Below, piece by piece: positions 1 to 64,000 of a stretch of 64,000 bases of DNA; positions within the stretch are counted from its first letter, which is position 1, and each line of letters begins with the position of its first letter. The position numbers and the translations under genes were made by a program. The notes under the pieces were generated by a model, which worked only from the letters and a program-made list of their open reading frames with translations, was not told the origin of the DNA and searched no databases. Origin of the DNA: Candidatus Zambryskibacteria bacterium RIFCSPLOWO2_02_FULL_51_21 (lineage in GTDB: Bacteria; Patescibacteriota; Minisyncoccia; Phycocordibacterales; Zambryskibacteraceae); NCBI GenBank assembly GCA_001824255.1, contig MHWQ01000002.1:393572-457571 (forward strand). Direction: 5' to 3'.

Positions 1-292
1 CGTAACAAGCCTGTACTCCAGGAAGATAAGACCCCAAATGCCATACAGACGGTATTCCAGCCATGTAATTCGAGTACTCAAAAGTGGAGTACGGCGAATA
101 GGTGATAAAACCAGACACAATCGCGGGCCCACCGAGGAAAAGGGGGGTAAACCACACCGCCAAATTGCCAGAGCAAGTGCACGGCACGCTAAAGGTGGAG
201 AGTCCTCCGAACGGCATTGTTACCGCTTTTGCGGAAGAAATCGGGAATAAAAGGAGGAGGAAGAACAAGAGAGACAAGGAAGCTGCTTTCAT
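1..292 (-). CDS. Partial CDS: secreted protein with N-terminal signal peptide (MKAASLSLLFFLLLLFPISSAKA...). C-terminus lies beyond the window start.
   Basis: Reverse-complement translation from ATG at 292..290 reads an open frame to the window edge. It has a hydrophobic signal-peptide-like N-terminus followed by a Cys-containing segment (VPCTCSGN). It is absent from the ORF track because no stop falls inside the window. Confidence 0.35.
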   Translation of the reverse strand, partial: MKAASLSLLFFLLLLFPISSAKAVTMPFGGLSTFSVPCTCSGNLAVWFTPLFLGGPAIVSGFITYSPYSTFEYSNYMAGIPSVWHLGSYLPGVQACY

Positions 293-337
293 ATTCCTAT
301 TATACACAATAAACCCCGTATTTATCTGATACAATTA

Positions 338-1114
338 ATGATTATGAGAGCTAAAATATTATCTGCTCTTTTTCTCTCCTTGATTATGATAGGGGCGGCA
401 TTTTGGTCCAGATTTTTCGACAACAAACCGGCCGCCGGTCTCGCCACTGTTTCAAGTCCAAGCATCACACCAATGAACGATGAGGCTTTTTTGAGTGCCA
501 ATTTCACCGACTCGAGCAGCACTCCGCTCTCGACTACGGATATGCTGTCCAGACAACTTTTTTCCGATTATGCCGACCTTAAGTCCAAAGGCGAAACTTC
601 TTCCGAAAATCTCAATTATCTGGCGGAAAGATATGCGGAAGGCATTATGAACATCAGACCGGCTGCCTCAAAGGTCACTGCCATCGAACAGCTTACGATT
701 ATTCCGGATTCGGCAGAAAACACTTTCAACTACGGCAAGAGTATGATTGCCGCCCGCAGCAAATATGCCGCCTTGGCCAAAGAGGAGAGCGAAGGCGCGG
801 GCGATCTGAATCAAGAAGGTTTCGGCGACTTCATCACGCGAGCCGGAAATTTATACCTCGCTTCGGCGAATGAGCTGTTGAAAATAAAAGTACCCGCATC
901 ACTCGCTAGAAATCACCTGGAGATTATCAATGACTATTTCCAAACCGCCGAAGCCATGAGAACCATCGCGGAATCTTCCGACGACCCGGTAAAAATTTAT
1001 GCCGCCATCCAGACGCAAATCCGGAATGCAAAAAAAGAAGATGAATTGTTCTTAAACATCCAAATCGCCATGTCAGCCGGTGGTATAATTTGGTCAGGCA
1101 ACCTGAATCAATGA
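338..1114 (+). CDS. Hypothetical membrane-anchored protein (N-terminal TM helix, helical extracytoplasmic domain). First gene of the coupled operon.
   Basis: 258-aa ORF with hydrophobic N-terminus ILSALFLSLIMIGAAFW. Its stop overlaps the next start (ATGA at 1111-1114). Confidence 0.5.
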   Translation: MIMRAKILSALFLSLIMIGAAFWSRFFDNKPAAGLATVSSPSITPMNDEAFLSANFTDSSSTPLSTTDMLSRQLFSDYADLKSKGETSSENLNYLAERYAEGIMNIRPAASKVTAIEQLTIIPDSAENTFNYGKSMIAARSKYAALAKEESEGAGDLNQEGFGDFITRAGNLYLASANELLKIKVPASLARNHLEIINDYFQTAEAMRTIAESSDDPVKIYAAIQTQIRNAKKEDELFLNIQIAMSAGGIIWSGNLNQ

Positions 1115-3669
1115 GTTATAAAAAATTTACAGTCCTTATTCTCGCCCTCTCGATATCTTTTCTATCTTTTGCTCCGGTAGTCCGGGCCCAAACCGCGGTA
1201 CCGGTAAGCGACAGCGCCATAAGACAGAAGGAGGTCGGCATTACCGTATTTGGCGTTACCGTTCCCGGCCTAAGTTGGGACTCCATCGCGCTAACGATAG
1301 CAAAATCTACGATTAGCAGGCTCGTAAATTCCACAGTCAAATGGATTAACAACGGCTTCGACGGCAACCCGGCCTACGTAAACAATCCCAAACAATATTT
1401 TACGGATATCGCCGATGGAGAAGCGGGGGAGTTTATCAGAGGAAGCGAGCTCGGCTTGCTCTGTTCGCCATTTCAGGCCAATATCCGGCTTTCTTTGATG
1501 CAGGAATATTACGAGCCCCTGCCTTATCAATGCACCTTGAGCGAAGTTACAAGTAATATTGAAGGATTCTTTGACGATTTCTCGCAAGGTGGCTGGGATG
1601 CATGGTTCTCGATGACGCAGAACCCGACCAATAATCCTTACGGAGCATATCTCAAGGCGAGAATTGACATGGATAGTCGCATCGCAAACGCAATCGGACT
1701 CAAAAATCAGCAATTAGATCGAGGCAGGGGCTTTCTCTCGTTTGAAAAATGCCCATCAGGTTCCTTCGAGGGTACCGATGAGGAGCTCAATAAAGGATGC
1801 TTCAAGACCGGCACTTGGGAAAAGGTGGATGCGACAGTGGTTACGCCGGGAAGCGTGATAGAAACCCAGCTTTCCACCGTATTGGGTACCGGCATAAGAC
1901 AGCTCGAGCTCGCGGACGAGTTCGATGAAATCGTGGGCGCTTTAGTAACCCAATTACTTCAAAAAGTTCTCGGCGGCGGCGGGCTGGCAAGCGGAGCAGG
2001 TACGGGTGATACAGAAAGACCCCCGGGTCAGGAAAGAAGGCCTGTGCCAGTTGATATTGATGGCGACGGCATCATTGACGGCACGGATACTGATGGGAAT
2101 GGGAGCCCTGATATATGTCTCTTCGGCGGTGAAAACGATACGATAGGCCCACCATGTTTAGGCTCGGGAGAATTTGGACCACCGGAAGGCGGTGGAGGAG
2201 GTGACACTTGCTCCGTGAGCGGCCAGCAATACGAAGGCGTGTTAAGGGACGCCGAAGCGCAGGTGGCAAGCGTCAATCCCGAAGTGGCGAGCTTGCTCAA
2301 TCTTGAAGACGCCAATGGCTACAAGGCCAATAGTAAAAGGTTCTTGGATGTGGTAGTGCAAATTCTCGAGGGCCAGGGCTACAATGCCACCACCGATGTT
2401 CTGAACGGACACAATAATCCAAATACGGGCGACGCCATCGCCATCTGGAGAGACGGCGATAGCAATATGGAGCGCTACGACGCCATGCTTGGAGGGAACG
2501 GCAAACCGGTGTCCCAATCGGCTATTGCCGAATTCACGGGCTTCGTGCCTCTGGGCTGCACCACTTCCGGCGGGAGCAAGGAGTGCGGCTGCGACAACGG
2601 TTTGAATAATCCAAGCCCGAGCCCGTCGCCTTCGCCATCTCCCACACCCGCGCCAGTGCCGGGCGGAGCAAGCATTTCTTCCGTCACGCCAAATGTCGCC
2701 CAAGCCGGAGTGACGACCATTACCATCACCGGCACGAATCTCACTAATCAAGTCTCCTTCTATGACGGTACTGGGGCACGCAATACTGTTGTCGGCACCG
2801 TCAACTCCGCCGGAACTCAAACCACGGTCCTTGTCCCGGGCGATTTGCCTATTGGCAATGCCACGGTCAAGATTTACCAAGGCAATCAAGTCTGGTCGAA
2901 CGGCATCTTGATACAAATCAGTAGCCAGGCGGCGCCGGTAACCACCATTCCCACGACGGGGAGTATTGACCTCGGAGCCGGGACCTTCCCGGATACCGCA
3001 TACTTCAACAACAGAATCTATGTCGCTGTCCAGCAGAATGACAAACTTAATCTCTATAACTTCGACAAGAATCTCTCTGACCAGAAAGTAACCGTGATTC
3101 CGTTCTCCGTTGGCCAGGCTTTCCCGCGGCTTATGGTCTGGAATAATATCCTGTGGCTTGCTTTCAGAAATGGCGATAACTCAAGTGGCATAGCGGAATC
3201 AATCAAACTCTGGAGAAGCGACACGCAGGCGATAGAGGAGATTGCCGGCGGCTATGGCAACGACCCGGTCGCTCTCGGCCAGGGTTACATCGCCTGGCAA
3301 ACATTTACAGAACTTAAAATCAAGAGGAGACCTGTTTCCGGCGGAACAATTACGACGCTTGGCAACGCGCTCCCTACCGGTCTCTCGAGAATCTTAGCTG
3401 GTGGAAGCGTCATTTCCATAGACCAGGATAGAAACGCGGTGACATGGGGTTTGCGAGCCTGGTTCGCCGGCGACCTCACAGTGGCCGAAGATATCACTCC
3501 CCATGATGATAATGGGGCGGTCGGAAGATTCAATAATGATTCTTCGACCGAATTCAATCTCTGGGCGGGCCAGAGAACGCATACGCCACACGCGGCAACT
3601 GATGGGCTAGGCAATTACGTAGTCGCGACCTGGGACCCGACGGTGAGGGTGGCCACATTCAAGAAATGA
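1111..3669 (+). CDS. Large secreted protein with signal peptide, Asp/Gly-rich calcium-binding-like repeats, a Pro/Ser linker and an IPT/TIG-like beta-sandwich segment. Putative surface or adhesin protein.
   Basis: MSYKKFTVLILALSISFLSFAPVVRA-QT signal peptide. DIDGDGIIDGTDTDGNGSPD repeat. PSPSPSPSPSPTPAPVP linker followed by ISSVTPNVAQAGVTTITITGTNLTN (IPT/TIG-like). Start chosen at the internal Met so that it overlaps the upstream stop (ATGA). Confidence 0.55.
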   Translation: MSYKKFTVLILALSISFLSFAPVVRAQTAVPVSDSAIRQKEVGITVFGVTVPGLSWDSIALTIAKSTISRLVNSTVKWINNGFDGNPAYVNNPKQYFTDIADGEAGEFIRGSELGLLCSPFQANIRLSLMQEYYEPLPYQCTLSEVTSNIEGFFDDFSQGGWDAWFSMTQNPTNNPYGAYLKARIDMDSRIANAIGLKNQQLDRGRGFLSFEKCPSGSFEGTDEELNKGCFKTGTWEKVDATVVTPGSVIETQLSTVLGTGIRQLELADEFDEIVGALVTQLLQKVLGGGGLASGAGTGDTERPPGQERRPVPVDIDGDGIIDGTDTDGNGSPDICLFGGENDTIGPPCLGSGEFGPPEGGGGGDTCSVSGQQYEGVLRDAEAQVASVNPEVASLLNLEDANGYKANSKRFLDVVVQILEGQGYNATTDVLNGHNNPNTGDAIAIWRDGDSNMERYDAMLGGNGKPVSQSAIAEFTGFVPLGCTTSGGSKECGCDNGLNNPSPSPSPSPSPTPAPVPGGASISSVTPNVAQAGVTTITITGTNLTNQVSFYDGTGARNTVVGTVNSAGTQTTVLVPGDLPIGNATVKIYQGNQVWSNGILIQISSQAAPVTTIPTTGSIDLGAGTFPDTAYFNNRIYVAVQQNDKLNLYNFDKNLSDQKVTVIPFSVGQAFPRLMVWNNILWLAFRNGDNSSGIAESIKLWRSDTQAIEEIAGGYGNDPVALGQGYIAWQTFTELKIKRRPVSGGTITTLGNALPTGLSRILAGGSVISIDQDRNAVTWGLRAWFAGDLTVAEDITPHDDNGAVGRFNNDSSTEFNLWAGQRTHTPHAATDGLGNYVVATWDPTVRVATFKK

Positions 3670-5786
3670 ATCCTTACTTCAAAAAATTAACAGTTTTCCT
3701 TCTTGTACTTAGCTTTGTGTTCGGAGTGAGTGGAATCGTATCTTCTAAAAAAGCTTCCGCTATTAATACGGTTGAGCAGTGCATGGCGGAAATGCTCGCC
3801 GCGGCCAAACAAGCTGGAAAGAATATGACGGAAGATGAGGCTAGGGCAAATTGTCAGAAACTAATCGATGACGCCGTAAAACAAGCAGGCGGAGGAGGAT
3901 CTTTGTTTGATCTTCTCCAGCCCGCGGAATGGGTTGCTAAGGCCGCCGGGGCACTGGCTTCCGGAATACTGCTGCCCTTGGCCGGCTGGCTTACCTGGTT
4001 TAGCGGCATGCTCCTCAACTATGTAATCAAATACACAGTCGTGGACATGAAAGCCAACCTGGACGTTGATGCAGTAAATAATATATGGAAAACAATTCGT
4101 GACCTTGGCAACATGGGGTTCATCTTCGTTCTTCTCTACGCCGCTATTCAAACCATATTGGGTATTGGTAAAAATACTAAAGATTTGATTGTGCGAGTAG
4201 TGGTAGTAGCGATTTTAATAAACTTCAGCTTATTCTTTACGAAATTTGTCATAGACATTGCTAATGTCTTGGCCATTACTCTATATGACGCGGCCGCGCA
4301 CGGGGCATTGGCTGATAATCTCAATAGCGGCCTGGCTAATAGTCTTATGGAGCCGTTGGGGCTCCAATCGATTTGGAACGCCCAAGGAAGCTTAACCGGT
4401 TACACACTTCTCATAGCAGGCGTCATGGGCACGGTTGTGTCTCTTATAGCGGCATTCGTCTTCTTCGCCATCTCCATACTCTTCGTCATCAGATTCGTGG
4501 TTCTCCTCTTCGTACTGGCGCTTTCGCCAATCGCGTTCCTATCATTTGTCCTGCCGGAACTCAAGAAGTACCGCGACCAATGGTGGGGAGCGCTCTCCGG
4601 ACAAGCATTCTTCGCTCCGATTTATTTCCTGCTTACCTGGATTGTCATAGCCATCGCAAGAGGCATCCTAATGCCGCTTAGACCCGGCAGTATGGCAGAC
4701 GTTATCGCGGCGCAAGCGGGAAAGAGTGTGCCTGACCCGAGTTCGGTGGGAATCTTCGTGAACTACGCGATGGTCATAACTCTGCTGATTGCCTCTCTCG
4801 TCATCGCCAAGGAATGGGCCAACAAAGCCGGCGGCGGCATCAACAAACTCACAGGGTGGGCAACTGGCTTCGCCGGGGGAGCGACACTGGGGGCCGCTGG
4901 CAGATTTGGGAGAGGCACTGTGGGTAGAGCAGGTAGTTTATTAACTGAAAACGAGTGGCTTAAAGAAAAGGCGCCGACAAGCAGGATGGCTCGCCTGGCA
5001 CTTGCTACGGGCAAGAAGACTGCTGGGGCAAGCTTCGACCTGCGTGGAACCGGTTTGAGTTCTCAACTGGATGCCGGTAAGGCACAGAAAGGTGGATTTG
5101 CCGCAGATCTTAAGAAAAAAGTTGATACTGAAAAGAAATATGCGGATGAAACCTTCAAGCCATCGGAGTTAATGGTTGCTCAAGCGGAACGAGACCTTGG
5201 CCAAGCCAAAAAGACTGGCACGCCAGCGGACATAGCGGCAGCACAAGCAAAACTGGACAAAATCAATGGAGCCAGCGAAGATACGCTCCGTCAAAGAAAG
5301 ATTAAAGAACTCCGCGCCACAGGAAAGAGTAAAAAGGAGGCAAGAATTCTAGTGGATGAGCAAGAAGATAAATATTTGCAGGAAGTTAACAGACTTACTA
5401 CCAGCGGTATGGGTCAAGAGGACGCCGAGAAAGATGCCCAGAGCAGGGGCTTCGTAACTTTCAAAGCAATCGAGGGTCTGACTAATACCAGAAAAGGAGC
5501 TTACGCCAAGACTGTCGAGGAACAGAAGGTAAAGATACCATTCACACAAAAAGCTATTCCATTTGCTATCACCGGCCGACTCGGAATGTTTGGCCCCGTG
5601 AAGAAAGAAAACAAACTGGCTGCAAATGCCATTAGAAAAAGTATGAAAGAAAAGAAGCCTGGAGAAAAAATTGCAGAGGAGATAGAGAAGCAAGCCAGAG
5701 AATCAAGTGATGAGTCTGGGGCAACGCCCACACCCCCCACCACACCAACAACTCCTCCACCAGCCGCAGGCCCAACAACACCATGA
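3666..5786 (+). CDS. Polytopic inner-membrane protein (at least 6 TM helices) with a long K/E-rich coiled-coil C-terminal tail ending in a Pro/Thr-rich segment. VirB6/TrbL-like putative T4SS channel component.
   Basis: Signal or anchor MNPYFKKLTVFLLVLSFVFGVSG. Multiple long hydrophobic stretches, e.g. LLIAGVMGTVVSLIAAFVFFAISILFVIRFVVLLFVLALSPIAFLSFVL. C-terminal TPTPPTTPTTPPPAAGPTTP. Translationally coupled (ATGA) to both neighbours. Confidence 0.45.
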   Translation: MNPYFKKLTVFLLVLSFVFGVSGIVSSKKASAINTVEQCMAEMLAAAKQAGKNMTEDEARANCQKLIDDAVKQAGGGGSLFDLLQPAEWVAKAAGALASGILLPLAGWLTWFSGMLLNYVIKYTVVDMKANLDVDAVNNIWKTIRDLGNMGFIFVLLYAAIQTILGIGKNTKDLIVRVVVVAILINFSLFFTKFVIDIANVLAITLYDAAAHGALADNLNSGLANSLMEPLGLQSIWNAQGSLTGYTLLIAGVMGTVVSLIAAFVFFAISILFVIRFVVLLFVLALSPIAFLSFVLPELKKYRDQWWGALSGQAFFAPIYFLLTWIVIAIARGILMPLRPGSMADVIAAQAGKSVPDPSSVGIFVNYAMVITLLIASLVIAKEWANKAGGGINKLTGWATGFAGGATLGAAGRFGRGTVGRAGSLLTENEWLKEKAPTSRMARLALATGKKTAGASFDLRGTGLSSQLDAGKAQKGGFAADLKKKVDTEKKYADETFKPSELMVAQAERDLGQAKKTGTPADIAAAQAKLDKINGASEDTLRQRKIKELRATGKSKKEARILVDEQEDKYLQEVNRLTTSGMGQEDAEKDAQSRGFVTFKAIEGLTNTRKGAYAKTVEEQKVKIPFTQKAIPFAITGRLGMFGPVKKENKLAANAIRKSMKEKKPGEKIAEEIEKQARESSDESGATPTPPTTPTTPPPAAGPTTP

Positions 5787-6319
5787 ACGAGCAAGATAAA
5801 TTAATTCAAGAACAGTTCCAAAAGCTCCCGCTAGCGCTGCAGAAGGCGCTCGGAGAGATTCCGTGGAAATCTTTAGTCAATGAAATTGCGCGGCTGCACA
5901 ATTTGAAGCCGGAACAGGTGGAGAGCATCGAGACAGAGACGATGTTTATCCTCTACGGCTTCGAGAGTCCGGACGATTACGTCTCCAATATGGTCCGCGA
6001 AACTGGTATTGCCGAAGATTTGGCGTATGTCATCGCAAACGAAGTAAACGAGAAAATTTTCAAGCCTGTTTCTGTGAAAGTTGAGGAGGCAGGCAAACAA
6101 CAACCAACCTCAACTTCCATTCCCGAACTCAAACCAGAGAATCTGCCGATGGTTGAGAAAGGGGAGATGGTACATGAGGTGCCACACGTAGAAGCACCAA
6201 ATCCCAAATCACAAATTCCAAACAATATCGAAATTCCAAAAGAAGAAAAACCTCCTATCCAACCAGCTAAAAGCGCTTATGTGGGCAGCCAGGACCCTTA
6301 TAGAGAACCACTATCATGA
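5783..6319 (+). CDS. Hypothetical acidic soluble protein inside the T4SS-like operon.
   Basis: 178-aa ORF with ATGA overlaps on both sides. No TM segment. Glu/Asp-rich. Confidence 0.45.
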   Translation: MNEQDKLIQEQFQKLPLALQKALGEIPWKSLVNEIARLHNLKPEQVESIETETMFILYGFESPDDYVSNMVRETGIAEDLAYVIANEVNEKIFKPVSVKVEEAGKQQPTSTSIPELKPENLPMVEKGEMVHEVPHVEAPNPKSQIPNNIEIPKEEKPPIQPAKSAYVGSQDPYREPLS

Positions 6320-6750
6320 GATTCCAAGTACCACAATTTATCGAGGTTGAGGATAAGATTTTCGGGCCTTTGACCTTCAAGCAGTTCGTCTATGTGGCGG
6401 GCGGGGGAGGCATCATCGTCATTTTCTTCGTCCTCCTGCCCAAGTTCATAGCCATCCTTCTCGCTTTACCGATAGCGGCCTTCGCCGGCGCGCTTGCCTT
6501 CTATAAAGTGAACGACAAGCCCTTCATCAATTTCGTCGAATCGTTCTTCAATTATTCGCTAAAGAGCAAGCTTTATATCTGGAAGAAGGAGGATAAGAAG
6601 CCCGAAGCGGGAACCGCCTCCGCTCCGGGCCAGATTGAGCAGGTTCACGTGCCGAAATTGTCCGAATCGAAGCTCCGCGAGCTTACTTGGTCACTTGATA
6701 TAAAGGAAAATAGGAATCCGGTCACGAACGAGCCGGAAAATAAGTTATAA
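6316..6750 (+). CDS. Small two-TM membrane protein, PrgI/VirB3-like, of the kind that usually precedes VirB4 in Gram-positive-type T4SS.
   Basis: 144 aa. Two hydrophobic helices (GGGGIIVIFFVLLPKFIAILLALPIAAFAGALAF). Located immediately upstream of the VirB4-family ATPase. ATGA overlap with the upstream gene. Confidence 0.45.
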   Translation: MRFQVPQFIEVEDKIFGPLTFKQFVYVAGGGGIIVIFFVLLPKFIAILLALPIAAFAGALAFYKVNDKPFINFVESFFNYSLKSKLYIWKKEDKKPEAGTASAPGQIEQVHVPKLSESKLRELTWSLDIKENRNPVTNEPENKL

Positions 6751-6757
6751 TTAGAGA

Positions 6758-7402
6758 ATGGCTGCCTCTTCCAATGCAACTCAGGAGTTCGTGCCCATCA
6801 AGGAGGTGCGCGACGGCATCGTCATTTTGAAGGATGGCGGCATGCGCGCCATACTCCTCTGTTCCTCGCTTAACTTCTCGCTCAAAAGCGATGACGAAAG
6901 GAACGCCATCCTCCTGCAGTTCCAGGACTTCCTCAATTCACTCGACTTCTCGGTGGAAATATTGGTCCAGTCGAGGAAGCTCGACATCAGGCCATACCTG
7001 GCTCTCCTTGAAGAGCAGGAAACGAAGCAGACCAATAACCTTTTGAAGATTCAGGTCAGGGAATACATCCAGTTCGTGAAGAAGTTTACCGAGGACGCAA
7101 ATATCATGACCAAGCACTTCTTCATCGTCATACCCTACAGCCCGGCAATCATTTCCGCGGGAAGAGCTGGCAGCTTCATCACCAAACTCGGCGTTGGTGC
7201 GAGCGGCAGCCAGAGCAAGACCTCGGGCAATGGCAGCTTCGACGAGAATAGAAGCCAGCTTGAGGAGCGGATGTCAGTGGTCGAACAGGGTTTGGTGCGC
7301 ACGGGCATACGTGTGGCGCGGCTTGGCACGGAGGAAGTAATCGAACTTTTCTACAAGGCCTTCAACCCCGGCGAGACCGAGAAGCCGATTAAAATGAAAT
7401 AA
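6758..7402 (+). CDS. VirB4/TrbE/CagE-family ATPase, N-terminal domain fragment (separate ORF from the ATPase body).
   Basis: FVPIKEVRDGIVILKDGGMRAILLCSSLNFSL...FLNSLDFSVEILVQSRKLDI resembles the conserved N-terminus of Gram-positive VirB4 homologues. Ends at TAA one nucleotide before the ATG of the next ORF, which is in a different frame. Confidence 0.55.
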   Translation: MAASSNATQEFVPIKEVRDGIVILKDGGMRAILLCSSLNFSLKSDDERNAILLQFQDFLNSLDFSVEILVQSRKLDIRPYLALLEEQETKQTNNLLKIQVREYIQFVKKFTEDANIMTKHFFIVIPYSPAIISAGRAGSFITKLGVGASGSQSKTSGNGSFDENRSQLEERMSVVEQGLVRTGIRVARLGTEEVIELFYKAFNPGETEKPIKMK

Positions 7403-7403
7403 C

Positions 7404-9296
7404 ATGGGAATTTTTGATTCACTTTTTAAAAAGGAGGCAAAGCGAGAAGATATTTCCTCAATTTTACCTAAGGAAATCTTCGAAGCGGGCGCCCTGGAGC
7501 TCAAAGACATCATCGCTCCCTCAGCTCTGAAGGTCTCGCCCAAGGAAATAAACTTGGGCGAGAAAATCCTGCGCAGCTTCTTCGTCATCTCCTATCCGCG
7601 CTATCTCGCCGAGGGCTGGTTCTCGCCCATTATCAATATGGACAAGGTTTTCGACGTCTCGATCTTCGTCCACCCGATTGAAACCTCGAAAGTACTTCGC
7701 CAGTTCCAGAGGAAGGTGGCCGAAGTGCAGTCCCAGATTCACACCAGGGAAGAAAAGGGCCTGGTGCGCGACCCCATGCTCGATGTGGCCTATCAGGACC
7801 TCGAGAACTTGCGCGACCAGCTCCAGCAGGCGCAGGAGAAGCTTTTCGATGTCGGGCTATATATCACCATCTACGGCGACAGCGCCGACGAACTCGACAA
7901 GGTTGAGAGCGAGATTAAGTCAATACTTGAGGCCAAACTCATTTATGTGAAGCCGGCCCTCTTCCAGCAGGAAGAGGGCTACAAATCAACCCTGCCTTTA
8001 GGCAATGACGAACTGAACGTCCACTCCAAACTCAATTCTTCCCCGCTCTCCTCGCTGTTTCCATTCACCTCCTTCGACCTTACTTCGGACAAAGGCATTC
8101 TCTACGGCATAAACAGGCACAACTCTTCGCTTATTCTCTTCGACCGCTTCTCGCTTGAGAACTACAACTCGGTCACCTTCGCCAAGGCGGGCGCCGGCAA
8201 GTCCTACGCCACCAAGCTTGAGATTCTCCGCACGCTCATGTTTGATACTGAGGTTATCGTCATCGACCCGGAGAAAGAGTACGAGTACATGGCCGAGGCG
8301 ACAGGCGGGCGCTACTTCAACATTTCCCTCAATTCCGAACACCACATCAATCCCTTCGACCTGCCCGTGCCGGGACCGGACGAGAGCGCCGCAAACGTCT
8401 TGCGCTCCACCATCATCAACCTGGTGGGCCTCTTCCGCCTCATGATGGGCGGCCTCACCGCCGAGGAAGACGCCATCATCGACCGCGCCATTACCGAAAC
8501 GTATGCGCTCAAAGACATTACTGCCGATTCCGACTTTAGAAACATCGAGCCACCCTTGATGTCTGACTTCGAGCTGGTGCTCTCCGGCATGGAAGGAGGA
8601 GAATCTCTGGCCCAGCGTCTGTCCAAGTACACCAAGGGCACTTGGGCGGGCTTCATCAACAGGCCTTCAAATGTGGATATCAACAGAAAGTTCGTGGTCT
8701 TCTCGCTCCGCGACATGGAAGATGAGCTTAAGCCCATAGCCATGTACATCGTCACGCACTATATCTGGAACACCATCAGAAAAGAGCTTAAGAAGCGCCT
8801 GCTCGTAATCGACGAGGCCTGGTGGATGATGAAGTCCGACGACACCGCCTCTTTCCTCATGGGTCTCGTCAAGAGAGGTAGGAAATATTACCTGGGTGTT
8901 GCCACTGTTACTCAAGATGTAGGCGACTTCCTCAAATCGCCTTACGGCGTGCCTATCATCACCAACTCCTCAATCCAGATGCTTTTGAAGCAGTCACCAG
9001 CAACGATTGACGAACTGCAAAAAACTTTCAATCTTACCGACGAGGAGAAATATCTTCTTTTGGAATCAGATGTTGGAGAAGGAATCTTCTTCGCCGGACT
9101 CAAACATGTGGCTATAAAGAATATTGCTTCGTACACAGAGCATCAAATTATCACCTCCGACCCAGGTCAGATCCTGGCCATAAAGAAGGCAAAGCAAGAC
9201 GCGGCCGAAGACCAGGATGAAGCGCTCATGGCCCAGCGGGAGAAACTGAAGCAGGCCGCCTTAAATCCAAATGCCGGAGAAAAAGGGACTCAGTAG
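7404..9296 (+). CDS. VirB4/TrbE/CagE-family T4SS ATPase (central and C-terminal ATPase domains).
   Basis: Walker A FAKAGAGKSYATK. VIVIDPEKEYEYMAEATGGRYFNISL. Walker B-like LLVIDEAWWMM. Overall VirB4 domain order. Confidence 0.8.
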   Translation: MGIFDSLFKKEAKREDISSILPKEIFEAGALELKDIIAPSALKVSPKEINLGEKILRSFFVISYPRYLAEGWFSPIINMDKVFDVSIFVHPIETSKVLRQFQRKVAEVQSQIHTREEKGLVRDPMLDVAYQDLENLRDQLQQAQEKLFDVGLYITIYGDSADELDKVESEIKSILEAKLIYVKPALFQQEEGYKSTLPLGNDELNVHSKLNSSPLSSLFPFTSFDLTSDKGILYGINRHNSSLILFDRFSLENYNSVTFAKAGAGKSYATKLEILRTLMFDTEVIVIDPEKEYEYMAEATGGRYFNISLNSEHHINPFDLPVPGPDESAANVLRSTIINLVGLFRLMMGGLTAEEDAIIDRAITETYALKDITADSDFRNIEPPLMSDFELVLSGMEGGESLAQRLSKYTKGTWAGFINRPSNVDINRKFVVFSLRDMEDELKPIAMYIVTHYIWNTIRKELKKRLLVIDEAWWMMKSDDTASFLMGLVKRGRKYYLGVATVTQDVGDFLKSPYGVPIITNSSIQMLLKQSPATIDELQKTFNLTDEEKYLLLESDVGEGIFFAGLKHVAIKNIASYTEHQIITSDPGQILAIKKAKQDAAEDQDEALMAQREKLKQAALNPNAGEKGTQ

Positions 9297-9597
9297 TGCA
9301 ACAATCGGTTTGATGACAGGCGTTGCCTTGTTTTATGACGTGCTTCAAATACTTTTTTCCTGGATGGGGCTCGGGTGGTTCATTATTCCCATTGCGTACG
9401 GCCATTTCTGGCTCTGGTTCAGAATGCGGGGATTGAAGTTTTTTACAACAAAGAGAGCCGTCTGGTTCGGCTTCGGCGTTCCGCTTGAAGCACTTACTGC
9501 CGGCATTTTCCCCAGTATAACCGGCAATGTCTTGCGGTCCGCGATGGATTATAAAATCGAGAAGACTCTCCCGACATCGGGTATAATAAAATCATGA
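9271..9597 (+). CDS. Small hydrophobic membrane protein in the T4SS-like operon.
   Basis: 108 aa with 2-3 hydrophobic helices rich in W/F (GLGWFIIPIAYGHFWLWF). Overlaps the VirB4 stop. Confidence 0.4.
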   Translation: MPEKKGLSSATIGLMTGVALFYDVLQILFSWMGLGWFIIPIAYGHFWLWFRMRGLKFFTTKRAVWFGFGVPLEALTAGIFPSITGNVLRSAMDYKIEKTLPTSGIIKS

Positions 9598-10265
9598 GAA
9601 AACTAGTCTTTCTGTTTTTTATCTACTTATTCTTTTCCACCCCAGCCCTTGCCCAGTCTGTTGATATTCTCTGGCAGGGAACGGGCTACATTCCGCCGTT
9701 TTACGAGGGCAAAATGCTTTGGGCCAAGCAGTCAGTCATTACTCTCGTGGCTATTCCGCAAGGATTGGGTAACCCCGCAAACCTTAATTACAAATGGACT
9801 CGTAACGGCACCGTGCTGGGCAACGTCTCCGGCATTGGCAAAAACTCTCTAACCTTCATGGACGCCGTTTTCTCCAAACCCTACACGATAAAGGTTGAGA
9901 TTGTTGACGGGAATGAAGAGACGCGCGCGGAAGCGACACAGGTCATCGCGGCAAGAGACCCCCTGCTACTGGTCTATGAGAATCACCCCTTGTACGGATA
10001 TCTTTTCAATAAAGAGATTGGGGGTGTCTTCAAAATGAACAAGGAGGAGGCCACCTTCACCGCCTTCCCCTTATTCGCACAGCAAAGAGCGGGGGCTTAT
10101 TCCTGGCGGGCCAATAGCGGAGAGCCTTCCGGCGGCAACACTGTCACTTACCGCGCGCCGGAAGGGGCGAGCGGCGTCTCCAGGGTAAACGTAAGTTTCT
10201 CTGATGGCAACGCGATAATGAGGCCTATCGAGCGCAGTTTCTTGATACAATTTGGCAATGAATAA
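9594..10265 (+). CDS. Secreted protein with cleavable signal peptide. Function unknown.
   Basis: MRKLVFLFFIYLFFSTPALA-QS signal peptide. Overlaps neighbours at both ends. Confidence 0.5.
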   Translation: MRKLVFLFFIYLFFSTPALAQSVDILWQGTGYIPPFYEGKMLWAKQSVITLVAIPQGLGNPANLNYKWTRNGTVLGNVSGIGKNSLTFMDAVFSKPYTIKVEIVDGNEETRAEATQVIAARDPLLLVYENHPLYGYLFNKEIGGVFKMNKEEATFTAFPLFAQQRAGAYSWRANSGEPSGGNTVTYRAPEGASGVSRVNVSFSDGNAIMRPIERSFLIQFGNE

Positions 10266-11139
10266 ACTTATTATTTCTATCTTTTTTCTGGCGCTTGCAG
10301 TTCCCGTCCTTGCCCAGGAAGCCAAGCCGACCGACTACACCATGCTTGCTCCCATACCCCAGCTTGCCACGGAGGGAGAGAAGACAAATGCCGTAACGTA
10401 CGTGACGGGTCTCTTCAAGCTCGCCATAGGTCTCGCCGGAGCGCTCGCGGTGGTGATGATTATCTACGCAGGCATCAAATATATGTCCACGGACGCTTTC
10501 AGCGGCAAGGAGGAGGCCAAAGGCGTCATCGAGAACGCCCTCTGGGGCTTGGGGCTGGCAATAGCCGCCTGGCTCATCCTCTATACCATCAACCCGAAGC
10601 TGGTGGAAATAAAATTCGACATAGCACCGCAGCAAATCGCCACGACCACAACAACGCTTGGTGGGGATCTGCCGGGAGGGGGTTGGGGGGGCGGAGGGGG
10701 AATTCTTCCTGGATATCCGCTTAGCCCAGAACAAGTGGCTGAGAACACGCAAATTAGGGATAAACTTAAAAACAACAAACCCTATCCTGTCTTGGTAAAT
10801 AATGACCCTTGCGCGACAGGAGGGACAATCGGGTGCACAAATGTTGTCGGTCTGCCGGACTCAGCCCTCACTAGTGCTAAAATCCTGGCTAATGCGTGCA
10901 AATGCACAATAACAATCACCGGAGGAACGGAGGGCGGTCATTCCAACCATGGACCAGGGAGGGCAGCTTTCGATCTTTCGCCCATTGGAGCTCTGAATAC
11001 TTTTCTCAGTAAAACTAACCCCCAAGCAGCCTTCCCTAGCAATGGTGCAAAAGTAAGAATCGGAACAACCGTTTACACTTTTGAAACCGCGGGAGCGAAT
11101 GGCAGAGCCACCGCTAACCATTGGCATGTAGAGCTTTGA
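10252..11139 (+). CDS. T4SS pilin-like protein (signal peptide plus two hydrophobic helices, as in CPR and Firmicutes conjugative pilins) with a Gly-rich linker and a roughly 170-aa C-terminal extension domain.
   Basis: MAMNKLIISIFFLALAVPVLA-QEA signal peptide. KLAIGLAGALAVVMIIYAGIKYMST...AKGVIENALWGLGLAIAAWLILYTINPKL matches the pilin-like pattern. GGDLPGGGWGGGGGILPG linker. Confidence 0.5.
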   Translation: MAMNKLIISIFFLALAVPVLAQEAKPTDYTMLAPIPQLATEGEKTNAVTYVTGLFKLAIGLAGALAVVMIIYAGIKYMSTDAFSGKEEAKGVIENALWGLGLAIAAWLILYTINPKLVEIKFDIAPQQIATTTTTLGGDLPGGGWGGGGGILPGYPLSPEQVAENTQIRDKLKNNKPYPVLVNNDPCATGGTIGCTNVVGLPDSALTSAKILANACKCTITITGGTEGGHSNHGPGRAAFDLSPIGALNTFLSKTNPQAAFPSNGAKVRIGTTVYTFETAGANGRATANHWHVEL

Positions 11140-11140
11140 T

Positions 11141-12364
11141 ATGAAAAAAACACTTCTAATCTCCGGCGCGGTCATAGCAATACTGCTTCTTGCCTTCTTT
11201 GCGTGGTTTTTTCTCGGCAGAGACAAGACTGTGCCGGCAGGAGAGGCGGTGATGAATCTTCTGCCATTCGGTTCTGGTGAAAATTTAGGTGAATCAGGAA
11301 TCACGAATCAAGAATCAGGAATAGGAATAACAGTTGGGGAAGAAAAAATTTTTGATGAACAGGGCGTGCCTACATCCAACCTTTTCCGCCTATCCGATGC
11401 ATCAGTGGCCGGTATGATTGCTTTCGCTCGTGGCGGACAGACTGTCGTGCGTTTTGTGGAGAGAGCCACCGGCCATATTTACGAAACCGCGCTGCCTAAA
11501 GATAAGGCCCTGGCGCCGTTGGAAAAAAAGAAAATCTCCATCAACACCCTGCCGAAGGTTTACGAGGCCTACTTCCGCCCGGACGGCAATATGGTGCTCC
11601 TACGGATGCTTGAGGACGGCTCTGATGCGCAAAAGAACCTCGTTTTGAACCTTGCGGCCACCACAAGCACTGCCGTGAATGTGCGCGGGGTGCTCGGCAG
11701 TATCGCGGTGGGGCAGGGAAATACTCTTTTCTATACCGAACTGGGGTCGAAAACGGTTGTCTCCTCTCCCTTCGGCGGTACCGTAAAAACTTTATACTCC
11801 TTTCCTTTTACCGACTGGCGAGTTTCCCCGGCCGGCACCGGCCTTCTCCTGGAGGCTAAACCGAGCGCCGAGGCCCCCGGTTTCGCTTATATTCTAAGCG
11901 CTGCCGGCTCGTTAACCAGAATTCTTGGATCTCTTTCCGGTCTTTCCGCAGTCTCCAATGCCGCGGGGACTTCCGTGCTTTATTCATACAATAACGGCAG
12001 TGAGATAAAACTTTTTGCCAGGAATCTCCGCACCGGCGCGGAAGTCGAAATTTCTCCGGCAACACTCGCCGAGAAATGCGTCTGGTCTGCAAAAGAATCC
12101 TCCAAGGTCTTTTGCGGAGCGCCCAATTCCTCCCCTTCGGCAGATGAGCCCGATGGTTGGTATGCCGGGGCAACACACTTTTCTGACTATATCTGGACTT
12201 CAGATTCTATTACTGAGATTTCAAAACTTCTGGCAAGTCCATTGGATGAATTCGGTATAGACATAGACGTTTACAAACCAATGCTTTCTCCAGCCGAAGA
12301 TTATCTTCTCTTCATCAACAAGCGCGATATGTCCTTGTGGGTTCTTAAACTGCCCGGGGCTTAA
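11141..12364 (+). CDS. Membrane-anchored extracytoplasmic protein, probably beta-rich or propeller-like. Last gene of the operon.
   Basis: N-terminal TM KKTLLISGAVIAILLLAFFAWFFLG. 407 aa. Converges on yidC. Confidence 0.5.
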   Translation: MKKTLLISGAVIAILLLAFFAWFFLGRDKTVPAGEAVMNLLPFGSGENLGESGITNQESGIGITVGEEKIFDEQGVPTSNLFRLSDASVAGMIAFARGGQTVVRFVERATGHIYETALPKDKALAPLEKKKISINTLPKVYEAYFRPDGNMVLLRMLEDGSDAQKNLVLNLAATTSTAVNVRGVLGSIAVGQGNTLFYTELGSKTVVSSPFGGTVKTLYSFPFTDWRVSPAGTGLLLEAKPSAEAPGFAYILSAAGSLTRILGSLSGLSAVSNAAGTSVLYSYNNGSEIKLFARNLRTGAEVEISPATLAEKCVWSAKESSKVFCGAPNSSPSADEPDGWYAGATHFSDYIWTSDSITEISKLLASPLDEFGIDIDVYKPMLSPAEDYLLFINKRDMSLWVLKLPGA

Positions 12365-13061
12365 CCTTTCTCCTAACAAAAAGTTCCTGCCCGATGCTGA
12401 AGAGGTTGGTGGTTAGGAAATACAGACCGATTACTCCGGAAACTTGATAAGAAATAAAAAACATAATGGCTGGAAAAACATATTTCATCTGTTTTTGCAT
12501 GCTTTTCGCCAAATTATCTCCGAAAGAATTCCCCTGGGGTTCCTTCTGGCCTTTGGTAGATACGACAAATTGCAAATAAGTCGAGACGGCTGCCAGAAAC
12601 GCAAGGATAATGCTTTTACCACTTATGTCTATGAGCCCCAGAAAAACAGTGTTAATGCTTAGCGGCGCGGAAACAAAAGAATACAGGAGCGACGCGTTAA
12701 TTGCCGGCAATTTGATGAAAATCTGGTAAAGCGCGAGAATTATTGGAATCTGGATGATTAGAACTAGAATGCCTGAAAAGGGATTAACCCCTTTTTCTTT
12801 ATAGAGAGAGAGGGTGCGGCGAGCCTGTTCCTCCGAATTATCCTTGTACTTCTCTTTAATGGCGGCAAGTTCCGGCGCAATCTCGGCCATTCTCACTTGC
12901 GTCAAAACCGCCTTGCGGGAAAGAGGAAAGAGTACCATGCGCACCAGCACGGTGAGAATCACCACGACAACCCCTGCATCAGCCCAGGGTAGAATCTTGA
13001 AAAGAACTATGAGCGAGTTATAAAGCGGGTCGAAGAAAAAAGCGTGGTAAAGAAAAGACAT
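12345..13061 (-). CDS. yidC: YidC/Oxa1-family membrane protein insertase (short Gram-positive/CPR form).
   Basis: VLFPLSRKAVLTQVRMAEIAPELAAIKEKYKDN...YKEKGVNPFSGILVLIIQIPIILALY is the characteristic YidC core. Conserved rpmH-rnpA-yidC synteny. Confidence 0.85.
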   Translation of the reverse strand: MSFLYHAFFFDPLYNSLIVLFKILPWADAGVVVVILTVLVRMVLFPLSRKAVLTQVRMAEIAPELAAIKEKYKDNSEEQARRTLSLYKEKGVNPFSGILVLIIQIPIILALYQIFIKLPAINASLLYSFVSAPLSINTVFLGLIDISGKSIILAFLAAVSTYLQFVVSTKGQKEPQGNSFGDNLAKSMQKQMKYVFPAIMFFISYQVSGVIGLYFLTTNLFSIGQELFVRRKVKPRAV

Positions 13062-13291
13062 TATATTATTCTAATCAATTCTTCTTCCAATGTCTTGCCT
13101 TTTAATTTTTCAGCGCCCGGCTTTGCTATCAGCAGATACTTTGCTGGTTTTAAAGAAATATTTTTGAGAATCGGGCGGATACGCCGTCTGACGGTATTCC
13201 TTACCACAGCGCTCTTGGAAACTTTTTTGGAGACAGAAATAATTACTTCAACCTTTTCACCGGGCGAAACGCGTAAAGAGAAAAAAGACAT
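13061..13291 (-). CDS. rnpA: Ribonuclease P protein component.
   Basis: Basic 76-aa protein (VRNTVRRRIRPILK). ATG at 13291 overlaps the rpmH stop (ATGA). Canonical position between rpmH and yidC. Confidence 0.8.
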   Translation of the reverse strand: MSFFSLRVSPGEKVEVIISVSKKVSKSAVVRNTVRRRIRPILKNISLKPAKYLLIAKPGAEKLKGKTLEEELIRII

Positions 13292-13425
13292 CAAAGAGCC
13301 AAGCGCGCCCGTCCCTTGCGGCGCCTGTTCCTTATAGTGCGTTTACCGGTGGATGTTTTCTTCCTGGAAAGAAAGCCGTGGGTGCGAGCTCGCTTGCGTT
13401 TCTTCGGGTTGTATGTTCTGGACAT
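13291..13425 (-). CDS. rpmH: 50S ribosomal protein L34.
   Basis: Manual translation of the reverse complement gives [44 protein letters not shown] (44 aa). It is absent from the ORF track because it is under 60 aa. Confidence 0.85.
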
Positions 13426-13522
13426 ATTTTCTTAACAGCTTATTAACATATTATAAACATTTTTTGAGCCGTTAACAAGCTTTCCTGAATATCTAAAAAG
13501 ATATACTGTACACACAAATTTC
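13426..13522. promoter_or_regulatory. rpmH-dnaA divergent intergenic region. AT-rich. Candidate dnaA promoter with a possible degenerate DnaA box.
   Basis: 97 bp between divergent rpmH and dnaA. TTATAAACA (13451-13459) resembles TTATCCACA with 2 mismatches. Confidence 0.3.
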
Positions 13523-14869
13523 ATGACCGACTATAAACAGCTCTGGCAGAAAGTACTCATCGAGATGGAACTGGGGATGTCTAGCGCGAACTTCGCCACT
13601 TGGTTCAAAGATACGAGAATCGTCAAGGAAGAGGGCGGGGTGGTGGTCTTGTCGGTGCCTAATGCCTTCGTTAAAGAGTGGCTTATAACTAAATATCACA
13701 GCGCCATCCTGAGAAGCCTCAGAAATCTTGAAAGTTCGGTCCACGCCATAGAATATGTGGTAAATAAGGAGGAATCGCGCCGCCGTGAGGAGCGCACCGG
13801 CAGAGAAACGGCCAACCGCGAACTGCCATTGCCCGAAATTGAGGTAAATAAGGATGACAACCTTAATCCCCGCTACACCTTCGAGACCTTCGTCATAGGC
13901 CCGTTCAATGAACTGGCCCACGCCGCAGCCCAGGCGGTTATTAAGAAGCCGGGAATCATGTATAACCCGCTCTTTATCTATGGCTCAACCGGCCATGGTA
14001 AAACTCACCTTATCCAGGCAATAGGCAACCACATCAAAACAACCACGCCCGGTAAAAAGGTTTATTACATGACCTCCGAACAATTTGGTCAAGACTGCAT
14101 GAACGCCCTCCAGAACCAGAAAATGAACATTTTCAAAGAGAAATACCGAAAATACGACGTCTTGATAGTTGACGACATTCAATTTTTTTCCGATAAGCAA
14201 AAGTTCCAAGAAGAGCTTTTTCACCTCTTCAACACCCTCTATGACAATAACCGTCAGATTATCTTTTCTTCCGACAAACACCCTCACTTCATTAATGGGC
14301 TTGAGGACCGGCTGAAGTCGCGCCTCTCGGCCGGTATGATTGTCGACATTCCGCCACCGGACAAAGAGTCAAGAATCGCCATTATTTCCGCCAAGGCAAC
14401 CCAGCAGGGCGTAGTCCTTACGCCGGATATTGTGGATTATCTCGCTCATTCCATAAACGGCAACATCCGCGAGCTTGAGGGGGCCGTCAACTCACTCCTC
14501 TGCCAGGCGGAACTTAAGGCTAAGGAAATTACCATGGTTGACGTTAGAAACTACATCAAGAACAACATCAAACCTAAGAGAAGTATCGCGGTAAAGGATG
14601 TGGTGAGAATTATTTCTGACTTCTATAATATAAAAGAGGAGAGTATTTACGAAAAAACCAGGCATAAGGAGGTTATCCGCCCCAGGCAGATCATTATGTA
14701 TATATTGAGAGAAGATTTTAACATCTCCTATCCTTCCATAGGACAGAAATTGGGCGGACGCGACCACACCACCGTCATTCATTCGTGTGAAAAAATAAAA
14801 AATGATATTAAACTTGACCAGACATTGGTGGATGAGGTCAGCCAGATTAGGAACTTAATAACTGTGTAA
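13523..14869 (+). CDS. dnaA: Chromosomal replication initiator protein DnaA.
   Basis: AAA+ Walker A GSTGHGKTHL. Walker B VLIVDDIQF. C-terminal HTH domain (RPRQIIMYILRE...GGRDHTTVIH). Confidence 0.95.
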   Translation: MTDYKQLWQKVLIEMELGMSSANFATWFKDTRIVKEEGGVVVLSVPNAFVKEWLITKYHSAILRSLRNLESSVHAIEYVVNKEESRRREERTGRETANRELPLPEIEVNKDDNLNPRYTFETFVIGPFNELAHAAAQAVIKKPGIMYNPLFIYGSTGHGKTHLIQAIGNHIKTTTPGKKVYYMTSEQFGQDCMNALQNQKMNIFKEKYRKYDVLIVDDIQFFSDKQKFQEELFHLFNTLYDNNRQIIFSSDKHPHFINGLEDRLKSRLSAGMIVDIPPPDKESRIAIISAKATQQGVVLTPDIVDYLAHSINGNIRELEGAVNSLLCQAELKAKEITMVDVRNYIKNNIKPKRSIAVKDVVRIISDFYNIKEESIYEKTRHKEVIRPRQIIMYILREDFNISYPSIGQKLGGRDHTTVIHSCEKIKNDIKLDQTLVDEVSQIRNLITV

Positions 14870-15069
14870 AAGATGTGGAAAAATAATGTGAATAATGTTA
14901 ATAAGATGGTGAGAAATAAGCGACGTAACGGGAGGTGGAAACTTTCATCCTCCAACTCACGGGTTTCTCCACAGGTAGATATTTTAGAGAGTATAAAAAA
15001 CCTTTTAGTCAGGCCATTAAAACGAATCCCCAGTATAAACACCCCTAATAGTAGTAATAAATTTTATAT
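14870..15069. promoter_or_regulatory. Candidate oriC: AT-rich dnaA-dnaN intergenic region with near-consensus DnaA boxes.
   Basis: TTTTCCACA on the minus strand (14875-14883) and TTCTCCACA (14965-14973) each differ from TTATCCACA by 1 nt. Strongly AT-rich 200-bp spacer between dnaA and dnaN. Confidence 0.4.
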
Positions 15070-16176
15070 ATGAAAATAGAAGCTATTAAAGAACAACTTG
15101 AAGGAGCACTCAGTAAGGCTGATAAAATTGCCGGTAAAAATCAAAGTCTCCCTGTTTTGTCCGGGTTTTATATGGATGCCCGGGATAATCTCCTTACTAT
15201 CAAGGCCACTAATCTTGATTTAGGTATTTCCGTAAGTTTGCCGGTGAAGGTTCTTGAGCCGGGTATAGTGGTGGTGCCAGCCCATATTCTCTCCTCCTTC
15301 ATATCTTCACTTTCTTACGATAAAAACACATCTCTTCAGACTAAAGGCCAGGTTTTAGATATCAAAACTAAAACGACAAAAACAAGCATAAAAACGCTCC
15401 CAAGCGAGGAATTTCCGATTATTCCGGAAATAGGCACCGATGGCGTTTTCTCTCTGCCGGCTCGTGATCTGATATTCGGTTTGAGGTCGGTTATTTATGC
15501 TGCCGCGGTTGGCAGTGTTAAGCCAGAACTCTCATCGGTGCTGATTAAACACGAAGGGGAGTTTCTGATTTTTGCCGCCACCGATTCCTTCCGCCTTGCC
15601 GAGAAAAAAATAAAAGTGAAGAAAGTTCCTCACTTCAAACAAATTCTTATCCCGCAGAAAAACGCGTTGGAAATTATCAAAATATTCGACCAAGGGGATG
15701 AGGATATTTCGATTTCGATAGAAGAGCATCAAATGGCGCTGCGTTCCGGCGGAGTTTATGTCACCTCGCGCATTATCGAGGGCAACTTTCCGGACTATCG
15801 GCAGATTATTCCGAAAGAAGTAAACACCACCGCGACGGTCTTGAAGCAGGATTTAATCAATTCACTCAAAACCAGCCTGATTTTCTCAGACTCCTTCAAC
15901 CAGCTTTCCTTAAGACTCGCGCCTAAGGAAAAGAAGTTTGAAATGGAATCAAAAAATTCCTCAATTGGCGAAAGCACTCAAAACATCCAGGTGGCAGCTA
16001 TGGAGGGTAAGGATATTTTCATCAGCGTAAATCATCGCTATTTCACCGACTGCTTCCAGTCCCTAATAACGGACAGCCTCTCCCTCTCTTTCTCCGGAGA
16101 GCAGAAGCCGATTGTCGTTAAGGGTGTCGGTGACCAGAGCTTCCTCTATCTCGTGATGCCTATGAACCAATCATGA
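15070..16176 (+). CDS. dnaN: DNA polymerase III beta sliding clamp.
   Basis: 368 aa, three-domain clamp length. N-terminal MKIEAIKEQLEGALSKADKIAGK pattern. Located immediately after dnaA. Confidence 0.9.
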   Translation: MKIEAIKEQLEGALSKADKIAGKNQSLPVLSGFYMDARDNLLTIKATNLDLGISVSLPVKVLEPGIVVVPAHILSSFISSLSYDKNTSLQTKGQVLDIKTKTTKTSIKTLPSEEFPIIPEIGTDGVFSLPARDLIFGLRSVIYAAAVGSVKPELSSVLIKHEGEFLIFAATDSFRLAEKKIKVKKVPHFKQILIPQKNALEIIKIFDQGDEDISISIEEHQMALRSGGVYVTSRIIEGNFPDYRQIIPKEVNTTATVLKQDLINSLKTSLIFSDSFNQLSLRLAPKEKKFEMESKNSSIGESTQNIQVAAMEGKDIFISVNHRYFTDCFQSLITDSLSLSFSGEQKPIVVKGVGDQSFLYLVMPMNQS

Positions 16177-16415
16177 AAAATCTTTCGAAACTCTTAGAAA
16201 GATTTTCAAACATACTCAACAAAGACACAGAAACAAAGAACACAATAATCAGGATTATAAAAGATAAAACCAATATAGAATTAAAATCAAATCAAATAAA
16301 TCTCAAAAATGGCGTCCTGGAAGTCGAAGCGTCGCCTGTTGTAAAAAACGAAATCAGACTCAAGGAAGATTTATTGAAACAAGAATTAAAAATCTCCAGG
16401 ATTTTGTATAAATAA
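16173..16415 (+). CDS. DUF721/DciA-like small protein, a possible helicase-loader homologue.
   Basis: 80 aa. GVLEVEASPVVKNEIRLKEDLLKQEL resembles the DUF721 core (GVLTVEV-SSAWAQEL-FLK--LL). ATGA overlap with the dnaN stop. The 3' end overlaps the convergent PBP gene. Confidence 0.45.
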   Translation: MKNLSKLLERFSNILNKDTETKNTIIRIIKDKTNIELKSNQINLKNGVLEVEASPVVKNEIRLKEDLLKQELKISRILYK

Positions 16416-18515
16416 AACTGGTTGCTGTATCGGAATCTGCGCGGCTACCCAGCGCCTCACACTATATTCCCAGTGAGGATACTGAGGGTCGTTGGCCGGA
16501 TTTGATGGCGTCGGGCCGCGGGGATTATCCTTCTCCACCCAATAGAGTATTGAATGCGGCTCGCCTCCGACTTCACCCCTCAAAACAGGCTTCAATTCCG
16601 AAGGATTAATCGGCTCGGGCTTCACAAACGACTCCTCGGGCATGTCCGGAAGGACTTTATCTATGAGGTCGCGCCAAAGAGGCGAGACGATAAGACCGGC
16701 AACCTTCTTCTCCATAGGGGAGTTGTCATTATTACCCACCCATGCGCCAATAACCAGGTTTGGGGCATAGCCGATTATCCAGGCATCACGGTAGTCGTTC
16801 GAGGTACCGGTCTTTACCGCTACGTCGCGGTAGGGGACGTACAGGGCCGAATTAGGGCCGTATCCGGGTGTTCTAGCTACGTTGTCGGAAAGAATATCTG
16901 AGACGGTCCTGGCCGTCTCCTCGGGCAAAACCCGCAACGGGAAAAGTTCGCTTCTATCTATGATATTGCCCTTATCATCCTCAACTCTCACTATCGGTGT
17001 GTATTGATTCCTCACTCCGTCATTGGCGAAGACTCCGTAGGCGGACACCATGTCAAGAAGGGAAACTGAGCCGCCTCCGAGAACGAGCGAGAGTCCGTAG
17101 CTGTTCACATCAGTAAGACTCTGAATACCCATCTCTTTCGCGAGCTTGATTGAGTCCCGCACTCCGGCGAGATAAATCGCTTCCACCGCCGGCACGTTGA
17201 TGGACTGTGCCAAAGCATTTCTTATGGTCATCGGGCCGCGGAACTTATCGTCGTAGTTCCCCGGGCTGTAGCACGGGTCCTTGCTCTCAAAATCATCCTC
17301 TGCGCAGGAAGGATTAAATTGGGTTGGCACGTCCCAGAGAATGGTGTCGGCGGTGTAGCCTTTATTGAAAAGAAGCGAATACACGACGGGTTTGAAAGCG
17401 GAGCCAGGCTGCCTCAGGCCCGTGGCGGCGTTGAAGTTGCCGTCGATTTTCTGGTCGAAGTAGTTGCGCGAGCCGGTCATGGCAAGAATCTCGCCGGTCT
17501 TCGGGTCGAGCGCCACAACGGCATTGTTGTTGGCGTTGAATTTCCCCTGATTTATTTCCCCGTATTGTTTGGCGAGCTTCTCCGCTTCCTCCTGAATGTG
17601 ATAATCGAGAGTGGTGATTATTTTGTAGCCGCTGTTCTCCAGCGTACCCTCGCCATACTTCTGGGTCAGCTGTTCAATGACAAAGAAAACGAAATGCGGC
17701 GCGCGTATATTGTCGGTATTTTTCTTTTCGTTGAAAACAACTTTTTCCGAAAGTGCCTTGTCATGCTCTTCCTGAGAAATTAGTCCATTTTTAAGCATTT
17801 CGGCGAGAACCAGGTCTTTCCTCTCACCAAGTTCTTTCTGGTGCGAGCCGTAAGGCGAGTAATAAGTCGGAGCTTTGAGCACCGCCGCGAGATAGGCCGA
17901 TTCGGCAAGCGAGAGGTCGGCCGCGCTTTTGCCGAAGAAGCTATGTGACGCCTCGCCGACGCCGTAAATGGTGCCGCCGTAAGGAATCTCGTTTAAATAA
18001 AGAGTCAGAATCTCGTCTTTGGTAAGCACTTTCTCGAGTTTTATGGCAAGGATAAGCTCCTTTAACTTCCTTGTTGGTGTCTTATCCTTGGTCAGGATGG
18101 AATTTTTGACCACTTGCTGAGTGATGGTGGAGCCGCCCTGGCTGAAGGAGAGGGAAGTAAGATTCACCAAAACGGCACGGACGAATGATGAGAGCACAAA
18201 ACCGTTGTGAGAATAGAAATCTTTGTCCTCGATGGCAATGGTGGCCGATTTAACGTACGGAGAAATTGCTTCGAAGGGCACCTGCTCGCGCCTGACGTCG
18301 CGGCTCATGTCATAAAGGAGAACCTCGCCGGTGCGGTCGTAAATCTTGGTGGACTGGTCGATTTTCCTCTCGCTAATGCTCTCAAGGGCTGGAATCCGGA
18401 GTGAGGCTATCCAGAGGACAAAGAGTCCGCAGACGAAGAGGGCCGCCGCCCCGGCGGCCCAGTAATGGTTCGAATTGCGGAACTTCCTCCAGAAATTCAT
18501 CATTAGAGAACCCAT
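16386..18515 (-). CDS. Class A penicillin-binding protein (bifunctional glycosyltransferase/transpeptidase, PBP1A-like).
   Basis: GT51 motif QGGSTITQQVVKN. Transpeptidase SxxK (PGSAFKP). N-terminal membrane anchor. Confidence 0.9.
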   Translation of the reverse strand: MGSLMMNFWRKFRNSNHYWAAGAAALFVCGLFVLWIASLRIPALESISERKIDQSTKIYDRTGEVLLYDMSRDVRREQVPFEAISPYVKSATIAIEDKDFYSHNGFVLSSFVRAVLVNLTSLSFSQGGSTITQQVVKNSILTKDKTPTRKLKELILAIKLEKVLTKDEILTLYLNEIPYGGTIYGVGEASHSFFGKSAADLSLAESAYLAAVLKAPTYYSPYGSHQKELGERKDLVLAEMLKNGLISQEEHDKALSEKVVFNEKKNTDNIRAPHFVFFVIEQLTQKYGEGTLENSGYKIITTLDYHIQEEAEKLAKQYGEINQGKFNANNNAVVALDPKTGEILAMTGSRNYFDQKIDGNFNAATGLRQPGSAFKPVVYSLLFNKGYTADTILWDVPTQFNPSCAEDDFESKDPCYSPGNYDDKFRGPMTIRNALAQSINVPAVEAIYLAGVRDSIKLAKEMGIQSLTDVNSYGLSLVLGGGSVSLLDMVSAYGVFANDGVRNQYTPIVRVEDDKGNIIDRSELFPLRVLPEETARTVSDILSDNVARTPGYGPNSALYVPYRDVAVKTGTSNDYRDAWIIGYAPNLVIGAWVGNNDNSPMEKKVAGLIVSPLWRDLIDKVLPDMPEESFVKPEPINPSELKPVLRGEVGGEPHSILYWVEKDNPRGPTPSNPANDPQYPHWEYSVRRWVAAQIPIQQPVLFIQNPGDF

Positions 18516-18539
18516 TTTAACATATGTTAAGATACTTTC

Positions 18540-19667
18540 ATGACTATAGACGTAGAAGAACTGCTTTCACGGGGGGTGGAGAAAGTTATACCGCGCGAGC
18601 TGGCAGAAAAGAAGTTGAATTCGGGAGAAAAGCTTCGCATCTATCACGGCGTTGATCCTACTGGCGCCAAGCTTCATCTTGGCCACTCGGTGCCGTTGAG
18701 GAAGCTCAAGGCCTTTGCCGACGCGGGACACGAAGTGATTTTTATTGTGGGAAGCTTTACTGCGATGATTGGCGATCCGACGGGCCGCGACACAATGCGC
18801 TCAGTGCTTACGCGAGAAGAAGTTGAAAAAAATTTCAAAACTTACAAGGAACAAGCGGGGAAAATTCTCGATATTTCAAAAATAAAAGTGCGCTACAACC
18901 ACGAATGGCTTGAGAAGCTGGATTTCAAGGGAATTGTTGACCTCGCTTCAAACTTCACAGTTCAACAGATGCTTCAGCGCGACATGTTCGATAAACGGCT
19001 GAAGGAAAACAAGCCAATCTCCGTGCATGAATTCCTCTACCCGCTGATGGTGGGTTACGACTCCGTCGTCCTTGATGTGGATGGAGAGCTCGGTGGCTCT
19101 GACCAGGAATTCAATATGCTAGCTGGGCGCACGCTTCAGGCGGCATATCATAAGCGTGACAAATTTGTGCTCACCACAAAGCTCATCGAGGGTACCGACG
19201 GGCGTAAGATGAGCAAGACTTATGATAATTCTATCTATCTTGAGGATAGTGCCGAAGAAATGTATGGCAAACTCATGTCTATTCGAGACGAATTAGTCGA
19301 AAAGTATTTTGAATGCCTCACGAGTGTTCCGATGGGTGATGTGATAAACATCCTTTCAAGTCATCCAAAAGACGCTAAGATGCGCCTGTCTTTTGAGATT
19401 ACAAAAATTTATCACGGCGAAGAGGCGGCGAAGAAAGCGCAAGAGAATTTCGAAAAAGCTTTTTCTAAAGGCGGCATTCCGGACGATATAAAAACTGTAA
19501 CGGCTCAAAAGAATGAGCCCTTGGTGGAAATTCTTTTGCGGGAAGGGCTGGTTTCTTCAAAAACGGAATTCAACCGTCTGGAGAAAGATGGTGCCATTGA
19601 AGAAATGGAAAGCGGTGTTTACCGTATAGGCAAACACCGCTTTCTTAGAATAACTAGATCGGATTGA
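18540..19667 (+). CDS. tyrS: Tyrosyl-tRNA synthetase (short form without the C-terminal S4 domain).
   Basis: HIGH-type motif GVDPTGAKLHLGH. KMSKS motif RKMSKTY. 375 aa. Confidence 0.75.
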   Translation: MTIDVEELLSRGVEKVIPRELAEKKLNSGEKLRIYHGVDPTGAKLHLGHSVPLRKLKAFADAGHEVIFIVGSFTAMIGDPTGRDTMRSVLTREEVEKNFKTYKEQAGKILDISKIKVRYNHEWLEKLDFKGIVDLASNFTVQQMLQRDMFDKRLKENKPISVHEFLYPLMVGYDSVVLDVDGELGGSDQEFNMLAGRTLQAAYHKRDKFVLTTKLIEGTDGRKMSKTYDNSIYLEDSAEEMYGKLMSIRDELVEKYFECLTSVPMGDVINILSSHPKDAKMRLSFEITKIYHGEEAAKKAQENFEKAFSKGGIPDDIKTVTAQKNEPLVEILLREGLVSSKTEFNRLEKDGAIEEMESGVYRIGKHRFLRITRSD

Positions 19668-19854
19668 CGTCGTCGAAGGGCTCTTCTTCATCCTCGAGCT
19701 CCTCGTCCTCCAAATCGTCTAGACTCTCCGTCTCTTCCGGATTCAGAAGGTCCTTTTTCTTTTTATCGACGACTTCGTGGTCGAGATCATCGGCGCCCTC
19801 TGTTTCATCCTCAACCGGCTCGTCGGGTTCTTTTAAAATATCTTCGTCTTCCAT
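19654..19854 (-). CDS. Possible small highly acidic protein (66 aa, D/E-rich).
   Basis: Fills the otherwise empty tyrS-ruvC gap. Composition is extremely biased (MEDEDILKEPDEPVEDETEGADD...). Could be a low-complexity artefact. Confidence 0.25.
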   Translation of the reverse strand: MEDEDILKEPDEPVEDETEGADDLDHEVVDKKKKDLLNPEETESLDDLEDEELEDEEEPFDDVNPI

Positions 19855-19893
19855 TTTGGAATAAATTAATTTTAATTTCGAATGACTACAAAT

Positions 19894-20394
19894 TTACCAG
19901 ATATGTTTTTGACTAGCAATATGAGTAATCCCCAGGGCTATGGCATCGAGCTCGTCATCCAGCTTCTTGGCTTTGTCTAGCTTTATTAGCTTTCTCACCA
20001 TACTCTCCACTTGTTTCTTATCAGCCTTACCGTAGCCGGTCACGGCGATTTTGACGGCCTGCGGAGAATATTCATACACCTTAAGTCCGGCCTTAGCTGC
20101 CTCGTATAAGGCCACCCCGCGCGCCTCCGCCACCCTAAGCGCATTGGTGGCGTTCTGGTTGAAGAAAAGCTGTTCTATCGCCAAAGCGTTTGGCTTCCAC
20201 TTCTTGATAATCGCTTCTATCGCGCAGCCGATTTCAAGCAGGCGCTCCTGGTGGGGGATTTTCCGGTTCGTCTCAACGCAACCGGAAAAAAGCACTTTCT
20301 CTCCTTCCACCACAGCAATTCCCAGGCGGTCGAAGCCGGGGTCTATCGCGGCAACTCTATTCCGCGTTGGTGTAGACTTCCTGGACTTCGTCAT
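19894..20394 (-). CDS. ruvC: Holliday junction resolvase RuvC.
   Basis: AIDPGFDRLGIAVVE catalytic N-terminus. 166 aa. The true start may be a downstream GTG, which would avoid overlap with yebC. Confidence 0.9.
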   Translation of the reverse strand: MTKSRKSTPTRNRVAAIDPGFDRLGIAVVEGEKVLFSGCVETNRKIPHQERLLEIGCAIEAIIKKWKPNALAIEQLFFNQNATNALRVAEARGVALYEAAKAGLKVYEYSPQAVKIAVTGYGKADKKQVESMVRKLIKLDKAKKLDDELDAIALGITHIASQKHIW

Positions 20395-20889
20395 TATCTT
20401 CGAGTTCTTCGATTAATTTTTCTAATGCCTTTGAATCTTCCTCGGAAATTTTTACAGTCGTTGTGGGTTGTAAGTTGTTAGTTGTTGGTTCTCGTCTGAA
20501 TGCCCAGGCCGCCGAGCCGGGCGCCGCAAGCGAGAAGCCGTGCTGAGAAAGAATGAATTTTACTTCCTGGGCCGCCTTGTTTCGGTTTGAAGTGAGCGCC
20601 TCGATAATAAGGGCCGAGCCGCCTGGCCCGTAGGCTTCGTAAGTTATATGGTCAAGCTGTTCGGCTTCGGAGCCGGAACCTTTCTTAACCGCGCGCTCGA
20701 TGTTGTCTGCTGGCATGTTGTATTCGCGGGCTTTGTCTATGGCGGCGCGAAGCACGGGCGAATTGACATCGCCCTTAACCTGCCTTGATGCGGTCGAAAT
20801 GAGCCGGGCCATCTTCGAAAACATTTTTGACTTGGCCGCGTCGGTGCCTTCCTTCTTTCTCTTAATCTTAGACCATTTGTTGTGTCCGC

Positions 20890-20893
<4 letters not shown>
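20357..20893 (-). CDS. YebC/PmpR (TACO1) family DNA-binding regulator, C-terminally short.
   Basis: [32 protein letters not shown] is the hallmark YebC N-terminus. 178 aa versus about 240 typical. Confidence 0.7.
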
Positions 20894-21921
<1,028 letters not shown>

Positions 21922-21948
21922 AAAAAACTTTATGTGCTAGACTTGGTC

Positions 21949-21973
21949 CTGAATCTGATGGTATCAGATTCAG
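21949..21973. repeat. Perfect palindromic hairpin: 11-bp stem, 3-nt loop (CTGAATCTGAT GGT ATCAGATTCAG).
   Basis: Read directly. Lies between the pilB-like gene stop and the ruvB start. Shares a TGAT-N3-ATCA core with the hairpins at 43767 and 63674. Confidence 0.6.
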
Positions 21974-21984
21974 AGTTCCAGCCC

Positions 21985-22090
21985 ATAAATCTCTAAGCAA
22001 CGGACAATTTTCTAAGGACATTCTGGCAATCTTTACGATTACTGGAGTTATCCTCGAGAAAGTCGTTTGGCTTTTGCTTAGAGATTTATA
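21985..22090. repeat. Pair of 16-17-bp perfect inverted repeats (ATAAATCTCTAAGCAA ... TTGCTTAGAGATTTAT) flanking 74 bp of noncoding DNA. MITE-like or structured-RNA-like.
   Basis: Left arm 21985-22000 and right arm 22075-22090 are exact reverse complements. Intergenic between pilB-like and ruvB. Confidence 0.5.
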
Positions 22091-22126
22091 GGCTTGAGCG
22101 TCTGGCATCATTATTCACGGTTCTTC

Positions 22127-23803
22127 TCAAACGGCAAGGTCGACAACCCGGCTTAATTCTTCCATACTGGTTACCCCTTTCAGAACCTTGATGACGCCGT
22201 CCTGGGCGAGGGTAAGCATCTTCTGCGGTTTGGCCGCTTCACGGATATCCCGCTCGGAAGGATTTTTTATAACCGCTTTTTCTATCTCGGCGTCTATGAG
22301 AATGGCTTCGTAGACGCCGATACGGCCCTTGTAGCCGAGGCCGTTGCATTCCGGGCAACCGACGGGCGTCCAGTTCTTGTCCTTCTGTACTCCTTCAAGA
22401 TAAATTTTGTCGCTGATTTCCGAAAGAATTTTCTCGACCTTTTCCTTATCGGCTCCTTCAAGCAGCGACTCTTTTTTGCATGATTGGCAGAGCGTTCTCA
22501 CCAGGCGCTGGGCAATGGAGACATTAAGCGCCGAGCTCACGACTTTCGGATTCACGCCGAGGTCGAGGAGGCGGGGGAAGGAGCCCGCCGCGTTATTGGT
22601 GTGGAGGGTTGATAGCACCAGGTGGCCGGTGAGAGCGGCATTTACCGCCACTCCGGCCGTTTCGTCGTCGCGAATTTCTCCCACCATGATGACGTCGGGG
22701 TCTTGGCGCAAGGCGCTTCGCAAACCCTCGGCGAAGGTGTAGCCCTTATCCGGTTCGGTCTGAGTCTGGACGATGCCGGGCAAGTGATACTCGATGGGAT
22801 TCTCGATGGTGATTACTTTGATTTCCGGATTGTAAATTCTTTTGAGGAAAGCATAGAGGGTGGTGGTCTTGCCGGAGCCGGTGGGGCCGGTGGTAAGAAT
22901 CATGCCATTGGGCTTCTTTACTTCCTTGTTTAAAATTTCGAGCAATTTCGGATGAATGCCGAGCTTGTCGAGCTCGACGGCGATGGCATCCGGGTTCAGC
23001 ACGCGGAGAACCACCGATTCGCCGTAAGGGCCGGGCAGAAGGGATGTTCGCACCTCTATCTCGACCTCCGCGAGCTTGATGGAGAAGCGGCCGTCCTGGG
23101 CTTTCTCCTTCAGATTAAGCTTCAATTCGCTTACCAATTTTATTCTCGAGAGCAGAAGTTCGTAAGTCTCTTTGTCGAAACGCAGGATGTCGGTCAGAAC
23201 GCCGTCGAGCCGGTAGCGCAAACGGATGCTCTCCTCCTCCGGTTCCAGGTGGACATCGGAGGCCTTGAGAGAAATCGCGCCGGCGAGAAGTATTTCCAGA
23301 ATTTTGGAAATGCGGTAAGCTCGCTTGAGCGAAAGCACGCTCTCAATCATGGATTTGATATCGGAAAGAGCGCGAACCTTCCTCGTCACCTCGATGATTT
23401 CATCATTTGAGATATCCAGAGCGCCAGATTTTGTTTCGAAAGAATAAGAGAGGTCTTTGTAACGGTCCCAGACCCTCTCGAGACTCTGGTGAGAGGCCAT
23501 GAATATTTCGGGTAGGTAGCCGCGCCGCTTAAGGTCCTCGATGGCCTCAGTGGTTTTCTCGTTTTGGGGCGAGAGGACGGCGATATCAATCTTCTTGTCC
23601 GTGGCGTTGAAGACCGCGAGCCCCGCGGCGCGCGCTTCCGTCTCCTTTATGACCCTAAGCGAGTCGAGGTCTATAGGGTGGATGGACAAGTCTATGTAAG
23701 GGACACCGTGGCGCTCGGCGAGCGCTGCGGCCAGATCCTCCTCTTCTTTCTCCCGCAGAAGTCGCACGCTCTCCTCCTGCTTTTCCTCATCGAATGTAAC
23801 CAT
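22127..23803 (-). CDS. GspE/PilB-family type II secretion / type IV pilus assembly ATPase.
   Basis: Walker A TGPTGSGKTTTLYA. GYKGRIGVYE. Tetracysteine-like CPECNGLGYKGR. N-terminal T2SSE_N-like region. 558 aa. Confidence 0.85.
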   Translation of the reverse strand: MVTFDEEKQEESVRLLREKEEEDLAAALAERHGVPYIDLSIHPIDLDSLRVIKETEARAAGLAVFNATDKKIDIAVLSPQNEKTTEAIEDLKRRGYLPEIFMASHQSLERVWDRYKDLSYSFETKSGALDISNDEIIEVTRKVRALSDIKSMIESVLSLKRAYRISKILEILLAGAISLKASDVHLEPEEESIRLRYRLDGVLTDILRFDKETYELLLSRIKLVSELKLNLKEKAQDGRFSIKLAEVEIEVRTSLLPGPYGESVVLRVLNPDAIAVELDKLGIHPKLLEILNKEVKKPNGMILTTGPTGSGKTTTLYAFLKRIYNPEIKVITIENPIEYHLPGIVQTQTEPDKGYTFAEGLRSALRQDPDVIMVGEIRDDETAGVAVNAALTGHLVLSTLHTNNAAGSFPRLLDLGVNPKVVSSALNVSIAQRLVRTLCQSCKKESLLEGADKEKVEKILSEISDKIYLEGVQKDKNWTPVGCPECNGLGYKGRIGVYEAILIDAEIEKAVIKNPSERDIREAAKPQKMLTLAQDGVIKVLKGVTSMEELSRVVDLAV

Positions 23804-23850
23804 TTGCTCTATTGTACCTTATTATTGTAAGGTTAAAAAAGGAGGCAGTT

Positions 23851-24219
23851 ATGCATAGATTGGCGGTTGCGGCGCTTGCCGCCCTCCTGGCGACAGGTTG
23901 TGCGGTTAAGGGGAGGAAGTTTTACTTCACCCCAGTAGCTGAAGTTGCGGTCATAAACGACTGCCGAGGTGCGGCCACCCTCATCGTCGAGTCAATCGAC
24001 GAAGTGGTGGCCCGCCTCGGCTACGGCGAGCGAGGGCGGGTGATCCTGCCGCGGCCTTATGGAGGAAGCGACGGTCAGATGATACTCACTGTCCGGGGGC
24101 AAAGTATCACCGGCATCTATCTCGGCTCGGACAGCCGGACGTTCTATGTTTACGACCGTTCCCGCCAGGAAGTCTGGCAGGTGCGGTATCTCACGGGAGG
24201 GGCGGGCTGCAGGCGCTAA
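23851..24219 (+). CDS. Putative lipoprotein (lipobox LLATGC).
   Basis: MHRLAVAALAALLATGC signal peptide with lipobox. 122 aa counted from the internal Met at 23851. Confidence 0.45.
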   Translation: MHRLAVAALAALLATGCAVKGRKFYFTPVAEVAVINDCRGAATLIVESIDEVVARLGYGERGRVILPRPYGGSDGQMILTVRGQSITGIYLGSDSRTFYVYDRSRQEVWQVRYLTGGAGCRR

Positions 24220-24263
24220 GGGCGGGCGATTCAATCGCCCGCCCTTTATGTATAATACGGGGC

Positions 24264-24593
24264 ATGAAAGCCACCGTCGTAGCGCTACAGGGGGAACTCG
24301 GCTCGGGCAAGACCACTTTTGCCCAGGCGTTCGGTAAGGTCATGGGGGTAAGGGAATTCATGCCCTCTCCCACGTTTGTAATCATGAAAGTTTACGATAT
24401 AGATTTCCACGGATTTAAAAAACTGATTCACATAGACGCTTACCGTCTGGAGAAAGAGGAAGAGCTCCTGAATCTCGGCTGGGCGAAGATTGCCGAAGAG
24501 CCGGAGAACCTGATTCTTATCGAGTGGCCGGAGAACGTCGAAGGATTGATACCCAAAGACGCGAAAAGAATCCAATTCAAACATGAAAGATAA
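24264..24593 (+). CDS. tsaE: tRNA threonylcarbamoyladenosine biosynthesis protein TsaE (short P-loop form).
   Basis: QGELGSGKTTFAQAFGK P-loop followed by SPTFVIMKVY, characteristic of TsaE/YjeE. Confidence 0.7.
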   Translation: MKATVVALQGELGSGKTTFAQAFGKVMGVREFMPSPTFVIMKVYDIDFHGFKKLIHIDAYRLEKEEELLNLGWAKIAEEPENLILIEWPENVEGLIPKDAKRIQFKHER

Positions 24594-26940
24594 GAAGCGC
24601 TTAATTCTTCTCGATTCCCACGCGATTATCCACCGCGCTTATCACGCGCTGCCGGAATTCAGCGCCTCATCGACTGGCGAGCCAACGGGCGCTCTTTACG
24701 GTTTAGTAGCTATGCTGATAAAAATTGTGAATGAATTGAAGCCGGACTACATCGTGGCCGCTTTCGACGAATCGGGGCCGACCTTCCGGCACGAAGCGGC
24801 GGCGAGTTATAAGGCGGGCCGCAAGGAAAATGAAGCAAACCTGAATCTTCAGCTCGAGCGGGCGAGAGACATTTTCAAAGTCTTTGGCATACCGGTTTAT
24901 TCGCTGCAGGGATTCGAAGCCGACGATATCATCGGTACTATCGTTCATAAATTGAAAATTGAAAATTCTAAATTGGAAATTGTAATTGCTTCCGGCGACA
25001 TGGATACCATGCAGCTTGTAGAAGATAGGAAGGTAATGGTCTACACACTCAAAAAAGGGCTCAACGACACCATTCTTTACGATGAGAAAAAGGTGGTCGA
25101 GAGATTTGGCTTCGAACCGAAGAAACTTATCGATTACAAAGGTCTTCGCGGCGACCCATCGGACAATATCGTTGGTGTAAAGGGAATAGGAGAGAAGGGC
25201 GCGACGTCCTTAATTCAAGAATTCGGCACGATTGAAAATATTTATAAAAACATCAAGAAGGTGAAGCCAGAGAGACTGAAAAAACTTCTGGAGGAAGGAG
25301 AAGAAGAGGCGCTTTTCTCGAAAACGCTTGCCACCATACGTCCAGACGCGCCGATTGATTTCAAATTGCCGAAAGTGTGGAGAGAAAATTTCAAACTAGA
25401 TGACGTGCTCGAACTTTTCAAAACTCTCGGCTTCAGAACTTTGAGCGAGAGAGTGAAGAAGCTGGGCGGTTCCGCGGAAGAATCTTTCAAAAAGCTTTCT
25501 GGTGTCGCCTCTGGCGAGCATGGCCAGGCTGTTTTTCAGGATTCTTCCGCTGCGCCGCTATGTTTGGCACTTTGGGTTATAGATTCAAATATTACCGCAC
25601 CGACGGTTGAAGATGTACTGGATTTTACCAAAGCAAAAGATTTGAAAGAAGCGAAAAAAGTCATCGAAGCGGAGCTTGATAAGAGAAAGGTTAGAAAAGT
25701 TTTCGAAGAAATAGAGAAACCCCTCATTCCTATTGTCGAGAAGATGAACAAAACGGGCATTAAGGTAGACAAAAAAATTCTCGCCGGCCTGGCGGGCAAG
25801 TATCACAAAGAACTTTCCCGTCTGGAGAAGGAAATTTGGAAAGAGGCCGGAGAAGAATTCAATATCAATTCGACCAAGGTTCTCGGCAATATCCTCTTTA
25901 CCAAACTTGCTCTTGCCGGCACGCGGCAGAAGAAAACGCCCGGTGGCGCTCTCTCGACCAGGGAATCCGAGCTTGAGAAGCTCCGCGAGAAGCACAAGAT
26001 TATCGGGCTTATCCTCGATTACCGCGAGCTCTCGAAACTCCTCTCCACTTACATCGACGCCATACCGCCTCTTCTCGACAAGAATTCACGTCTGCACTCA
26101 ACCTTCCTCCAAAACGGCGCCGTCACCGGCAGAATGGCTTCAAACAATCCCAACCTTCAGAATATTCCCAATAAAACCGAGCTTGGCCGGGCTATACGGC
26201 ATGCTTTTATCGCTGAGAAAGGATTTAAGCTCGTTTCTCTCGATTACTCGCAGATAGAGCTCCGCCTAGCGGCCGTCCTTTCTGGCGACCAGAAGCTTAT
26301 CGAGATATTCAAGAAGGGCGAGGATGTTCATGCCGGTGTCGCCTCAAGGGTTTTCAAGGTGAAGCCGGAGGAAGTGGATAAGGCCATGCGCATCAAGGCG
26401 AAGACTATAAACTTCGGCATCCTTTACGGCATGGGGGTGACCGCTTTGCAGAAAAATCTCGGCACCGACAGAAAGGAGGCGCAGGAGTTTTACAATAAAT
26501 ATTTCAGCACTTTCACCGGCCTCGCGGCTTATCTCGACAAGGTCAAGGCCGAGGCGGAGCGCAAGGGGTACACGGAAACTATGTTTGGCCGAAGGCGCTA
26601 CTTCACCGGCTTCCGCTCGCCCCTGCCTTACATCCGCGCTCAGGCCGAGAGGATGGCTATCAACGCGCCGCTCCAGGGTACGCAGGCCGATATCATCAAG
26701 ATTGCCATGAAGAAAATCGATGATTATATAAAGAGGAATGGCGAAAGCGGCAAGGTGAGGCTGCTTCTCCAGGTCCACGACGAGCTGGTGTTTGAAGTTT
26801 CTGAAGAACTGGTAGAGGAGGCGGCCAAAAATTTCAAGAAAATCATGGAGACGGTCATCCCGGAGAGCGAACTTAAGGACGTACCTGTCGTCGCCGAAGC
26901 GCACGCAGGTGATAATTGGGGAGAAATGCAAAAGATATGA
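24583..26940 (+). CDS. polA: DNA polymerase I (5'-3' exonuclease plus polymerase domains).
   Basis: 5'-nuclease N-terminus (LILLDSHAIIHRAYHAL). Pol A motifs (DYSQIELR, KTINFGILYGM, QVHDELVFE). Confidence 0.95.
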   Translation: MKDKKRLILLDSHAIIHRAYHALPEFSASSTGEPTGALYGLVAMLIKIVNELKPDYIVAAFDESGPTFRHEAAASYKAGRKENEANLNLQLERARDIFKVFGIPVYSLQGFEADDIIGTIVHKLKIENSKLEIVIASGDMDTMQLVEDRKVMVYTLKKGLNDTILYDEKKVVERFGFEPKKLIDYKGLRGDPSDNIVGVKGIGEKGATSLIQEFGTIENIYKNIKKVKPERLKKLLEEGEEEALFSKTLATIRPDAPIDFKLPKVWRENFKLDDVLELFKTLGFRTLSERVKKLGGSAEESFKKLSGVASGEHGQAVFQDSSAAPLCLALWVIDSNITAPTVEDVLDFTKAKDLKEAKKVIEAELDKRKVRKVFEEIEKPLIPIVEKMNKTGIKVDKKILAGLAGKYHKELSRLEKEIWKEAGEEFNINSTKVLGNILFTKLALAGTRQKKTPGGALSTRESELEKLREKHKIIGLILDYRELSKLLSTYIDAIPPLLDKNSRLHSTFLQNGAVTGRMASNNPNLQNIPNKTELGRAIRHAFIAEKGFKLVSLDYSQIELRLAAVLSGDQKLIEIFKKGEDVHAGVASRVFKVKPEEVDKAMRIKAKTINFGILYGMGVTALQKNLGTDRKEAQEFYNKYFSTFTGLAAYLDKVKAEAERKGYTETMFGRRRYFTGFRSPLPYIRAQAERMAINAPLQGTQADIIKIAMKKIDDYIKRNGESGKVRLLLQVHDELVFEVSEELVEEAAKNFKKIMETVIPESELKDVPVVAEAHAGDNWGEMQKI
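24949..24987 (+). repeat. Copy 1 of an intragenic AT-rich repeat element (GAAAATTGAAAATTCTAAATTG core) in-frame inside polA. It encodes KIENSKLEI.
   Basis: A 22-nt run is identical to the reverse complement of 41621-41654 in mpg and related to 29054-29086 in fpg. Confidence 0.7.
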
Positions 26941-27353
26941 AAAATTTATTCGGAGAACAGGTAGCGGAAGAAGAAATTTTAGAAGAAAAACCTTTAGAGA
27001 AATCTTCCTCCACTTTTAATATCTTCGCACTGACTGATGCGATTGGCGGGCGTAACAAGAGAGAAGCCTGGATGCTTTATAGAAAAGCACTTGCTTCCGG
27101 ACAGGTGCCTGAAGAAATTTTCTATCGGATATTCTGGCAGGTAAAGACCATGCTCCTCGCTGGTTGCACTAAGTCAGCCGAAGAAGCCGACATGAAGCCA
27201 TTTCCATACAGCAAGGCAAAATCTTTTCTCAAAAACTTCAAACCCAATGAGCTGGAGAAGCTATCCGAAGCTTTGGTCGTCGGCTACCACCAAGCCAGGA
27301 GGGGAGAAGAGGAAATCGAAACCTTCATCGAGAAGACAATTCTAAGTCTGTAA
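26937..27353 (+). CDS. Hypothetical protein (ATGA-coupled to polA).
   Basis: ORF starting MKNLFGEQ overlaps the polA stop. No recognisable motif. Confidence 0.4.
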   Translation: MKNLFGEQVAEEEILEEKPLEKSSSTFNIFALTDAIGGRNKREAWMLYRKALASGQVPEEIFYRIFWQVKTMLLAGCTKSAEEADMKPFPYSKAKSFLKNFKPNELEKLSEALVVGYHQARRGEEEIETFIEKTILSL

Positions 27354-28160
27354 TTCGTAAGCCTCAAGGAGATTTTGGAAAAGAGAGGCGACGGTCATGG
27401 GACCGACGCCGCCGGGGACGGGGGAAATGGCGCGAACTTTCTTTGAAACATTCTTGAAGTCCACATCGCCGACCAGTTTCTCATTCCCGAGAATATTTAT
27501 GCCCACATCTATCACAATCTGATCTCTCGAAACGTGATTCTTGGTAATCAATTCCGGCGAGCCGGCCGCGACGACGAGAATTTCCGCTTGTTTCGTTTCT
27601 CTCTTCAAATCTTTTGTCTGTTTGTGGCAGATTGTGACGGTAGCTTCTCTCTCGAGGAGAGCCAGAGCTATCGGTTTGCCTACAAGCTCAGAGCGGCCGA
27701 CTACAACGGCCTTCTTTCCCGTGATTTTTATTCTGTATTTATCGAGAAGCGCCAGAACTCCCTTCGCCGTTGCGGGCCTGAAATACTTTCCGCCGTCCAC
27801 CCTTTTCTCTTCCGCAATCAATCCTAGGATATTTTGCAAATGTTTCGGCAGAGGCAGCTGGACGATGATGCCATGGACAGAAGAACTTTTGTTGAATTTC
27901 GAAATTTCCGAAATCAGTCTTTGTTCCAGGACGTTTCCCGGGTATTTCTTGTGCTCGACAATCGCACCGATTTTCTCGCCGAAAATCTTTTTGCGCTTTA
28001 TATACTTGTCTGATTCCGGCACGCTGCCGACCTGAACAATAACAAGCTTTGGCTTATGTTTAAGCCGCTTAATCTGCCTCGCCAGGCGGGCCACAATTTC
28101 CGCGTTTAATTTCCTACCGTCTAGAATTATTGTCATGTTTGAGGTATATTTTGGAAGCAT
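27342..28160 (-). CDS. folD: Bifunctional methylenetetrahydrofolate dehydrogenase/cyclohydrolase FolD.
   Basis: KYIKRKKIFGEKIGA. GRSELVGKPIALALL. VIDVGIN. VPGGVGPMTVA motifs. Confidence 0.95.
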   Translation of the reverse strand: MLPKYTSNMTIILDGRKLNAEIVARLARQIKRLKHKPKLVIVQVGSVPESDKYIKRKKIFGEKIGAIVEHKKYPGNVLEQRLISEISKFNKSSSVHGIIVQLPLPKHLQNILGLIAEEKRVDGGKYFRPATAKGVLALLDKYRIKITGKKAVVVGRSELVGKPIALALLEREATVTICHKQTKDLKRETKQAEILVVAAGSPELITKNHVSRDQIVIDVGINILGNEKLVGDVDFKNVSKKVRAISPVPGGVGPMTVASLFQNLLEAYELQT

Positions 28161-28163
28161 TTT

Positions 28164-28236
28164 GCGCCCATAGCTCAGTCGGTAGAGCAGGTCCCTTTTA
28201 AGGACAAGGTCGTTGGTTCGATCCCAACTGGGCGCA
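28164..28236 (+). tRNA. tRNA-Lys (anticodon TTT).
   Basis: Manual cloverleaf: acceptor GCGCCCA/TGGGCGC, anticodon loop CTTTTAA, T-loop GGTTCGATCC. CCA not encoded. Confidence 0.85.
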
Positions 28237-28247
28237 CATTACAACTT

Positions 28248-28652
28248 TTACAGCGGGATGTCGAAAGCGTAGGCCCCGGCGCCGGTGAGGAGGAGAGAAA
28301 TTGAGATTACGAAGAGCAGGAGGTAGAAAGTGATGTCGCGCTTGAGCACCTCCCGCATACTCAGCTCAATGCCAAGCTCAATACCGGTTAGTATTGCGAA
28401 GGCGAGCGCCGCCACTTGCGTCCAGAGGCCGATGAGGAGGAGAAGACCTCCAGCAATCTGAATTATGCCGTAGACCGCCACGAATAAGTCTGCGGGCCTG
28501 AGATACAGAGCCTCAAAGGAGGTTATCCATCTCTGTTTCTCGCTTCGAAACTTAAGAAAGCCGAGGTCTATGAATATGAGCCCCAAGACAAGCCTTAGGA
28601 ACAATGGCGCGAGAATCGAATAGGCGAGCAGGTCTGGGAATGGATTAAGCAT
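28248..28652 (-). CDS. DoxX-family membrane protein.
   Basis: 134 aa, four hydrophobic helices. APLFLRLVLGLIFIDLGFLKF is a typical DoxX N-terminus. Confidence 0.55.
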   Translation of the reverse strand: MLNPFPDLLAYSILAPLFLRLVLGLIFIDLGFLKFRSEKQRWITSFEALYLRPADLFVAVYGIIQIAGGLLLLIGLWTQVAALAFAILTGIELGIELSMREVLKRDITFYLLLFVISISLLLTGAGAYAFDIPL

Positions 28653-28667
28653 GTAATTATTTTAGCA

Positions 28668-29522
28668 TTATTTAAAAAGTTTTTGATGAATGGGGCAAAA
28701 ATGCGCGGAGCGCTCGCCTACCACAATTCTTTTAATAACGCCGCCGTCGTTTTTTCCACAGGATTTTCCCGTGCGTCTGTAAGCTCGGTGGTGGTCTTGG
28801 AACTTTCCGCGCTCTCCCTTAATATTCCTATAATCCGACATCGAGTCTCCGCCGAAGTTGATTCCTGCTTTCAAAACTTCTTTCATCGCGGCAAACATCG
28901 GTTTCATATTCTTGAGCGGAATTTTTCCAACCAAGGAAGTCGGATGTACTCCCGCACGCCACAAAATTTCGTCTGAATAAATATTGCCGATGCCCGCAAT
29001 AAGCGACTGGTCCATGAGAGCTTGCTTGATTTTCGCCTTCGGGCGCTTATGTAATTGAGAATTGAAAATTGAGAATTGAAAATTTTTCTCCAGCGGTTCT
29101 GGACCCAGATGCTCAAGATGGAAACTTTTCTCCAGTTCGCTTGTTTTGGCGAGAGTTACTTTCGCAAACTTTCGGATATCGGAAAGCGCAAGCTCTTTGC
29201 CATTGTCCAGTTTGAATATAAGACGGACATAAGGGTAATCCGGCCGGTCATAGACGAAGTGTCCGGTCATCTTCATATGGACGATTATCGTATAACCGTT
29301 CGAAAGATGGATTAAAACATTTTTTGCCCGCCTTTCGGCTTTCAAAATTTTTTGCCCCGTGACGAGTCTCTTGAATTTTTTAAAGAAGGCCGGGTCTTTG
29401 ATATTGTCTTTGCCCGCGTGGTAAGCGCTCTTGTAAGTAGTCGAAACGCTTTTTACAGCACGGCCTTTTACAGTTTTGTTTAATCCGTTAACTGTTGTTT
29501 GAACCTCGGGCAGTTCAGGCAT
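28668..29522 (-). CDS. mutM: Formamidopyrimidine-DNA glycosylase (Fpg/MutM), with a short AT-rich in-frame insertion.
   Basis: MPELPEVQTT catalytic N-terminus. C-terminal zinc finger (CGKNDGGVIKRIVVGERSAHFCPIHQ). Confidence 0.9.
   Translation of the reverse strand: MPELPEVQTTVNGLNKTVKGRAVKSVSTTYKSAYHAGKDNIKDPAFFKKFKRLVTGQKILKAERRAKNVLIHLSNGYTIIVHMKMTGHFVYDRPDYPYVRLIFKLDNGKELALSDIRKFAKVTLAKTSELEKSFHLEHLGPEPLEKNFQFSIFNSQLHKRPKAKIKQALMDQSLIAGIGNIYSDEILWRAGVHPTSLVGKIPLKNMKPMFAAMKEVLKAGINFGGDSMSDYRNIKGERGKFQDHHRAYRRTGKSCGKNDGGVIKRIVVGERSAHFCPIHQKLFK
29054..29086 (-). repeat. Copy 3 (opposite orientation) of the intragenic AT-rich repeat element inside fpg. It encodes FQFSIFNSQ.
   Basis: AATTGAGAATTGAAAATTGAGAATTGAAAATT. 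Two AATTGAAAATT units with a 3-nt spacer, the reverse-complement arrangement of the mpg copy. Confidence 0.65.
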
Positions 29523-30084
29523 TTAAGTTTTTAAGCGCGGCCTTGACGCGTTCACTGGCGCCCTTCACCTCCTTCGGTACATGCTTGAGCGCTTCGCGTG
29601 CGTCGCGCTCGCTATAGCCGAGAGAGACCAGAGCTTCGAGAGCGTCACCCTCGGTGCGAGTATCAATGCCCTTGTCGGCGTCGCTTACCTTGAGCTTATC
29701 TTTGAGCTCAAGCACTATTTTCTCGGCGTTTTTCCTGCCAATACCCGACACCTTGGTGAGGTAGGAGGTATCGCCGGAAGCGACCGCCTGCCGGAGCATG
29801 GCAGGAGTGGCGACGTTAAGAATGCCTAGGGCGGTCTTCGGCCCAATGCCCGAAATGGTGATGAGAAGCTCGAAAACCCCGAGATTTTCCAGGTTACTGA
29901 AGCCGTATAGGTCGAGCGAGTTTTCCCGCACGGCAAGGTGGGTCCAGAGGAATATAGAGGAAGAAGGGGATGCTTCAAGAGCGGTGTCTGTCGTTACCGC
30001 AACGCGGTAACCCACGCCACCAACGTCAATCACGATGTAATGCAAATCCTTATGGCGAACCGTGCCGGAAAGGCTTGAAATCAT
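29515..30084 (-). CDS. ruvA: Holliday junction DNA helicase RuvA.
   Basis: MISSLSGTV...VIDVGGVGYRV N-terminus. HhH motifs (ISGIGPKTAL). Confidence 0.9.
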   Translation of the reverse strand: MISSLSGTVRHKDLHYIVIDVGGVGYRVAVTTDTALEASPSSSIFLWTHLAVRENSLDLYGFSNLENLGVFELLITISGIGPKTALGILNVATPAMLRQAVASGDTSYLTKVSGIGRKNAEKIVLELKDKLKVSDADKGIDTRTEGDALEALVSLGYSERDAREALKHVPKEVKGASERVKAALKNLNA

Positions 30085-30110
30085 ACATTAACTAGTGTAG
30101 CATCTCCCCA

Positions 30111-30374
30111 ATGGCTATAACACGAGGAGCTAAGAAGGCCCATAGAGCGTCCTTAAAGAAGCGCGTTTTCAACCAGCGCCGGAAGGATGCCGCGGCCAAG
30201 GCCGTAAAATCTCTGAAGAAGCTTGTCGCTGCCGGAGACAAGAAAGCCGCCTCGGCTCTCGTCTCTTCCGTCCAGAAAGCGCTCGACAAGGCCGTCAAGA
30301 CACACGCTCTCGACAGAAATACCGCTTCGCGCAAGCTCTCCCGCCTTTCTAAACTCGTAAAGAAACTCGCGTAG
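30111..30374 (+). CDS. rpsT: 30S ribosomal protein S20.
   Basis: Basic 87-aa protein resembling S20 (AKKAHRASLKKRVFNQRRK...). Confidence 0.85.
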   Translation: MAITRGAKKAHRASLKKRVFNQRRKDAAAKAVKSLKKLVAAGDKKAASALVSSVQKALDKAVKTHALDRNTASRKLSRLSKLVKKLA

Positions 30375-30438
30375 TGTGCTCCCAGTAGGAATCGAACCTA
30401 CATCGTATCCTCCGCAAGGATATATCCTATCCATTGAA
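30367..30438 (-). tRNA. tRNA-Arg, with the anticodon read as GCG (unusual).
   Basis: Reverse-complement folds as acceptor GCTCCCA/TGGGAGC, anticodon stem TATCC/GGATA, loop TTGCGGA, T-loop TTCGATT. The 3' end overlaps the rpsT stop by 8 nt. Confidence 0.65.
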
Positions 30439-30453
30439 CGATGGGAGCGGAAT

Positions 30454-30927
30454 TTAAAAGCCCAAATACTCTAGCACCTTCTCGACGAAGGGCAAAGGAT
30501 GGAATTCTTCTTTCAGAAATTTGGCGAGCGACTGGTCGAGCTGCTCAGCGTCGGCGTTTTTTCCGATTGGCACGATAATGAGCGGCATGAAGAGCTTCTT
30601 AGATTTCAAAATTATTTTTGGGTGTGGGTGTTCAGTATCGAGCCAGTAGGAATCAAGCGTTTCGTACGGATAGCGGACGTGGCCGCGGGTAACTCCCTTT
30701 TCATCTACCGAAGCGTGGATAATTTCCGGCAGTCTGTTGATGAAGAGAGCCAGTGCGAAGACAGCCGTGAGGACCAGAATCGCAAAGATAATATTGCCGA
30801 GGATTACGGCGGTGACGGCGACAGCCAAAGTGACGATGCCCACCGCCCAGAACCAGTCCTGGCTCCGCTCCTTATGCTCGTACTCGCGAGCTTCCCACTC
30901 GATTTTGAAAGTTTCCGGCTTTTTCAC
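30454..30927 (-). CDS. Hypothetical membrane protein (two TM helices).
   Basis: DWFWAVGIVTLAVAVTAVILGNIIFAILVLTAVFALALF hydrophobic pair. 157 aa. Confidence 0.4.
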   Translation of the reverse strand: MKKPETFKIEWEAREYEHKERSQDWFWAVGIVTLAVAVTAVILGNIIFAILVLTAVFALALFINRLPEIIHASVDEKGVTRGHVRYPYETLDSYWLDTEHPHPKIILKSKKLFMPLIIVPIGKNADAEQLDQSLAKFLKEEFHPLPFVEKVLEYLGF

Positions 30928-30932
30928 TGAAA

Positions 30933-31256
30933 TTATTTTACCACGCTTCCGGGCGTCACTTCGCGCGAGGGGTGGAGAAATACCGGCGCCCCATCATCCG
31001 CGCAGAGCATCATACCCTGGCTCTCCATACCCATAATCATTCTGGGTTCAAGATTGGTTATGAAGGGCGCCATTTTCCCCACAAGCGATTCGGGTTCTGG
31101 CACGGCCTTGGCGATGCCCGAGAGAATCTGTCTCGGCTCAGCTTCGCCTAGGTCCACCATAAGCTTAAGAAGTTTTTCCGAACCCGCCACTCTCTCGGCA
31201 GAAATAATCTTGCCCATCCTTATATCGCACTTCAGGAAATCCTCGATGCTTATCAT
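30933..31256 (-). CDS. tRNA-binding protein (CsaA/Trbp111, EMAP-like OB-fold).
   Basis: CDIRMGKIISAERVAGSEKLLKLMVDLGE matches the tRNA-binding OB-fold found at the C-terminus of MetRS and in CsaA. Confidence 0.7.
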   Translation of the reverse strand: MISIEDFLKCDIRMGKIISAERVAGSEKLLKLMVDLGEAEPRQILSGIAKAVPEPESLVGKMAPFITNLEPRMIMGMESQGMMLCADDGAPVFLHPSREVTPGSVVK

Positions 31257-31264
31257 GGATTTAA

Positions 31265-32350
31265 CTATTTGAATTTGAGGAGATAAATCCTGCCGCCGCC
31301 GTCAGTCTGGTCCGTTATAGCATAGGTAATCAGACTCTTGCCGTCCGCAGACCAGCTTGCGTCAGCGGGCCCGAAGGATTTCGCTCCCAGATAATATGAC
31401 CTGGCGCGGGTGTGGAAATCCGTAACCCGCCTCTTATTCTGGCCGTCGATATCCATTACCCAGAGGTCGTTGTGCATAAGTCTGTTACCGGTGCTGGAAG
31501 ACCAAATGAGCTTGCTGCCATTTGGAGAAAGCTGGGCGTGTTCATCCCAATCCTTCGGCGTGCTCGTCAGATTCGTTGTCTTTCCGGTGGCGATATCCAT
31601 GAGGTAGATATCAAGCCCAGTGACTGTTTGGCCATCTGAATTTGAGGAAAATATCAGCTTGCGGTCGTCTTTGGTAAACCCGTGGGTCTCATAAAACTTT
31701 GGACTGCTGCCGGGCTTAAAGCTCTTGATGTTGCTGAGTTTCGGAGTTCCGCTCTGAACCGAGAAGTCCGCCAAGGTGAGCTGCCAGAATCCGAACGTCT
31801 CCCCGGTTTTCAACATTTGCGCCCATGTAATTTTACTGCCGTCATGCGAGAAGTGAGGATGGAGAACGCCGTAGGTGCGCTGGCTTGTCAGATCGAGTAA
31901 CCTCCAGAAAGCGCTTCCGCTGGAATCAGTCACCCACAAATCATTGTTGTATCCCTTGCCTGGGGTCGCGTAGTCCGCTTGTCGGGAGCTTGCCTGGGCT
32001 TGGAACACGATGTAGTTGCCGTTCGGATGCCAGGCGGGGTTGCCCGCGTGGCGTTGCTTAAATTCCGGGCGGGAGCAAGTCAGACAGCGGGCGCTGCCGA
32101 GACTGCTGACATTGTCTGCGACGTAAACATCGTAATACCCGTCGCTGCCGCGCTTGTCGAAAGCAATTTTGCCGGTCCTTTCGCTCCAGTCCAGCCGCCC
32201 GCCGTTTTCCGAAAGCAGCGTATATTCCAATTGTTCCTGTGGAGTATCGGGCAGGCCTATCGGGGACTTATCCCTGTTTCTGGCCGTGCGCAAGAGTAAA
32301 AGAACCGCCAATATAATTAAAACGTAAATGATGGCTCTGTTTCTTCTCAT
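31265..32350 (-). CDS. Secreted TolB-like beta-propeller (PD40/WD40-like repeat) protein.
   Basis: Signal-anchor N-terminus. Repeated DLWVxD...G motifs (DLWVTDSSGSAFW, IYLMDIATGKTT, DLWVMDIDGQNKRR). Confidence 0.55.
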   Translation of the reverse strand: MRRNRAIIYVLIILAVLLLLRTARNRDKSPIGLPDTPQEQLEYTLLSENGGRLDWSERTGKIAFDKRGSDGYYDVYVADNVSSLGSARCLTCSRPEFKQRHAGNPAWHPNGNYIVFQAQASSRQADYATPGKGYNNDLWVTDSSGSAFWRLLDLTSQRTYGVLHPHFSHDGSKITWAQMLKTGETFGFWQLTLADFSVQSGTPKLSNIKSFKPGSSPKFYETHGFTKDDRKLIFSSNSDGQTVTGLDIYLMDIATGKTTNLTSTPKDWDEHAQLSPNGSKLIWSSSTGNRLMHNDLWVMDIDGQNKRRVTDFHTRARSYYLGAKSFGPADASWSADGKSLITYAITDQTDGGGRIYLLKFK

Positions 32351-32454
32351 ATATTGTTGGTTAATTTTATTTAACTCTCGGTAAGAACTAATTAAATATT
32401 AACAAAAATAAGGCTTTTGTCGCCTAATTATACAATAAACCCACAACCATATAA

Positions 32455-33777
32455 CTATTTCGAGATTAGAGTCTGGTATTTTCTGCCAGTCTCAGTAATT
32501 TTTCCTTGTTTTGCGGCCGTGCTCCCTGCCGAAATCATGTTCCCCATCATCTTTGTCCCAGAAATATTTTTGACCTCATTATAATCAAAGTATCCGAAGA
32601 AGAAATTGGACCAAAACGGCGAGACATACTCAAAGTTCCTGCTCTCTCCCAGCAGATAGAGAGTCTCCATAAATTTGGCGTCCAAAGGCTGCCAAAAACT
32701 GTAGGAATCTTTGGCAAACGTGCCGGCTGAAGCCGCCATATTTCCCGTCCTTTCTCCAATTTGCCATTTATAAAGCCATGCTTCATGGACAGCCAGTCGC
32801 TTGCCGTATTTTTTGGCAATATCATCTATGGTCAAAATCCGGTTAAGCAAATCTCCGTCTACTGGGTATATATGGATGTTTAAAAAATCCAGATTTGGAA
32901 GCTGGGTATATCGCTGGGCCCAATTCTGGTAATCTGCCTGCCAATTGCCGAAACCGGCGCCATACTTGATGTTGTCTAATCCTAATTTATCCAATTCCGA
33001 CAAGATGTATTTGACTTCATCAACTGCAGTTTCGATGTTACCAACAGGGAGACTCAGATTGCGCGCCGCGGTTTCGGGCTCATTTGCAACCGTCAGGTAG
33101 GCAGGCCGTAATTCCAAAGCTACAGTTTTGTTCATCTGAGCGGCACGCTGCTTATACGTCTCCACGGTTAAGGTGTCGTAATATTTTTTTACAGGAAGGG
33201 GAGAGAAGTCGGGGAAAATGGGTTGGATTTCAATAGTTACCGACAAGCCCCTGTTTTTTATTTCACCGACAAGTTTTTTATAAAACTCCAAGTACTGGGC
33301 ACTTTTTTCCGGTCCGCGGAAATCGGGATCTAATAAAGGGAAATTTATGTCAATCGTAATCGCTCTGACTCCTAGCTGCTGAAGTCTGTCAACGTAAGTG
33401 ATTGCTGAATTGTAGGTTTCAGCTGAGAGAAGAGTGTCGCCGAGATTTGGATTGGTTGGAGCCAAGGTCGCACTAAATATCACTGAAGATTTATTGCCGC
33501 TCCATTCGCTGCTAAGTTTTCGGTTGAAACTAGTAAGCTTGCCGTCTATCTTGTCATAAAGCGCCTTGTATTCTGGCGGGACATCGCCCACGGCCGTAGT
33601 GGTGGTTAAGCTAGATGGGGTCTTATCTCTATTGAATAATTGCTGGAGAAAATTCTGCTGGCTATCCCTTCGAGCAATTCGAACAACCGCCAAAACGGCT
33701 ATTACCATAAAGGCTATTAGAAGAATTCGTCCTTTTTTTCTTGGTCTATTCAATGTAACCGTTTTCCTTCCTGCCAA
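32455..33777 (-). CDS. Membrane-anchored glycoside hydrolase family 5-like (TIM-barrel) protein.
   Basis: N-terminal TM. LTVANEPE (GH5 NEP catalytic-acid motif). HEAW candidate nucleophile region. Confidence 0.45.
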   Translation of the reverse strand: MAGRKTVTLNRPRKKGRILLIAFMVIAVLAVVRIARRDSQQNFLQQLFNRDKTPSSLTTTTAVGDVPPEYKALYDKIDGKLTSFNRKLSSEWSGNKSSVIFSATLAPTNPNLGDTLLSAETYNSAITYVDRLQQLGVRAITIDINFPLLDPDFRGPEKSAQYLEFYKKLVGEIKNRGLSVTIEIQPIFPDFSPLPVKKYYDTLTVETYKQRAAQMNKTVALELRPAYLTVANEPETAARNLSLPVGNIETAVDEVKYILSELDKLGLDNIKYGAGFGNWQADYQNWAQRYTQLPNLDFLNIHIYPVDGDLLNRILTIDDIAKKYGKRLAVHEAWLYKWQIGERTGNMAASAGTFAKDSYSFWQPLDAKFMETLYLLGESRNFEYVSPFWSNFFFGYFDYNEVKNISGTKMMGNMISAGSTAAKQGKITETGRKYQTLISK

Positions 33778-33958
33778 AAAGCAGGTAGATTACCACGCCC
33801 AGAAAAGGAAATATCAGACAAATAAGCACCCAAAGGATTTTCATCCCGGCAGTTTTCCTGCTACGCAAGATGTCCACCAAAGCCCAAATGAATAAAATGA
33901 GACCCAAGACACCGACCAGTACCTTAATCCAGGCGACTGCGAAAATGGCTTTAATCAT
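33746..33958 (-). CDS. PLD-nuclease N-terminal (PLDc_N) family small membrane protein.
   Basis: 70 aa, two TM. WVLICLIFPFLGVVIYLLFGRK motif. Confidence 0.55.
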   Translation of the reverse strand: MIKAIFAVAWIKVLVGVLGLILFIWALVDILRSRKTAGMKILWVLICLIFPFLGVVIYLLFGRKENGYIE

Positions 33959-34219
33959 ATTTTTTATTAATGTCGTTTAGATTTTCCAAACACCATATAT
34001 TATCCCATACTTTTTAGGGGAGTGCGACAGGTTCTCTTGGCGGGGACGATGCCCGGAACTTTGAACTCAAAGCACGGCTCAAACCCTGCCTTGCCGGCAG
34101 GCAGGTCGAGGATCTTGATAAAAGTATACAGAAACTACGAGCTATCTACAAAGTTCATCCTGAGTGGTTTGAGACGCCAAAACCAAAATCTGATAAGGGG
34201 AAAAATGAACTGACCTATA

Positions 34220-34804
34220 CTATTTCTTAAAAAACTTCTCCTTGACTTCAGCAACACTCATTATCTTTAATTTACCACTCAACTTATTATCTTGGATAAT
34301 TCTCTTTCCTTCTTTCGACAAAAGTTCGTCGTGTGTAATCAAAACTTGGCAATAGCTCGCTCGCGATCCGAGCATTGCCGAAGCTAAATGAATGGCATCC
34401 GGAGCAGAAAGATTTGAGTTAAATGAAATAGCTTGTGCTAATTGCCAATCATCACTGTTTTTCAAAAAGTCATACAGGTCTATATTTTTGTAATCTTGCT
34501 TAAATTCATTAAACCATTCATATACCTTTTCAAAATCTCCACGCCTTAAATCTTTTTTGTCTGTTGCGCGTATTATTTTTCGCATTTCCCATTTTTTCTC
34601 AATCGCTTTATCTATAACAAACAAACTGTCTTTCTTGTAGTCTGCCATTTCCATCGCCAGAAAGGACGAGCTGACACACTTCCACCCCTTATCTTTTAAT
34701 TTACCGAGAACCAAAACTGTCTGGCGGTTACGCCCAGTAAGATAATCCAACGCGATGTTGGTATCAATATAAAACGATTTACTTTTTCTTGTCCCTTTTG
34801 GCAT
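34220..34804 (-). CDS. PIN-domain protein (VapC-like nuclease with C-terminal extension). Putative toxin.
   Basis: FYIDTNIALDYL (first acidic motif). APDAIHLASAML (third acidic motif). THDE near the C-terminus. Confidence 0.5.
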   Translation of the reverse strand: MPKGTRKSKSFYIDTNIALDYLTGRNRQTVLVLGKLKDKGWKCVSSSFLAMEMADYKKDSLFVIDKAIEKKWEMRKIIRATDKKDLRRGDFEKVYEWFNEFKQDYKNIDLYDFLKNSDDWQLAQAISFNSNLSAPDAIHLASAMLGSRASYCQVLITHDELLSKEGKRIIQDNKLSGKLKIMSVAEVKEKFFKK

Positions 34805-34952
34805 AAAATTCTACTTTGACTGGCTTGGTTACTTCCTTATGTCCCTTGAAAGAAACTTTTTCGCCATCTTTTGTGTAAAATTCAACCTTAACAGGTTTGG
34901 ATACCGGTTTTTCGGCAGTGAATTCAACTTTTTGTCGGCGTTGCTTAGACAT
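34779..34952 (-). CDS. Small Lys-rich 57-aa ORF with an internal tandem repeat. It overlaps the PIN gene start and is a putative antitoxin or partner protein.
   Basis: Manual translation: MSKQRRQKVEFTAEKPVSKPVKVEFYTKDGEKVSFKGHKEVTKPVKVEFYAKRDKKK. Duplicated KPVKVEFY motif. Overlaps the downstream ATG by 26 nt in another frame. Below the 60-aa cutoff of the ORF track. Confidence 0.3.
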   Translation of the reverse strand: MSKQRRQKVEFTAEKPVSKPVKVEFYTKDGEKVSFKGHKEVTKPVKVEFYAKRDKKK

Positions 34953-34968
34953 AGAATTATGAAAAAAT

Positions 34969-37260
34969 TTAGATCAATTCGTTAATTTTTTTGTCTTGAT
35001 CTTCGGCTATCTTAGCTACTGCTTGTAAGTGTTTTTCTTTCTCCGATTCCTTTGCGTCCAACTCTTTTATAATCTTCTTCTGAATTTCAACCGATGGCAA
35101 AGGAATTTCAACTATGCGCATTATATCTTTATTTAATGTTTTTCCTTTTGTTGCCCTTTGACTATATGTAGAGTAATCCAATCTGGGCAACAGGTAGTAA
35201 AGATATTTTGTAAGAACTCGGTTATCTTTCGGAACAATGCCTGCTATTGCTTCATTTGTGTAGAGTTCCTTCGCGGTTATAGCCACCTTGCCAATTGTAA
35301 GCTTAAAACTGAAGAGGAGAGTATCTATTGGCAATAATTTAACATTGGATTCTTTTACTCCCTTGTCGGTAATTTTTTCTTCAGTATTAGAAATATACAT
35401 TTGACGATTCATATCCCTGATTTTTACCCACAAATTTTTGCCACCATACAAACTCAAGTCTTTACGAGAGGGAGTCCCACCAATAACGATATCGCAAACC
35501 TCACCTAATTTAACAAAGTCAGTTGTTTTCTTGCCTTGCTTTCGATATTTATCCATCGAAAGTTTATACTTCTCCGCTACAATTTTTTTGAAATCAACCG
35601 AAAATGAATGGTTGGAATTTTCTTTGTCCTTCCAAATTTGCCTTAGCAAAATTAAATCATTTGCCTCAATCGGCGATCTTCCTAATTTGCTTCCTGTTTT
35701 TTTAAAGCCGTCTTCTTGAACATCAAAAAACCAAACATTTTGAGTTTGCCTGCCTTTTTCAAAAATAAGAATGCTTGTCGGTTGTCCGGTATAGGGCTTA
35801 AAGACGAATTCGTGCAACTTAATAACCGCGACAACATTACAGGTTTCTAAGAGGATTTTTCTTATTTTGATATACTCTGAATTTTCATCGAACAACAGAC
35901 CCTCTGGAACAACAACACCGGCAATTCCACCATTATCTAAAGAATCAATAATGTGCTTCAAGAAAACGGGATTTGCGTCCTCGCTGTTAAATCCATAAAA
36001 TGCGCTATAGTCTGTTGTTTGAGAAAAGGGGAAATTTGTTAAAACAACATTGTAATCACCTTTAACTGGATTTTTTAAACTATCCATTTGCTTAATGTTG
36101 TTGTGCCCATCGCCAATGATAATCATATTCATTTTGGCGATTTTGGCTGTGCCAGAGATCTCTCTGCCATATACCGTTTTCTCTTTCAAAATTTGTAGGT
36201 TTTCCTTAGTTTGTTTGCATTTATTCTTGATATGTCTAAATGCTTCAATCAAAAATCCTCCTGTGCCACAAGCAGGATCGTAAATCTTATCTCCAAATTT
36301 TGGATCAACTAGATCAACAATCAACTTAACAATATGTCGTGGCGTGAAGTATTCTCCCAAGTCAGTCCCAACGCTAACCGAATTTTTGAGAAAGTATTCA
36401 AATGCATCACCCTTTATATCAGAGTCAGCATCTAATAATTTCAGGGAAGAAAGCTTATCAACTATTTTCTTTAAGTTCTCGGGGCTTTTTATTAATAAAT
36501 TTTGCTGAAAAACATCTCCGCTGTGGTTATACTTATTAACTAACCTAGGCAAAATAATATTGTTAACATATTCGAGCATTCGATCTGGATCGAGCTTATA
36601 GAAACTTTCCCAACAATACTTTTTTTCAAGTATTCTCTGCTCGCCACTATTTTCTCTATCCTCTTCAATTTCACTAATGAGTTTTAAGAATAAGAGATTA
36701 GAAAATTCAGCAAATCTTTCTATTCCTTCCCTAATGCCTTCTTTACGAAGCAAATCATTTGCCTCAGAGAATATTTTTATAAGCTCTCTCTTGGTGTAAG
36801 TTATTTTTTCCGGAGAATACAATTGAGAGCCATGCTCTAAAAATTTAAGTAATTGTTTTTCCGAAATAAATTCCGTGATGATCTGGTCGTCTAACTTTAA
36901 ATTGCTTTTACTTCGAACATCGTGCGATTCAACAATTGAACCGTCAGTAACAAAAATGATATCCAAACCCAAAGGTTCGGCATAGAGATTAATCGCTTGA
37001 TTCAAGGCCTGCCTAAGGCTTTGCCCACTTCTCTTAGCTTCAATTATTCCTATTGGGTCGTCAGTTCCAGATTTATAAAGAACATAGTCTGGATTCTTGC
37101 CTTTAAATTTTTTATTCTGTTCTGTGGTTTTTGCTCTCTCTGTAAACACATTGCAGTCAGGTGAAGTTTCGTCCGTGTTCCAACCCAAATTAGCAAGAAT
37201 CAAATCAATCTTCTTTCTTGTTGCACTCTCTAATGTTTTGGTAAAAATTGGTGTAGACAT
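34969..37260 (-). CDS. Single-chain restriction-modification enzyme. It has an N-terminal PD-(D/E)xK nuclease, an N6-adenine gamma-class methyltransferase and a C-terminal HsdS-like target-recognition domain (Type IIG/IIB-like).
   Basis: NPDYVLY...IIEAKRSG (PD-ExK). Motif I IYDPACGTGGFLIEA. Motif IV TNFPFS. C-terminal TRD LGEVCDIVIGGTPSRKD...KNLWVKIRDM typical of Type I S subunits. Confidence 0.8.
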   Translation of the reverse strand: MSTPIFTKTLESATRKKIDLILANLGWNTDETSPDCNVFTERAKTTEQNKKFKGKNPDYVLYKSGTDDPIGIIEAKRSGQSLRQALNQAINLYAEPLGLDIIFVTDGSIVESHDVRSKSNLKLDDQIITEFISEKQLLKFLEHGSQLYSPEKITYTKRELIKIFSEANDLLRKEGIREGIERFAEFSNLLFLKLISEIEEDRENSGEQRILEKKYCWESFYKLDPDRMLEYVNNIILPRLVNKYNHSGDVFQQNLLIKSPENLKKIVDKLSSLKLLDADSDIKGDAFEYFLKNSVSVGTDLGEYFTPRHIVKLIVDLVDPKFGDKIYDPACGTGGFLIEAFRHIKNKCKQTKENLQILKEKTVYGREISGTAKIAKMNMIIIGDGHNNIKQMDSLKNPVKGDYNVVLTNFPFSQTTDYSAFYGFNSEDANPVFLKHIIDSLDNGGIAGVVVPEGLLFDENSEYIKIRKILLETCNVVAVIKLHEFVFKPYTGQPTSILIFEKGRQTQNVWFFDVQEDGFKKTGSKLGRSPIEANDLILLRQIWKDKENSNHSFSVDFKKIVAEKYKLSMDKYRKQGKKTTDFVKLGEVCDIVIGGTPSRKDLSLYGGKNLWVKIRDMNRQMYISNTEEKITDKGVKESNVKLLPIDTLLFSFKLTIGKVAITAKELYTNEAIAGIVPKDNRVLTKYLYYLLPRLDYSTYSQRATKGKTLNKDIMRIVEIPLPSVEIQKKIIKELDAKESEKEKHLQAVAKIAEDQDKKINELI

Positions 37261-37346
37261 ATTACCTCTATTGTATCAACTCAAAAAGGATTTGAAAAGG
37301 TGGTTCGTTTTCAGCCCTGTTTTATTAGGGTTCAAAGTTGCCAATC

Positions 37347-37434
37347 TGGCGGAGAGGGTGAGATTCGAACTCACGATACCTTGCGGTATGACGGTTTTCA
37401 AGACCGTTGCCTTAAACCACTCGGCCACCTCTCC
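37347..37434 (-). tRNA. tRNA-Ser (anticodon TGA), class II with long variable arm. CCA encoded.
   Basis: Reverse-complement GGAGAGGTGGCCGAGTGG...ACGGT CTTGAAA ACCGT...CCTCTCCGCCA. Confidence 0.85.
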
Positions 37435-37468
37435 GAAAAGTGATGTTATCACTTTTCGGCAGTCTTAA

Positions 37469-37702
37469 CTATTTCTCCTCCACGACTTCCACTTTGTAAT
37501 TTCGGCTCACCAGGAATAGATAAATGATTTCCAGAATACCCAAGGTGTTAATGATAAGAAGGGCGGCGAACCACCACTTCTGGCGAAGGCCTGCGGCGCG
37601 CCAGAGGGCAAGCCCCTTCCAAGCTATCGTCCATACGATGACGAAGACGATGGCCCAGACCGGGATGCCTACGAGCGCAGCCAATGTATTGATGGATTCC
37701 AT
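37469..37702 (-). CDS. Small two-TM membrane protein.
   Basis: 77 aa. IPVWAIVFVIVWTIAW and WFAALLIINTLGILEIIYLFLV helices. Confidence 0.4.
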   Translation of the reverse strand: MESINTLAALVGIPVWAIVFVIVWTIAWKGLALWRAAGLRQKWWFAALLIINTLGILEIIYLFLVSRNYKVEVVEEK

Positions 37703-37728
37703 GACTTATATTGTACTATATTTAGACA

Positions 37729-38112
37729 ATGAAAGTAATGGCCATAGACTACGGCGAGAAAAGGGTGGGCATCGCCTCGACCGACGAGTCGGGCGGCTTT
37801 GCTCTGCCTCGGAAGACTTTCCCGAACGACGAGAAGTTGCTCGAAAATATCATTCGTTTCAAGACCGAAGAGGGGATAGACAGGGTGGTTATTGGCGAAT
37901 CGAAGAACTATAAGAGCGAAGCGAATCCGGTTATGGAAAAAATCGAGAAATTCCGCTCTGACCTCAGCAAACTGGGAATAGAAACGATTCTTCACCCGGA
38001 AATCCTTACCACCATGGAAGCGAGGCAGATTCAGGGGCAGACGGACATGACCGACGCTTCCGCCGCGGCGCTAATTCTGAAGAGCTATATAGATTCTATA
38101 AATAATTCCTAG
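37729..38112 (+). CDS. ruvX: Putative pre-16S rRNA nuclease / Holliday-junction resolvase-like YqgF (RuvX).
   Basis: MKVMAIDYGEKRVGIASTDESG matches the YqgF N-terminal catalytic motif. Confidence 0.8.
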   Translation: MKVMAIDYGEKRVGIASTDESGGFALPRKTFPNDEKLLENIIRFKTEEGIDRVVIGESKNYKSEANPVMEKIEKFRSDLSKLGIETILHPEILTTMEARQIQGQTDMTDASAAALILKSYIDSINNS

Positions 38113-38131
38113 TGTGATAATATCGAACGAA

Positions 38132-38203
38132 GCCCCTGTAGCTTAATGGATAAAGCAGCGCTCTTCTAAGGCGCTGATGTAGGTTCGATTCCTGCCAGGG
38201 GCA
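38132..38203 (+). tRNA. tRNA-Arg (anticodon TCT).
   Basis: Acceptor GCCCCTG/CAGGGGC. Anticodon stem GCGCT/GGCGC with loop CTTCTAA. T-loop GGTTCGATTCC. Confidence 0.85.
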
Positions 38204-38296
38204 CAAAATATGTTATATTTTGTGCCTGACGGAGCGCGACGGCGCGAGTCAGGGTCGTGCAAGTTTTCAGCAGAAAACTATGCCTGACCACAGAAA

Positions 38297-39010
38297 ATGA
38301 CACATTCTTTAAAAAACAAAGTCGTCTGGATTACCGGAGGTAAAAGGATAGGGCAGGAGATTGCCAAAGCCCTGTCTGAACTAGGAGTGGATTTGGTAGT
38401 AAGCTACCGCTCTTCACGAGAAGAAGCCGAAAAATTTTCCAATGCTTTTGTACTTCAATGCGATGTTACGGATAGAAAAAGTGTGGAAGAAGCCGTGAAT
38501 AAAATAAAAGAGAAATTCGGCAAGCTTGACATCCTGGTGCTTCTCGCCTCAATATTCAAACCTGTAAAATTTGAGGACATATCCGAGAAAGACTGGGACG
38601 CGAACTTCGCCGCGCATGTGAAGGGCACCTTCTGGCCCATACAGCTTGCCTCCCGCATCATGCCTGCCGGTTCGCACGCGGTGACTGTTGCCGACCGCAC
38701 AGCGCTTGGGAAGATTTACCCCGGCTATCTGCCGTATGTTGTGACCAAGTCGGCGGTGGCGGCTCTTACCCGGGCGCTCGCGGTGGAGCTTGGACCGAAA
38801 GGAGTATTCATAAATTCGATCGCTCCCGGTCCGGTCTTGAAGCCCAACGATATAAGCGAAGAGGAATGGCGGGCTATTCGAAAGGAATCAATCATTAAAT
38901 ATCCGCTTACCGACGATGAGGCGGTACAGGAATTCGTTGATACGGTCTTGCGCTTGTGCTCCGTACGCTCATCTGGCAGCGTTTATCCGCTCGATTTTGG
39001 ACATCTTTGA
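38297..39010 (+). CDS. Short-chain dehydrogenase/reductase (SDR) family oxidoreductase.
   Basis: VWITGGKRIGQEIA (TGxxxIG). Catalytic YVVTK (YxxxK). 237 aa. Confidence 0.8.
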   Translation: MTHSLKNKVVWITGGKRIGQEIAKALSELGVDLVVSYRSSREEAEKFSNAFVLQCDVTDRKSVEEAVNKIKEKFGKLDILVLLASIFKPVKFEDISEKDWDANFAAHVKGTFWPIQLASRIMPAGSHAVTVADRTALGKIYPGYLPYVVTKSAVAALTRALAVELGPKGVFINSIAPGPVLKPNDISEEEWRAIRKESIIKYPLTDDEAVQEFVDTVLRLCSVRSSGSVYPLDFGHL

Positions 39011-39014
39011 CTTG

Positions 39015-39098
39015 TGGGCACGAGAGGATTTGAACCTCCAAGTCCGTAAGGACATACGCTCCTGAAGCGTACGCGTATACCAATTCCGCCACGTGCCC
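39015..39098 (-). tRNA. tRNA-Leu (anticodon CAG), class II.
   Basis: Reverse-complement GGGCACG...TACGC TTCAGGA GCGTA...long variable arm...CGTGCCCA. Confidence 0.85.
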
Positions 39099-39137
39099 GT
39101 GCCAAGAGAATACATTATATGATAATATCGTGCCAAC

Positions 39138-39213
39138 GCGGGCTTAGCTCAGTTGGTAGAGCGCTTCATTTACACTGAAGATGTCAGGGGTTCGAGTCCC
39201 TTAGCCCGCACCA
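39138..39213 (+). tRNA. tRNA-Val (anticodon TAC). CCA encoded.
   Basis: GCGGGCTTAGCTCAGTTGGTAGAGCG CTTCA TTTACAC TGAAG ...AGCCCGCACCA. Confidence 0.85.
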
Positions 39214-39893
39214 TGGAAATTCTTTATGAAGATTCCGATATTCTGGTCATTAATAAACCGGCAGGGCTTGTTGTGCATTCCGACGGGCGCACGAAAGAGC
39301 CGAGTGTTTCGGAGTGGTTTGTTGAGAAATATCCGGAGTCAAAAGATGTTGGCGAAAAGATGGGAGAAATAGAAAGACCTGGTGTCGTGCATCGTATAGA
39401 CAGGGAAACTTCCGGCTGTTTGATTCTGGCGAAGACCAAGGAAGGCCACGCCGCGCTCAAAAAGCAGTTTCAAAATCACGAGATTGAGAAAATTTACCAC
39501 GCGTTTGTTTATGGAAATCTGAAGGAAGACAGAGGAACGATAAATTTGAAAATTTCGAGAAGCAAATCCGATTTTAGAAAAAGAGTCTCGGGTAGAGAGG
39601 GGAGAGAAGCTCTGACTTATTTCGAAGTTTTGAAGCGGGGGCCGGAGGTGACACTGGTCGAGGCGAAGCCCAAGACCGGCAGGACACATCAAATCCGTGT
39701 CCATTTCCAAGCGCTTCACCACCCGGTTGTGGCTGATAGTTTGTACGCGCCCTCAAAACCGAAAATTCTAGGCTTCGACCGCTTGGCTCTCCATGCACGA
39801 AAAATCGTCCTTACAAACCTTAAGGGCGAAAAAATCTCAATTGAGGCCCCATATCCGGAAGATTTCCAGAAAGCATTAGACATTATCGGCTGA
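39213..39893 (+). CDS. RluA-family pseudouridine synthase.
   Basis: HRIDRETSGCLILAKT catalytic motif. The real start MEILYEDSDILVINKPAGL lies at the 3' end of tRNA-Val, so the ORF-track start inside the tRNA is rejected. Confidence 0.8.
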   Translation: MEILYEDSDILVINKPAGLVVHSDGRTKEPSVSEWFVEKYPESKDVGEKMGEIERPGVVHRIDRETSGCLILAKTKEGHAALKKQFQNHEIEKIYHAFVYGNLKEDRGTINLKISRSKSDFRKRVSGREGREALTYFEVLKRGPEVTLVEAKPKTGRTHQIRVHFQALHHPVVADSLYAPSKPKILGFDRLALHARKIVLTNLKGEKISIEAPYPEDFQKALDIIG

Positions 39894-39914
39894 TTCTGTT
39901 AGATTGTTGGCCTA

Positions 39915-40304
39915 ATGAATAAGGTAATTAGTCCGGTAAATATAGAAGAGAGGCGGAAGCTCGACCTGCGAGCGGGGGATACCGTCAAGGTCTGGCAGAA
40001 GATTGCCGAGAAGGGCAAGTTCCGTCTCCAGGCCTTCGAAGGTCTGGTCCTCGCGAGAAAGCATGGCACCGAAGCCGGAGCTACTATTACCGTCCGCCGT
40101 GTTGCCTCGGGAGTCGGCGTCGAGAAAATTTTCCCCCTCTACTCTCCCATGGTTGACAAGATTGAGGTTCTGAAGCGCTCGAAAGTCCGCCGGGCCAAGC
40201 TCTACCATGTCCGAGAGAAAGCGGCCAAGGAAATCAGCCGACAGATGAGGAATCTCAGAATGCAAAAAGAGGAAGTTGTGGAAGAAGTAGCAGAAGCGAA
40301 ATAA
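39915..40304 (+). CDS. rplS: 50S ribosomal protein L19.
   Basis: DLRAGDTVKVWQKIAEKGKFRLQAFEGLVLARK is the L19 signature region. Confidence 0.9.
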   Translation: MNKVISPVNIEERRKLDLRAGDTVKVWQKIAEKGKFRLQAFEGLVLARKHGTEAGATITVRRVASGVGVEKIFPLYSPMVDKIEVLKRSKVRRAKLYHVREKAAKEISRQMRNLRMQKEEVVEEVAEAK

Positions 40305-40308
40305 GTTC

Positions 40309-40395
40309 TGGTGCGCGGGAGAGGATTTGAACCTCCACGCCCGTAAGGGCACTACCACCTCAAGGTAGCTTGTCTACCAATTTCAACACCCGCGC
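40309..40395 (-). tRNA. tRNA-Leu (anticodon GAG), class II. CCA encoded.
   Basis: Reverse-complement GCGCGGG...CTACC TTGAGGT GGTAG...long variable arm...CCCGCGCACCA. Confidence 0.85.
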
Positions 40396-40466
40396 GTCGA
40401 GCCCAGAATAACAGGAAATCAAAAGGCTTTCAATTAAGTATTCAAACTGTTATATTTCCCATGCAT

Positions 40467-40538
40467 GGTGCCTATGGTGTAGCAGCAGCACAAGAGCTTG
40501 TGGAGCTCTCAGTCCCGGGGCAGCACCGGGTAGGCACC
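40467..40538. ncRNA. Candidate structured RNA element: 72-nt region closed by an 8-bp GGTGCCTA/TAGGCACC helix with two nested internal hairpins. Class unknown.
   Basis: Read directly. AGAGCT-TGTGG-AGCTCT and CCCGG-GGCAGCA-CCGGG sub-hairpins. Sits in a 180-bp noncoding gap upstream of the 40579 gene. Confidence 0.25.
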
Positions 40539-40578
40539 CCAGAGTTTTGCCGCGACAATAATCTGCTATTATTAAGAC

Positions 40579-41142
40579 ATGGCATTTCATCATAAAGAAC
40601 CCGAGGGGGAACAAGCAGATAGTCATGAGATAGCATTGCAGCTAGACAATTACGACGACCTTTTTTCGGTTTTCGACAACAGGCCTTATTCGAAGAGAGC
40701 GTTGTCGGTCGACTTTCTCGATGAAGTGAGACGCGCCTCGCTAGACAAAAGTGACGAAAAACTGGAACTTGTCATCTCTATGCCGAAAGAACTCAGGAGC
40801 GAAGCCCATGACCAGACCATCAAGGAGCGCTTGTCGGACCACTTCCACAAACACTACAAGAGGCTTCAGGTGGAGAAGAGGAGAATCATGCGGCTCGGCT
40901 TCCTCATGGTCTTTCTCGGTCTCGTATCTATGGTCGGGGCAACTTTTGTTATTTCAAAAAATTCTGACGCCCAGAGCTTCGGCTACTCTTTCCTCCTCAT
41001 TCTTCTCGAGCCGGCGGCATGGTTTCTACTCTGGGAGGGAATGGACCAGATTATTTTCAATTCCCAGAGTCTGAAGCATGACCTGGAATTTTACCGCAAG
41101 ATGTCGCTTTCGCACGAAAGGGTTCATTTCCAGTCTTATTAA
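40579..41142 (+). CDS. Hypothetical protein with a C-terminal pair of TM helices.
   Basis: 187 aa. LGFLMVFLGLVSMVGATFVI and FLLILLEPAAWFLLW helices. Confidence 0.4.
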   Translation: MAFHHKEPEGEQADSHEIALQLDNYDDLFSVFDNRPYSKRALSVDFLDEVRRASLDKSDEKLELVISMPKELRSEAHDQTIKERLSDHFHKHYKRLQVEKRRIMRLGFLMVFLGLVSMVGATFVISKNSDAQSFGYSFLLILLEPAAWFLLWEGMDQIIFNSQSLKHDLEFYRKMSLSHERVHFQSY

Positions 41143-41155
41143 CGTCTAATACAAT

Positions 41156-41557
41156 ATGAAGAAAGGATTCAAAGACAATATTGAGAAATTAACCGTGGGA
41201 AATACCGATTTCCGCCGCGTGCTTTATACCGGTGAGCGCTCGCAACTGGTGCTTATGTCGCTTAGGCCGGGCGAGGAAATTGGCGCCGAAGTGCACGAGG
41301 ATAATGACCAATTCTTCCGCTTCGAGAAGGGACGTGGCAAGGTCATCATTGATAATACAAGCTACGATGTCTCTGACGGCGACGCGGTAGTGGTGCCCCG
41401 CGGCGCCGAACACAACGTTATCAATGCTTCCCAGACAGAAGAGCTCAAGCTCTACACCATCTACTCTCCGCCGCATCACGCCGATGGCATCGTCCGCGCC
41501 ACCAAGGAAGAAGCGGTTCAGAACGAGGCCGAGTTCGATGGAGTTACGACTGAATAA
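41156..41557 (+). CDS. Cupin-domain protein.
   Basis: GEEIGAEVHEDNDQFFRFEKGRGKVII...DGDAVVVPRGAEHNVIN cupin motifs 1 and 2. Confidence 0.7.
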   Translation: MKKGFKDNIEKLTVGNTDFRRVLYTGERSQLVLMSLRPGEEIGAEVHEDNDQFFRFEKGRGKVIIDNTSYDVSDGDAVVVPRGAEHNVINASQTEELKLYTIYSPPHHADGIVRATKEEAVQNEAEFDGVTTE

Positions 41558-42056
41558 AACGATAAGGTTTGTTTGCCCAAATTTTACCAGCATATGCCAC
41601 TCCAACTCTTGGCATACGCAAAATTTTCAATTTAGAATTTTCAATTTTCGAATCAGATTCAATCCACAAACCAGTTTTCTTTCCCAACTTCTTGCCATTC
41701 AAACTTTTATCTATTTTAAAAAACTTTGTTAATCGCGCGGGGCCAGTTATATTTTCCGTACCGCGTATAAGGACGGCGGCGGGGAAATCTTTTCCTTCGG
41801 TCACGATGTTTAGCATCCAATGCATACCGTAGGTAAAATAGACATAAATCGTTCCAGCTTCGGCAAACATCGGGGTATTACGCGGGGTTTTGCCACGCGA
41901 AGAATGGCAGGCTAGGTCGTGCGGGCCGACATATGCTTCCGTCTCGGTGATTTTCCCCCTCCATATCTTGCCGTTAATCTTGCGCACCAGATATTTGCCC
42001 GGAAGCTCGCGGGCCACGGTCAGGGTTTTCCTGTCGAAAAATGAATGAGATAACAT
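41544..42056 (-). CDS. mpg: DNA-3-methyladenine glycosylase (Mpg/AAG family).
   Basis: RKTLTVARELPGKYLVRKINGKIWRGKITETEAYVGPHDLACHSSRGKTPRN is the AAG family core. Start set at MLSHSFF (42056) rather than the upstream ORF-track Met. Confidence 0.8.
   Translation of the reverse strand: MLSHSFFDRKTLTVARELPGKYLVRKINGKIWRGKITETEAYVGPHDLACHSSRGKTPRNTPMFAEAGTIYVYFTYGMHWMLNIVTEGKDFPAAVLIRGTENITGPARLTKFFKIDKSLNGKKLGKKTGLWIESDSKIENSKLKILRMPRVGVAYAGKIWANKPYRFIQS
41621..41654 (-). repeat. Copy 2 of the intragenic AT-rich repeat element inside mpg. It encodes KIENSKLKI.
   Basis: AAATTTTCAATTTAGAATTTTCAATTTTCGAAT on the plus strand. Its reverse complement shares 22 contiguous nt with the polA copy. Confidence 0.7.
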
Positions 42057-42079
42057 CGCCTGGTAGTATAATAAATAAA

Positions 42080-42232
42080 TGGCATTTGAGCTCATCGCTT
42101 TCGATATTGACGGCACATTGACCCAAAGCAAGTCGCCGCTTGAGGATAATCCTCTCATCGACACGGACAAAGTAATAGGCATCGCGACCATGGAAATTTC
42201 CGTGGTTCTGGATGCTCTGTCGTGGTAAGCTT
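42080..42232 (+). pseudogene. Remnant of a HAD-superfamily hydrolase (N-terminal 50 codons only, with motif I).
   Basis: Manual translation MAFELIAFDIDGTLTQSKSPLEDN... carries a perfect hhhDxDGTL HAD motif I at the canonical distance from Met. It terminates after 50 codons directly upstream of the PAP2 gene. Confidence 0.35.
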
Positions 42233-42244
42233 AATGTCACCACA

Positions 42245-42907
42245 ATGTTTCCGAATTGGGCGAAAAACATTCTTTTCCTTCTCGTTTACATGATTTCGGG
42301 ACTTGTCCTGGTAATCATTATCGAGGGCTTGCTTACCGGGAGCGACCTCCAGCCGCTGAACTCCGCTATAGAAGAAGCTATAGTGCGGGTAAGAACGCCA
42401 CTTCTTACGACACTTCTCGTCTGGATTACCAAGATTGGCAATCCCTTCGTTTTCTCCTCCGTGGCGGTGTTTATCTCCATCATGCTTATCGTCAAGAAGA
42501 ACGCTTACGATGCCATGCTCTTCCTAGTCTCGCTCATCGTGGCCGCCATCTCGCTTACGGTGCTGAAAAATATTTTCCAGATTAGCCGTCCCGCTTCCGA
42601 TATTTATCTCGCCGAAGGCTGGAGCTTCCCCTCCGGCCACGCTACCGTGGCGACGGCCTTCTTCTTCCTCTTGGCCTATATTTTTTTCGGGAAGATTAAG
42701 ACCTTGCGCGGCAGGACCATTCTCATACTGGGTTCAATCGCGGGCGCGCTCATCGTCTGTTTCTCGCGGCTCTATCTCGGCGCTCACTGGACGCTTGATG
42801 TTCTGGCGGGCGTGGCCCTAGGGCTCCTCTCGGTCTCCTTCACCATACTCATGTTCAATGTTTTTCTGGAAGAAAATCGGTCTTTGAGAAAGCGTCTGAA
42901 TTTGTGA
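42245..42907 (+). CDS. PAP2-family membrane phosphatase (undecaprenyl-diphosphatase / PgpB-like).
   Basis: PAP2 motifs KNIFQISRP, PSGH, SRLYLGAHWTLD. Six TM helices. Start taken at MFPNWAKN. Confidence 0.75.
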   Translation: MFPNWAKNILFLLVYMISGLVLVIIIEGLLTGSDLQPLNSAIEEAIVRVRTPLLTTLLVWITKIGNPFVFSSVAVFISIMLIVKKNAYDAMLFLVSLIVAAISLTVLKNIFQISRPASDIYLAEGWSFPSGHATVATAFFFLLAYIFFGKIKTLRGRTILILGSIAGALIVCFSRLYLGAHWTLDVLAGVALGLLSVSFTILMFNVFLEENRSLRKRLNL

Positions 42908-42914
42908 TAAACTG

Positions 42915-43721
42915 GTGCGCATGAACACACAAGAAATGAAGAATATTTATAAGTGGGCCTGGATTGTACTTATTATTCTAGCCGTTTTCCTGGGAGTTAA
43001 GACCCTCGCGTCTTTGAAGGATTTGAGAGACACTTCTCCTTCTTACAACACCATCAGCGTATCAGGAGAGGGAGAAGTCATGGCTGTGCCGGACCTGGCG
43101 AGCTTTACCTTCACTGTCTCGGCTGATGCCAATACCGTTGACGCTGCCCAGGAAGCGGTGACCAAAAAGGTTGACGCCATTCTCGCCGAACTGAAGGACT
43201 TGGGTATTGAAGAAAAAGACATTAAAACCACCGACTACTCCGTCTGGCCGAAATATCGTTACGAAACCAGAGCCCTTTATCCCTGCACTCAATACAGCTG
43301 CCCTCCGTCTCCAGGCAATCAAGTCCCCGACGGCTATACCGCAAATCATTCTGTTATGGTAAAAGTGCGCGATACGGAGAATGCGGGCGAAGCGCTCTCG
43401 AGGGCAGGCTCCGCGGGCGCTACCAATCTCTCGGGCATCTCTTTCACCATCGACGACCCGGAGAAACTTAAGTCCGATGCCCGTGCTCTGGCTATCAAGA
43501 ACGCGAGAGAGAAGGCCGAAATTCTTTCCGACGAGCTCGGTGTGCGGCTGGTAAGAGTAGTGAGCTACAGCGACAGCTCGGACGGCGGTGTCGTGCCTTA
43601 TTACCGTGAGGTGTTGGGTATGGGGGGCTCTGATATAAAAGTTGTCCCGCCTACGCCGACCCTTCCTACAGGCGAGAACAAAATCAAGATTAACGTGAAT
43701 GTCACGTACGAGATTCGCTAA
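42915..43721 (+). CDS. SIMPL/DUF541-domain periplasmic protein.
   Basis: N-terminal TM then ISVSGEGEVMAVPDLASFTFTV...AQEAVTKKVDAILAELK typical of DUF541. Confidence 0.7.
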   Translation: MRMNTQEMKNIYKWAWIVLIILAVFLGVKTLASLKDLRDTSPSYNTISVSGEGEVMAVPDLASFTFTVSADANTVDAAQEAVTKKVDAILAELKDLGIEEKDIKTTDYSVWPKYRYETRALYPCTQYSCPPSPGNQVPDGYTANHSVMVKVRDTENAGEALSRAGSAGATNLSGISFTIDDPEKLKSDARALAIKNAREKAEILSDELGVRLVRVVSYSDSSDGGVVPYYREVLGMGGSDIKVVPPTPTLPTGENKIKINVNVTYEIR

Positions 43722-43729
43722 ATCCTGAA

Positions 43730-43800
43730 AAACACCCCGCTTGATATACTTTCGTGAACGTGATAATATCACGTTCACACCCACGAGGGTGTTTTTTCAA
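43730..43800 (+). terminator. Rho-independent-terminator-like structure after the DUF541 gene. It contains a 25-bp perfect palindrome (GTGAACGTGAT AAT ATCACGTTCAC) that may also be an operator upstream of secE-nusG.
   Basis: Stem-loop CACCC-ACGAG-GGGTG followed by TTTTTT. AAAAACACCC/GGGTGTTTTT outer inverted repeat enclosing the palindrome. Confidence 0.45.
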
Positions 43801-43805
43801 AAAAC

Positions 43806-43988
43806 ATGAACAGATTCTTAAATTACGTGAGGGACACCAGAGGCGAGCTCGCGCACGTCTCCTGGCCCACGAGGAAGCAGGCGATGGTTTTTACCGCCAT
43901 CGTGATTGTGGTCTCCATCCTTACCGCGCTTTATCTCGGACTCTTCGACTACATACTCTCGCTTATTCTCCAGAAATTCATTCTGTAA
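43806..43988 (+). CDS. secE: Preprotein translocase subunit SecE.
   Basis: 60 aa, single TM. ELAHVSWPTRKQAMVFTAIVIVVSILTALYLGLFD. Canonical position before nusG. Confidence 0.8.
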   Translation: MNRFLNYVRDTRGELAHVSWPTRKQAMVFTAIVIVVSILTALYLGLFDYILSLILQKFIL

Positions 43989-43992
43989 AAAT

Positions 43993-44538
43993 ATGGCCAA
44001 GCAAACTATCTCCGAAGGCAGGAACTGGTACGTGGTCCACACTTACGCGGGTTACGAGAACGCCGTGATGAGGAACTTGAAGCAGAGGATTGAGTCCTAT
44101 GACATGCAGGACAAGATTTTCAACGTTATCGTGCCGACCGAGAAGAAGGTCAAGATTAAGGCCGGCAAGCGGGTTGAGGAGGAGGAGAAAATCTACCCCG
44201 GCTATATTCTCGTCGAGATGATTGTCACCGACGACTCCTGGTTCGTGGTGAGGAATACACCGAGGGTAACGGGCTTCGTGGGTTCGGGAGTTTATCCCGT
44301 GCCTCTGGAGAAGAAGGAAGTCGAGACTCTCTTTGCCCGTATGAGCGCCGACAGGGTCACGCACCAGATTAATCTCATTGAGAACGATGCCGTGCAGATT
44401 GTCGACGGGCCCTTCAAGGACCTCGAGGGCAAAATCTCGGATATTGACGAAGAGAGAGGCAAGGTCAAGGTTCTGGTCAATATGTTCGGGCGAGAGACAC
44501 CTGTCGAACTCGACTTTTTGCAAGTAAAGAAAATTTAA
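43993..44538 (+). CDS. nusG: Transcription termination/antitermination factor NusG.
   Basis: NWYVVHTYAGYENAV NGN domain. C-terminal KOW (VDGPFKDLEGKISDID). Start at MAKQTI. Confidence 0.9.
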   Translation: MAKQTISEGRNWYVVHTYAGYENAVMRNLKQRIESYDMQDKIFNVIVPTEKKVKIKAGKRVEEEEKIYPGYILVEMIVTDDSWFVVRNTPRVTGFVGSGVYPVPLEKKEVETLFARMSADRVTHQINLIENDAVQIVDGPFKDLEGKISDIDEERGKVKVLVNMFGRETPVELDFLQVKKI

Positions 44539-44556
44539 GGTAATCTAACGACTCAA

Positions 44557-44979
44557 ATGGCAAAGAAAGTAACAAAAGTATTGAAGCTCCAGATCCCCGG
44601 CGGCGCGGCCGTGCCCGGCCAGCAGCTGGGCCCCGTGCTCGGCGCGGCGGGTATTAACATCGGTGAATTTGTTAAGCGCTTCAACGAAGAGACCAAAGAC
44701 CGTCGGGGCGAGACTGTGCCGACGGTGGTCGATGTCTACGAAGACCGCACTTATCATTTGACCTACAAAACCGAGCCGGCCGCCGCCTTGATTCTCAAGG
44801 CTTTGAAAAAGGATAAGGGTTCTGGCACTCCCAATACCTCAAAAATCGGCACTCTCTCCAAGGCGCAGGTCAAAGAAATCGCCGAGAAGAAAATGTCGGA
44901 TTTGAACGCCAACGACGCGGATGCAGCTATGAAAATTATCGCGGGAACAGCGAGGTCAATGGGAGTTGAGGTAAAATAA
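44557..44979 (+). CDS. rplK: 50S ribosomal protein L11.
   Basis: [43 protein letters not shown] matches the L11 N-terminus. Confidence 0.9.
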
Positions 44980-44983
44980 AACC

Positions 44984-45691
44984 ATGAAATCAGGGGGAAA
45001 CTCGCAGCTGGTCAAGAACATCTTGAGCGGCAGTCCGAACTTTGAAGACCGCTATATTTCTGATCGCAATACCCTGGTCTCGGTAGTAAAAATTCTCAAG
45101 GACTCAGGGTACAGAATCGTTCTCACGCAAGGTGTCTATGATTTATTTCATGTCGGGCACAAAAGATATTTAGAAAATGCCAAGAATCACGGAGACATTC
45201 TTATTATAGGAGTCGATACCGATGAACTGACTCGAAGCATAAAAGGGCCAAACCGCCCATTTGATAAACTTGAAGACCGGTTGGAAATTTTGACAAGTTT
45301 GCGGACGGTGGATATCGTTACGACGAGGGGCTTGGGTGAGCATGAATATGACTTGATTAAGCTTGTAAGGCCGGATGTTTTAGTCATGTCCCAGACCACC
45401 ACGACCTTTACAGAAAAAGATAAGCGCAATCTGATAAAATACTGCGGTAGCATAAAGGTTTTGCCCCCTCAGTCCTCCACTTCGACGACGGCCAAGTTGA
45501 GGAAGATGATGGTAAGCGGGGCGGAGCAGCTTTCGATTAAAATATCCAACATTATCAAGGAATTCCTTATCGATATAAAAAATGAAAGCCCTAATAGGAT
45601 ACTTCCCAATCATTCACGCGGGTCATCTGGAAGTTTGCAAAAGGCAAAAGCCGGACAAGCTCTGCGTACTCGGAAAAAGCCTGCTCGCTGA
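44984..45691 (+). CDS. Cytidylyltransferase-fold nucleotidyltransferase resembling RfaE domain II (heptose-1-phosphate adenylyltransferase-like).
   Basis: RIVLTQGVYDLFHVGHKRYLENAKNHGDILIIGVDTDELTRSIKGPNRPFDKLEDRLEILTSLRTVDIV parallels HldE-C (GCFDILHAGHVSYL...RPVNPLEQR). The 3' tail overlaps the next ORF by 110 nt. Confidence 0.6.
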   Translation: MKSGGNSQLVKNILSGSPNFEDRYISDRNTLVSVVKILKDSGYRIVLTQGVYDLFHVGHKRYLENAKNHGDILIIGVDTDELTRSIKGPNRPFDKLEDRLEILTSLRTVDIVTTRGLGEHEYDLIKLVRPDVLVMSQTTTTFTEKDKRNLIKYCGSIKVLPPQSSTSTTAKLRKMMVSGAEQLSIKISNIIKEFLIDIKNESPNRILPNHSRGSSGSLQKAKAGQALRTRKKPAR

Positions 45692-46412
45692 ATTTCCCAT
45701 TTTAGAGCGTGACATTCGCGCACTGTCTCCGGGGCTTGTCAAACTGGAGGCGGACGCGTTGAATTTGGCCCCTAGTGTTTCTATTTTAGAGAAAAACAGC
45801 TTAGACGAACTTTCCGATTTCGAGGAAATCGTTCTTTTCGATGATGAGATAGGCAGAGGATTGTCGGAGAAATATTTGAAAGACAAGAATATTGTATGGG
45901 ACACAGCATTTCTCAGATGGAACAAGATGAATGCCGTTACTCAGAATCCGGTAGATTCAAAACAAATTGTTTCCTCCAGGGATTTCGATAAAAAGATGAT
46001 TGAACTGGCGTATAAGGAAGCGGAGAAAAGCTCTGATTGGTGGAGGCATGTAGGAGCTATTTTAATAAAAGACGGCAAAGTAATCAGCACCCGCTACAAC
46101 AAGCATGCGGTTACGGAAAATACCGCTTATATTGAAGGAGAACCCCGCTCCAATTTCGATGCCGGGAAAGCCATTGCCGATTTGGTAATTTTCGAGCATG
46201 GTGAGGCAACTTTGATAGCAGATTCGGCCAGGAGAGGAGTATCAACCTTGGGTGCGGAAATCTATGTGACCACTTTTCCTTGTCCCAGCTGTGCCATGGC
46301 TATCGCCAATGCGGGTATAAAAAAGGTTTATTACAAAGAAGGCTATTCTCTGCTTGATGCGGAAAAAATACTTAAGAACGCGAATGTCGAGTTGATTTGT
46401 GTCCGAGAGTAA
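45582..46412 (+). CDS. Two-domain protein: N-terminal HxGH nucleotidyltransferase-like segment plus a C-terminal CMP/dCMP-deaminase zinc-binding domain.
   Basis: N-terminal LIGYFPIIHAGHLE. C-terminal EHGEATLIA (H-x-E) ... TFPCPSCAMAIANAGIKKVYY (PCxxC) deaminase zinc ligands. Confidence 0.6.
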   Translation: MKALIGYFPIIHAGHLEVCKRQKPDKLCVLGKSLLAEFPILERDIRALSPGLVKLEADALNLAPSVSILEKNSLDELSDFEEIVLFDDEIGRGLSEKYLKDKNIVWDTAFLRWNKMNAVTQNPVDSKQIVSSRDFDKKMIELAYKEAEKSSDWWRHVGAILIKDGKVISTRYNKHAVTENTAYIEGEPRSNFDAGKAIADLVIFEHGEATLIADSARRGVSTLGAEIYVTTFPCPSCAMAIANAGIKKVYYKEGYSLLDAEKILKNANVELICVRE

Positions 46413-46851
46413 CCAGAATGTTGTCTTTCAAGGTCGCATTCTTTCTTTTTCTAGTTCCTGATATTAAATGAAAATGAATATGGTCCAAAGTTCCTCCCGT
46501 ATAGCTCATATCTCCCGAGCGCACAAATACCGAGGCCCCTTTGATTTTAAAACGTTTTTCTAACCAGGCAATAGTTTTCAATAATTCTTTCCAGGCAGCA
46601 GGGGAGATTCCCGTAATCTTTCTCAGATGCTTTCTGCTGGCTATGAGGTAATGATGGACACTGCCTTCGTACGGATAGTCATTTTTCTTGATATACCAGT
46701 ACCGCCCTTGATAAATGGCGGGACTTGCGCCCACCTTCAAATAATTGTCTTTGCAGAAAAAGCAGCCTATTTCTTTTGCCAGGCGCTTCATCCTTTTGAG
46801 CTGTTCTGGATGACGCGCGTTATCGTTGCGTAATTTGCTTTTTGTTCTCAT
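46372..46851 (-). CDS. HIT-family nucleotide hydrolase/transferase.
   Basis: LDHIHFHLI histidine triad near the C-terminus. N-terminal CFFC. Confidence 0.6.
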   Translation of the reverse strand: MRTKSKLRNDNARHPEQLKRMKRLAKEIGCFFCKDNYLKVGASPAIYQGRYWYIKKNDYPYEGSVHHYLIASRKHLRKITGISPAAWKELLKTIAWLEKRFKIKGASVFVRSGDMSYTGGTLDHIHFHLISGTRKRKNATLKDNILVTLGHKSTRHSRS

Positions 46852-46881
46852 TCTTAATGCGTATTCTTATCGATTTTTGGC

Positions 46882-46913
46882 AAAAAAACAAGCCGGCGCC
46901 TCAGGCGCCGGCT
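46882..46913 (-). terminator. Rho-independent terminator downstream of folA (minus strand).
   Basis: 10-bp GC-rich stem AGCCGGCGCC/GGCGCCGGCT with 4-nt loop, followed on the minus strand by TGTTTTTTTG. Confidence 0.6.
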
Positions 46914-46918
46914 GTAAT

Positions 46919-47413
46919 CTACTTGTGTCTCCACACTTCCCACCGGAAGGAATGCTCGTTTCCGGCATCTTTCGGGTGTCTTTCGCACGAGAGCATCTGC
47001 CACTCGTTTTTATTCCATCGCGGGAAGAACGTGTCTCCAGCGATGATGACATCGACGAGTGTTAAGTACAGGTGCGAAGCGTGCGGCAGGGCCAGGCGAT
47101 AAATCTCTCCTCCGCCAATAACCCAGACATCACGCTTCTTCGACATCTTGACAACTTTTTGGAAATCACCGAGTACAGTCACGCCGAAATCGTCGATGCC
47201 ACTCGGGTTGCGAGTAAGAACGATATTCTCCCGGTTTGGTAGCGGCCGGAATTTCCGGGGCAGAGAGTCGAATGTTTTTCTGCCCATAACAACCGCGCTG
47301 GTTCCCGTTTGCTTCTTGAACCACTTCATGTCATCGGCGAGGCGCCAGGGCAAGGCGCCGCCACTGCCGATAACGCCGTTCTCTGCAACCGCCGCGATGA
47401 TTTTCAAGCTCAT
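46919..47413 (-). CDS. folA: Dihydrofolate reductase.
   Basis: IIAAVAENGVIGSGGALPWRLADDMKWFKKQT...VVMGRKTFDSLP are the DHFR signature segments. Confidence 0.9.
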   Translation of the reverse strand: MSLKIIAAVAENGVIGSGGALPWRLADDMKWFKKQTGTSAVVMGRKTFDSLPRKFRPLPNRENIVLTRNPSGIDDFGVTVLGDFQKVVKMSKKRDVWVIGGGEIYRLALPHASHLYLTLVDVIIAGDTFFPRWNKNEWQMLSCERHPKDAGNEHSFRWEVWRHK

Positions 47414-47417
47414 TTTC

Positions 47418-48371
47418 TTACTCCGTTACCGGGAACTTGATTCCCGGATTTGGGTTGTAATCCTCAATCGCGAAGTGTTCCGGCCGGAAGGCGAGGATGT
47501 CCTTCACCGAAGGATCGATAATCCGCATGGTTGGAAACGCCTTCGGTTCGCGCCCCAAGAGTTCCTCCACCTTCTCGAGCTGGTTCTCGTAGATCTGAGC
47601 GTCGAGGAAATAGTGGACATATCGATGGGGCTTGATGCCGAGTACTTGTGCAACCATAAGAAGGAGCGCAGCGTACTGGATGATGTTCGACACGACGCCT
47701 ACCGGCATGTCGGCAGAACGCTGAACATGCTGGAGGGTAAGCCTGCCGTCGATAATCGTGAACTTGAGGAAGTTGCCATGGCAGGGTGCCACAACCACCT
47801 TCCTCTGAAGCCCGGAGTGCTGAAGCGCGCCGAAGGGAATCCAGGAAGTCACGCAGTGTGTGCTCAGACTCGGGCTCTCCTTCATCCCGCGCACCACATT
47901 GACGAACTGATTGAAGTGGCCGCCATCCGGCATGGGAAACTTGCCGTAGGCGCCGCCGTAGGATGCCCAGCCGAGGTCTCCTGGCTCAAGCCCGAAGATT
48001 GCGCACTTCTCCGCCGTGGTCCATGTGTCCCACCACGGGCAGCCGAATTCGTGAAGTTCCGCGTTTGTTGTCGCTCCGTTCATGAACGCCACAAGTTCGG
48101 CAATCGCCGTCTTCCAGAACGGAATGTTGCGCTCGGTGAGCACGGGGAAGCCGTTCGACAGGTCGTAGACCAGAGGGGGAAGGGACAGATGGGTGATGCG
48201 ACCCATTCCTTTCTGGTATGGGTGTTCGACCCGCTCTCCTTCGTCTCGAATCATCCGAATCAGATTCAGATACTGCCGGTCGGGAGTCCTTTCCGCGTAG
48301 GGCTTGTAGGCTGGTTGCATTTTGCTATCCTTTGTTGATGCCAATGTCCTGTTCCGCTGGTAATATAGCAT
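47418..48371 (-). CDS. thyA: Thymidylate synthase (ThyA, long form).
   Basis: QYLNLIRMIRDEGERV. FPVLTERNIPFWKTAIAELVAFMNG. Active-site VVAPCHGNF. Confidence 0.9.
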   Translation of the reverse strand: MLYYQRNRTLASTKDSKMQPAYKPYAERTPDRQYLNLIRMIRDEGERVEHPYQKGMGRITHLSLPPLVYDLSNGFPVLTERNIPFWKTAIAELVAFMNGATTNAELHEFGCPWWDTWTTAEKCAIFGLEPGDLGWASYGGAYGKFPMPDGGHFNQFVNVVRGMKESPSLSTHCVTSWIPFGALQHSGLQRKVVVAPCHGNFLKFTIIDGRLTLQHVQRSADMPVGVVSNIIQYAALLLMVAQVLGIKPHRYVHYFLDAQIYENQLEKVEELLGREPKAFPTMRIIDPSVKDILAFRPEHFAIEDYNPNPGIKFPVTE

Positions 48372-48390
48372 ATGATAAGGCCTTAACTAG

Positions 48391-49608
48391 ATGAAAGACA
48401 AGGAAATACAAAAACTAATAGAAAAGGAGACTGCGCGGCAGAAAAAGGTCATCAACCTCATCCCTTCGGAAAATTATGTTTCGAAGGATGTGCTGACCGC
48501 CCTGGGTTCCATCTTCGACAACAAATACGCCGAGGGCTATCCGAAGAAAAGATACTACGGCGGCAACACCTTCACCGACGAGCTGGAAATTCTCTGCCAG
48601 AACAGGGCGCGCAAAGCGTTTGGACTATCTGATAAACTCTGGCACGTCAACGTCCAACCCCACTCCGGCTCTCCGGCGAACCTCTCGGTCTATCTAGCGC
48701 TGGTCCCACCGGGCGGGAAGATTATGGGCATGACGCTTACCGCGGGGGGCCACCTCACCCACGGGCAGAAAGTTTCCATAACGGGGAAGATGTGGAACCA
48801 AGTGCCTTACGGCGTGGACCCGAAGACGGAGAAGCTTGATTATCTAGCGCTCAAAAAACTGGCCAGGAAAGAAAAGCCGAATCTTATTGTCGCCGGCTTC
48901 ACCGCTTATCCGCGCGCGGTTGATTTTAAAAAATTCAGGGAGATTGCCGATAGTGTGCGCCTGCCTGCCGGCAGGCAGGGGGCGTTCCTCATGGTCGATA
49001 TGTCTCATGTGGCGGGGCTTGTCGCTGGTAAGGCCTACAACTCGCCCTTCCTGTACGCCGATGTTGTCACTACAACCACGCACAAGACTCTCCGGGGTCC
49101 GAGAAGCGCAATTATTTTCTCCAGGAAGGGCAAAAAACTTGGCGATAAAGAAATTTGCGTGCTTATAGACAAAGCCATTTTCCCCGGTCTTCAAGGCGGG
49201 CCTCACATGGGGCAGATTGCGGGCGTGGCAGTGTGCTTGAAAGAGGCCGCAGCTCCGGCTTTCAAGAAATACGCCAAGCAAGTGGTGAAGAATTGCCAAG
49301 CTTTGGCAAAAGAGCTCGGGAAACTCGGCTGGAGGATTGTCTCCGGCGGTACAGAGTCGAACCTTCTCCTCGTTGATACCTGGATGAGTGGCAAGGGATT
49401 GCCTGGCAAAGAGGCGGAAGCGAAGCTTGAGAAGGCCGGAATTATCGTCAACAAGAACACCATCCCCGGCGAGACGCGCTCACCCTTTGACCCCTCGGGA
49501 ATCCGTCTGGGAGCAGGGGCGGAAACCACTCGCGGCAGGAAGGAGAAAGATATGATAAAGATTGCCCGAAAAATTGATACAATATTGAGGAATGGAACTA
49601 AGGGTTAA
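48391..49608 (+). CDS. glyA: Serine hydroxymethyltransferase.
   Basis: INLIPSENYVS. GYPKKRYYGG. TTTTHKTLRGPR (PLP lysine region). Confidence 0.95.
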   Translation: MKDKEIQKLIEKETARQKKVINLIPSENYVSKDVLTALGSIFDNKYAEGYPKKRYYGGNTFTDELEILCQNRARKAFGLSDKLWHVNVQPHSGSPANLSVYLALVPPGGKIMGMTLTAGGHLTHGQKVSITGKMWNQVPYGVDPKTEKLDYLALKKLARKEKPNLIVAGFTAYPRAVDFKKFREIADSVRLPAGRQGAFLMVDMSHVAGLVAGKAYNSPFLYADVVTTTTHKTLRGPRSAIIFSRKGKKLGDKEICVLIDKAIFPGLQGGPHMGQIAGVAVCLKEAAAPAFKKYAKQVVKNCQALAKELGKLGWRIVSGGTESNLLLVDTWMSGKGLPGKEAEAKLEKAGIIVNKNTIPGETRSPFDPSGIRLGAGAETTRGRKEKDMIKIARKIDTILRNGTKG

Positions 49609-50014
49609 AAAAGCGGATCCAGAGGCCAAATTACCGGCTTACGCTCACTCAAACGATGCTGGAATGGATTTGTACTCTCTTGAGGAGGTCGAAGTGCCGC
49701 CTGGAGAATCCAGAAGAATCAGAAGCGGAGTGACTATGGAAATTCCTGAGGGTTATGTGGGTCTCTGCTGGGACAAAAGCGGGCTCTCGATGAATCATGG
49801 CATCAAAGTTCTGGCGGGGGTAATTGATTCCGGATTCAGAGGGGAATTGGTCATGGCGGTCATAAATCTTGGCAAAGAGGCATACACTTTCAAGAAAGGC
49901 GACAAGGTCATGCAGATGCTCATGCAGAAGGTAGAGCAAGTTGAAATTACTGAAGTAAATGAATTATCGGATAGCGCGAGAGGAGAAAAAGGTTTCGGCA
50001 GCACAGGAAAATGA
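49592..50014 (+). CDS. dut: dUTP diphosphatase.
   Basis: AYAHSNDAGMDLYS. GVIDSGFRGEL dUTPase motifs. Confidence 0.9.
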   Translation: MELRVKKADPEAKLPAYAHSNDAGMDLYSLEEVEVPPGESRRIRSGVTMEIPEGYVGLCWDKSGLSMNHGIKVLAGVIDSGFRGELVMAVINLGKEAYTFKKGDKVMQMLMQKVEQVEITEVNELSDSARGEKGFGSTGK

Positions 50015-51549
50015 TTAAAAAAGATATTGAAAAAATTCTCGGAAGGGAGATAAACTTGGTTCATCCCAAGGATTTTCGAAACGGCGATTATACCTTGATT
50101 GCCGATGAGAAGACGGCGCAAGAAGATTTCGAAAGGCTGGAGAATAATAAGCCGGAATGCATTTCAAAAATAGAATTCATCAAGCCGAGATTCATCAATA
50201 TCTATCTATCCAAAGAATTTTTCGCAGAAAGCCTGAAAGAGATTGTAGAAAAAGGCGAGAATTTTGGTCGAAGCGAACACGCCAGGGGATTCAAGGTGAT
50301 GGTTGAGCATACTCAGCCGAATCCTTTCAAGCAATTCCACATCGGCCACATGATGAACAATGCTATCGGCGAAGCGGTGGCAAGAATCATCAAATGGAAC
50401 GGCGCTGAGGTAAAGACGGCAAGTTACCATGGCGACATAGGCATGCATGTGGCCAAGGCGCTCTGGAAAGGGGATTATGCTCTGGGCTCAAAAGCTTTTG
50501 AAGAAGATGCGCAAGCCAAGGCTGAAATACAAGAGCTTAATAAAAAAATTTACGATAAATCAGATCCGGCACTAAACAAGAAATACGAAGAAGGCCGCAA
50601 GAAATCGCTTGAAGAATTTGGCCAGATTTATGAAAGATTAGGCAGTAAATTCGATTTTAATTTTTTCGAAAGCGAGGCTGCTCCTGTAGGCAAGGAGATT
50701 GTGCTTGAAAATATGCAAAACCTGCCTGCCGGTAGGCAGGTATTTGAAGAAAGCGAAGGAGCAACTGTCTTTAAGGGCGAGAAATACGGGCTTCACACCA
50801 GAGTTTTCCTCAATTCCGACAAAATTCCAACGTATGAAGCCAAGGAAGTTGGTTTGGCGAAAATTAAGAAGGAGAAATACGCCTTCGACCAATCAGTGAC
50901 AATTACGGCCAACGAACAAGATGCGTTTTTCTACGTCGTCGAGGCGGCCATAGGCGAAGTATTCCTGGAACTTAAGGGTAAGCTGAAGCACTTATCGCAC
51001 GGCATGCTGCGCCTGCCCTCCGGCAAAATGTCTTCGAGGACGGGAGATGTCATCACCGCCGAAGCTTTGATTGAGGAAGTTAAGACAAGAACCAAGGGCG
51101 ATGAGCAAGTGGCCATAGCCGCTATAAAATATATGATTCTTCGCCAGTCGATAGGCAATGACATCGTCTTCGATTTCGAAAAGTCCGTTTCGACCGAAGG
51201 AGATTCCGGAGTTTATCTCCAGTACGCGCATGCCAGAGCCAATTCAATACTCGAGAAGGCGGGCAGGAAGGGGAACGCGACAGGCGAAAGCGGAGAAACA
51301 AGAGAAATAGAAAGAATGCTTTATCGCTTCCCGGAAATTGTCGAGAGAGCGGGCAAGGAATACGCGCCGAACTATATTACTACATACCTTACCGAGCTTG
51401 CCTCGAGCTTCAACAACTTCTACGCGCACGAACAAGTTATCTCGGATGAGCCGGAGTCGGCCTACCGCCTGGCTATCGTCGAAGCTTTCTCAATCGTGAT
51501 GAAGAATGGTCTCAATATTCTTGGTATTGCGGCGCCTGAGAAGATGTAA
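50011..51549 (+). CDS. argS: Arginyl-tRNA synthetase (short form lacking the N-terminal Add domain).
   Basis: HIGH motif PFKQFHIGHMMN. ArgRS anticodon-binding signature GVYLQYAHARANSILEK. Confidence 0.85.
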   Translation: MIKKDIEKILGREINLVHPKDFRNGDYTLIADEKTAQEDFERLENNKPECISKIEFIKPRFINIYLSKEFFAESLKEIVEKGENFGRSEHARGFKVMVEHTQPNPFKQFHIGHMMNNAIGEAVARIIKWNGAEVKTASYHGDIGMHVAKALWKGDYALGSKAFEEDAQAKAEIQELNKKIYDKSDPALNKKYEEGRKKSLEEFGQIYERLGSKFDFNFFESEAAPVGKEIVLENMQNLPAGRQVFEESEGATVFKGEKYGLHTRVFLNSDKIPTYEAKEVGLAKIKKEKYAFDQSVTITANEQDAFFYVVEAAIGEVFLELKGKLKHLSHGMLRLPSGKMSSRTGDVITAEALIEEVKTRTKGDEQVAIAAIKYMILRQSIGNDIVFDFEKSVSTEGDSGVYLQYAHARANSILEKAGRKGNATGESGETREIERMLYRFPEIVERAGKEYAPNYITTYLTELASSFNNFYAHEQVISDEPESAYRLAIVEAFSIVMKNGLNILGIAAPEKM

Positions 51550-51590
51550 TAGGGTATTTGGTAGACCACAGACTTCCAAAGGAGACATAG

Positions 51591-52148
51591 GTGATATTCA
51601 TCATTTCCGGCCCGTCCGGAGTGGGTAAAACGAGCATTGACAACGCGCTCCAGGTTCTGAGGCCCTCCTTTCACCGCCCGGTCTCATGCACCACGCGCTC
51701 CCGCAAAAGAGGTGAAGTCAATGGCAAGGACTATCACTTCTTGTCGAGAGACAACTTCGTGCAGATGATAGAGAAGGGTCTCTTCGCCGAGTATGCCGAG
51801 GTGTATGGCAACTTCTACGGCACACTCGGAATTGACCTCATGTTGAGAGGCTGTGATGCCGTCATCGTTCTGGTGATTGACGTGCAAGGCATGAGACAGG
51901 TCAAAGCCAAACACAAGAACGTCGTCTCAATCTTCATCCTACCCCCCACCTTTGAGGCGCTTGAGGCCCGCATCCGCGAACGCAGCAGAGAAGAGACGGA
52001 AGAAGAGATTGCCACGTGGCTCGAAACCGCCCGGCAAGAACTCTCTTGCGCCAGCGAGTACAGTCATCAGATTGTGAACGACGATTTGATGACCACCGTG
52101 CGGGCTATCCTTGATGTTCTCGACGGGAAGGATTCTATCGCTTTGTGA
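51591..52148 (+). CDS. gmk: Guanylate kinase.
   Basis: P-loop ISGPSGVGKTS. CTTRSRKRGEVNGKDYHFLSRDNF. Confidence 0.9.
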   Translation: MIFIISGPSGVGKTSIDNALQVLRPSFHRPVSCTTRSRKRGEVNGKDYHFLSRDNFVQMIEKGLFAEYAEVYGNFYGTLGIDLMLRGCDAVIVLVIDVQGMRQVKAKHKNVVSIFILPPTFEALEARIRERSREETEEEIATWLETARQELSCASEYSHQIVNDDLMTTVRAILDVLDGKDSIAL

Positions 52149-52230
52149 ACCGTTGTTCGGGCGCGCGCTCTACGGAGCGCGCGCCTTTTGTTTTGGAAAG
52201 GTCTCTTAAAGTGCTAAAATTAGCCAATCT

Positions 52231-55200
52231 ATGACTGGAAAGTCCGACAGAGCCAAGAAGGAGGAGGAAATCCTCAAATTCTGGCAAGACAACAAGATTT
52301 TCGAAAAAAGCCTGGAGAAAGACGCTCCGAAAGGCGAATTCGTGTTCTACGACGGACCGCCCTTCGCCACAGGCCTGCCTCATTACGGGCATATTCTTCC
52401 CGGCACCATCAAGGACGTTATCCCGCGCTACAAGACCATGAGGGGCTTCCGAGTGCCGCGTCGCTGGGGCTGGGATTGCCATGGTTTGCCCATAGAGAAT
52501 CTGGTCGAGAAGGAGCTTGGCCTTGAAACAAAGAAGGATATAGAGAAATTCGGCATTGCTGAATTCAACGAGCGGGCCAAGGCGAGCGTCTTGCGCTACG
52601 AGAGCGAATGGAAAGAGATTATACCGCGCACCGGACGATGGATAGATATGGACAACCCGTACAAGTCGATGGATGCGAGCTACACGCAGTCAGTCTGGTG
52701 GTCCTTCAAGAATCTTTTCGACAAAGGGCTTATTTACCAAGGGTTTAAGTCCATGCACCTTTGCCCACGCTGCGAGACCACACTCTCGAATTTCGAGGTG
52801 AATCAGGGCTACAAAGATATTACCGATATTTCCGTCACCGTAGAGTTTCCGCTCATCGATGAACCGAACAAATTCATTCTCGCCTGGACCACCACACCCT
52901 GGACTTTACCGGGCAACGCCGCCTTGGCGATAAATCCGGAGCTCCAATATGTAGAGACGGAAGGGGAAGTGCCGGGCCATATCTATATCGTTGCGAAATC
53001 GAGAGTCGAAAAAGTTTTTGGCGGCAAATATAAGATTTTGCGCGAATTCTCCGGCAAGGAATTGATTGGAAAGAAATATAAAACACTTTTTGATTATTAC
53101 CAGACCGAGGGCCTGGTATATGGGGCCGAGTTTGTCCAGGCGGAAGAGGGAACCGGCATAGTGCATATCGCTCCGGCATTCGGCGAGGAAGACTACGAGC
53201 TCTCGCTCAAGGAGAAAATTCCCTTCATCCAGCACATCGGCACCGATGGCCGCTTCAAGCCGGAGGTGAGAGATTTTGCCGGTGAGCCGGTCAAGCCCAA
53301 GGATGACCACCAGCGCACGGATATTCTCATCATCAAGCACCTGGCCGCGAAAGGGCTCCTATTCTCGAAAGAAAAAATTATTCACAGCTACCCGCATTGC
53401 TGGCGATGCGATACGCCCCTTTTGAACTACGCTTCCTCCTCGTGGTTTGTGAAGGTAGCCGATATCAAGGATAAACTTGTCGCCAATAATCAAAAGGTTA
53501 AGTGGGTGCCGGAAGATATACGCGACGGGCGCTTCGGCAAGTGGCTCGAGGGCGCGCGTGACTGGGCTATTTCGCGCTCGCGCTTCTGGGGGACGACCTT
53601 GCCCGTCTGGCAGACTGCCGACGAAAAGAAGGAAATTGTCATAGATTCTGTCGAGACTCTTAAGAAGCACGCGAAAAAATCCGGCAACAGGTATTTTCTC
53701 ATGCGGCACGCAGAAGCAATCGACAATGCCAAGCACGTGCTCGACCCAAAGGGTGATCCGAATAATCACCTAACCGAAAAAGGCAGGGAAGAGGCTCTTG
53801 CCTCGGCCCGGGAACTCAAGGGGAGAAAAATAGACGCAATCATCACGTCGCCCTTCCTCCGCACGCGCGAGACAGCGGAGATAGTCAGGAAGGAACTCGG
53901 CTTTCCTGAAGGTTCTGTCGTCGTGGATGACCGTTTGCACGAATACAACGAGCCGGACGTGGATTTTGTGCGCCGCCGCGCGGGGGAATTTATCTTCGAA
54001 ACGGAAAAGCGCTACGCCGGCAAGAATATTCTTATCCTTTCTCACGGCAATCCGTTGTGGGTTTTGGAGAAAATCGTCTCGCACCAGCCAAGCAATGATT
54101 TTTCGAGCAAGGTAATTATGAATACTGCGGAAGTCAGAGAGTTGGAATTTGTTCCGTTCCCTCACAACAAAAACTTCGAGCTAGACCTGCATAGGCCGTA
54201 TATAGATGAAATCGTGCTGGAAAAAGACGGGGAAGAATACCGCCGCGTGCCGGAGGTGTTCGATACCTGGTATGACTCGGGCTCGGTGCCCTTCGCCTCG
54301 CGCGCGGCTTTTGATTCCCGGCCTGCCGACTTTATCGCCGAAGGGCTGGACCAGACTCGCGGCTGGTTCTACACCATGGCCGTTCTTGGCACGGCTCTGT
54401 TCAACGAGATACCATATCGGCAGGTGGTGGTAAACGGCCTGGTCCTCGCCGAAGACGGCAAGAAGATGTCCAAACGGCTCAAGAATTATCCGGAGCTTAC
54501 CGATGTTCTCGATAAATACGGCGCCGATGCCTTGCGCTATTACCTCATGTCTTCGCAGGCGGTACGCGCTGAGGACATTGCCTTTTCTGAGAAGAGTTTG
54601 GATGAAGTAATGAAGAAAAACATTTCCCGTCTCGAAAATGTCGTGGGGTTCTATGAACTTTATGCCAAAGAGAGTGCACCTCTTCAAGATTTACCCCAAC
54701 ACATACTGGATAAATGGATTGATTTGAAACTTAATAATCTGGTTAGAAGCATTACGGACGGTCTTGAAAGATACGAGATAGACCGCGCTAGCCGCCCCAT
54801 CGCCGATTTTATCGATGACCTTTCCACCTGGTACCTGCGGCGTTCCCGCACTCGTCCCGAAGCGCTTCCAAAACTTAGGGAAATACTGATTGAGTTTTCG
54901 AAACTCATGGCCCCCTTCATGCCGTTTATGGCTGAGGATATTTATCAGAGACTCAAGGCGGACGGCGGGAAAGAAAGCGTCCATCTTGAGGCTTGGCCTA
55001 TCCCTCCTCCTGCCAAGGGGGAGAAGGAGGGGGTCTTGGATAATATGTCAGAAACCAGAAGAATCGTGACGCTCGCGCTTGAAGCGCGGCAGAAGGCCAA
55101 TATCAAGGTGAGGCAACCTCTGGCGAGGCTCGAGATAAGAACCGACGCGCTTTCTCCGGAATATCTCGAAATAATAAAAGATGAATTGAATGTGAAAAAA

Positions 55201-55437
55201 GTTGAAATCAATAATGCCCTTGAGAGCGACGTGCTTCTCGATACCAATCTCACGCCGGAACTTATAGAAGAGGGGAAGGTGCGCGATGCTATCCGCGTGG
55301 TTCAGGATTGGCGCAAAGAAAAGGGATTAAAACCGGGGGAAAAAGCAACTTACCCGACAGATGACGAATCTATCCTAAAGCACAAAGAAGAAATAGAGAA
55401 AGCCACAAACGTTGAGTTATCACATTTACACAACTAA
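52231..55437 (+). CDS. ileS: Isoleucyl-tRNA synthetase carrying an in-frame histidine-phosphatase (PGAM-like) domain insertion.
   Basis: HIGH motif PPFATGLPHYGHIL. Editing-domain marker WTTTPWTLPGN. KMSKS motif KMSKRL. Insert residues NRYFLMRHAEA...SPFLRTRETAEIV...ILILSHGNPL located between the WAISRSRFWG and DLHRPYID/DTWYDSGS core segments. Confidence 0.95.
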   Translation: MTGKSDRAKKEEEILKFWQDNKIFEKSLEKDAPKGEFVFYDGPPFATGLPHYGHILPGTIKDVIPRYKTMRGFRVPRRWGWDCHGLPIENLVEKELGLETKKDIEKFGIAEFNERAKASVLRYESEWKEIIPRTGRWIDMDNPYKSMDASYTQSVWWSFKNLFDKGLIYQGFKSMHLCPRCETTLSNFEVNQGYKDITDISVTVEFPLIDEPNKFILAWTTTPWTLPGNAALAINPELQYVETEGEVPGHIYIVAKSRVEKVFGGKYKILREFSGKELIGKKYKTLFDYYQTEGLVYGAEFVQAEEGTGIVHIAPAFGEEDYELSLKEKIPFIQHIGTDGRFKPEVRDFAGEPVKPKDDHQRTDILIIKHLAAKGLLFSKEKIIHSYPHCWRCDTPLLNYASSSWFVKVADIKDKLVANNQKVKWVPEDIRDGRFGKWLEGARDWAISRSRFWGTTLPVWQTADEKKEIVIDSVETLKKHAKKSGNRYFLMRHAEAIDNAKHVLDPKGDPNNHLTEKGREEALASARELKGRKIDAIITSPFLRTRETAEIVRKELGFPEGSVVVDDRLHEYNEPDVDFVRRRAGEFIFETEKRYAGKNILILSHGNPLWVLEKIVSHQPSNDFSSKVIMNTAEVRELEFVPFPHNKNFELDLHRPYIDEIVLEKDGEEYRRVPEVFDTWYDSGSVPFASRAAFDSRPADFIAEGLDQTRGWFYTMAVLGTALFNEIPYRQVVVNGLVLAEDGKKMSKRLKNYPELTDVLDKYGADALRYYLMSSQAVRAEDIAFSEKSLDEVMKKNISRLENVVGFYELYAKESAPLQDLPQHILDKWIDLKLNNLVRSITDGLERYEIDRASRPIADFIDDLSTWYLRRSRTRPEALPKLREILIEFSKLMAPFMPFMAEDIYQRLKADGGKESVHLEAWPIPPPAKGEKEGVLDNMSETRRIVTLALEARQKANIKVRQPLARLEIRTDALSPEYLEIIKDELNVKKVEINNALESDVLLDTNLTPELIEEGKVRDAIRVVQDWRKEKGLKPGEKATYPTDDESILKHKEEIEKATNVELSHLHN

Positions 55438-55876
55438 AGGAATTATCCTCTCGGCGCAGGCGAAAGGGGAGGCTGACCGGCTTTACTCCATTCTCACCAG
55501 AGATTTCGGACTCATACGGGCGCACGCTATTGGCGTGAGGAAGAGCGCTTCGAAACTCCGCGGAGCGCTCGAGCCGGTGTCTCTCTCGAGCGTTTCTCTC
55601 GTCCGCGGCAAGGAATACTGGCGACTGACTTCGGCCGAAGTTATAAAGAGGTTTAAGAAATCAAAGCCGCTTTTCCTCCTCGAACAGCTTGTTGCCGGCG
55701 AAGCAACGCATCCCGAGCTCTTCGATGCGGTAGAAAAATATTTAGAATTAGACGAAACAACCCTAGTCGCGCAAATTCTCTTCCACCTCGGCTATCTCAA
55801 GAAGTCCGACCTCAATTTACCTGAAAAAGAGCTGATTAAAGCGATTAACGCCGGCCTTGAAGCCAGCATGTTATAA
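55412..55876 (+). CDS. recO: RecO-like protein (N-terminal OB-fold domain only, 154 aa).
   Basis: GIILSAQAKGEADRLYSILTRDFGLIRAHAIGVRKSASKLRGALEPVSLSSVSLVRGKEYWRLTSAEVI matches the RecO_N domain pattern. Confidence 0.55.
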   Translation: MSYHIYTTKGIILSAQAKGEADRLYSILTRDFGLIRAHAIGVRKSASKLRGALEPVSLSSVSLVRGKEYWRLTSAEVIKRFKKSKPLFLLEQLVAGEATHPELFDAVEKYLELDETTLVAQILFHLGYLKKSDLNLPEKELIKAINAGLEASML

Positions 55877-55888
55877 TAAAAGGTCGGT

Positions 55889-57826
55889 TTGTCCGTCAAA
55901 ATCTCTATGGATGAAGAAAATCAGGGAAAAGTGGAAAAGCTCGACGAGGCGCTCTACTCGCGCACCCGCTACCACGACCCTCTGGGGAAGCGCTCTCCCG
56001 TGCGGCAAGAAGAATCACCCGAAGTGAGAGAGAAGTGGCAATCGCCCGAACTCAATGAACTCCTGACCCATGAGCGCGAAGCGCCGCAAATCAATCCCAT
56101 GATGAAGAAATTCTTCGCTTTCGCCCTTTTCTTCTTCCTGGCGACCATTATCGTCGCGGGGGTAATATTCCTCGGCGGGTCAAATTTCATCTCCTCGAAA
56201 AATGTTGATATAGAAATACTCGGCCCCGCGAATGTCTCCGCCGGCGAAACCCTCGAGCTTGGGGTAACCGTCAAGAACGGCAACAACACCGACCTCGAAC
56301 TCGCCAATCTCTCCGTCCAGTATCCAACGGGAGCGAGAGAGGCGGCGGATACTTCGAAAAGCATCACCTTCACTAAGAAGGAACTTGGCGTAATCAAGGC
56401 GGGAGACGAAGCCGCGGAAAACGTGCGCATGGTGCTTATCGGCACCGTGGGAGAGGTCAAGGAAATCAAATTCTCGGTCGAGTACAAGGTCAAGGGTTCA
56501 AACGCCACCTTCTACAAAGACAAGGTCTATGAAGTATCCATTGGCAGCGCGCCGATGACTCTCAAGGTTCTAAGCCCGGCTTCCATAACATCCGGCGACA
56601 CCTTCACCACGAAAGTTACTCTCAAGCTCGGCTCGGCCGAGACGCTCAAGAACGTGATGTTACGCGCGGAGTATCCTTACGGCTATAGTGTCTCATCCGC
56701 GTCGCCGGCCGCCGCGTATGAGAACAATGTCTGGTCGCTCGGTGATTTCTCCCCGGGCACGGAGAAGACGGTCGAAATCAAAGGCAGGCTGGTCGGGGAG
56801 AATCAAGACGAGAGAACCTTCCGCTTCTATGCCGGTGTCTCGGATAACGGCAGCATTACTCCTAATTTTAAATCAGTTCTCGTCGCGACGCTTGAGACTG
56901 TCGCCATCGAGCGTCCGTCCATCGCTCTGGTGGCAAGCTTCAACGGCGAAGTGTCTCAGACTTACGTGGCGCCGGCGGGAAAGGAGATTTCCTCTTCCGT
57001 TCGCTATCAGAACAATCTGCCGGAAAAGCTAGTAAATCCGCGCCTCGAAGTGGTTTTCTCCGGCGTGGCGCTTGATAAGGCTTCTGTCCGGCCACAACAG
57101 GGCGGTTTCTATGATTCCGGGAAGAATTCTATTGTCTGGAATATTTTAAACTCCGCCGGCGGTTCGGAGCTTCTGCCGGGCCAGGCGGGCACGGTTAATT
57201 TCTCTTTCTCATCCTTGCCGGAAAACACCCTGCCCTCCGGCAGCCGGGAGATAACGTTGAAGATGTCTCTCGGCGGGACGCCGCCCGGCGGCCAGGCCAT
57301 ATCGGTCACGGAATCAAGCTTCGTGAAAATCGCTTCGCAAGTAACGCTTGCTTCTAGAGTTCTTTATTCCACAGGGCCTTTCAATAACAGCGGCCCCATA
57401 CCGCCGAAAGTTGAAACAAAAACGACTTATACCGTCGTCTGGAACGCGGGCAATACCAGAAATGACGTCACCGATGCCAAGGTGACAGCCAAACTCGGTC
57501 CGGGAGTAACCTGGCTTGCTTCACACAGCGTCTTGAGCGAGCCGATATCGTACGACAGCGGTTCGAACACCGTTACCTGGGACTTGGGCAACCTCTCCGC
57601 CGGTTCCGGCTTCTCGACTTCGGGCAGGGAAGTCGCCTTCCAGGTGGCTCTCACACCCTCGCTTTCTCAGCTGGGCACGGCGCCGACCCTCGTGACGGGG
57701 GCGGTCTTCTCGGGCCGCGAAACCGATAGCGGCAACGTGATATCGGTCGTCAACCAGCCGCTTACCACGCGGATGCCGTATGACCCTACATTTATCCAGG
57801 GAGATGATATAGTGGTGAAGAAATGA
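55889..57826 (+). CDS. Large single-pass membrane protein with an extracytoplasmic beta-rich (DUF11/CARDB-like) domain.
   Basis: Cytoplasmic 70-aa head, TM FFAFALFFFLATIIVAGVIFLGG, then about 560 aa of Thr/Ser/Val-rich repeats. Confidence 0.45.
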   Translation: MSVKISMDEENQGKVEKLDEALYSRTRYHDPLGKRSPVRQEESPEVREKWQSPELNELLTHEREAPQINPMMKKFFAFALFFFLATIIVAGVIFLGGSNFISSKNVDIEILGPANVSAGETLELGVTVKNGNNTDLELANLSVQYPTGAREAADTSKSITFTKKELGVIKAGDEAAENVRMVLIGTVGEVKEIKFSVEYKVKGSNATFYKDKVYEVSIGSAPMTLKVLSPASITSGDTFTTKVTLKLGSAETLKNVMLRAEYPYGYSVSSASPAAAYENNVWSLGDFSPGTEKTVEIKGRLVGENQDERTFRFYAGVSDNGSITPNFKSVLVATLETVAIERPSIALVASFNGEVSQTYVAPAGKEISSSVRYQNNLPEKLVNPRLEVVFSGVALDKASVRPQQGGFYDSGKNSIVWNILNSAGGSELLPGQAGTVNFSFSSLPENTLPSGSREITLKMSLGGTPPGGQAISVTESSFVKIASQVTLASRVLYSTGPFNNSGPIPPKVETKTTYTVVWNAGNTRNDVTDAKVTAKLGPGVTWLASHSVLSEPISYDSGSNTVTWDLGNLSAGSGFSTSGREVAFQVALTPSLSQLGTAPTLVTGAVFSGRETDSGNVISVVNQPLTTRMPYDPTFIQGDDIVVKK

Positions 57827-59127
57827 CCGAGAAAAACGGCGATTTAATGGAAAAAATAGTCTCGCTTTGCAAGCGGAGAGGGTTTATATTCCAGGGCTCG
57901 GAGATTTACGGCGGGCTGGCTGGTACATGGGATTTCGGTCCTTACGGGGCTGAACTTGCTTATCGAATAAAAGATTTATGGTGGAGCCGTTTTGTGCGCT
58001 CGCGCGATGATGTGTACGGCATTTCAAGTTCAATCATTATGCCTGAGGCGGTGTGGCAGGCAAGCGGGCATCTGAAGAATTTCACCGACCCTATCGTTGA
58101 GTGTAAGAAGTGTCACCACCGCTTTCGAGCTGACCATTTGAAAGATAAGAAGAAGTGCCCGGATTGCGGAGGGGAATTGGGTGAAGAAAAAACTTTCAAT
58201 CTCATGTTTCCGGTCGAAACCGGTTCAACAAGCGGAGGAACAGCAACTGCCTATCTTCGCGGAGAGCTGGCTCAAGGAATGTTCGTCAATTTCAAGAATA
58301 TCATTGACACCTTCCATCCGGATATTCCATTCGGCATAGCCCAAGTGGGCAAAGCATTCAGAAATGAGATTTCTCCAAGAGATTTTATATATAGAGTTAG
58401 GGAATTCGAGATCGCCGAGTTCGAATATTTCGTCAAAGAATCAGATTGGGAGAAATACTTCGAATATTGGAAAAAAGAAATGAGGGAATGGTTAGAAGAA
58501 ATTGGAATTAATCCGAAAAACGTTAGAGAAAATGATTTGACTGAAAAAGAAAGGGCTCATTACTCGAAGCGAACAATAGATTTCGAATACCAAGGGCCGA
58601 TAGGAGATATGGAAATACAAGCAATAGCTTATCGAACAGATTATGACCTCAAAAACCATATTGAAGGCTCGGGAATGGATTTGAGTTTCAGGGATGAAGT
58701 AGCAAATGAGAAATTTATTCCTCATGTTATTGAGCCTACTTTCGGTGTCGGGCGCTTGTTACTGGCGGTTCTGCTTGAGGCCTACACCGAAGACGAGCTG
58801 GGAGGGGAGAAGAGAGTTTATTTGAAACTGAACAAAAATATTGCGCCTGTGCGCGCTGCAGTCTTCCCGCTTCTCAAAAACAAGCCGGAACTTGTCGCCA
58901 AAGCGCGGGAAATTTACGCCAATCTCAAGAAAGAAATTCCCAATATTGAATTCGACGATAATGGCAATATCGGCAAGCGCTACAGGAGACAGGATGAGAT
59001 CGGCACGCCCTACTGTATTACCATTGACTTCGATACTCTTGAGAGCGGTACTGTAACCTTGCGAGACAGAGACACGGGGAATCAAGAAAGGGTAACAATA
59101 GAAGATTTGAAAGAAAAGATACTCTAA
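57823..59127 (+). CDS. glyQS: Glycyl-tRNA synthetase (alpha2 homodimeric type).
   Basis: LCKRRGFIFQGSEIYGGLAGTWDFGPYG class II motif 1 region. FRNEISPR motif 2. 434 aa. Confidence 0.9.
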   Translation: MTEKNGDLMEKIVSLCKRRGFIFQGSEIYGGLAGTWDFGPYGAELAYRIKDLWWSRFVRSRDDVYGISSSIIMPEAVWQASGHLKNFTDPIVECKKCHHRFRADHLKDKKKCPDCGGELGEEKTFNLMFPVETGSTSGGTATAYLRGELAQGMFVNFKNIIDTFHPDIPFGIAQVGKAFRNEISPRDFIYRVREFEIAEFEYFVKESDWEKYFEYWKKEMREWLEEIGINPKNVRENDLTEKERAHYSKRTIDFEYQGPIGDMEIQAIAYRTDYDLKNHIEGSGMDLSFRDEVANEKFIPHVIEPTFGVGRLLLAVLLEAYTEDELGGEKRVYLKLNKNIAPVRAAVFPLLKNKPELVAKAREIYANLKKEIPNIEFDDNGNIGKRYRRQDEIGTPYCITIDFDTLESGTVTLRDRDTGNQERVTIEDLKEKIL

Positions 59128-59145
59128 GGTAGTCTAAGCTTCTAA

Positions 59146-60417
59146 ATGAAGTATAAAAAGCACACTCTTCCGAACGGGCTTCGTGTTATCTTCGCACCGG
59201 CCAAGGGCAATCCGGCCGTAATGGTCTTGGTTATGGTGGAGACAGGCTCGAACTATGAGACAAAGGCAGAAAACGGCCTTTCGCATTTCCTCGAACATAT
59301 GTGCTTCAAGGGGACGACCATGAGACCCAAAGCCAAGGATATTTCCAAAGAACTTGATTCTTTGGGAGCGCAGAACAACGCTTTCACTGGCGATGAATAT
59401 ACGGGCTATTATGCCAAGGCCGCCAAGAAGCACTTTGCGAAACTGTTCGAAATCATTTCCGACCTCTATCTCAATCCAACCCTGCCTGCCGCAGATCTTG
59501 AGAAAGAGAGAGGAGTTATCCTTGAGGAAATAGCGATGTATGAAGATTTGCCGCAGAGGTATGTCTGGCAGGTCCTCGAGGGTCTTATGTATGGTGACAC
59601 GCCAGCTGGCCGGCCGATTCTCGGTCCGAGAGAGAATATAAAGAAATTCACGCGCCAAGATTTTGTCGATTACCGCAACGCGCACTACGTGGCGCCGAAG
59701 ACTATTGTTGTGGTCGCGGGAGACGTGAGTGAGACCTCCGTGCTTAAGGAGACCAGGAAACACTTCAAGGATATCCCGAAAGGCAAGAAAGTTTCCAAGC
59801 TACCGGTCAAAGAGAGGCAAAGTCATCCCGGACTGGAAATTCACAAGAAGAAGACCGACCAATGCCACATGGTTATGGCTTTCCGCACTTATGGCGCCAA
59901 TGATAAAAGATCTCCCGCTGCTACTGTATTGGCCGAGATTCTAGGCAAGGGTATGTCCTCCCGGCTCTTTACAAGGCTTCGTGATGAAATGGGGGCTTGT
60001 TACTACGTGCGCGCCAGTCACGACCAATACACAGACCATGGGGTGTTCACTATCGCGACAGGCATTAACGTTTCGCGGACCAAGGAGGTGGTCGAGGTTC
60101 TTTTGGAGGAGTGCAAAAAGCTCGCCACAACCCCTGTTTCCCAGGAGGAGCTTGATAAGGCCAAAGAACATCACATCGGTCATTTATACATGAATCTTGA
60201 GACGACTGACGCCTTGGCCGAGTTCTATGCCGGCGAGGAGATTGCCACCGGCAAGCCGAAGGCGCCGCAGGAGATCGAGGCGGAAATCAGGAAAATAAAT
60301 GCCAAAGATGTTATGAAAATTGCCAAAAATCTATTCACCAATAAGAACTTAAATCTGGCCATTGTCGGCAATATTGCCGACCAGAAGCCGGTGAAAAAAG
60401 TTCTAACCTTCAAATAG
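59146..60417 (+). CDS. M16-family (insulinase/pitrilysin-like) zinc peptidase.
   Basis: Inverted zinc motif HFLEHMCFKGT (HxxEH). 423 aa. Confidence 0.85.
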   Translation: MKYKKHTLPNGLRVIFAPAKGNPAVMVLVMVETGSNYETKAENGLSHFLEHMCFKGTTMRPKAKDISKELDSLGAQNNAFTGDEYTGYYAKAAKKHFAKLFEIISDLYLNPTLPAADLEKERGVILEEIAMYEDLPQRYVWQVLEGLMYGDTPAGRPILGPRENIKKFTRQDFVDYRNAHYVAPKTIVVVAGDVSETSVLKETRKHFKDIPKGKKVSKLPVKERQSHPGLEIHKKKTDQCHMVMAFRTYGANDKRSPAATVLAEILGKGMSSRLFTRLRDEMGACYYVRASHDQYTDHGVFTIATGINVSRTKEVVEVLLEECKKLATTPVSQEELDKAKEHHIGHLYMNLETTDALAEFYAGEEIATGKPKAPQEIEAEIRKINAKDVMKIAKNLFTNKNLNLAIVGNIADQKPVKKVLTFK

Positions 60418-60436
60418 CCCGTAACGGGCACCCTAG

Positions 60437-61498
60437 GTGTGCTATATTAGACCCATGGAAAAGATTTCTATCACCACCGCAAGCTGGGTCAGAGGGGCGA
60501 TTGTAGTAGGCCTGGCTTACGCCGCCTACCGGATAAGCGACTTCATCCTGGTCGTGATTGCTTCGATTATCATTGCCTCAGCCATAGAGCCGGTCACGCA
60601 ATGGGCGAGGAGGAGGAATCTGCCGCGCCTCCTGGCGGTCATCTCGGTTTACGTCATATCCGCCTTGTTTTTCGCCGTCTTTTTCTACTTTCTCCTCCTG
60701 CCGCTTATGGGCGAAATCTCGAGCTTCATCCGGACTCTAACTGTTTACTCCAACTCTATCGTGAACAACAACGTGCTTTCGAGCATGTTCGAAACCCAGG
60801 ACATCTTCGGCGCAATCGATACCAGAGGCCTCCTCTCCGACCTCAATTCTTATCTCAATGATTTTTCCAAGTTTCTGTCGCAGGGCGTCTTCACGACGGC
60901 CTCCACTATCTTCGGCGGCGTAGTGAGCTTCATCATCATGATCGTGCTCTCGTTCTATCTCGCTGTGCAGGAAGACGGTATCGCCAAGTTCTTGCGTATC
61001 ATTGTTCCCCAGCGGCATGAGGATTACGCCGTGAGTCTCTGGCGCCGTTCACAGAAAAAAATCGGCTATTGGATGCAGGGCCAGCTCGCGCTCGCGGTGC
61101 TCATCATGGTTCTGGTCTTTGCCGGCCTTCTCATCATTGGGGTTCCGCACGCGCTACTCCTCGCCTTCGTGGCCGGAGTGCTCGAACTCATACCGCTCTT
61201 CGGTCCAGTGCTGGCGGCTATACCCGCTATCTTCATCGCTTATACGTCCGGCGGCATGACGATGGCGCTTATTGTTGCCCTTCTTTATCTAGTGGTTCAG
61301 CAGCTTGAGAATCACGTCATTTATCCTCTGGTAGTCAAGAAAATCGTCGGCGTGCCGGCCATAGTTTCGATTCTGGCAATTGTCATAGGCGGAGAGCTGG
61401 CTGGTTTCCTCGGCATTATCATATCGGTGCCGGTGGCCGCCGTGATTATGGAATTTATAAACGATTTGGAAGCGAGAAAGAATGTCCCTCAGCAATAA
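60437..61498 (+). CDS. AI-2E family transporter (PerM/UPF0118).
   Basis: 353 aa, about 8 TM helices. Characteristic LIPLFGPVLAAIPAIFIAY and VIYPLVVKKIVGVPAIVSILAIVIGGELAGFLGIIISVP segments. Confidence 0.8.
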   Translation: MCYIRPMEKISITTASWVRGAIVVGLAYAAYRISDFILVVIASIIIASAIEPVTQWARRRNLPRLLAVISVYVISALFFAVFFYFLLLPLMGEISSFIRTLTVYSNSIVNNNVLSSMFETQDIFGAIDTRGLLSDLNSYLNDFSKFLSQGVFTTASTIFGGVVSFIIMIVLSFYLAVQEDGIAKFLRIIVPQRHEDYAVSLWRRSQKKIGYWMQGQLALAVLIMVLVFAGLLIIGVPHALLLAFVAGVLELIPLFGPVLAAIPAIFIAYTSGGMTMALIVALLYLVVQQLENHVIYPLVVKKIVGVPAIVSILAIVIGGELAGFLGIIISVPVAAVIMEFINDLEARKNVPQQ

Positions 61499-62924
61499 AA
61501 ATTTCTACATCACCACGACGATTCCGTACGTGAATGCAGACCCGCATATCGGATTTGCGTTGGAACTCGTCCAGGCTGATATTATTGCCCGCGCTCAAGA
61601 GCTGTGGGGCAGGGAAGTATTTTTTACCACAGGCACCGACGAACACGGGCAGAAAGTGGCTGAAGCAGCCAAGAAAGAAGGTAAAGATACCCAGGCATAC
61701 GTTGATGAATATGCTGAAAAGTTTAAAACTCTTAAAGATAAGCTGGGTCTCCATCCCAGCATTCACTTCGTACGTACCACCGATCCTGTCCATATCGAAG
61801 CGGCGCAGAAGATGTGGAAACTCTGTGAGAAAGATATTTATAAGAAGAAGTACAAGGGTCTATACTGCGTCGGGGATGAAGCGTTTGTAAAAGAAACGGA
61901 CCTAGTAGACGGGAAGTGCCCCAATCACCCCAACATGGAGCTTCAGGAAATTGAGGAGGAGAACTATTTTTTCAACCTCGGTAATTACAAGGCAAAGGTT
62001 AGGGAATATCTGGAAAAAGATAAAAGAGTCATTCCTGAATGGCGTCGGAACGAGGCGTTGATTGCCTTGGCAGGTATGGAGGATGTCAGCATTTCACGAG
62101 AGGCCAAACGTCTTTCGTGGGGTGTGCCAGTACCAGGAGATGATGAGCAGGTTATGTACGTTTGGTTCGAAGCTCTCACGAACTACATCTCAACTCTTGG
62201 TTGGCCCAACGATCCAGAAGGAAACTTCAAGAAATTCTGGGAAGAGGGCGAGACGCTTCAGGTGGCGGGCAAAGACCAGGTCAAGTTCCAGTCGATTATC
62301 TGGCAGGCGATGCTGTTCTCTGCTGGTATTAAAAATACCGATACTGTTATGTACCATGGCTTCATTAACTCTGGCGGGCAGAAGATGAGTAAGTCACTTG
62401 GCAACGTTATTCACCCCGACGCGCTTCTTGCTGAATACGGTATTGATGCCGTGCGTTATTATCTATTGCGACATATTTCTCCCTTTGATGATAGTGATAT
62501 GACAGCCGAATCCTTTCACGAGGCTTATGAGGCTAATTTAGTTAATGGTTTAGGAAATTTAGTCTCAAGGGTTCTTACAATGGCCGACAATTATGATATG
62601 TCCACTCTAGAACCGGTAATACACGAACCAGTAAAGATTCCAGCTTTTGAATTCTTGAAAAAATTTGAATTTAAAAGGTACATGGATAACATATGGGAGA
62701 AAATCCAAACAACGGATAAAAAAATACAAGAAAAAGAGCCTTACAAAGTCTATAAAACTGATAAAGAAGAGGCAATTAGAATTGTGTCTGACTTATGTGT
62801 GGACCTTTCAATTATTGCGTATTTACTTAAGCCAGTGATGCCGCATACGTCTGAAGTAATTTTTGATTTATTAAGAAACCCTCCCAAGAAACCTGAGCCT
62901 CTTTTTCCTCGACTCAATGCCTAA
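61482..62924 (+). CDS. metG: Methionyl-tRNA synthetase (core form without the C-terminal tRNA-binding domain).
   Basis: FYITTTIPYVNADPHIGFALE (HIGH region). KMSKSLGN. Confidence 0.9.
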   Translation: MSLSNKNFYITTTIPYVNADPHIGFALELVQADIIARAQELWGREVFFTTGTDEHGQKVAEAAKKEGKDTQAYVDEYAEKFKTLKDKLGLHPSIHFVRTTDPVHIEAAQKMWKLCEKDIYKKKYKGLYCVGDEAFVKETDLVDGKCPNHPNMELQEIEEENYFFNLGNYKAKVREYLEKDKRVIPEWRRNEALIALAGMEDVSISREAKRLSWGVPVPGDDEQVMYVWFEALTNYISTLGWPNDPEGNFKKFWEEGETLQVAGKDQVKFQSIIWQAMLFSAGIKNTDTVMYHGFINSGGQKMSKSLGNVIHPDALLAEYGIDAVRYYLLRHISPFDDSDMTAESFHEAYEANLVNGLGNLVSRVLTMADNYDMSTLEPVIHEPVKIPAFEFLKKFEFKRYMDNIWEKIQTTDKKIQEKEPYKVYKTDKEEAIRIVSDLCVDLSIIAYLLKPVMPHTSEVIFDLLRNPPKKPEPLFPRLNA

Positions 62925-63681
62925 ATACTTCGACATACACTCTCATCTCAATTTTCTGGATTATGAGAAAGATTGGGACGAGGTTATAGCCCGCATGAGA
63001 GGGGCGGGAACGCACACCATCGTAGTCGGCACGGATTACGAGTCTTCGAAGAAGGCGGTGGAGCTTGCCGATAAATATCCGGAAATTTATGCTTGTATTG
63101 GAGTCCATCCGGTGGACAACCCAAGCCAAGTTTTTGAGAAAGAGAAATTCGAAGAGCTGGCAAAACACTCTAAGGTCATCGCGATAGGGGAATGCGGCAT
63201 GGATTTTTTCCACCAAGACAAAACACAAGACTTCGAAAGGCAGAAAAAGCTTTTCGAGACCCAGATTGAATTCGCGCTGGAGCACGGCAAACCAGTCATG
63301 GTCCATGCCCGCGATTCCTATGCAGAAATTCTCGAAATTATCGGGAATTACCCGAATCTACGAGGCAACATCCATTTCTTCGCCGGAACGCTCGATGAAG
63401 CCAGACGCTTCATCGAGCGGGGCTTCACCCTCTCCTTCACCGGAGTTATAACCTTCGTTGGGGCCTATGACGAGATTATAAAGTCGGTGCCCTTGGAGTC
63501 GATTATGACCGAGACGGATGCCCCCTTCGTTGCTCCGGTGCCTTACAGGGGCAAGAGGAACGAGCCAAGCTACGTCAAGGAGGTTGTGAAGCGGATTGCC
63601 GAGATAAGAGGTGAGGATTTTGAGACCGTCCGCCAAACCCTTGTCGAGAATGCCTTGCGTATGATAATGTATGAATCCTGA
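62917..63681 (+). CDS. tatD: TatD-family metal-dependent DNase.
   Basis: YFDIHSHLNF. IAIGECGMDF. VMVHARD. ETDAPF motifs. Confidence 0.9.
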   Translation: MPKYFDIHSHLNFLDYEKDWDEVIARMRGAGTHTIVVGTDYESSKKAVELADKYPEIYACIGVHPVDNPSQVFEKEKFEELAKHSKVIAIGECGMDFFHQDKTQDFERQKKLFETQIEFALEHGKPVMVHARDSYAEILEIIGNYPNLRGNIHFFAGTLDEARRFIERGFTLSFTGVITFVGAYDEIIKSVPLESIMTETDAPFVAPVPYRGKRNEPSYVKEVVKRIAEIRGEDFETVRQTLVENALRMIMYES

Positions 63682-63696
63682 TAACATCAGGATTCA
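63674..63696. repeat. Perfect palindromic hairpin (GAATCCTGAT AAC ATCAGGATTC) overlapping the tatD stop codon.
   Basis: 10-bp stem and 3-nt loop read directly. Same TGAT-N3-ATCA core as the hairpins at 21949 and 43767. Confidence 0.55.
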
Positions 63697-63699
63697 TAC

Positions 63700-64000
63700 A
63701 TGCAAGTTTACGAGCTAGGATACCTAATATTGCCGAGCATCCCGGAAGACGGGCTATCGGGCGTTGTGGAGAAAATTAAGGGCATTATCGGGAAGGGGGG
63801 TGGCCAGGAACTCGACTCCGAGTCGCCGGTGAGACAGGACCTTGCCTATACCATGGGTAAGACCATTGGCGCCAGCCGCTACGTGGTAAATGACGCTTAT
63901 ATCGGCTGGGTGAAGTTTGAAGCAGAACCGGACGCCACTGCGGCTATAAAAGAGGGGGTCGAAAAGGTAGATGAAGTTCTCCGCCTTCTCATAATCAAGG
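63700..64000 (+). CDS. rpsF: 30S ribosomal protein S6 (partial, 3' end beyond the window).
   Basis: MQVYELGYLILPSIPEDG...RQDLAYTMGKTIGASRYVVN matches the S6 pattern (R..LAY.I). Confidence 0.75.
   Translation, partial: MQVYELGYLILPSIPEDGLSGVVEKIKGIIGKGGGQELDSESPVRQDLAYTMGKTIGASRYVVNDAYIGWVKFEAEPDATAAIKEGVEKVDEVLRLLIIK

Follow-up and report, generated by a model that had tools for sequence, protein, structure and literature searches.

A histidine-phosphatase domain inserted in the isoleucyl-tRNA synthetases of Paceibacteria-type Patescibacteria

Few enzymes are as conserved or as well studied as the aminoacyl-tRNA synthetases, and extra domains in them have repeatedly revealed new biology such as editing, signaling and complex assembly. 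The locus described here, in a 64,000-nucleotide stretch of a groundwater Candidatus Zambryskibacteria genome (the window), raises the question of why an isoleucyl-tRNA synthetase (IleRS) should carry a histidine phosphatase (HP) domain between the two halves of its catalytic core, as a sequence-only reading of the window had proposed. The host gene, its signatures and its upstream neighbors are located as follows:

50011-52148, plus strand: upstream syntenic genes argS (50011-51549) and gmk (51591-52148), as open reading frames
52231-55437 (stop codon included), plus strand: ileS, for a 1068-aa type-2 (eukaryote-like) IleRS with the inserted domain, from a continuous open reading frame and profile matches
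52381-52392, plus strand: HIGH signature HYGH, aa 51-54, with H51, G53 and H54 invariant in 56 relatives
52888-53193, plus strand: CP1 editing-domain signature region by sequence (TTTPWTLP at aa ~220-227, GTGIVH at aa 307-312, D321)
54463-54477, plus strand: KMSKR signature loop, aa 745-749, with Ser747; K745 and K748 are invariant
54709-55125, plus strand: anticodon-binding domain, aa 827-965 (PF08264, E=1.7e-28)

In the NCBIfam profile search the whole protein scores 850.7 bits against the TIGR00392 equivalog (cutoff 621.4), while the next-best synthetase model, valS, reaches 417.6 bits, under its cutoff of 612.1. Pfam recognizes tRNA-synt_1, Anticodon_1 and DUF5915 in the product, its top PDB sequence matches are the Candida, human and yeast IleRSs, and it is the sole IleRS-like gene within the window. 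The earlier statement that the frame is continuous and the HIGH, editing and KMSKS motifs intact is borne out by HYGH at aa 51, KMSKR at aa 745 and the editing residues T220, T221, W224, G307, G309, V311, H312 and D321, all invariant in the 56-relative comparison; in the full-length model the loop around KMSKR (residues 737-751) has a pLDDT below 50, i.e., it is flexible. The window encodes a functional-looking type-2 IleRS. A mupirocin-resistant IleRS was considered and rejected, as the scores against MupA (NF000257, 684 bits) and MupB (NF000258, 702 bits; cutoff 1900) express general type-2 IleRS similarity only.

The domain lies in a surface loop of the CP3 subdomain, whose parts are, in order:

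53563-53592, plus strand: CP2-CP3 linker motif WAISRSRFWG, aa 445-454, by motif position
53593-53679, plus strand: N-terminal half of CP3, aa 455-483, TTLPVWQTADEKKEIVIDSVETLKKHAKK, by alignment
53680-54183, plus strand: branch-1 histidine-phosphatase domain, a cap-less "short form" of 168 aa (aa 484-651), by Pfam and alignment
54154-54183, plus strand: return linker PFPHNKNFEL, which rejoins CP3; the consensus of the family is PLPHNxxYEL, with P and N nearly invariant
54184-54285, plus strand: C-terminal half of CP3 (DLHRPYIDEIVLEKDGEEYRRVPEVF), with the DTWYDSGS strand, where the second half of the Rossmann fold starts, by alignment

The block thus sits, as had been read, between WAISRSRFWG (aa 445) and DTWYDSGS (aa 678). 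The N-terminal half of CP3 is modeled by AF2 as two strands (459-461 and 468-470) and a helix (474-480), and the C-terminal half with the DTWYDSGS strand is colinear with the Candida IleRS 6LDK. The Zn-knuckle cysteines are absent from the window CP3; more distant relatives carry them as VWxCxxC ... CxC. The return linker is missing from standalone homologues of the domain, which match only positions 2-189 of the 201 in the profile. In yeast IleRS the homologous ARDWNVSRNRYWG linker segment lines the pocket that takes up the 3'-CCA end of the tRNA (PMC7955072). CP3 topology and zinc content vary among IleRSs (PMC7191050), and in human IARS1 the subdomain is surface-exposed, poorly conserved and used for protein docking (PMC13439101), so that CP3 may simply be a permissive insertion site. 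The claim that only a short linker occupies this position elsewhere was right for the closest insert-less relatives, which have 9-10 residues where the window has its 168-residue domain, and wrong for yeast-type IleRS, where the CP3 loop at the insertion site spans ~60 aa (PMC7191050, PMC7955072). The alignment also shows that the domain is not an ordinary sub-domain of IleRS.

The identity of the insert is clear. PF00300 matches it with 78.9 bits in the whole protein (E=5e-22) and 84.9 bits in the excised segment (E=7e-24), against a cutoff of 21.7, which answers the doubt whether the segment would match His_Phos_1 at all, and both structure prediction and fold searches confirm an alpha/beta phosphoglycerate-mutase-type fold, with first and last beta-strands E4-9 and E152-155 in the model of the domain. 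The motifs quoted earlier are all present where they were placed (LMRHAEA at aa 490, nt 53698; SPFLRTRETA at aa 540; ILILSHGNPL at aa 600), together with RLHEYN at aa 568. Within the domain we assign:

53704-53709, plus strand: catalytic R492-H493, the RH of the "RHG" motif (here RHA), invariant in 116 of 116 insert-bearing relatives
53725-53727, plus strand: N499, phosphate-pocket Asn (RHxxxxxN), nearly invariant
53860-53862, plus strand: R544, second catalytic Arg, in SPFLRTRETA, invariant in 116 of 116
53941-53943, plus strand: E571, predicted proton donor, in RLHE (Glu in 115 of 116, Asp in one)
53944-53973, plus strand: site of the ~34-residue "cap" deletion, aa ~572-581, from alignment and insert lengths
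54043-54045, plus strand: H605, second catalytic His, of the SHG motif, invariant in 116 of 116

H493 is presumably the phospho-acceptor, as in the histidine-phosphatase superfamily at large. All six predicted phosphate-pocket and catalytic residues (R492, H493, N499, R544, E571, H605) are thus retained. The full "RHNREH" signature occurs in 134 of 171 HP domains, including every complete copy of the multi-copy IleRS-type proteins; exceptions are found in ValRS-type proteins (N to A in copy 3 of P0241, E to A in copy 1 of P0356). The suggestion that RHAE in place of RHGE marks a dead enzyme now looks unlikely: the residue after the catalytic RH is Ala in 3 of 116 relatives and Gly in 113, and since the catalytic set is essentially invariant, the substitution is no sign of lost activity. 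The domain reaches none of the curated NCBIfam subfamily cutoffs. Among the candidates rejected on this basis were dPGM (NF038349, 56-60 bits against 225; TIGR01258, 21.8 against 81.7), with ~34 cap residues gone, and the SixA phosphohistidine phosphatase (TIGR00249, 36.8-40.3 bits against 74.5).

The insertion is found well beyond this genome. An identical protein is found on 18 contigs from independent assemblies (including GCA_001823795.1 and GCA_001824075.1), so the insert is no assembly artefact, and a survey of related genomes, as proposed earlier, recovered a relative in at least 448 species genomes, nearly all of them Paceibacteria-type Patescibacteria; the insertion is a lineage-wide feature of this group. 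The profile scores, the comparison of proteins with and without the insert, the structure prediction and fold searches, and the repeated finding in independent assemblies and in hundreds of species all agree that a branch-1 histidine-phosphatase domain is inserted in frame into an IleRS that is intact in other respects, and that this is no fusion artefact, as the sequence-only reading had proposed. In 80 of 80 sampled loci the domain is embedded, and 105 of the best 150 representatives of the HP clade lie inside an IleRS. Close relatives without any HP in the ileS locus also exist. Our literature search found no publication describing a histidine-phosphatase/IleRS combination, in keeping with the earlier remark that a phosphatase insertion in a synthetase seemed undescribed; yet public proteins already show the architecture in their precomputed Pfam annotation.

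The partnership takes several forms: the CP3 insert, a coupled upstream gene, multi-copy IleRSs, and HP copies in ValRS. Where a relative stands alone as a single domain (six of six cases), its gene sits between argS and the gene that follows, at gaps of -10 to +10 nt. Four of these downstream neighbors are complete ileS genes lacking the insert; the other two are N-terminal pieces of an IleRS, truncated where the contig ends. The partner IleRSs share just 36-50% identity with the window IleRS. Some other IleRSs contain two or three copies of the HP, for which three sites are used: CP3 and the positions just ahead of and just behind KMSKS. Two ValRSs have two and four copies, some at the homologous CP3 site. 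The 6 of 6 adjacency of standalone copies, their diverged partners, the three IleRS sites plus the CP3 of ValRS, and the 105 of the best 150 representatives in IleRS indicate that the coupling of HP and synthetase is non-random. Free-standing tandem HP arrays unlinked to ileS were also seen (L095).

Tandem HP copies are 47-56% identical between proteins and 21-25% identical within one protein, i.e., they show position-specific orthology, and the distances of insert and core are correlated (Pearson r=0.39, Mantel p~0.001). These comparisons indicate a partnership that is old and vertically inherited in Paceibacteria-type Patescibacteria. The HP domain is accessory; in the clade of the window it has apparently been trimmed, by the loss of the cap seen here, or lost altogether on several occasions. 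By the distribution of insert lengths most relatives have a long form of ~200 aa with a cap, while the window has the short form, in which PhoE residues 84-124 have just ~7 counterparts; the short form appears to be a recent derivative of the capped, PhoE-like long form.

Fold searches place the insert closest to PhoE, HFP, PspA and CobC. These relatives, PhoE/YhfR of Geobacillus stearothermophilus (1H2E/1EBB), HFP (9MMH), PspA (4IJ5) and CobC (6E4B), are broad-specificity branch-1 histidine phosphatases, while SixA (1UJB/1UJC) is structurally less similar to the window domain. PhoE-type enzymes are free-standing proteins of ~200 aa with small-metabolite substrates, whereas the window domain is cap-less and spliced into a synthetase. 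The rest of the protein resembles other type-2 IleRSs (Candida albicans 6LDK, yeast 7D5C, human 9W01, Thermus 1ILE), in which CP3 is likewise variable: without its insert it is colinear with 6LDK (E=1e-58), and it shares the HIGH, KMSKR and editing motifs, the anticodon-binding domain and the C-terminal DUF5915, but it has a 168-aa phosphatase in place of a ~10-residue loop and has lost the Zn-knuckle cysteines. To our knowledge none of the described IleRSs has a whole enzyme domain in CP3. HP modules are paired with a nucleotide or nucleic-acid enzyme in mycobacterial MutT1/Rv2985 (Nudix and HP; 9CXX, 3FJY) and in RNase H/acid phosphatase (NF005567, Rv2228c type); there the fusions are end to end and the partner is no synthetase, while the window HP is a loop insertion, and because the score is 50 against 326 bits we treat these proteins as an analogy and not as a family to which the window protein belongs. 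The NCBIfam family NF040702 ("ileS_w_GNAT"), an IleRS with an appended GNAT acetyltransferase, is a curated precedent for an extra catalytic domain, although domain and position differ and the window protein scores 314 bits against a cutoff of 1999. HP and GNAT domains occur together in one relative (P0321).

It is probable that the HP domain is real, catalytically competent and functionally coupled to the synthetase. Our best explanation overall, which we offer tentatively, is a tethered, active phosphohydrolase whose substrate is a phosphorylated ligand of the catalytic domain. The HP would work through a phospho-His493 intermediate and, held on or next to the synthetase, would act on a phosphorylated ligand handled there; a catalytic-site ligand is plausible because CP3 starts at the CP2-3 linker lining the tRNA CCA pocket (PMC7955072). 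The leading candidate class of substrate would be an adenosine-ribose phosphate, and an adenosine-phosphate-type substrate is, as a class, possible rather than probable. One option would be a 2'/3'-phosphorylated or pyrophosphorylated A76 of tRNA(Ile), whose removal of phosphate would restore a chargeable 3' end; toxSAS toxins pyrophosphorylate the tRNA 3'-CCA and so block charging (10.1101/2021.04.30.441581, PMC11559606). The tRNA 3' end specifically is an unlikely substrate in our judgment, and an adenine-nucleotide by-product or inhibitor could serve instead. The nearness to the aminoacylation site read earlier and the substrates put forward with it (tRNA ends, PPi or aminoacyl-adenylate) are speculative. 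Against the tethered-phosphohydrolase explanation, the docking subdomain CP3 may be no more than a permissive site, the closest folds are promiscuous small-molecule phosphatases (PhoE, HFP, PspA, CobC), a repair confined to tRNA(Ile) or tRNA(Val) would be useful solely against a toxin of that specificity, free-standing arrays unlinked to ileS exist (L095), and close relatives cope without HP in the locus; the literature search found no histidine-phosphatase precedent for RNA-end repair.

The domain might instead be a self-directed protein phosphatase that clears an inactivating phosphate, most plausibly from Ser747 of KMS747KR, after attack by a HipA/HipT-like kinase. HipA phosphorylates GltX at S239 of KLSKR, HipT phosphorylates TrpS at S197 of KMSKS, and further HipA kinases target GltX, TrpS and LysS (PMC6581861, PMC7029023). 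Such a role would account naturally for the cis-tethering and the specificity for IleRS, in that enzyme two of the three insertion sites lie immediately beside KMSKS, the patchy, repeatedly lost distribution is typical of conflict systems, and the cap-less form in the window would have a SixA-like open active site. We nevertheless consider it doubtful: no IleRS-directed kinases are known, the HP misses the SixA cutoff and is nearer in fold to small-molecule phosphatases, most relatives keep the cap, which usually limits access to small substrates, and the insert matches no PADLOC defence model. In PADLOC-DB the standalone P0303 has one marginal, probably spurious match to a Cas4-like nuclease model (E=4.6e-4). 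The broader proposal that the domain is a built-in repair or immunity device, reversing inactivating phosphorylation of Ile (and Val) charging at either tRNA(Ile) A76 (toxSAS-like) or the KMSKS serine (HipA/HipT-like), is somewhat unlikely. A quite different view, that a PhoE-like housekeeping phosphatase was captured from the ileS operon neighborhood into permissive loops and is co-expressed with no role in aminoacylation, draws on the same broad-specificity metabolite phosphatases as nearest folds, on the variable, tolerant CP3 (PMC7191050, PMC13439101), on model strands E4-9 and E152-155 that would be consistent with insertion via closely spaced termini, and on the free-standing arrays and dispensability in close relatives. 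It too seems unlikely, as HP occurs at no fewer than three IleRS and two ValRS sites (at least), in up to 3-4 anciently diverged, nearly all catalytically intact copies, and standalone genes keep their operon adjacency in 6 of 6 cases despite 36-50% IleRS identity, with 105 of the best 150 representatives embedded in IleRS; because the placement is repeated and independent, selection on proximity is favored over chance capture.

Many histidine phosphatases dimerise, and a non-catalytic pseudo-enzyme serving as a structural, dimerisation or tRNA/protein-docking module could let tandem copies pair intramolecularly; RHA in place of RHG and the docking surface on human IARS1 CP3 would suit it. This is very improbable, as the catalytic residues are (near-)invariant though elsewhere in the insert mean pairwise identity is just 42%, compared with 63% in the IleRS core, RHA, a swap of Gly for another small residue, occurs in only 3 of 116 relatives, and the proton donor is gone in just ~2 of 171 domains. 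Least credible, and already largely refuted, is a selfish in-frame mobile element (intein-like or other), or an error of assembly or annotation. The presence of the domain in essential genes at several sites and in several copies, its apparently precise absence from close relatives and the "HN" of the C-terminal linker might suggest the former, yet the tandem copies diverged long ago and have orthologues specific to each position, insert and core have diverged together, no link to a phage or defence family was found beyond one generic PHROG of unknown function, and the 18 identical copies from independent assemblies speak against the latter. An intein or other protein-splicing element was rejected, the fold being that of a histidine phosphatase and not HINT, with no nucleophile; "PHN" is followed by K, E or D and then xx[FY]EL, never by Cys, Ser or Thr.

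An apparently active second catalytic center of another enzyme class is thus kept inside IleRS across hundreds of species of an ultra-small, genome-reduced lineage, sometimes in two to four copies and in ValRS too. That a lineage discarding most "non-essential" genes keeps it points to a real, unrecognised chemical step tied to Ile/Val charging, for which dephosphorylation of a tRNA end or of the enzyme, or nucleotide clean-up, would be candidates. Were the repair or immunity proposal true, this would be the first known case of an aminoacyl-tRNA synthetase with a built-in toxin antidote, and Patescibacteria, or their hosts and phages, would have to possess a class of toxins, so far undiscovered, that are directed at IleRS or tRNA(Ile). 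Natural controls are at hand in the separate-gene, one-copy, multi-copy, cap-less and deleted versions, and the protein is directly expressible. For HP-bearing IleRSs there is no curated NCBIfam model equivalent to NF040702, and public annotation currently calls them just "class I tRNA ligase family protein" (the NCBI label) or even "histidine phosphatase family protein."

The synthetase gene carrying the histidine-phosphatase (HP) domain is an intact reading frame:

52231-55437, forward strand: ileS, isoleucyl-tRNA synthetase (IleRS) with embedded HP domain, a single unbroken ORF of 1068 aa

NCBIfam names its product isoleucine--tRNA ligase (TIGR00392, 850.7 bits vs. a curated equivalog cutoff of 621.4) and, in the same comparison, identifies it neither with the MupA/MupB resistance enzymes nor with the GNAT-bearing form; the host protein is a genuine type-2 IleRS. 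It carries the Pfam domains tRNA-synt_1, Anticodon_1 and DUF5915 plus His_Phos_1 (PF00300, E=5.1e-22), and the Pfam synthetase profile is interrupted by the HP domain so cleanly that it ends at profile position 273 and restarts at 274. The identical protein is encoded on 18 independent contigs, including those of GCA_001823795.1 and GCA_001824075.1 (Rifle groundwater metagenomes), which excludes an assembly artefact. The sequence-only reading, which had described an HP block within a continuous ileS frame, is thus borne out; every motif it quoted is present at its position, and the PF00300 search that it had proposed returns 78.9 bits, well above the 21.7-bit cutoff. Neither a second IleRS nor a further HP gene was found within the 64-kb window.

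Profile, catalytic residues and fold all place the insert (aa 484-651) in the branch-1 histidine-phosphatase superfamily, with scores below every cutoff for the curated NCBIfam subfamilies dPGM, SixA, CobC and PspA. R492, H493, R544 and H605 never vary among 116 insert-bearing relatives, 115 of these have Glu at position 571 and one has Asp, and N499 is nearly invariant; the mean pairwise identity of the insert as a whole is only 42%, vs. 63% for the IleRS core. It had been suggested that RHAE in place of RHGE might mark a dead enzyme, a suggestion that this comparison makes unlikely: RHA recurs in 3 of the 116 and exchanges one small residue for another. In a representative search the full R-H-N-R-E-H signature was present in 134 of 171 HP domains, the rest being mostly truncated fragments or conservative variants, with the acidic residue lost in only about two. 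Judged by these residues, the domain looks catalytically competent. It is a short form, in which approximately 34 residues after the catalytic Glu, matching PhoE 84-124, are absent; this region is the cap, which usually shapes substrate specificity. The long form (~200 aa) is found in 78 of the 116 relatives.

The position of the insert is defined by five close relatives that lack it (P0154, P0161, P0162, P0164 and P0165; 73-78% identical where they align), in which 9-10 residues bridge “...ETLKKYSKT” and “LDLHRPYID...” where the window protein has 168. After in-silico removal of the insert the flanks align colinearly to IleRS structures of the eukaryote type (Candida 6LDK at E=1e-58). This alignment puts the insertion into a loop flanked by “...ELRELSGR” and “DIHRESID,” within CP3, which spans residues 473-534 of the Candida enzyme and 459-526 of the yeast one (PMC7191050, PMC7955072). 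The alignment check proposed earlier has therefore located the insertion in a CP3 loop, while the accompanying claim that other IleRSs have only a short linker here holds for the nearest relatives and fails for IleRS in general; the topology and zinc content of CP3 differ among IleRSs (PMC7191050). More distant insert-bearing relatives retain CxxC...CxC cysteines on both sides of the insert, indicating that the HP domain sits in a loop of the CP3 zinc knuckle; these cysteines are gone from the window protein. The sequence-only reading put the phosphatase next to the aminoacylation site, a placement that is only putative. CP3 does start directly after the CP2-3 linker (WAISRSRFWG in the window protein), whose yeast counterpart lines the pocket that receives the CCA end of the tRNA (PMC7955072), and published IleRS-tRNA structures capture editing or intermediate states only (PMC11685878). 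In human IARS1, CP3 is a protein-docking surface (PMC13439101).

The survey of related genomes suggested by the sequence-only reading showed the insertion to be lineage-wide. Even the closest relative of the window IleRS shows just 74% protein identity, a distance at which synonymous sites would be saturated. Among the best 120 full-length relatives, which are 54-74% identical, PF00300 is present in 115. A one-genome-per-species scan confirmed at least 448 insert-bearing loci, a lower bound because the scan relied on two peptide patterns only, its query (an 8-sequence insert alignment) skewing the sample to embedded forms that share SGNKYFVM or the PLPHN linker. All 80 retained loci have the HP domain inside a long IleRS ORF (about 1,130-1,220 aa on complete contigs, a few loci being cut by contig ends). 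The locus records are named Patescibacteria, Paceibacterota, Parcubacteria, Nomura-, Campbell-, Wolfe-, Vogel-, Zambryski- and Niyogibacteria, RAAC4_OD1_1 and the like, with a few odd labels. Insert-bearing IleRS genes also occur in a few bins labelled Spirochaetia, Rectinemataceae or Berkelbacteria (loci L039 and L073; protein P0022) and in many labelled “uncultured Candidatus Saccharibacteria”; these may reflect mis-binning or generic names and not true spread beyond Paceibacteria.

A profile search of 1.84 billion representative sequences gave 559 matches below 1e-30, of which the best 150 comprised 105 IleRS-embedded and 2 ValRS-embedded domains, 39 HP-only proteins and 4 ambiguous fragments. 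Four apparent standalone “PF00300-only” enzymes from an earlier search (P0051, P0031, P0067 and P0071) were rejected, being fragments of insert-bearing IleRS. All six single-domain standalone relatives that we looked up (P0303, P0322, P0340, P0316, P0347 and P0381; 189-195 aa) lie downstream of argS and are separated by only -10 to +10 nt from the next downstream gene—in four cases an ileS that is complete and lacks the insert, in two an N-terminal piece of IleRS truncated by the contig end. The resulting order, argS-HP-ileS-...-recO, matches argS-gmk-ileS[HP]-recO of the window. Identity to the window core is only 36-50% for the four partner IleRSs that were compared, two of which have a CP3 with its Cys knuckle intact.

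Some other IleRSs contain two or three HP domains, distributed over three sites:

Site 1: CP3, sometimes in tandem
Site 2: between DxWxxSG and KMSKS
Site 3: between KMSKS and the anticodon-binding domain

Two ValRS-type proteins also carry HP domains: P0356, which is 1538 aa long and has the C-terminal arm of ValRS, contains two copies, and P0241 contains four. One P0356 copy and three P0241 copies lie between CISRQIWWG and DTWFSS, the ValRS site homologous to IleRS CP3, and one further copy lies between the CP core and CP2. The catalytic signature is kept in every complete copy of the multi-copy IleRS-type proteins, the exceptions being confined to the ValRS types (N to A in P0241 copy 3, E to A in P0356 copy 1). 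In three IleRSs with tandem domains, the first copies share 47-56% identity with one another and only 21-25% with the second copy of their own protein; by this comparison the tandem architectures are old. Distances between inserts follow those between cores to a modest degree (Pearson r=0.39, Mantel p~0.001; Spearman rho=0.08). Taken together, the operon arrangement, the several sites, the occurrence in ValRS, the kept signature and the age of the architectures argue against both a chance fusion and a recently mobile element.

The HP clade proliferates outside synthetases as well: locus L095 (4001-5862), which is unlinked to ileS, has a gene for a free-standing protein made of two tandem HP domains (404 aa) and, after it, a third HP gene (216 aa); this arrangement was found on 17 contigs beside RNase HII, DsbB and DCD genes. 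In a further IleRS-like protein, P0321, the editing-domain region contains a Y1 transposase domain of the IS200 type (aa 340-461), CP3 contains an HP domain, a GNAT acetyltransferase domain follows, and KMSKS is missing; P0321 may be chimeric, a split gene or one more insertion-rich IleRS.

The HP domain is nonetheless accessory. No HP gene lies within 8 kb at the loci of the insert-less P0154 and P0162, which share the window synteny, and in a core-only neighbor-joining tree the insert-less relatives fall at about three positions within the clade, short forms appear in several places and the outgroups are almost all of the long form; since the tree has no support values, the number of loss events (around three) is only indicative. 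The parsimonious reading of this pattern is a progression from long form to short form to none.

What we see, then, is a complete HP active site, as read from its residues, that has long been tethered to, or co-expressed with, IleRS or ValRS. Histidine phosphatases have an established chemistry via a phospho-histidine intermediate, and we infer that the domain would be an active phosphohydrolase working through phospho-His493, its repeated placement around the second Rossmann half perhaps reflecting selection to act on a ligand of the catalytic domain. Two points count against such a catalytic-domain ligand: we found no precedent in the literature for RNA-end repair by any histidine phosphatase, and the nearest folds are promiscuous metabolite phosphatases. 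The latter would suit a housekeeping enzyme functionally uncoupled from its host, which we regard as possible, if rather unlikely.

The main rival is that the domain dephosphorylates the KMS747KR serine of its own synthetase. HipA and HipT inactivate class I synthetases at the equivalent serine (KLS239KR of GltX and KMS197KS of TrpS; PMC6581861, PMC7029023), two of the HP sites flank KMSKS, and the superfamily takes in the protein phosphatases SixA, PGAM5 and Sts-2; we regard this as possible, if rather unlikely. A non-catalytic scaffold is very doubtful beside the conserved catalytic residues. A mobile element or artefact is more improbable still, the intein-like reading having been rejected on the orthology of the tandem copies, the co-divergence of insert and core and inspection of motifs; the insert matched no PADLOC defense model and, among phage PHROGs, only an HP family of unknown function. 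Action on a catalytic-domain ligand remains our preferred, if tentative, proposal.

It is well known that synthetases can carry accessory domains. We found no paper describing a class Ia synthetase that contains a histidine phosphatase, IleRS and Patescibacteria/Parcubacteria included, in agreement with the earlier remark that no phosphatase insertion in a synthetase was known, and yet the architecture is already visible in precomputed annotations of public proteins. NCBI names the HP-bearing relatives merely “class I tRNA ligase family protein,” and NCBIfam provides a dedicated model for GNAT-bearing IleRS (ileS_w_GNAT) and none for HP-bearing IleRS. A conserved second active site, in up to four copies, should surprise a synthetase specialist, and the system offers both natural controls and a directly testable question.

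Several features of the surrounding genes may be recorded here. The insert-less loci L011 (3023-3691) and L012 (1623-2291 and 5111-5701) have a CYTH-domain gene, in L012 together with a YfbR-like HD 5'-nucleotidase gene, in a dTMP-synthesis cluster upstream of argS; the window locus has neither and carries dCMP deaminase, HIT and dUTPase genes instead. The window argS (50011-51549) encodes a 512-aa product with tRNA-synt_1d and DALR_1 only, the N-terminal Arg_tRNA_synt_N domain of ArgRS at related loci (514-577 aa) being apparently absent. A recO-like ORF with a TTG start (55412-55876, 154 aa, vs. 156-243 aa in relatives) overlaps the final 26 nt of ileS and has RecO_N without RecO_C. Directly downstream of it, a 645-aa ORF (55889-57826) whose N-terminal part includes a hydrophobic segment and whose CLIPPER match is no more than faint is conserved in most of the longer syntenic loci. 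Finally, only three of the seven tRNA genes at 28164-40395 (Ser-tga, Val-tac and Leu-gag) encode the 3' CCA, so that a CCA-adding enzyme is needed for the rest.
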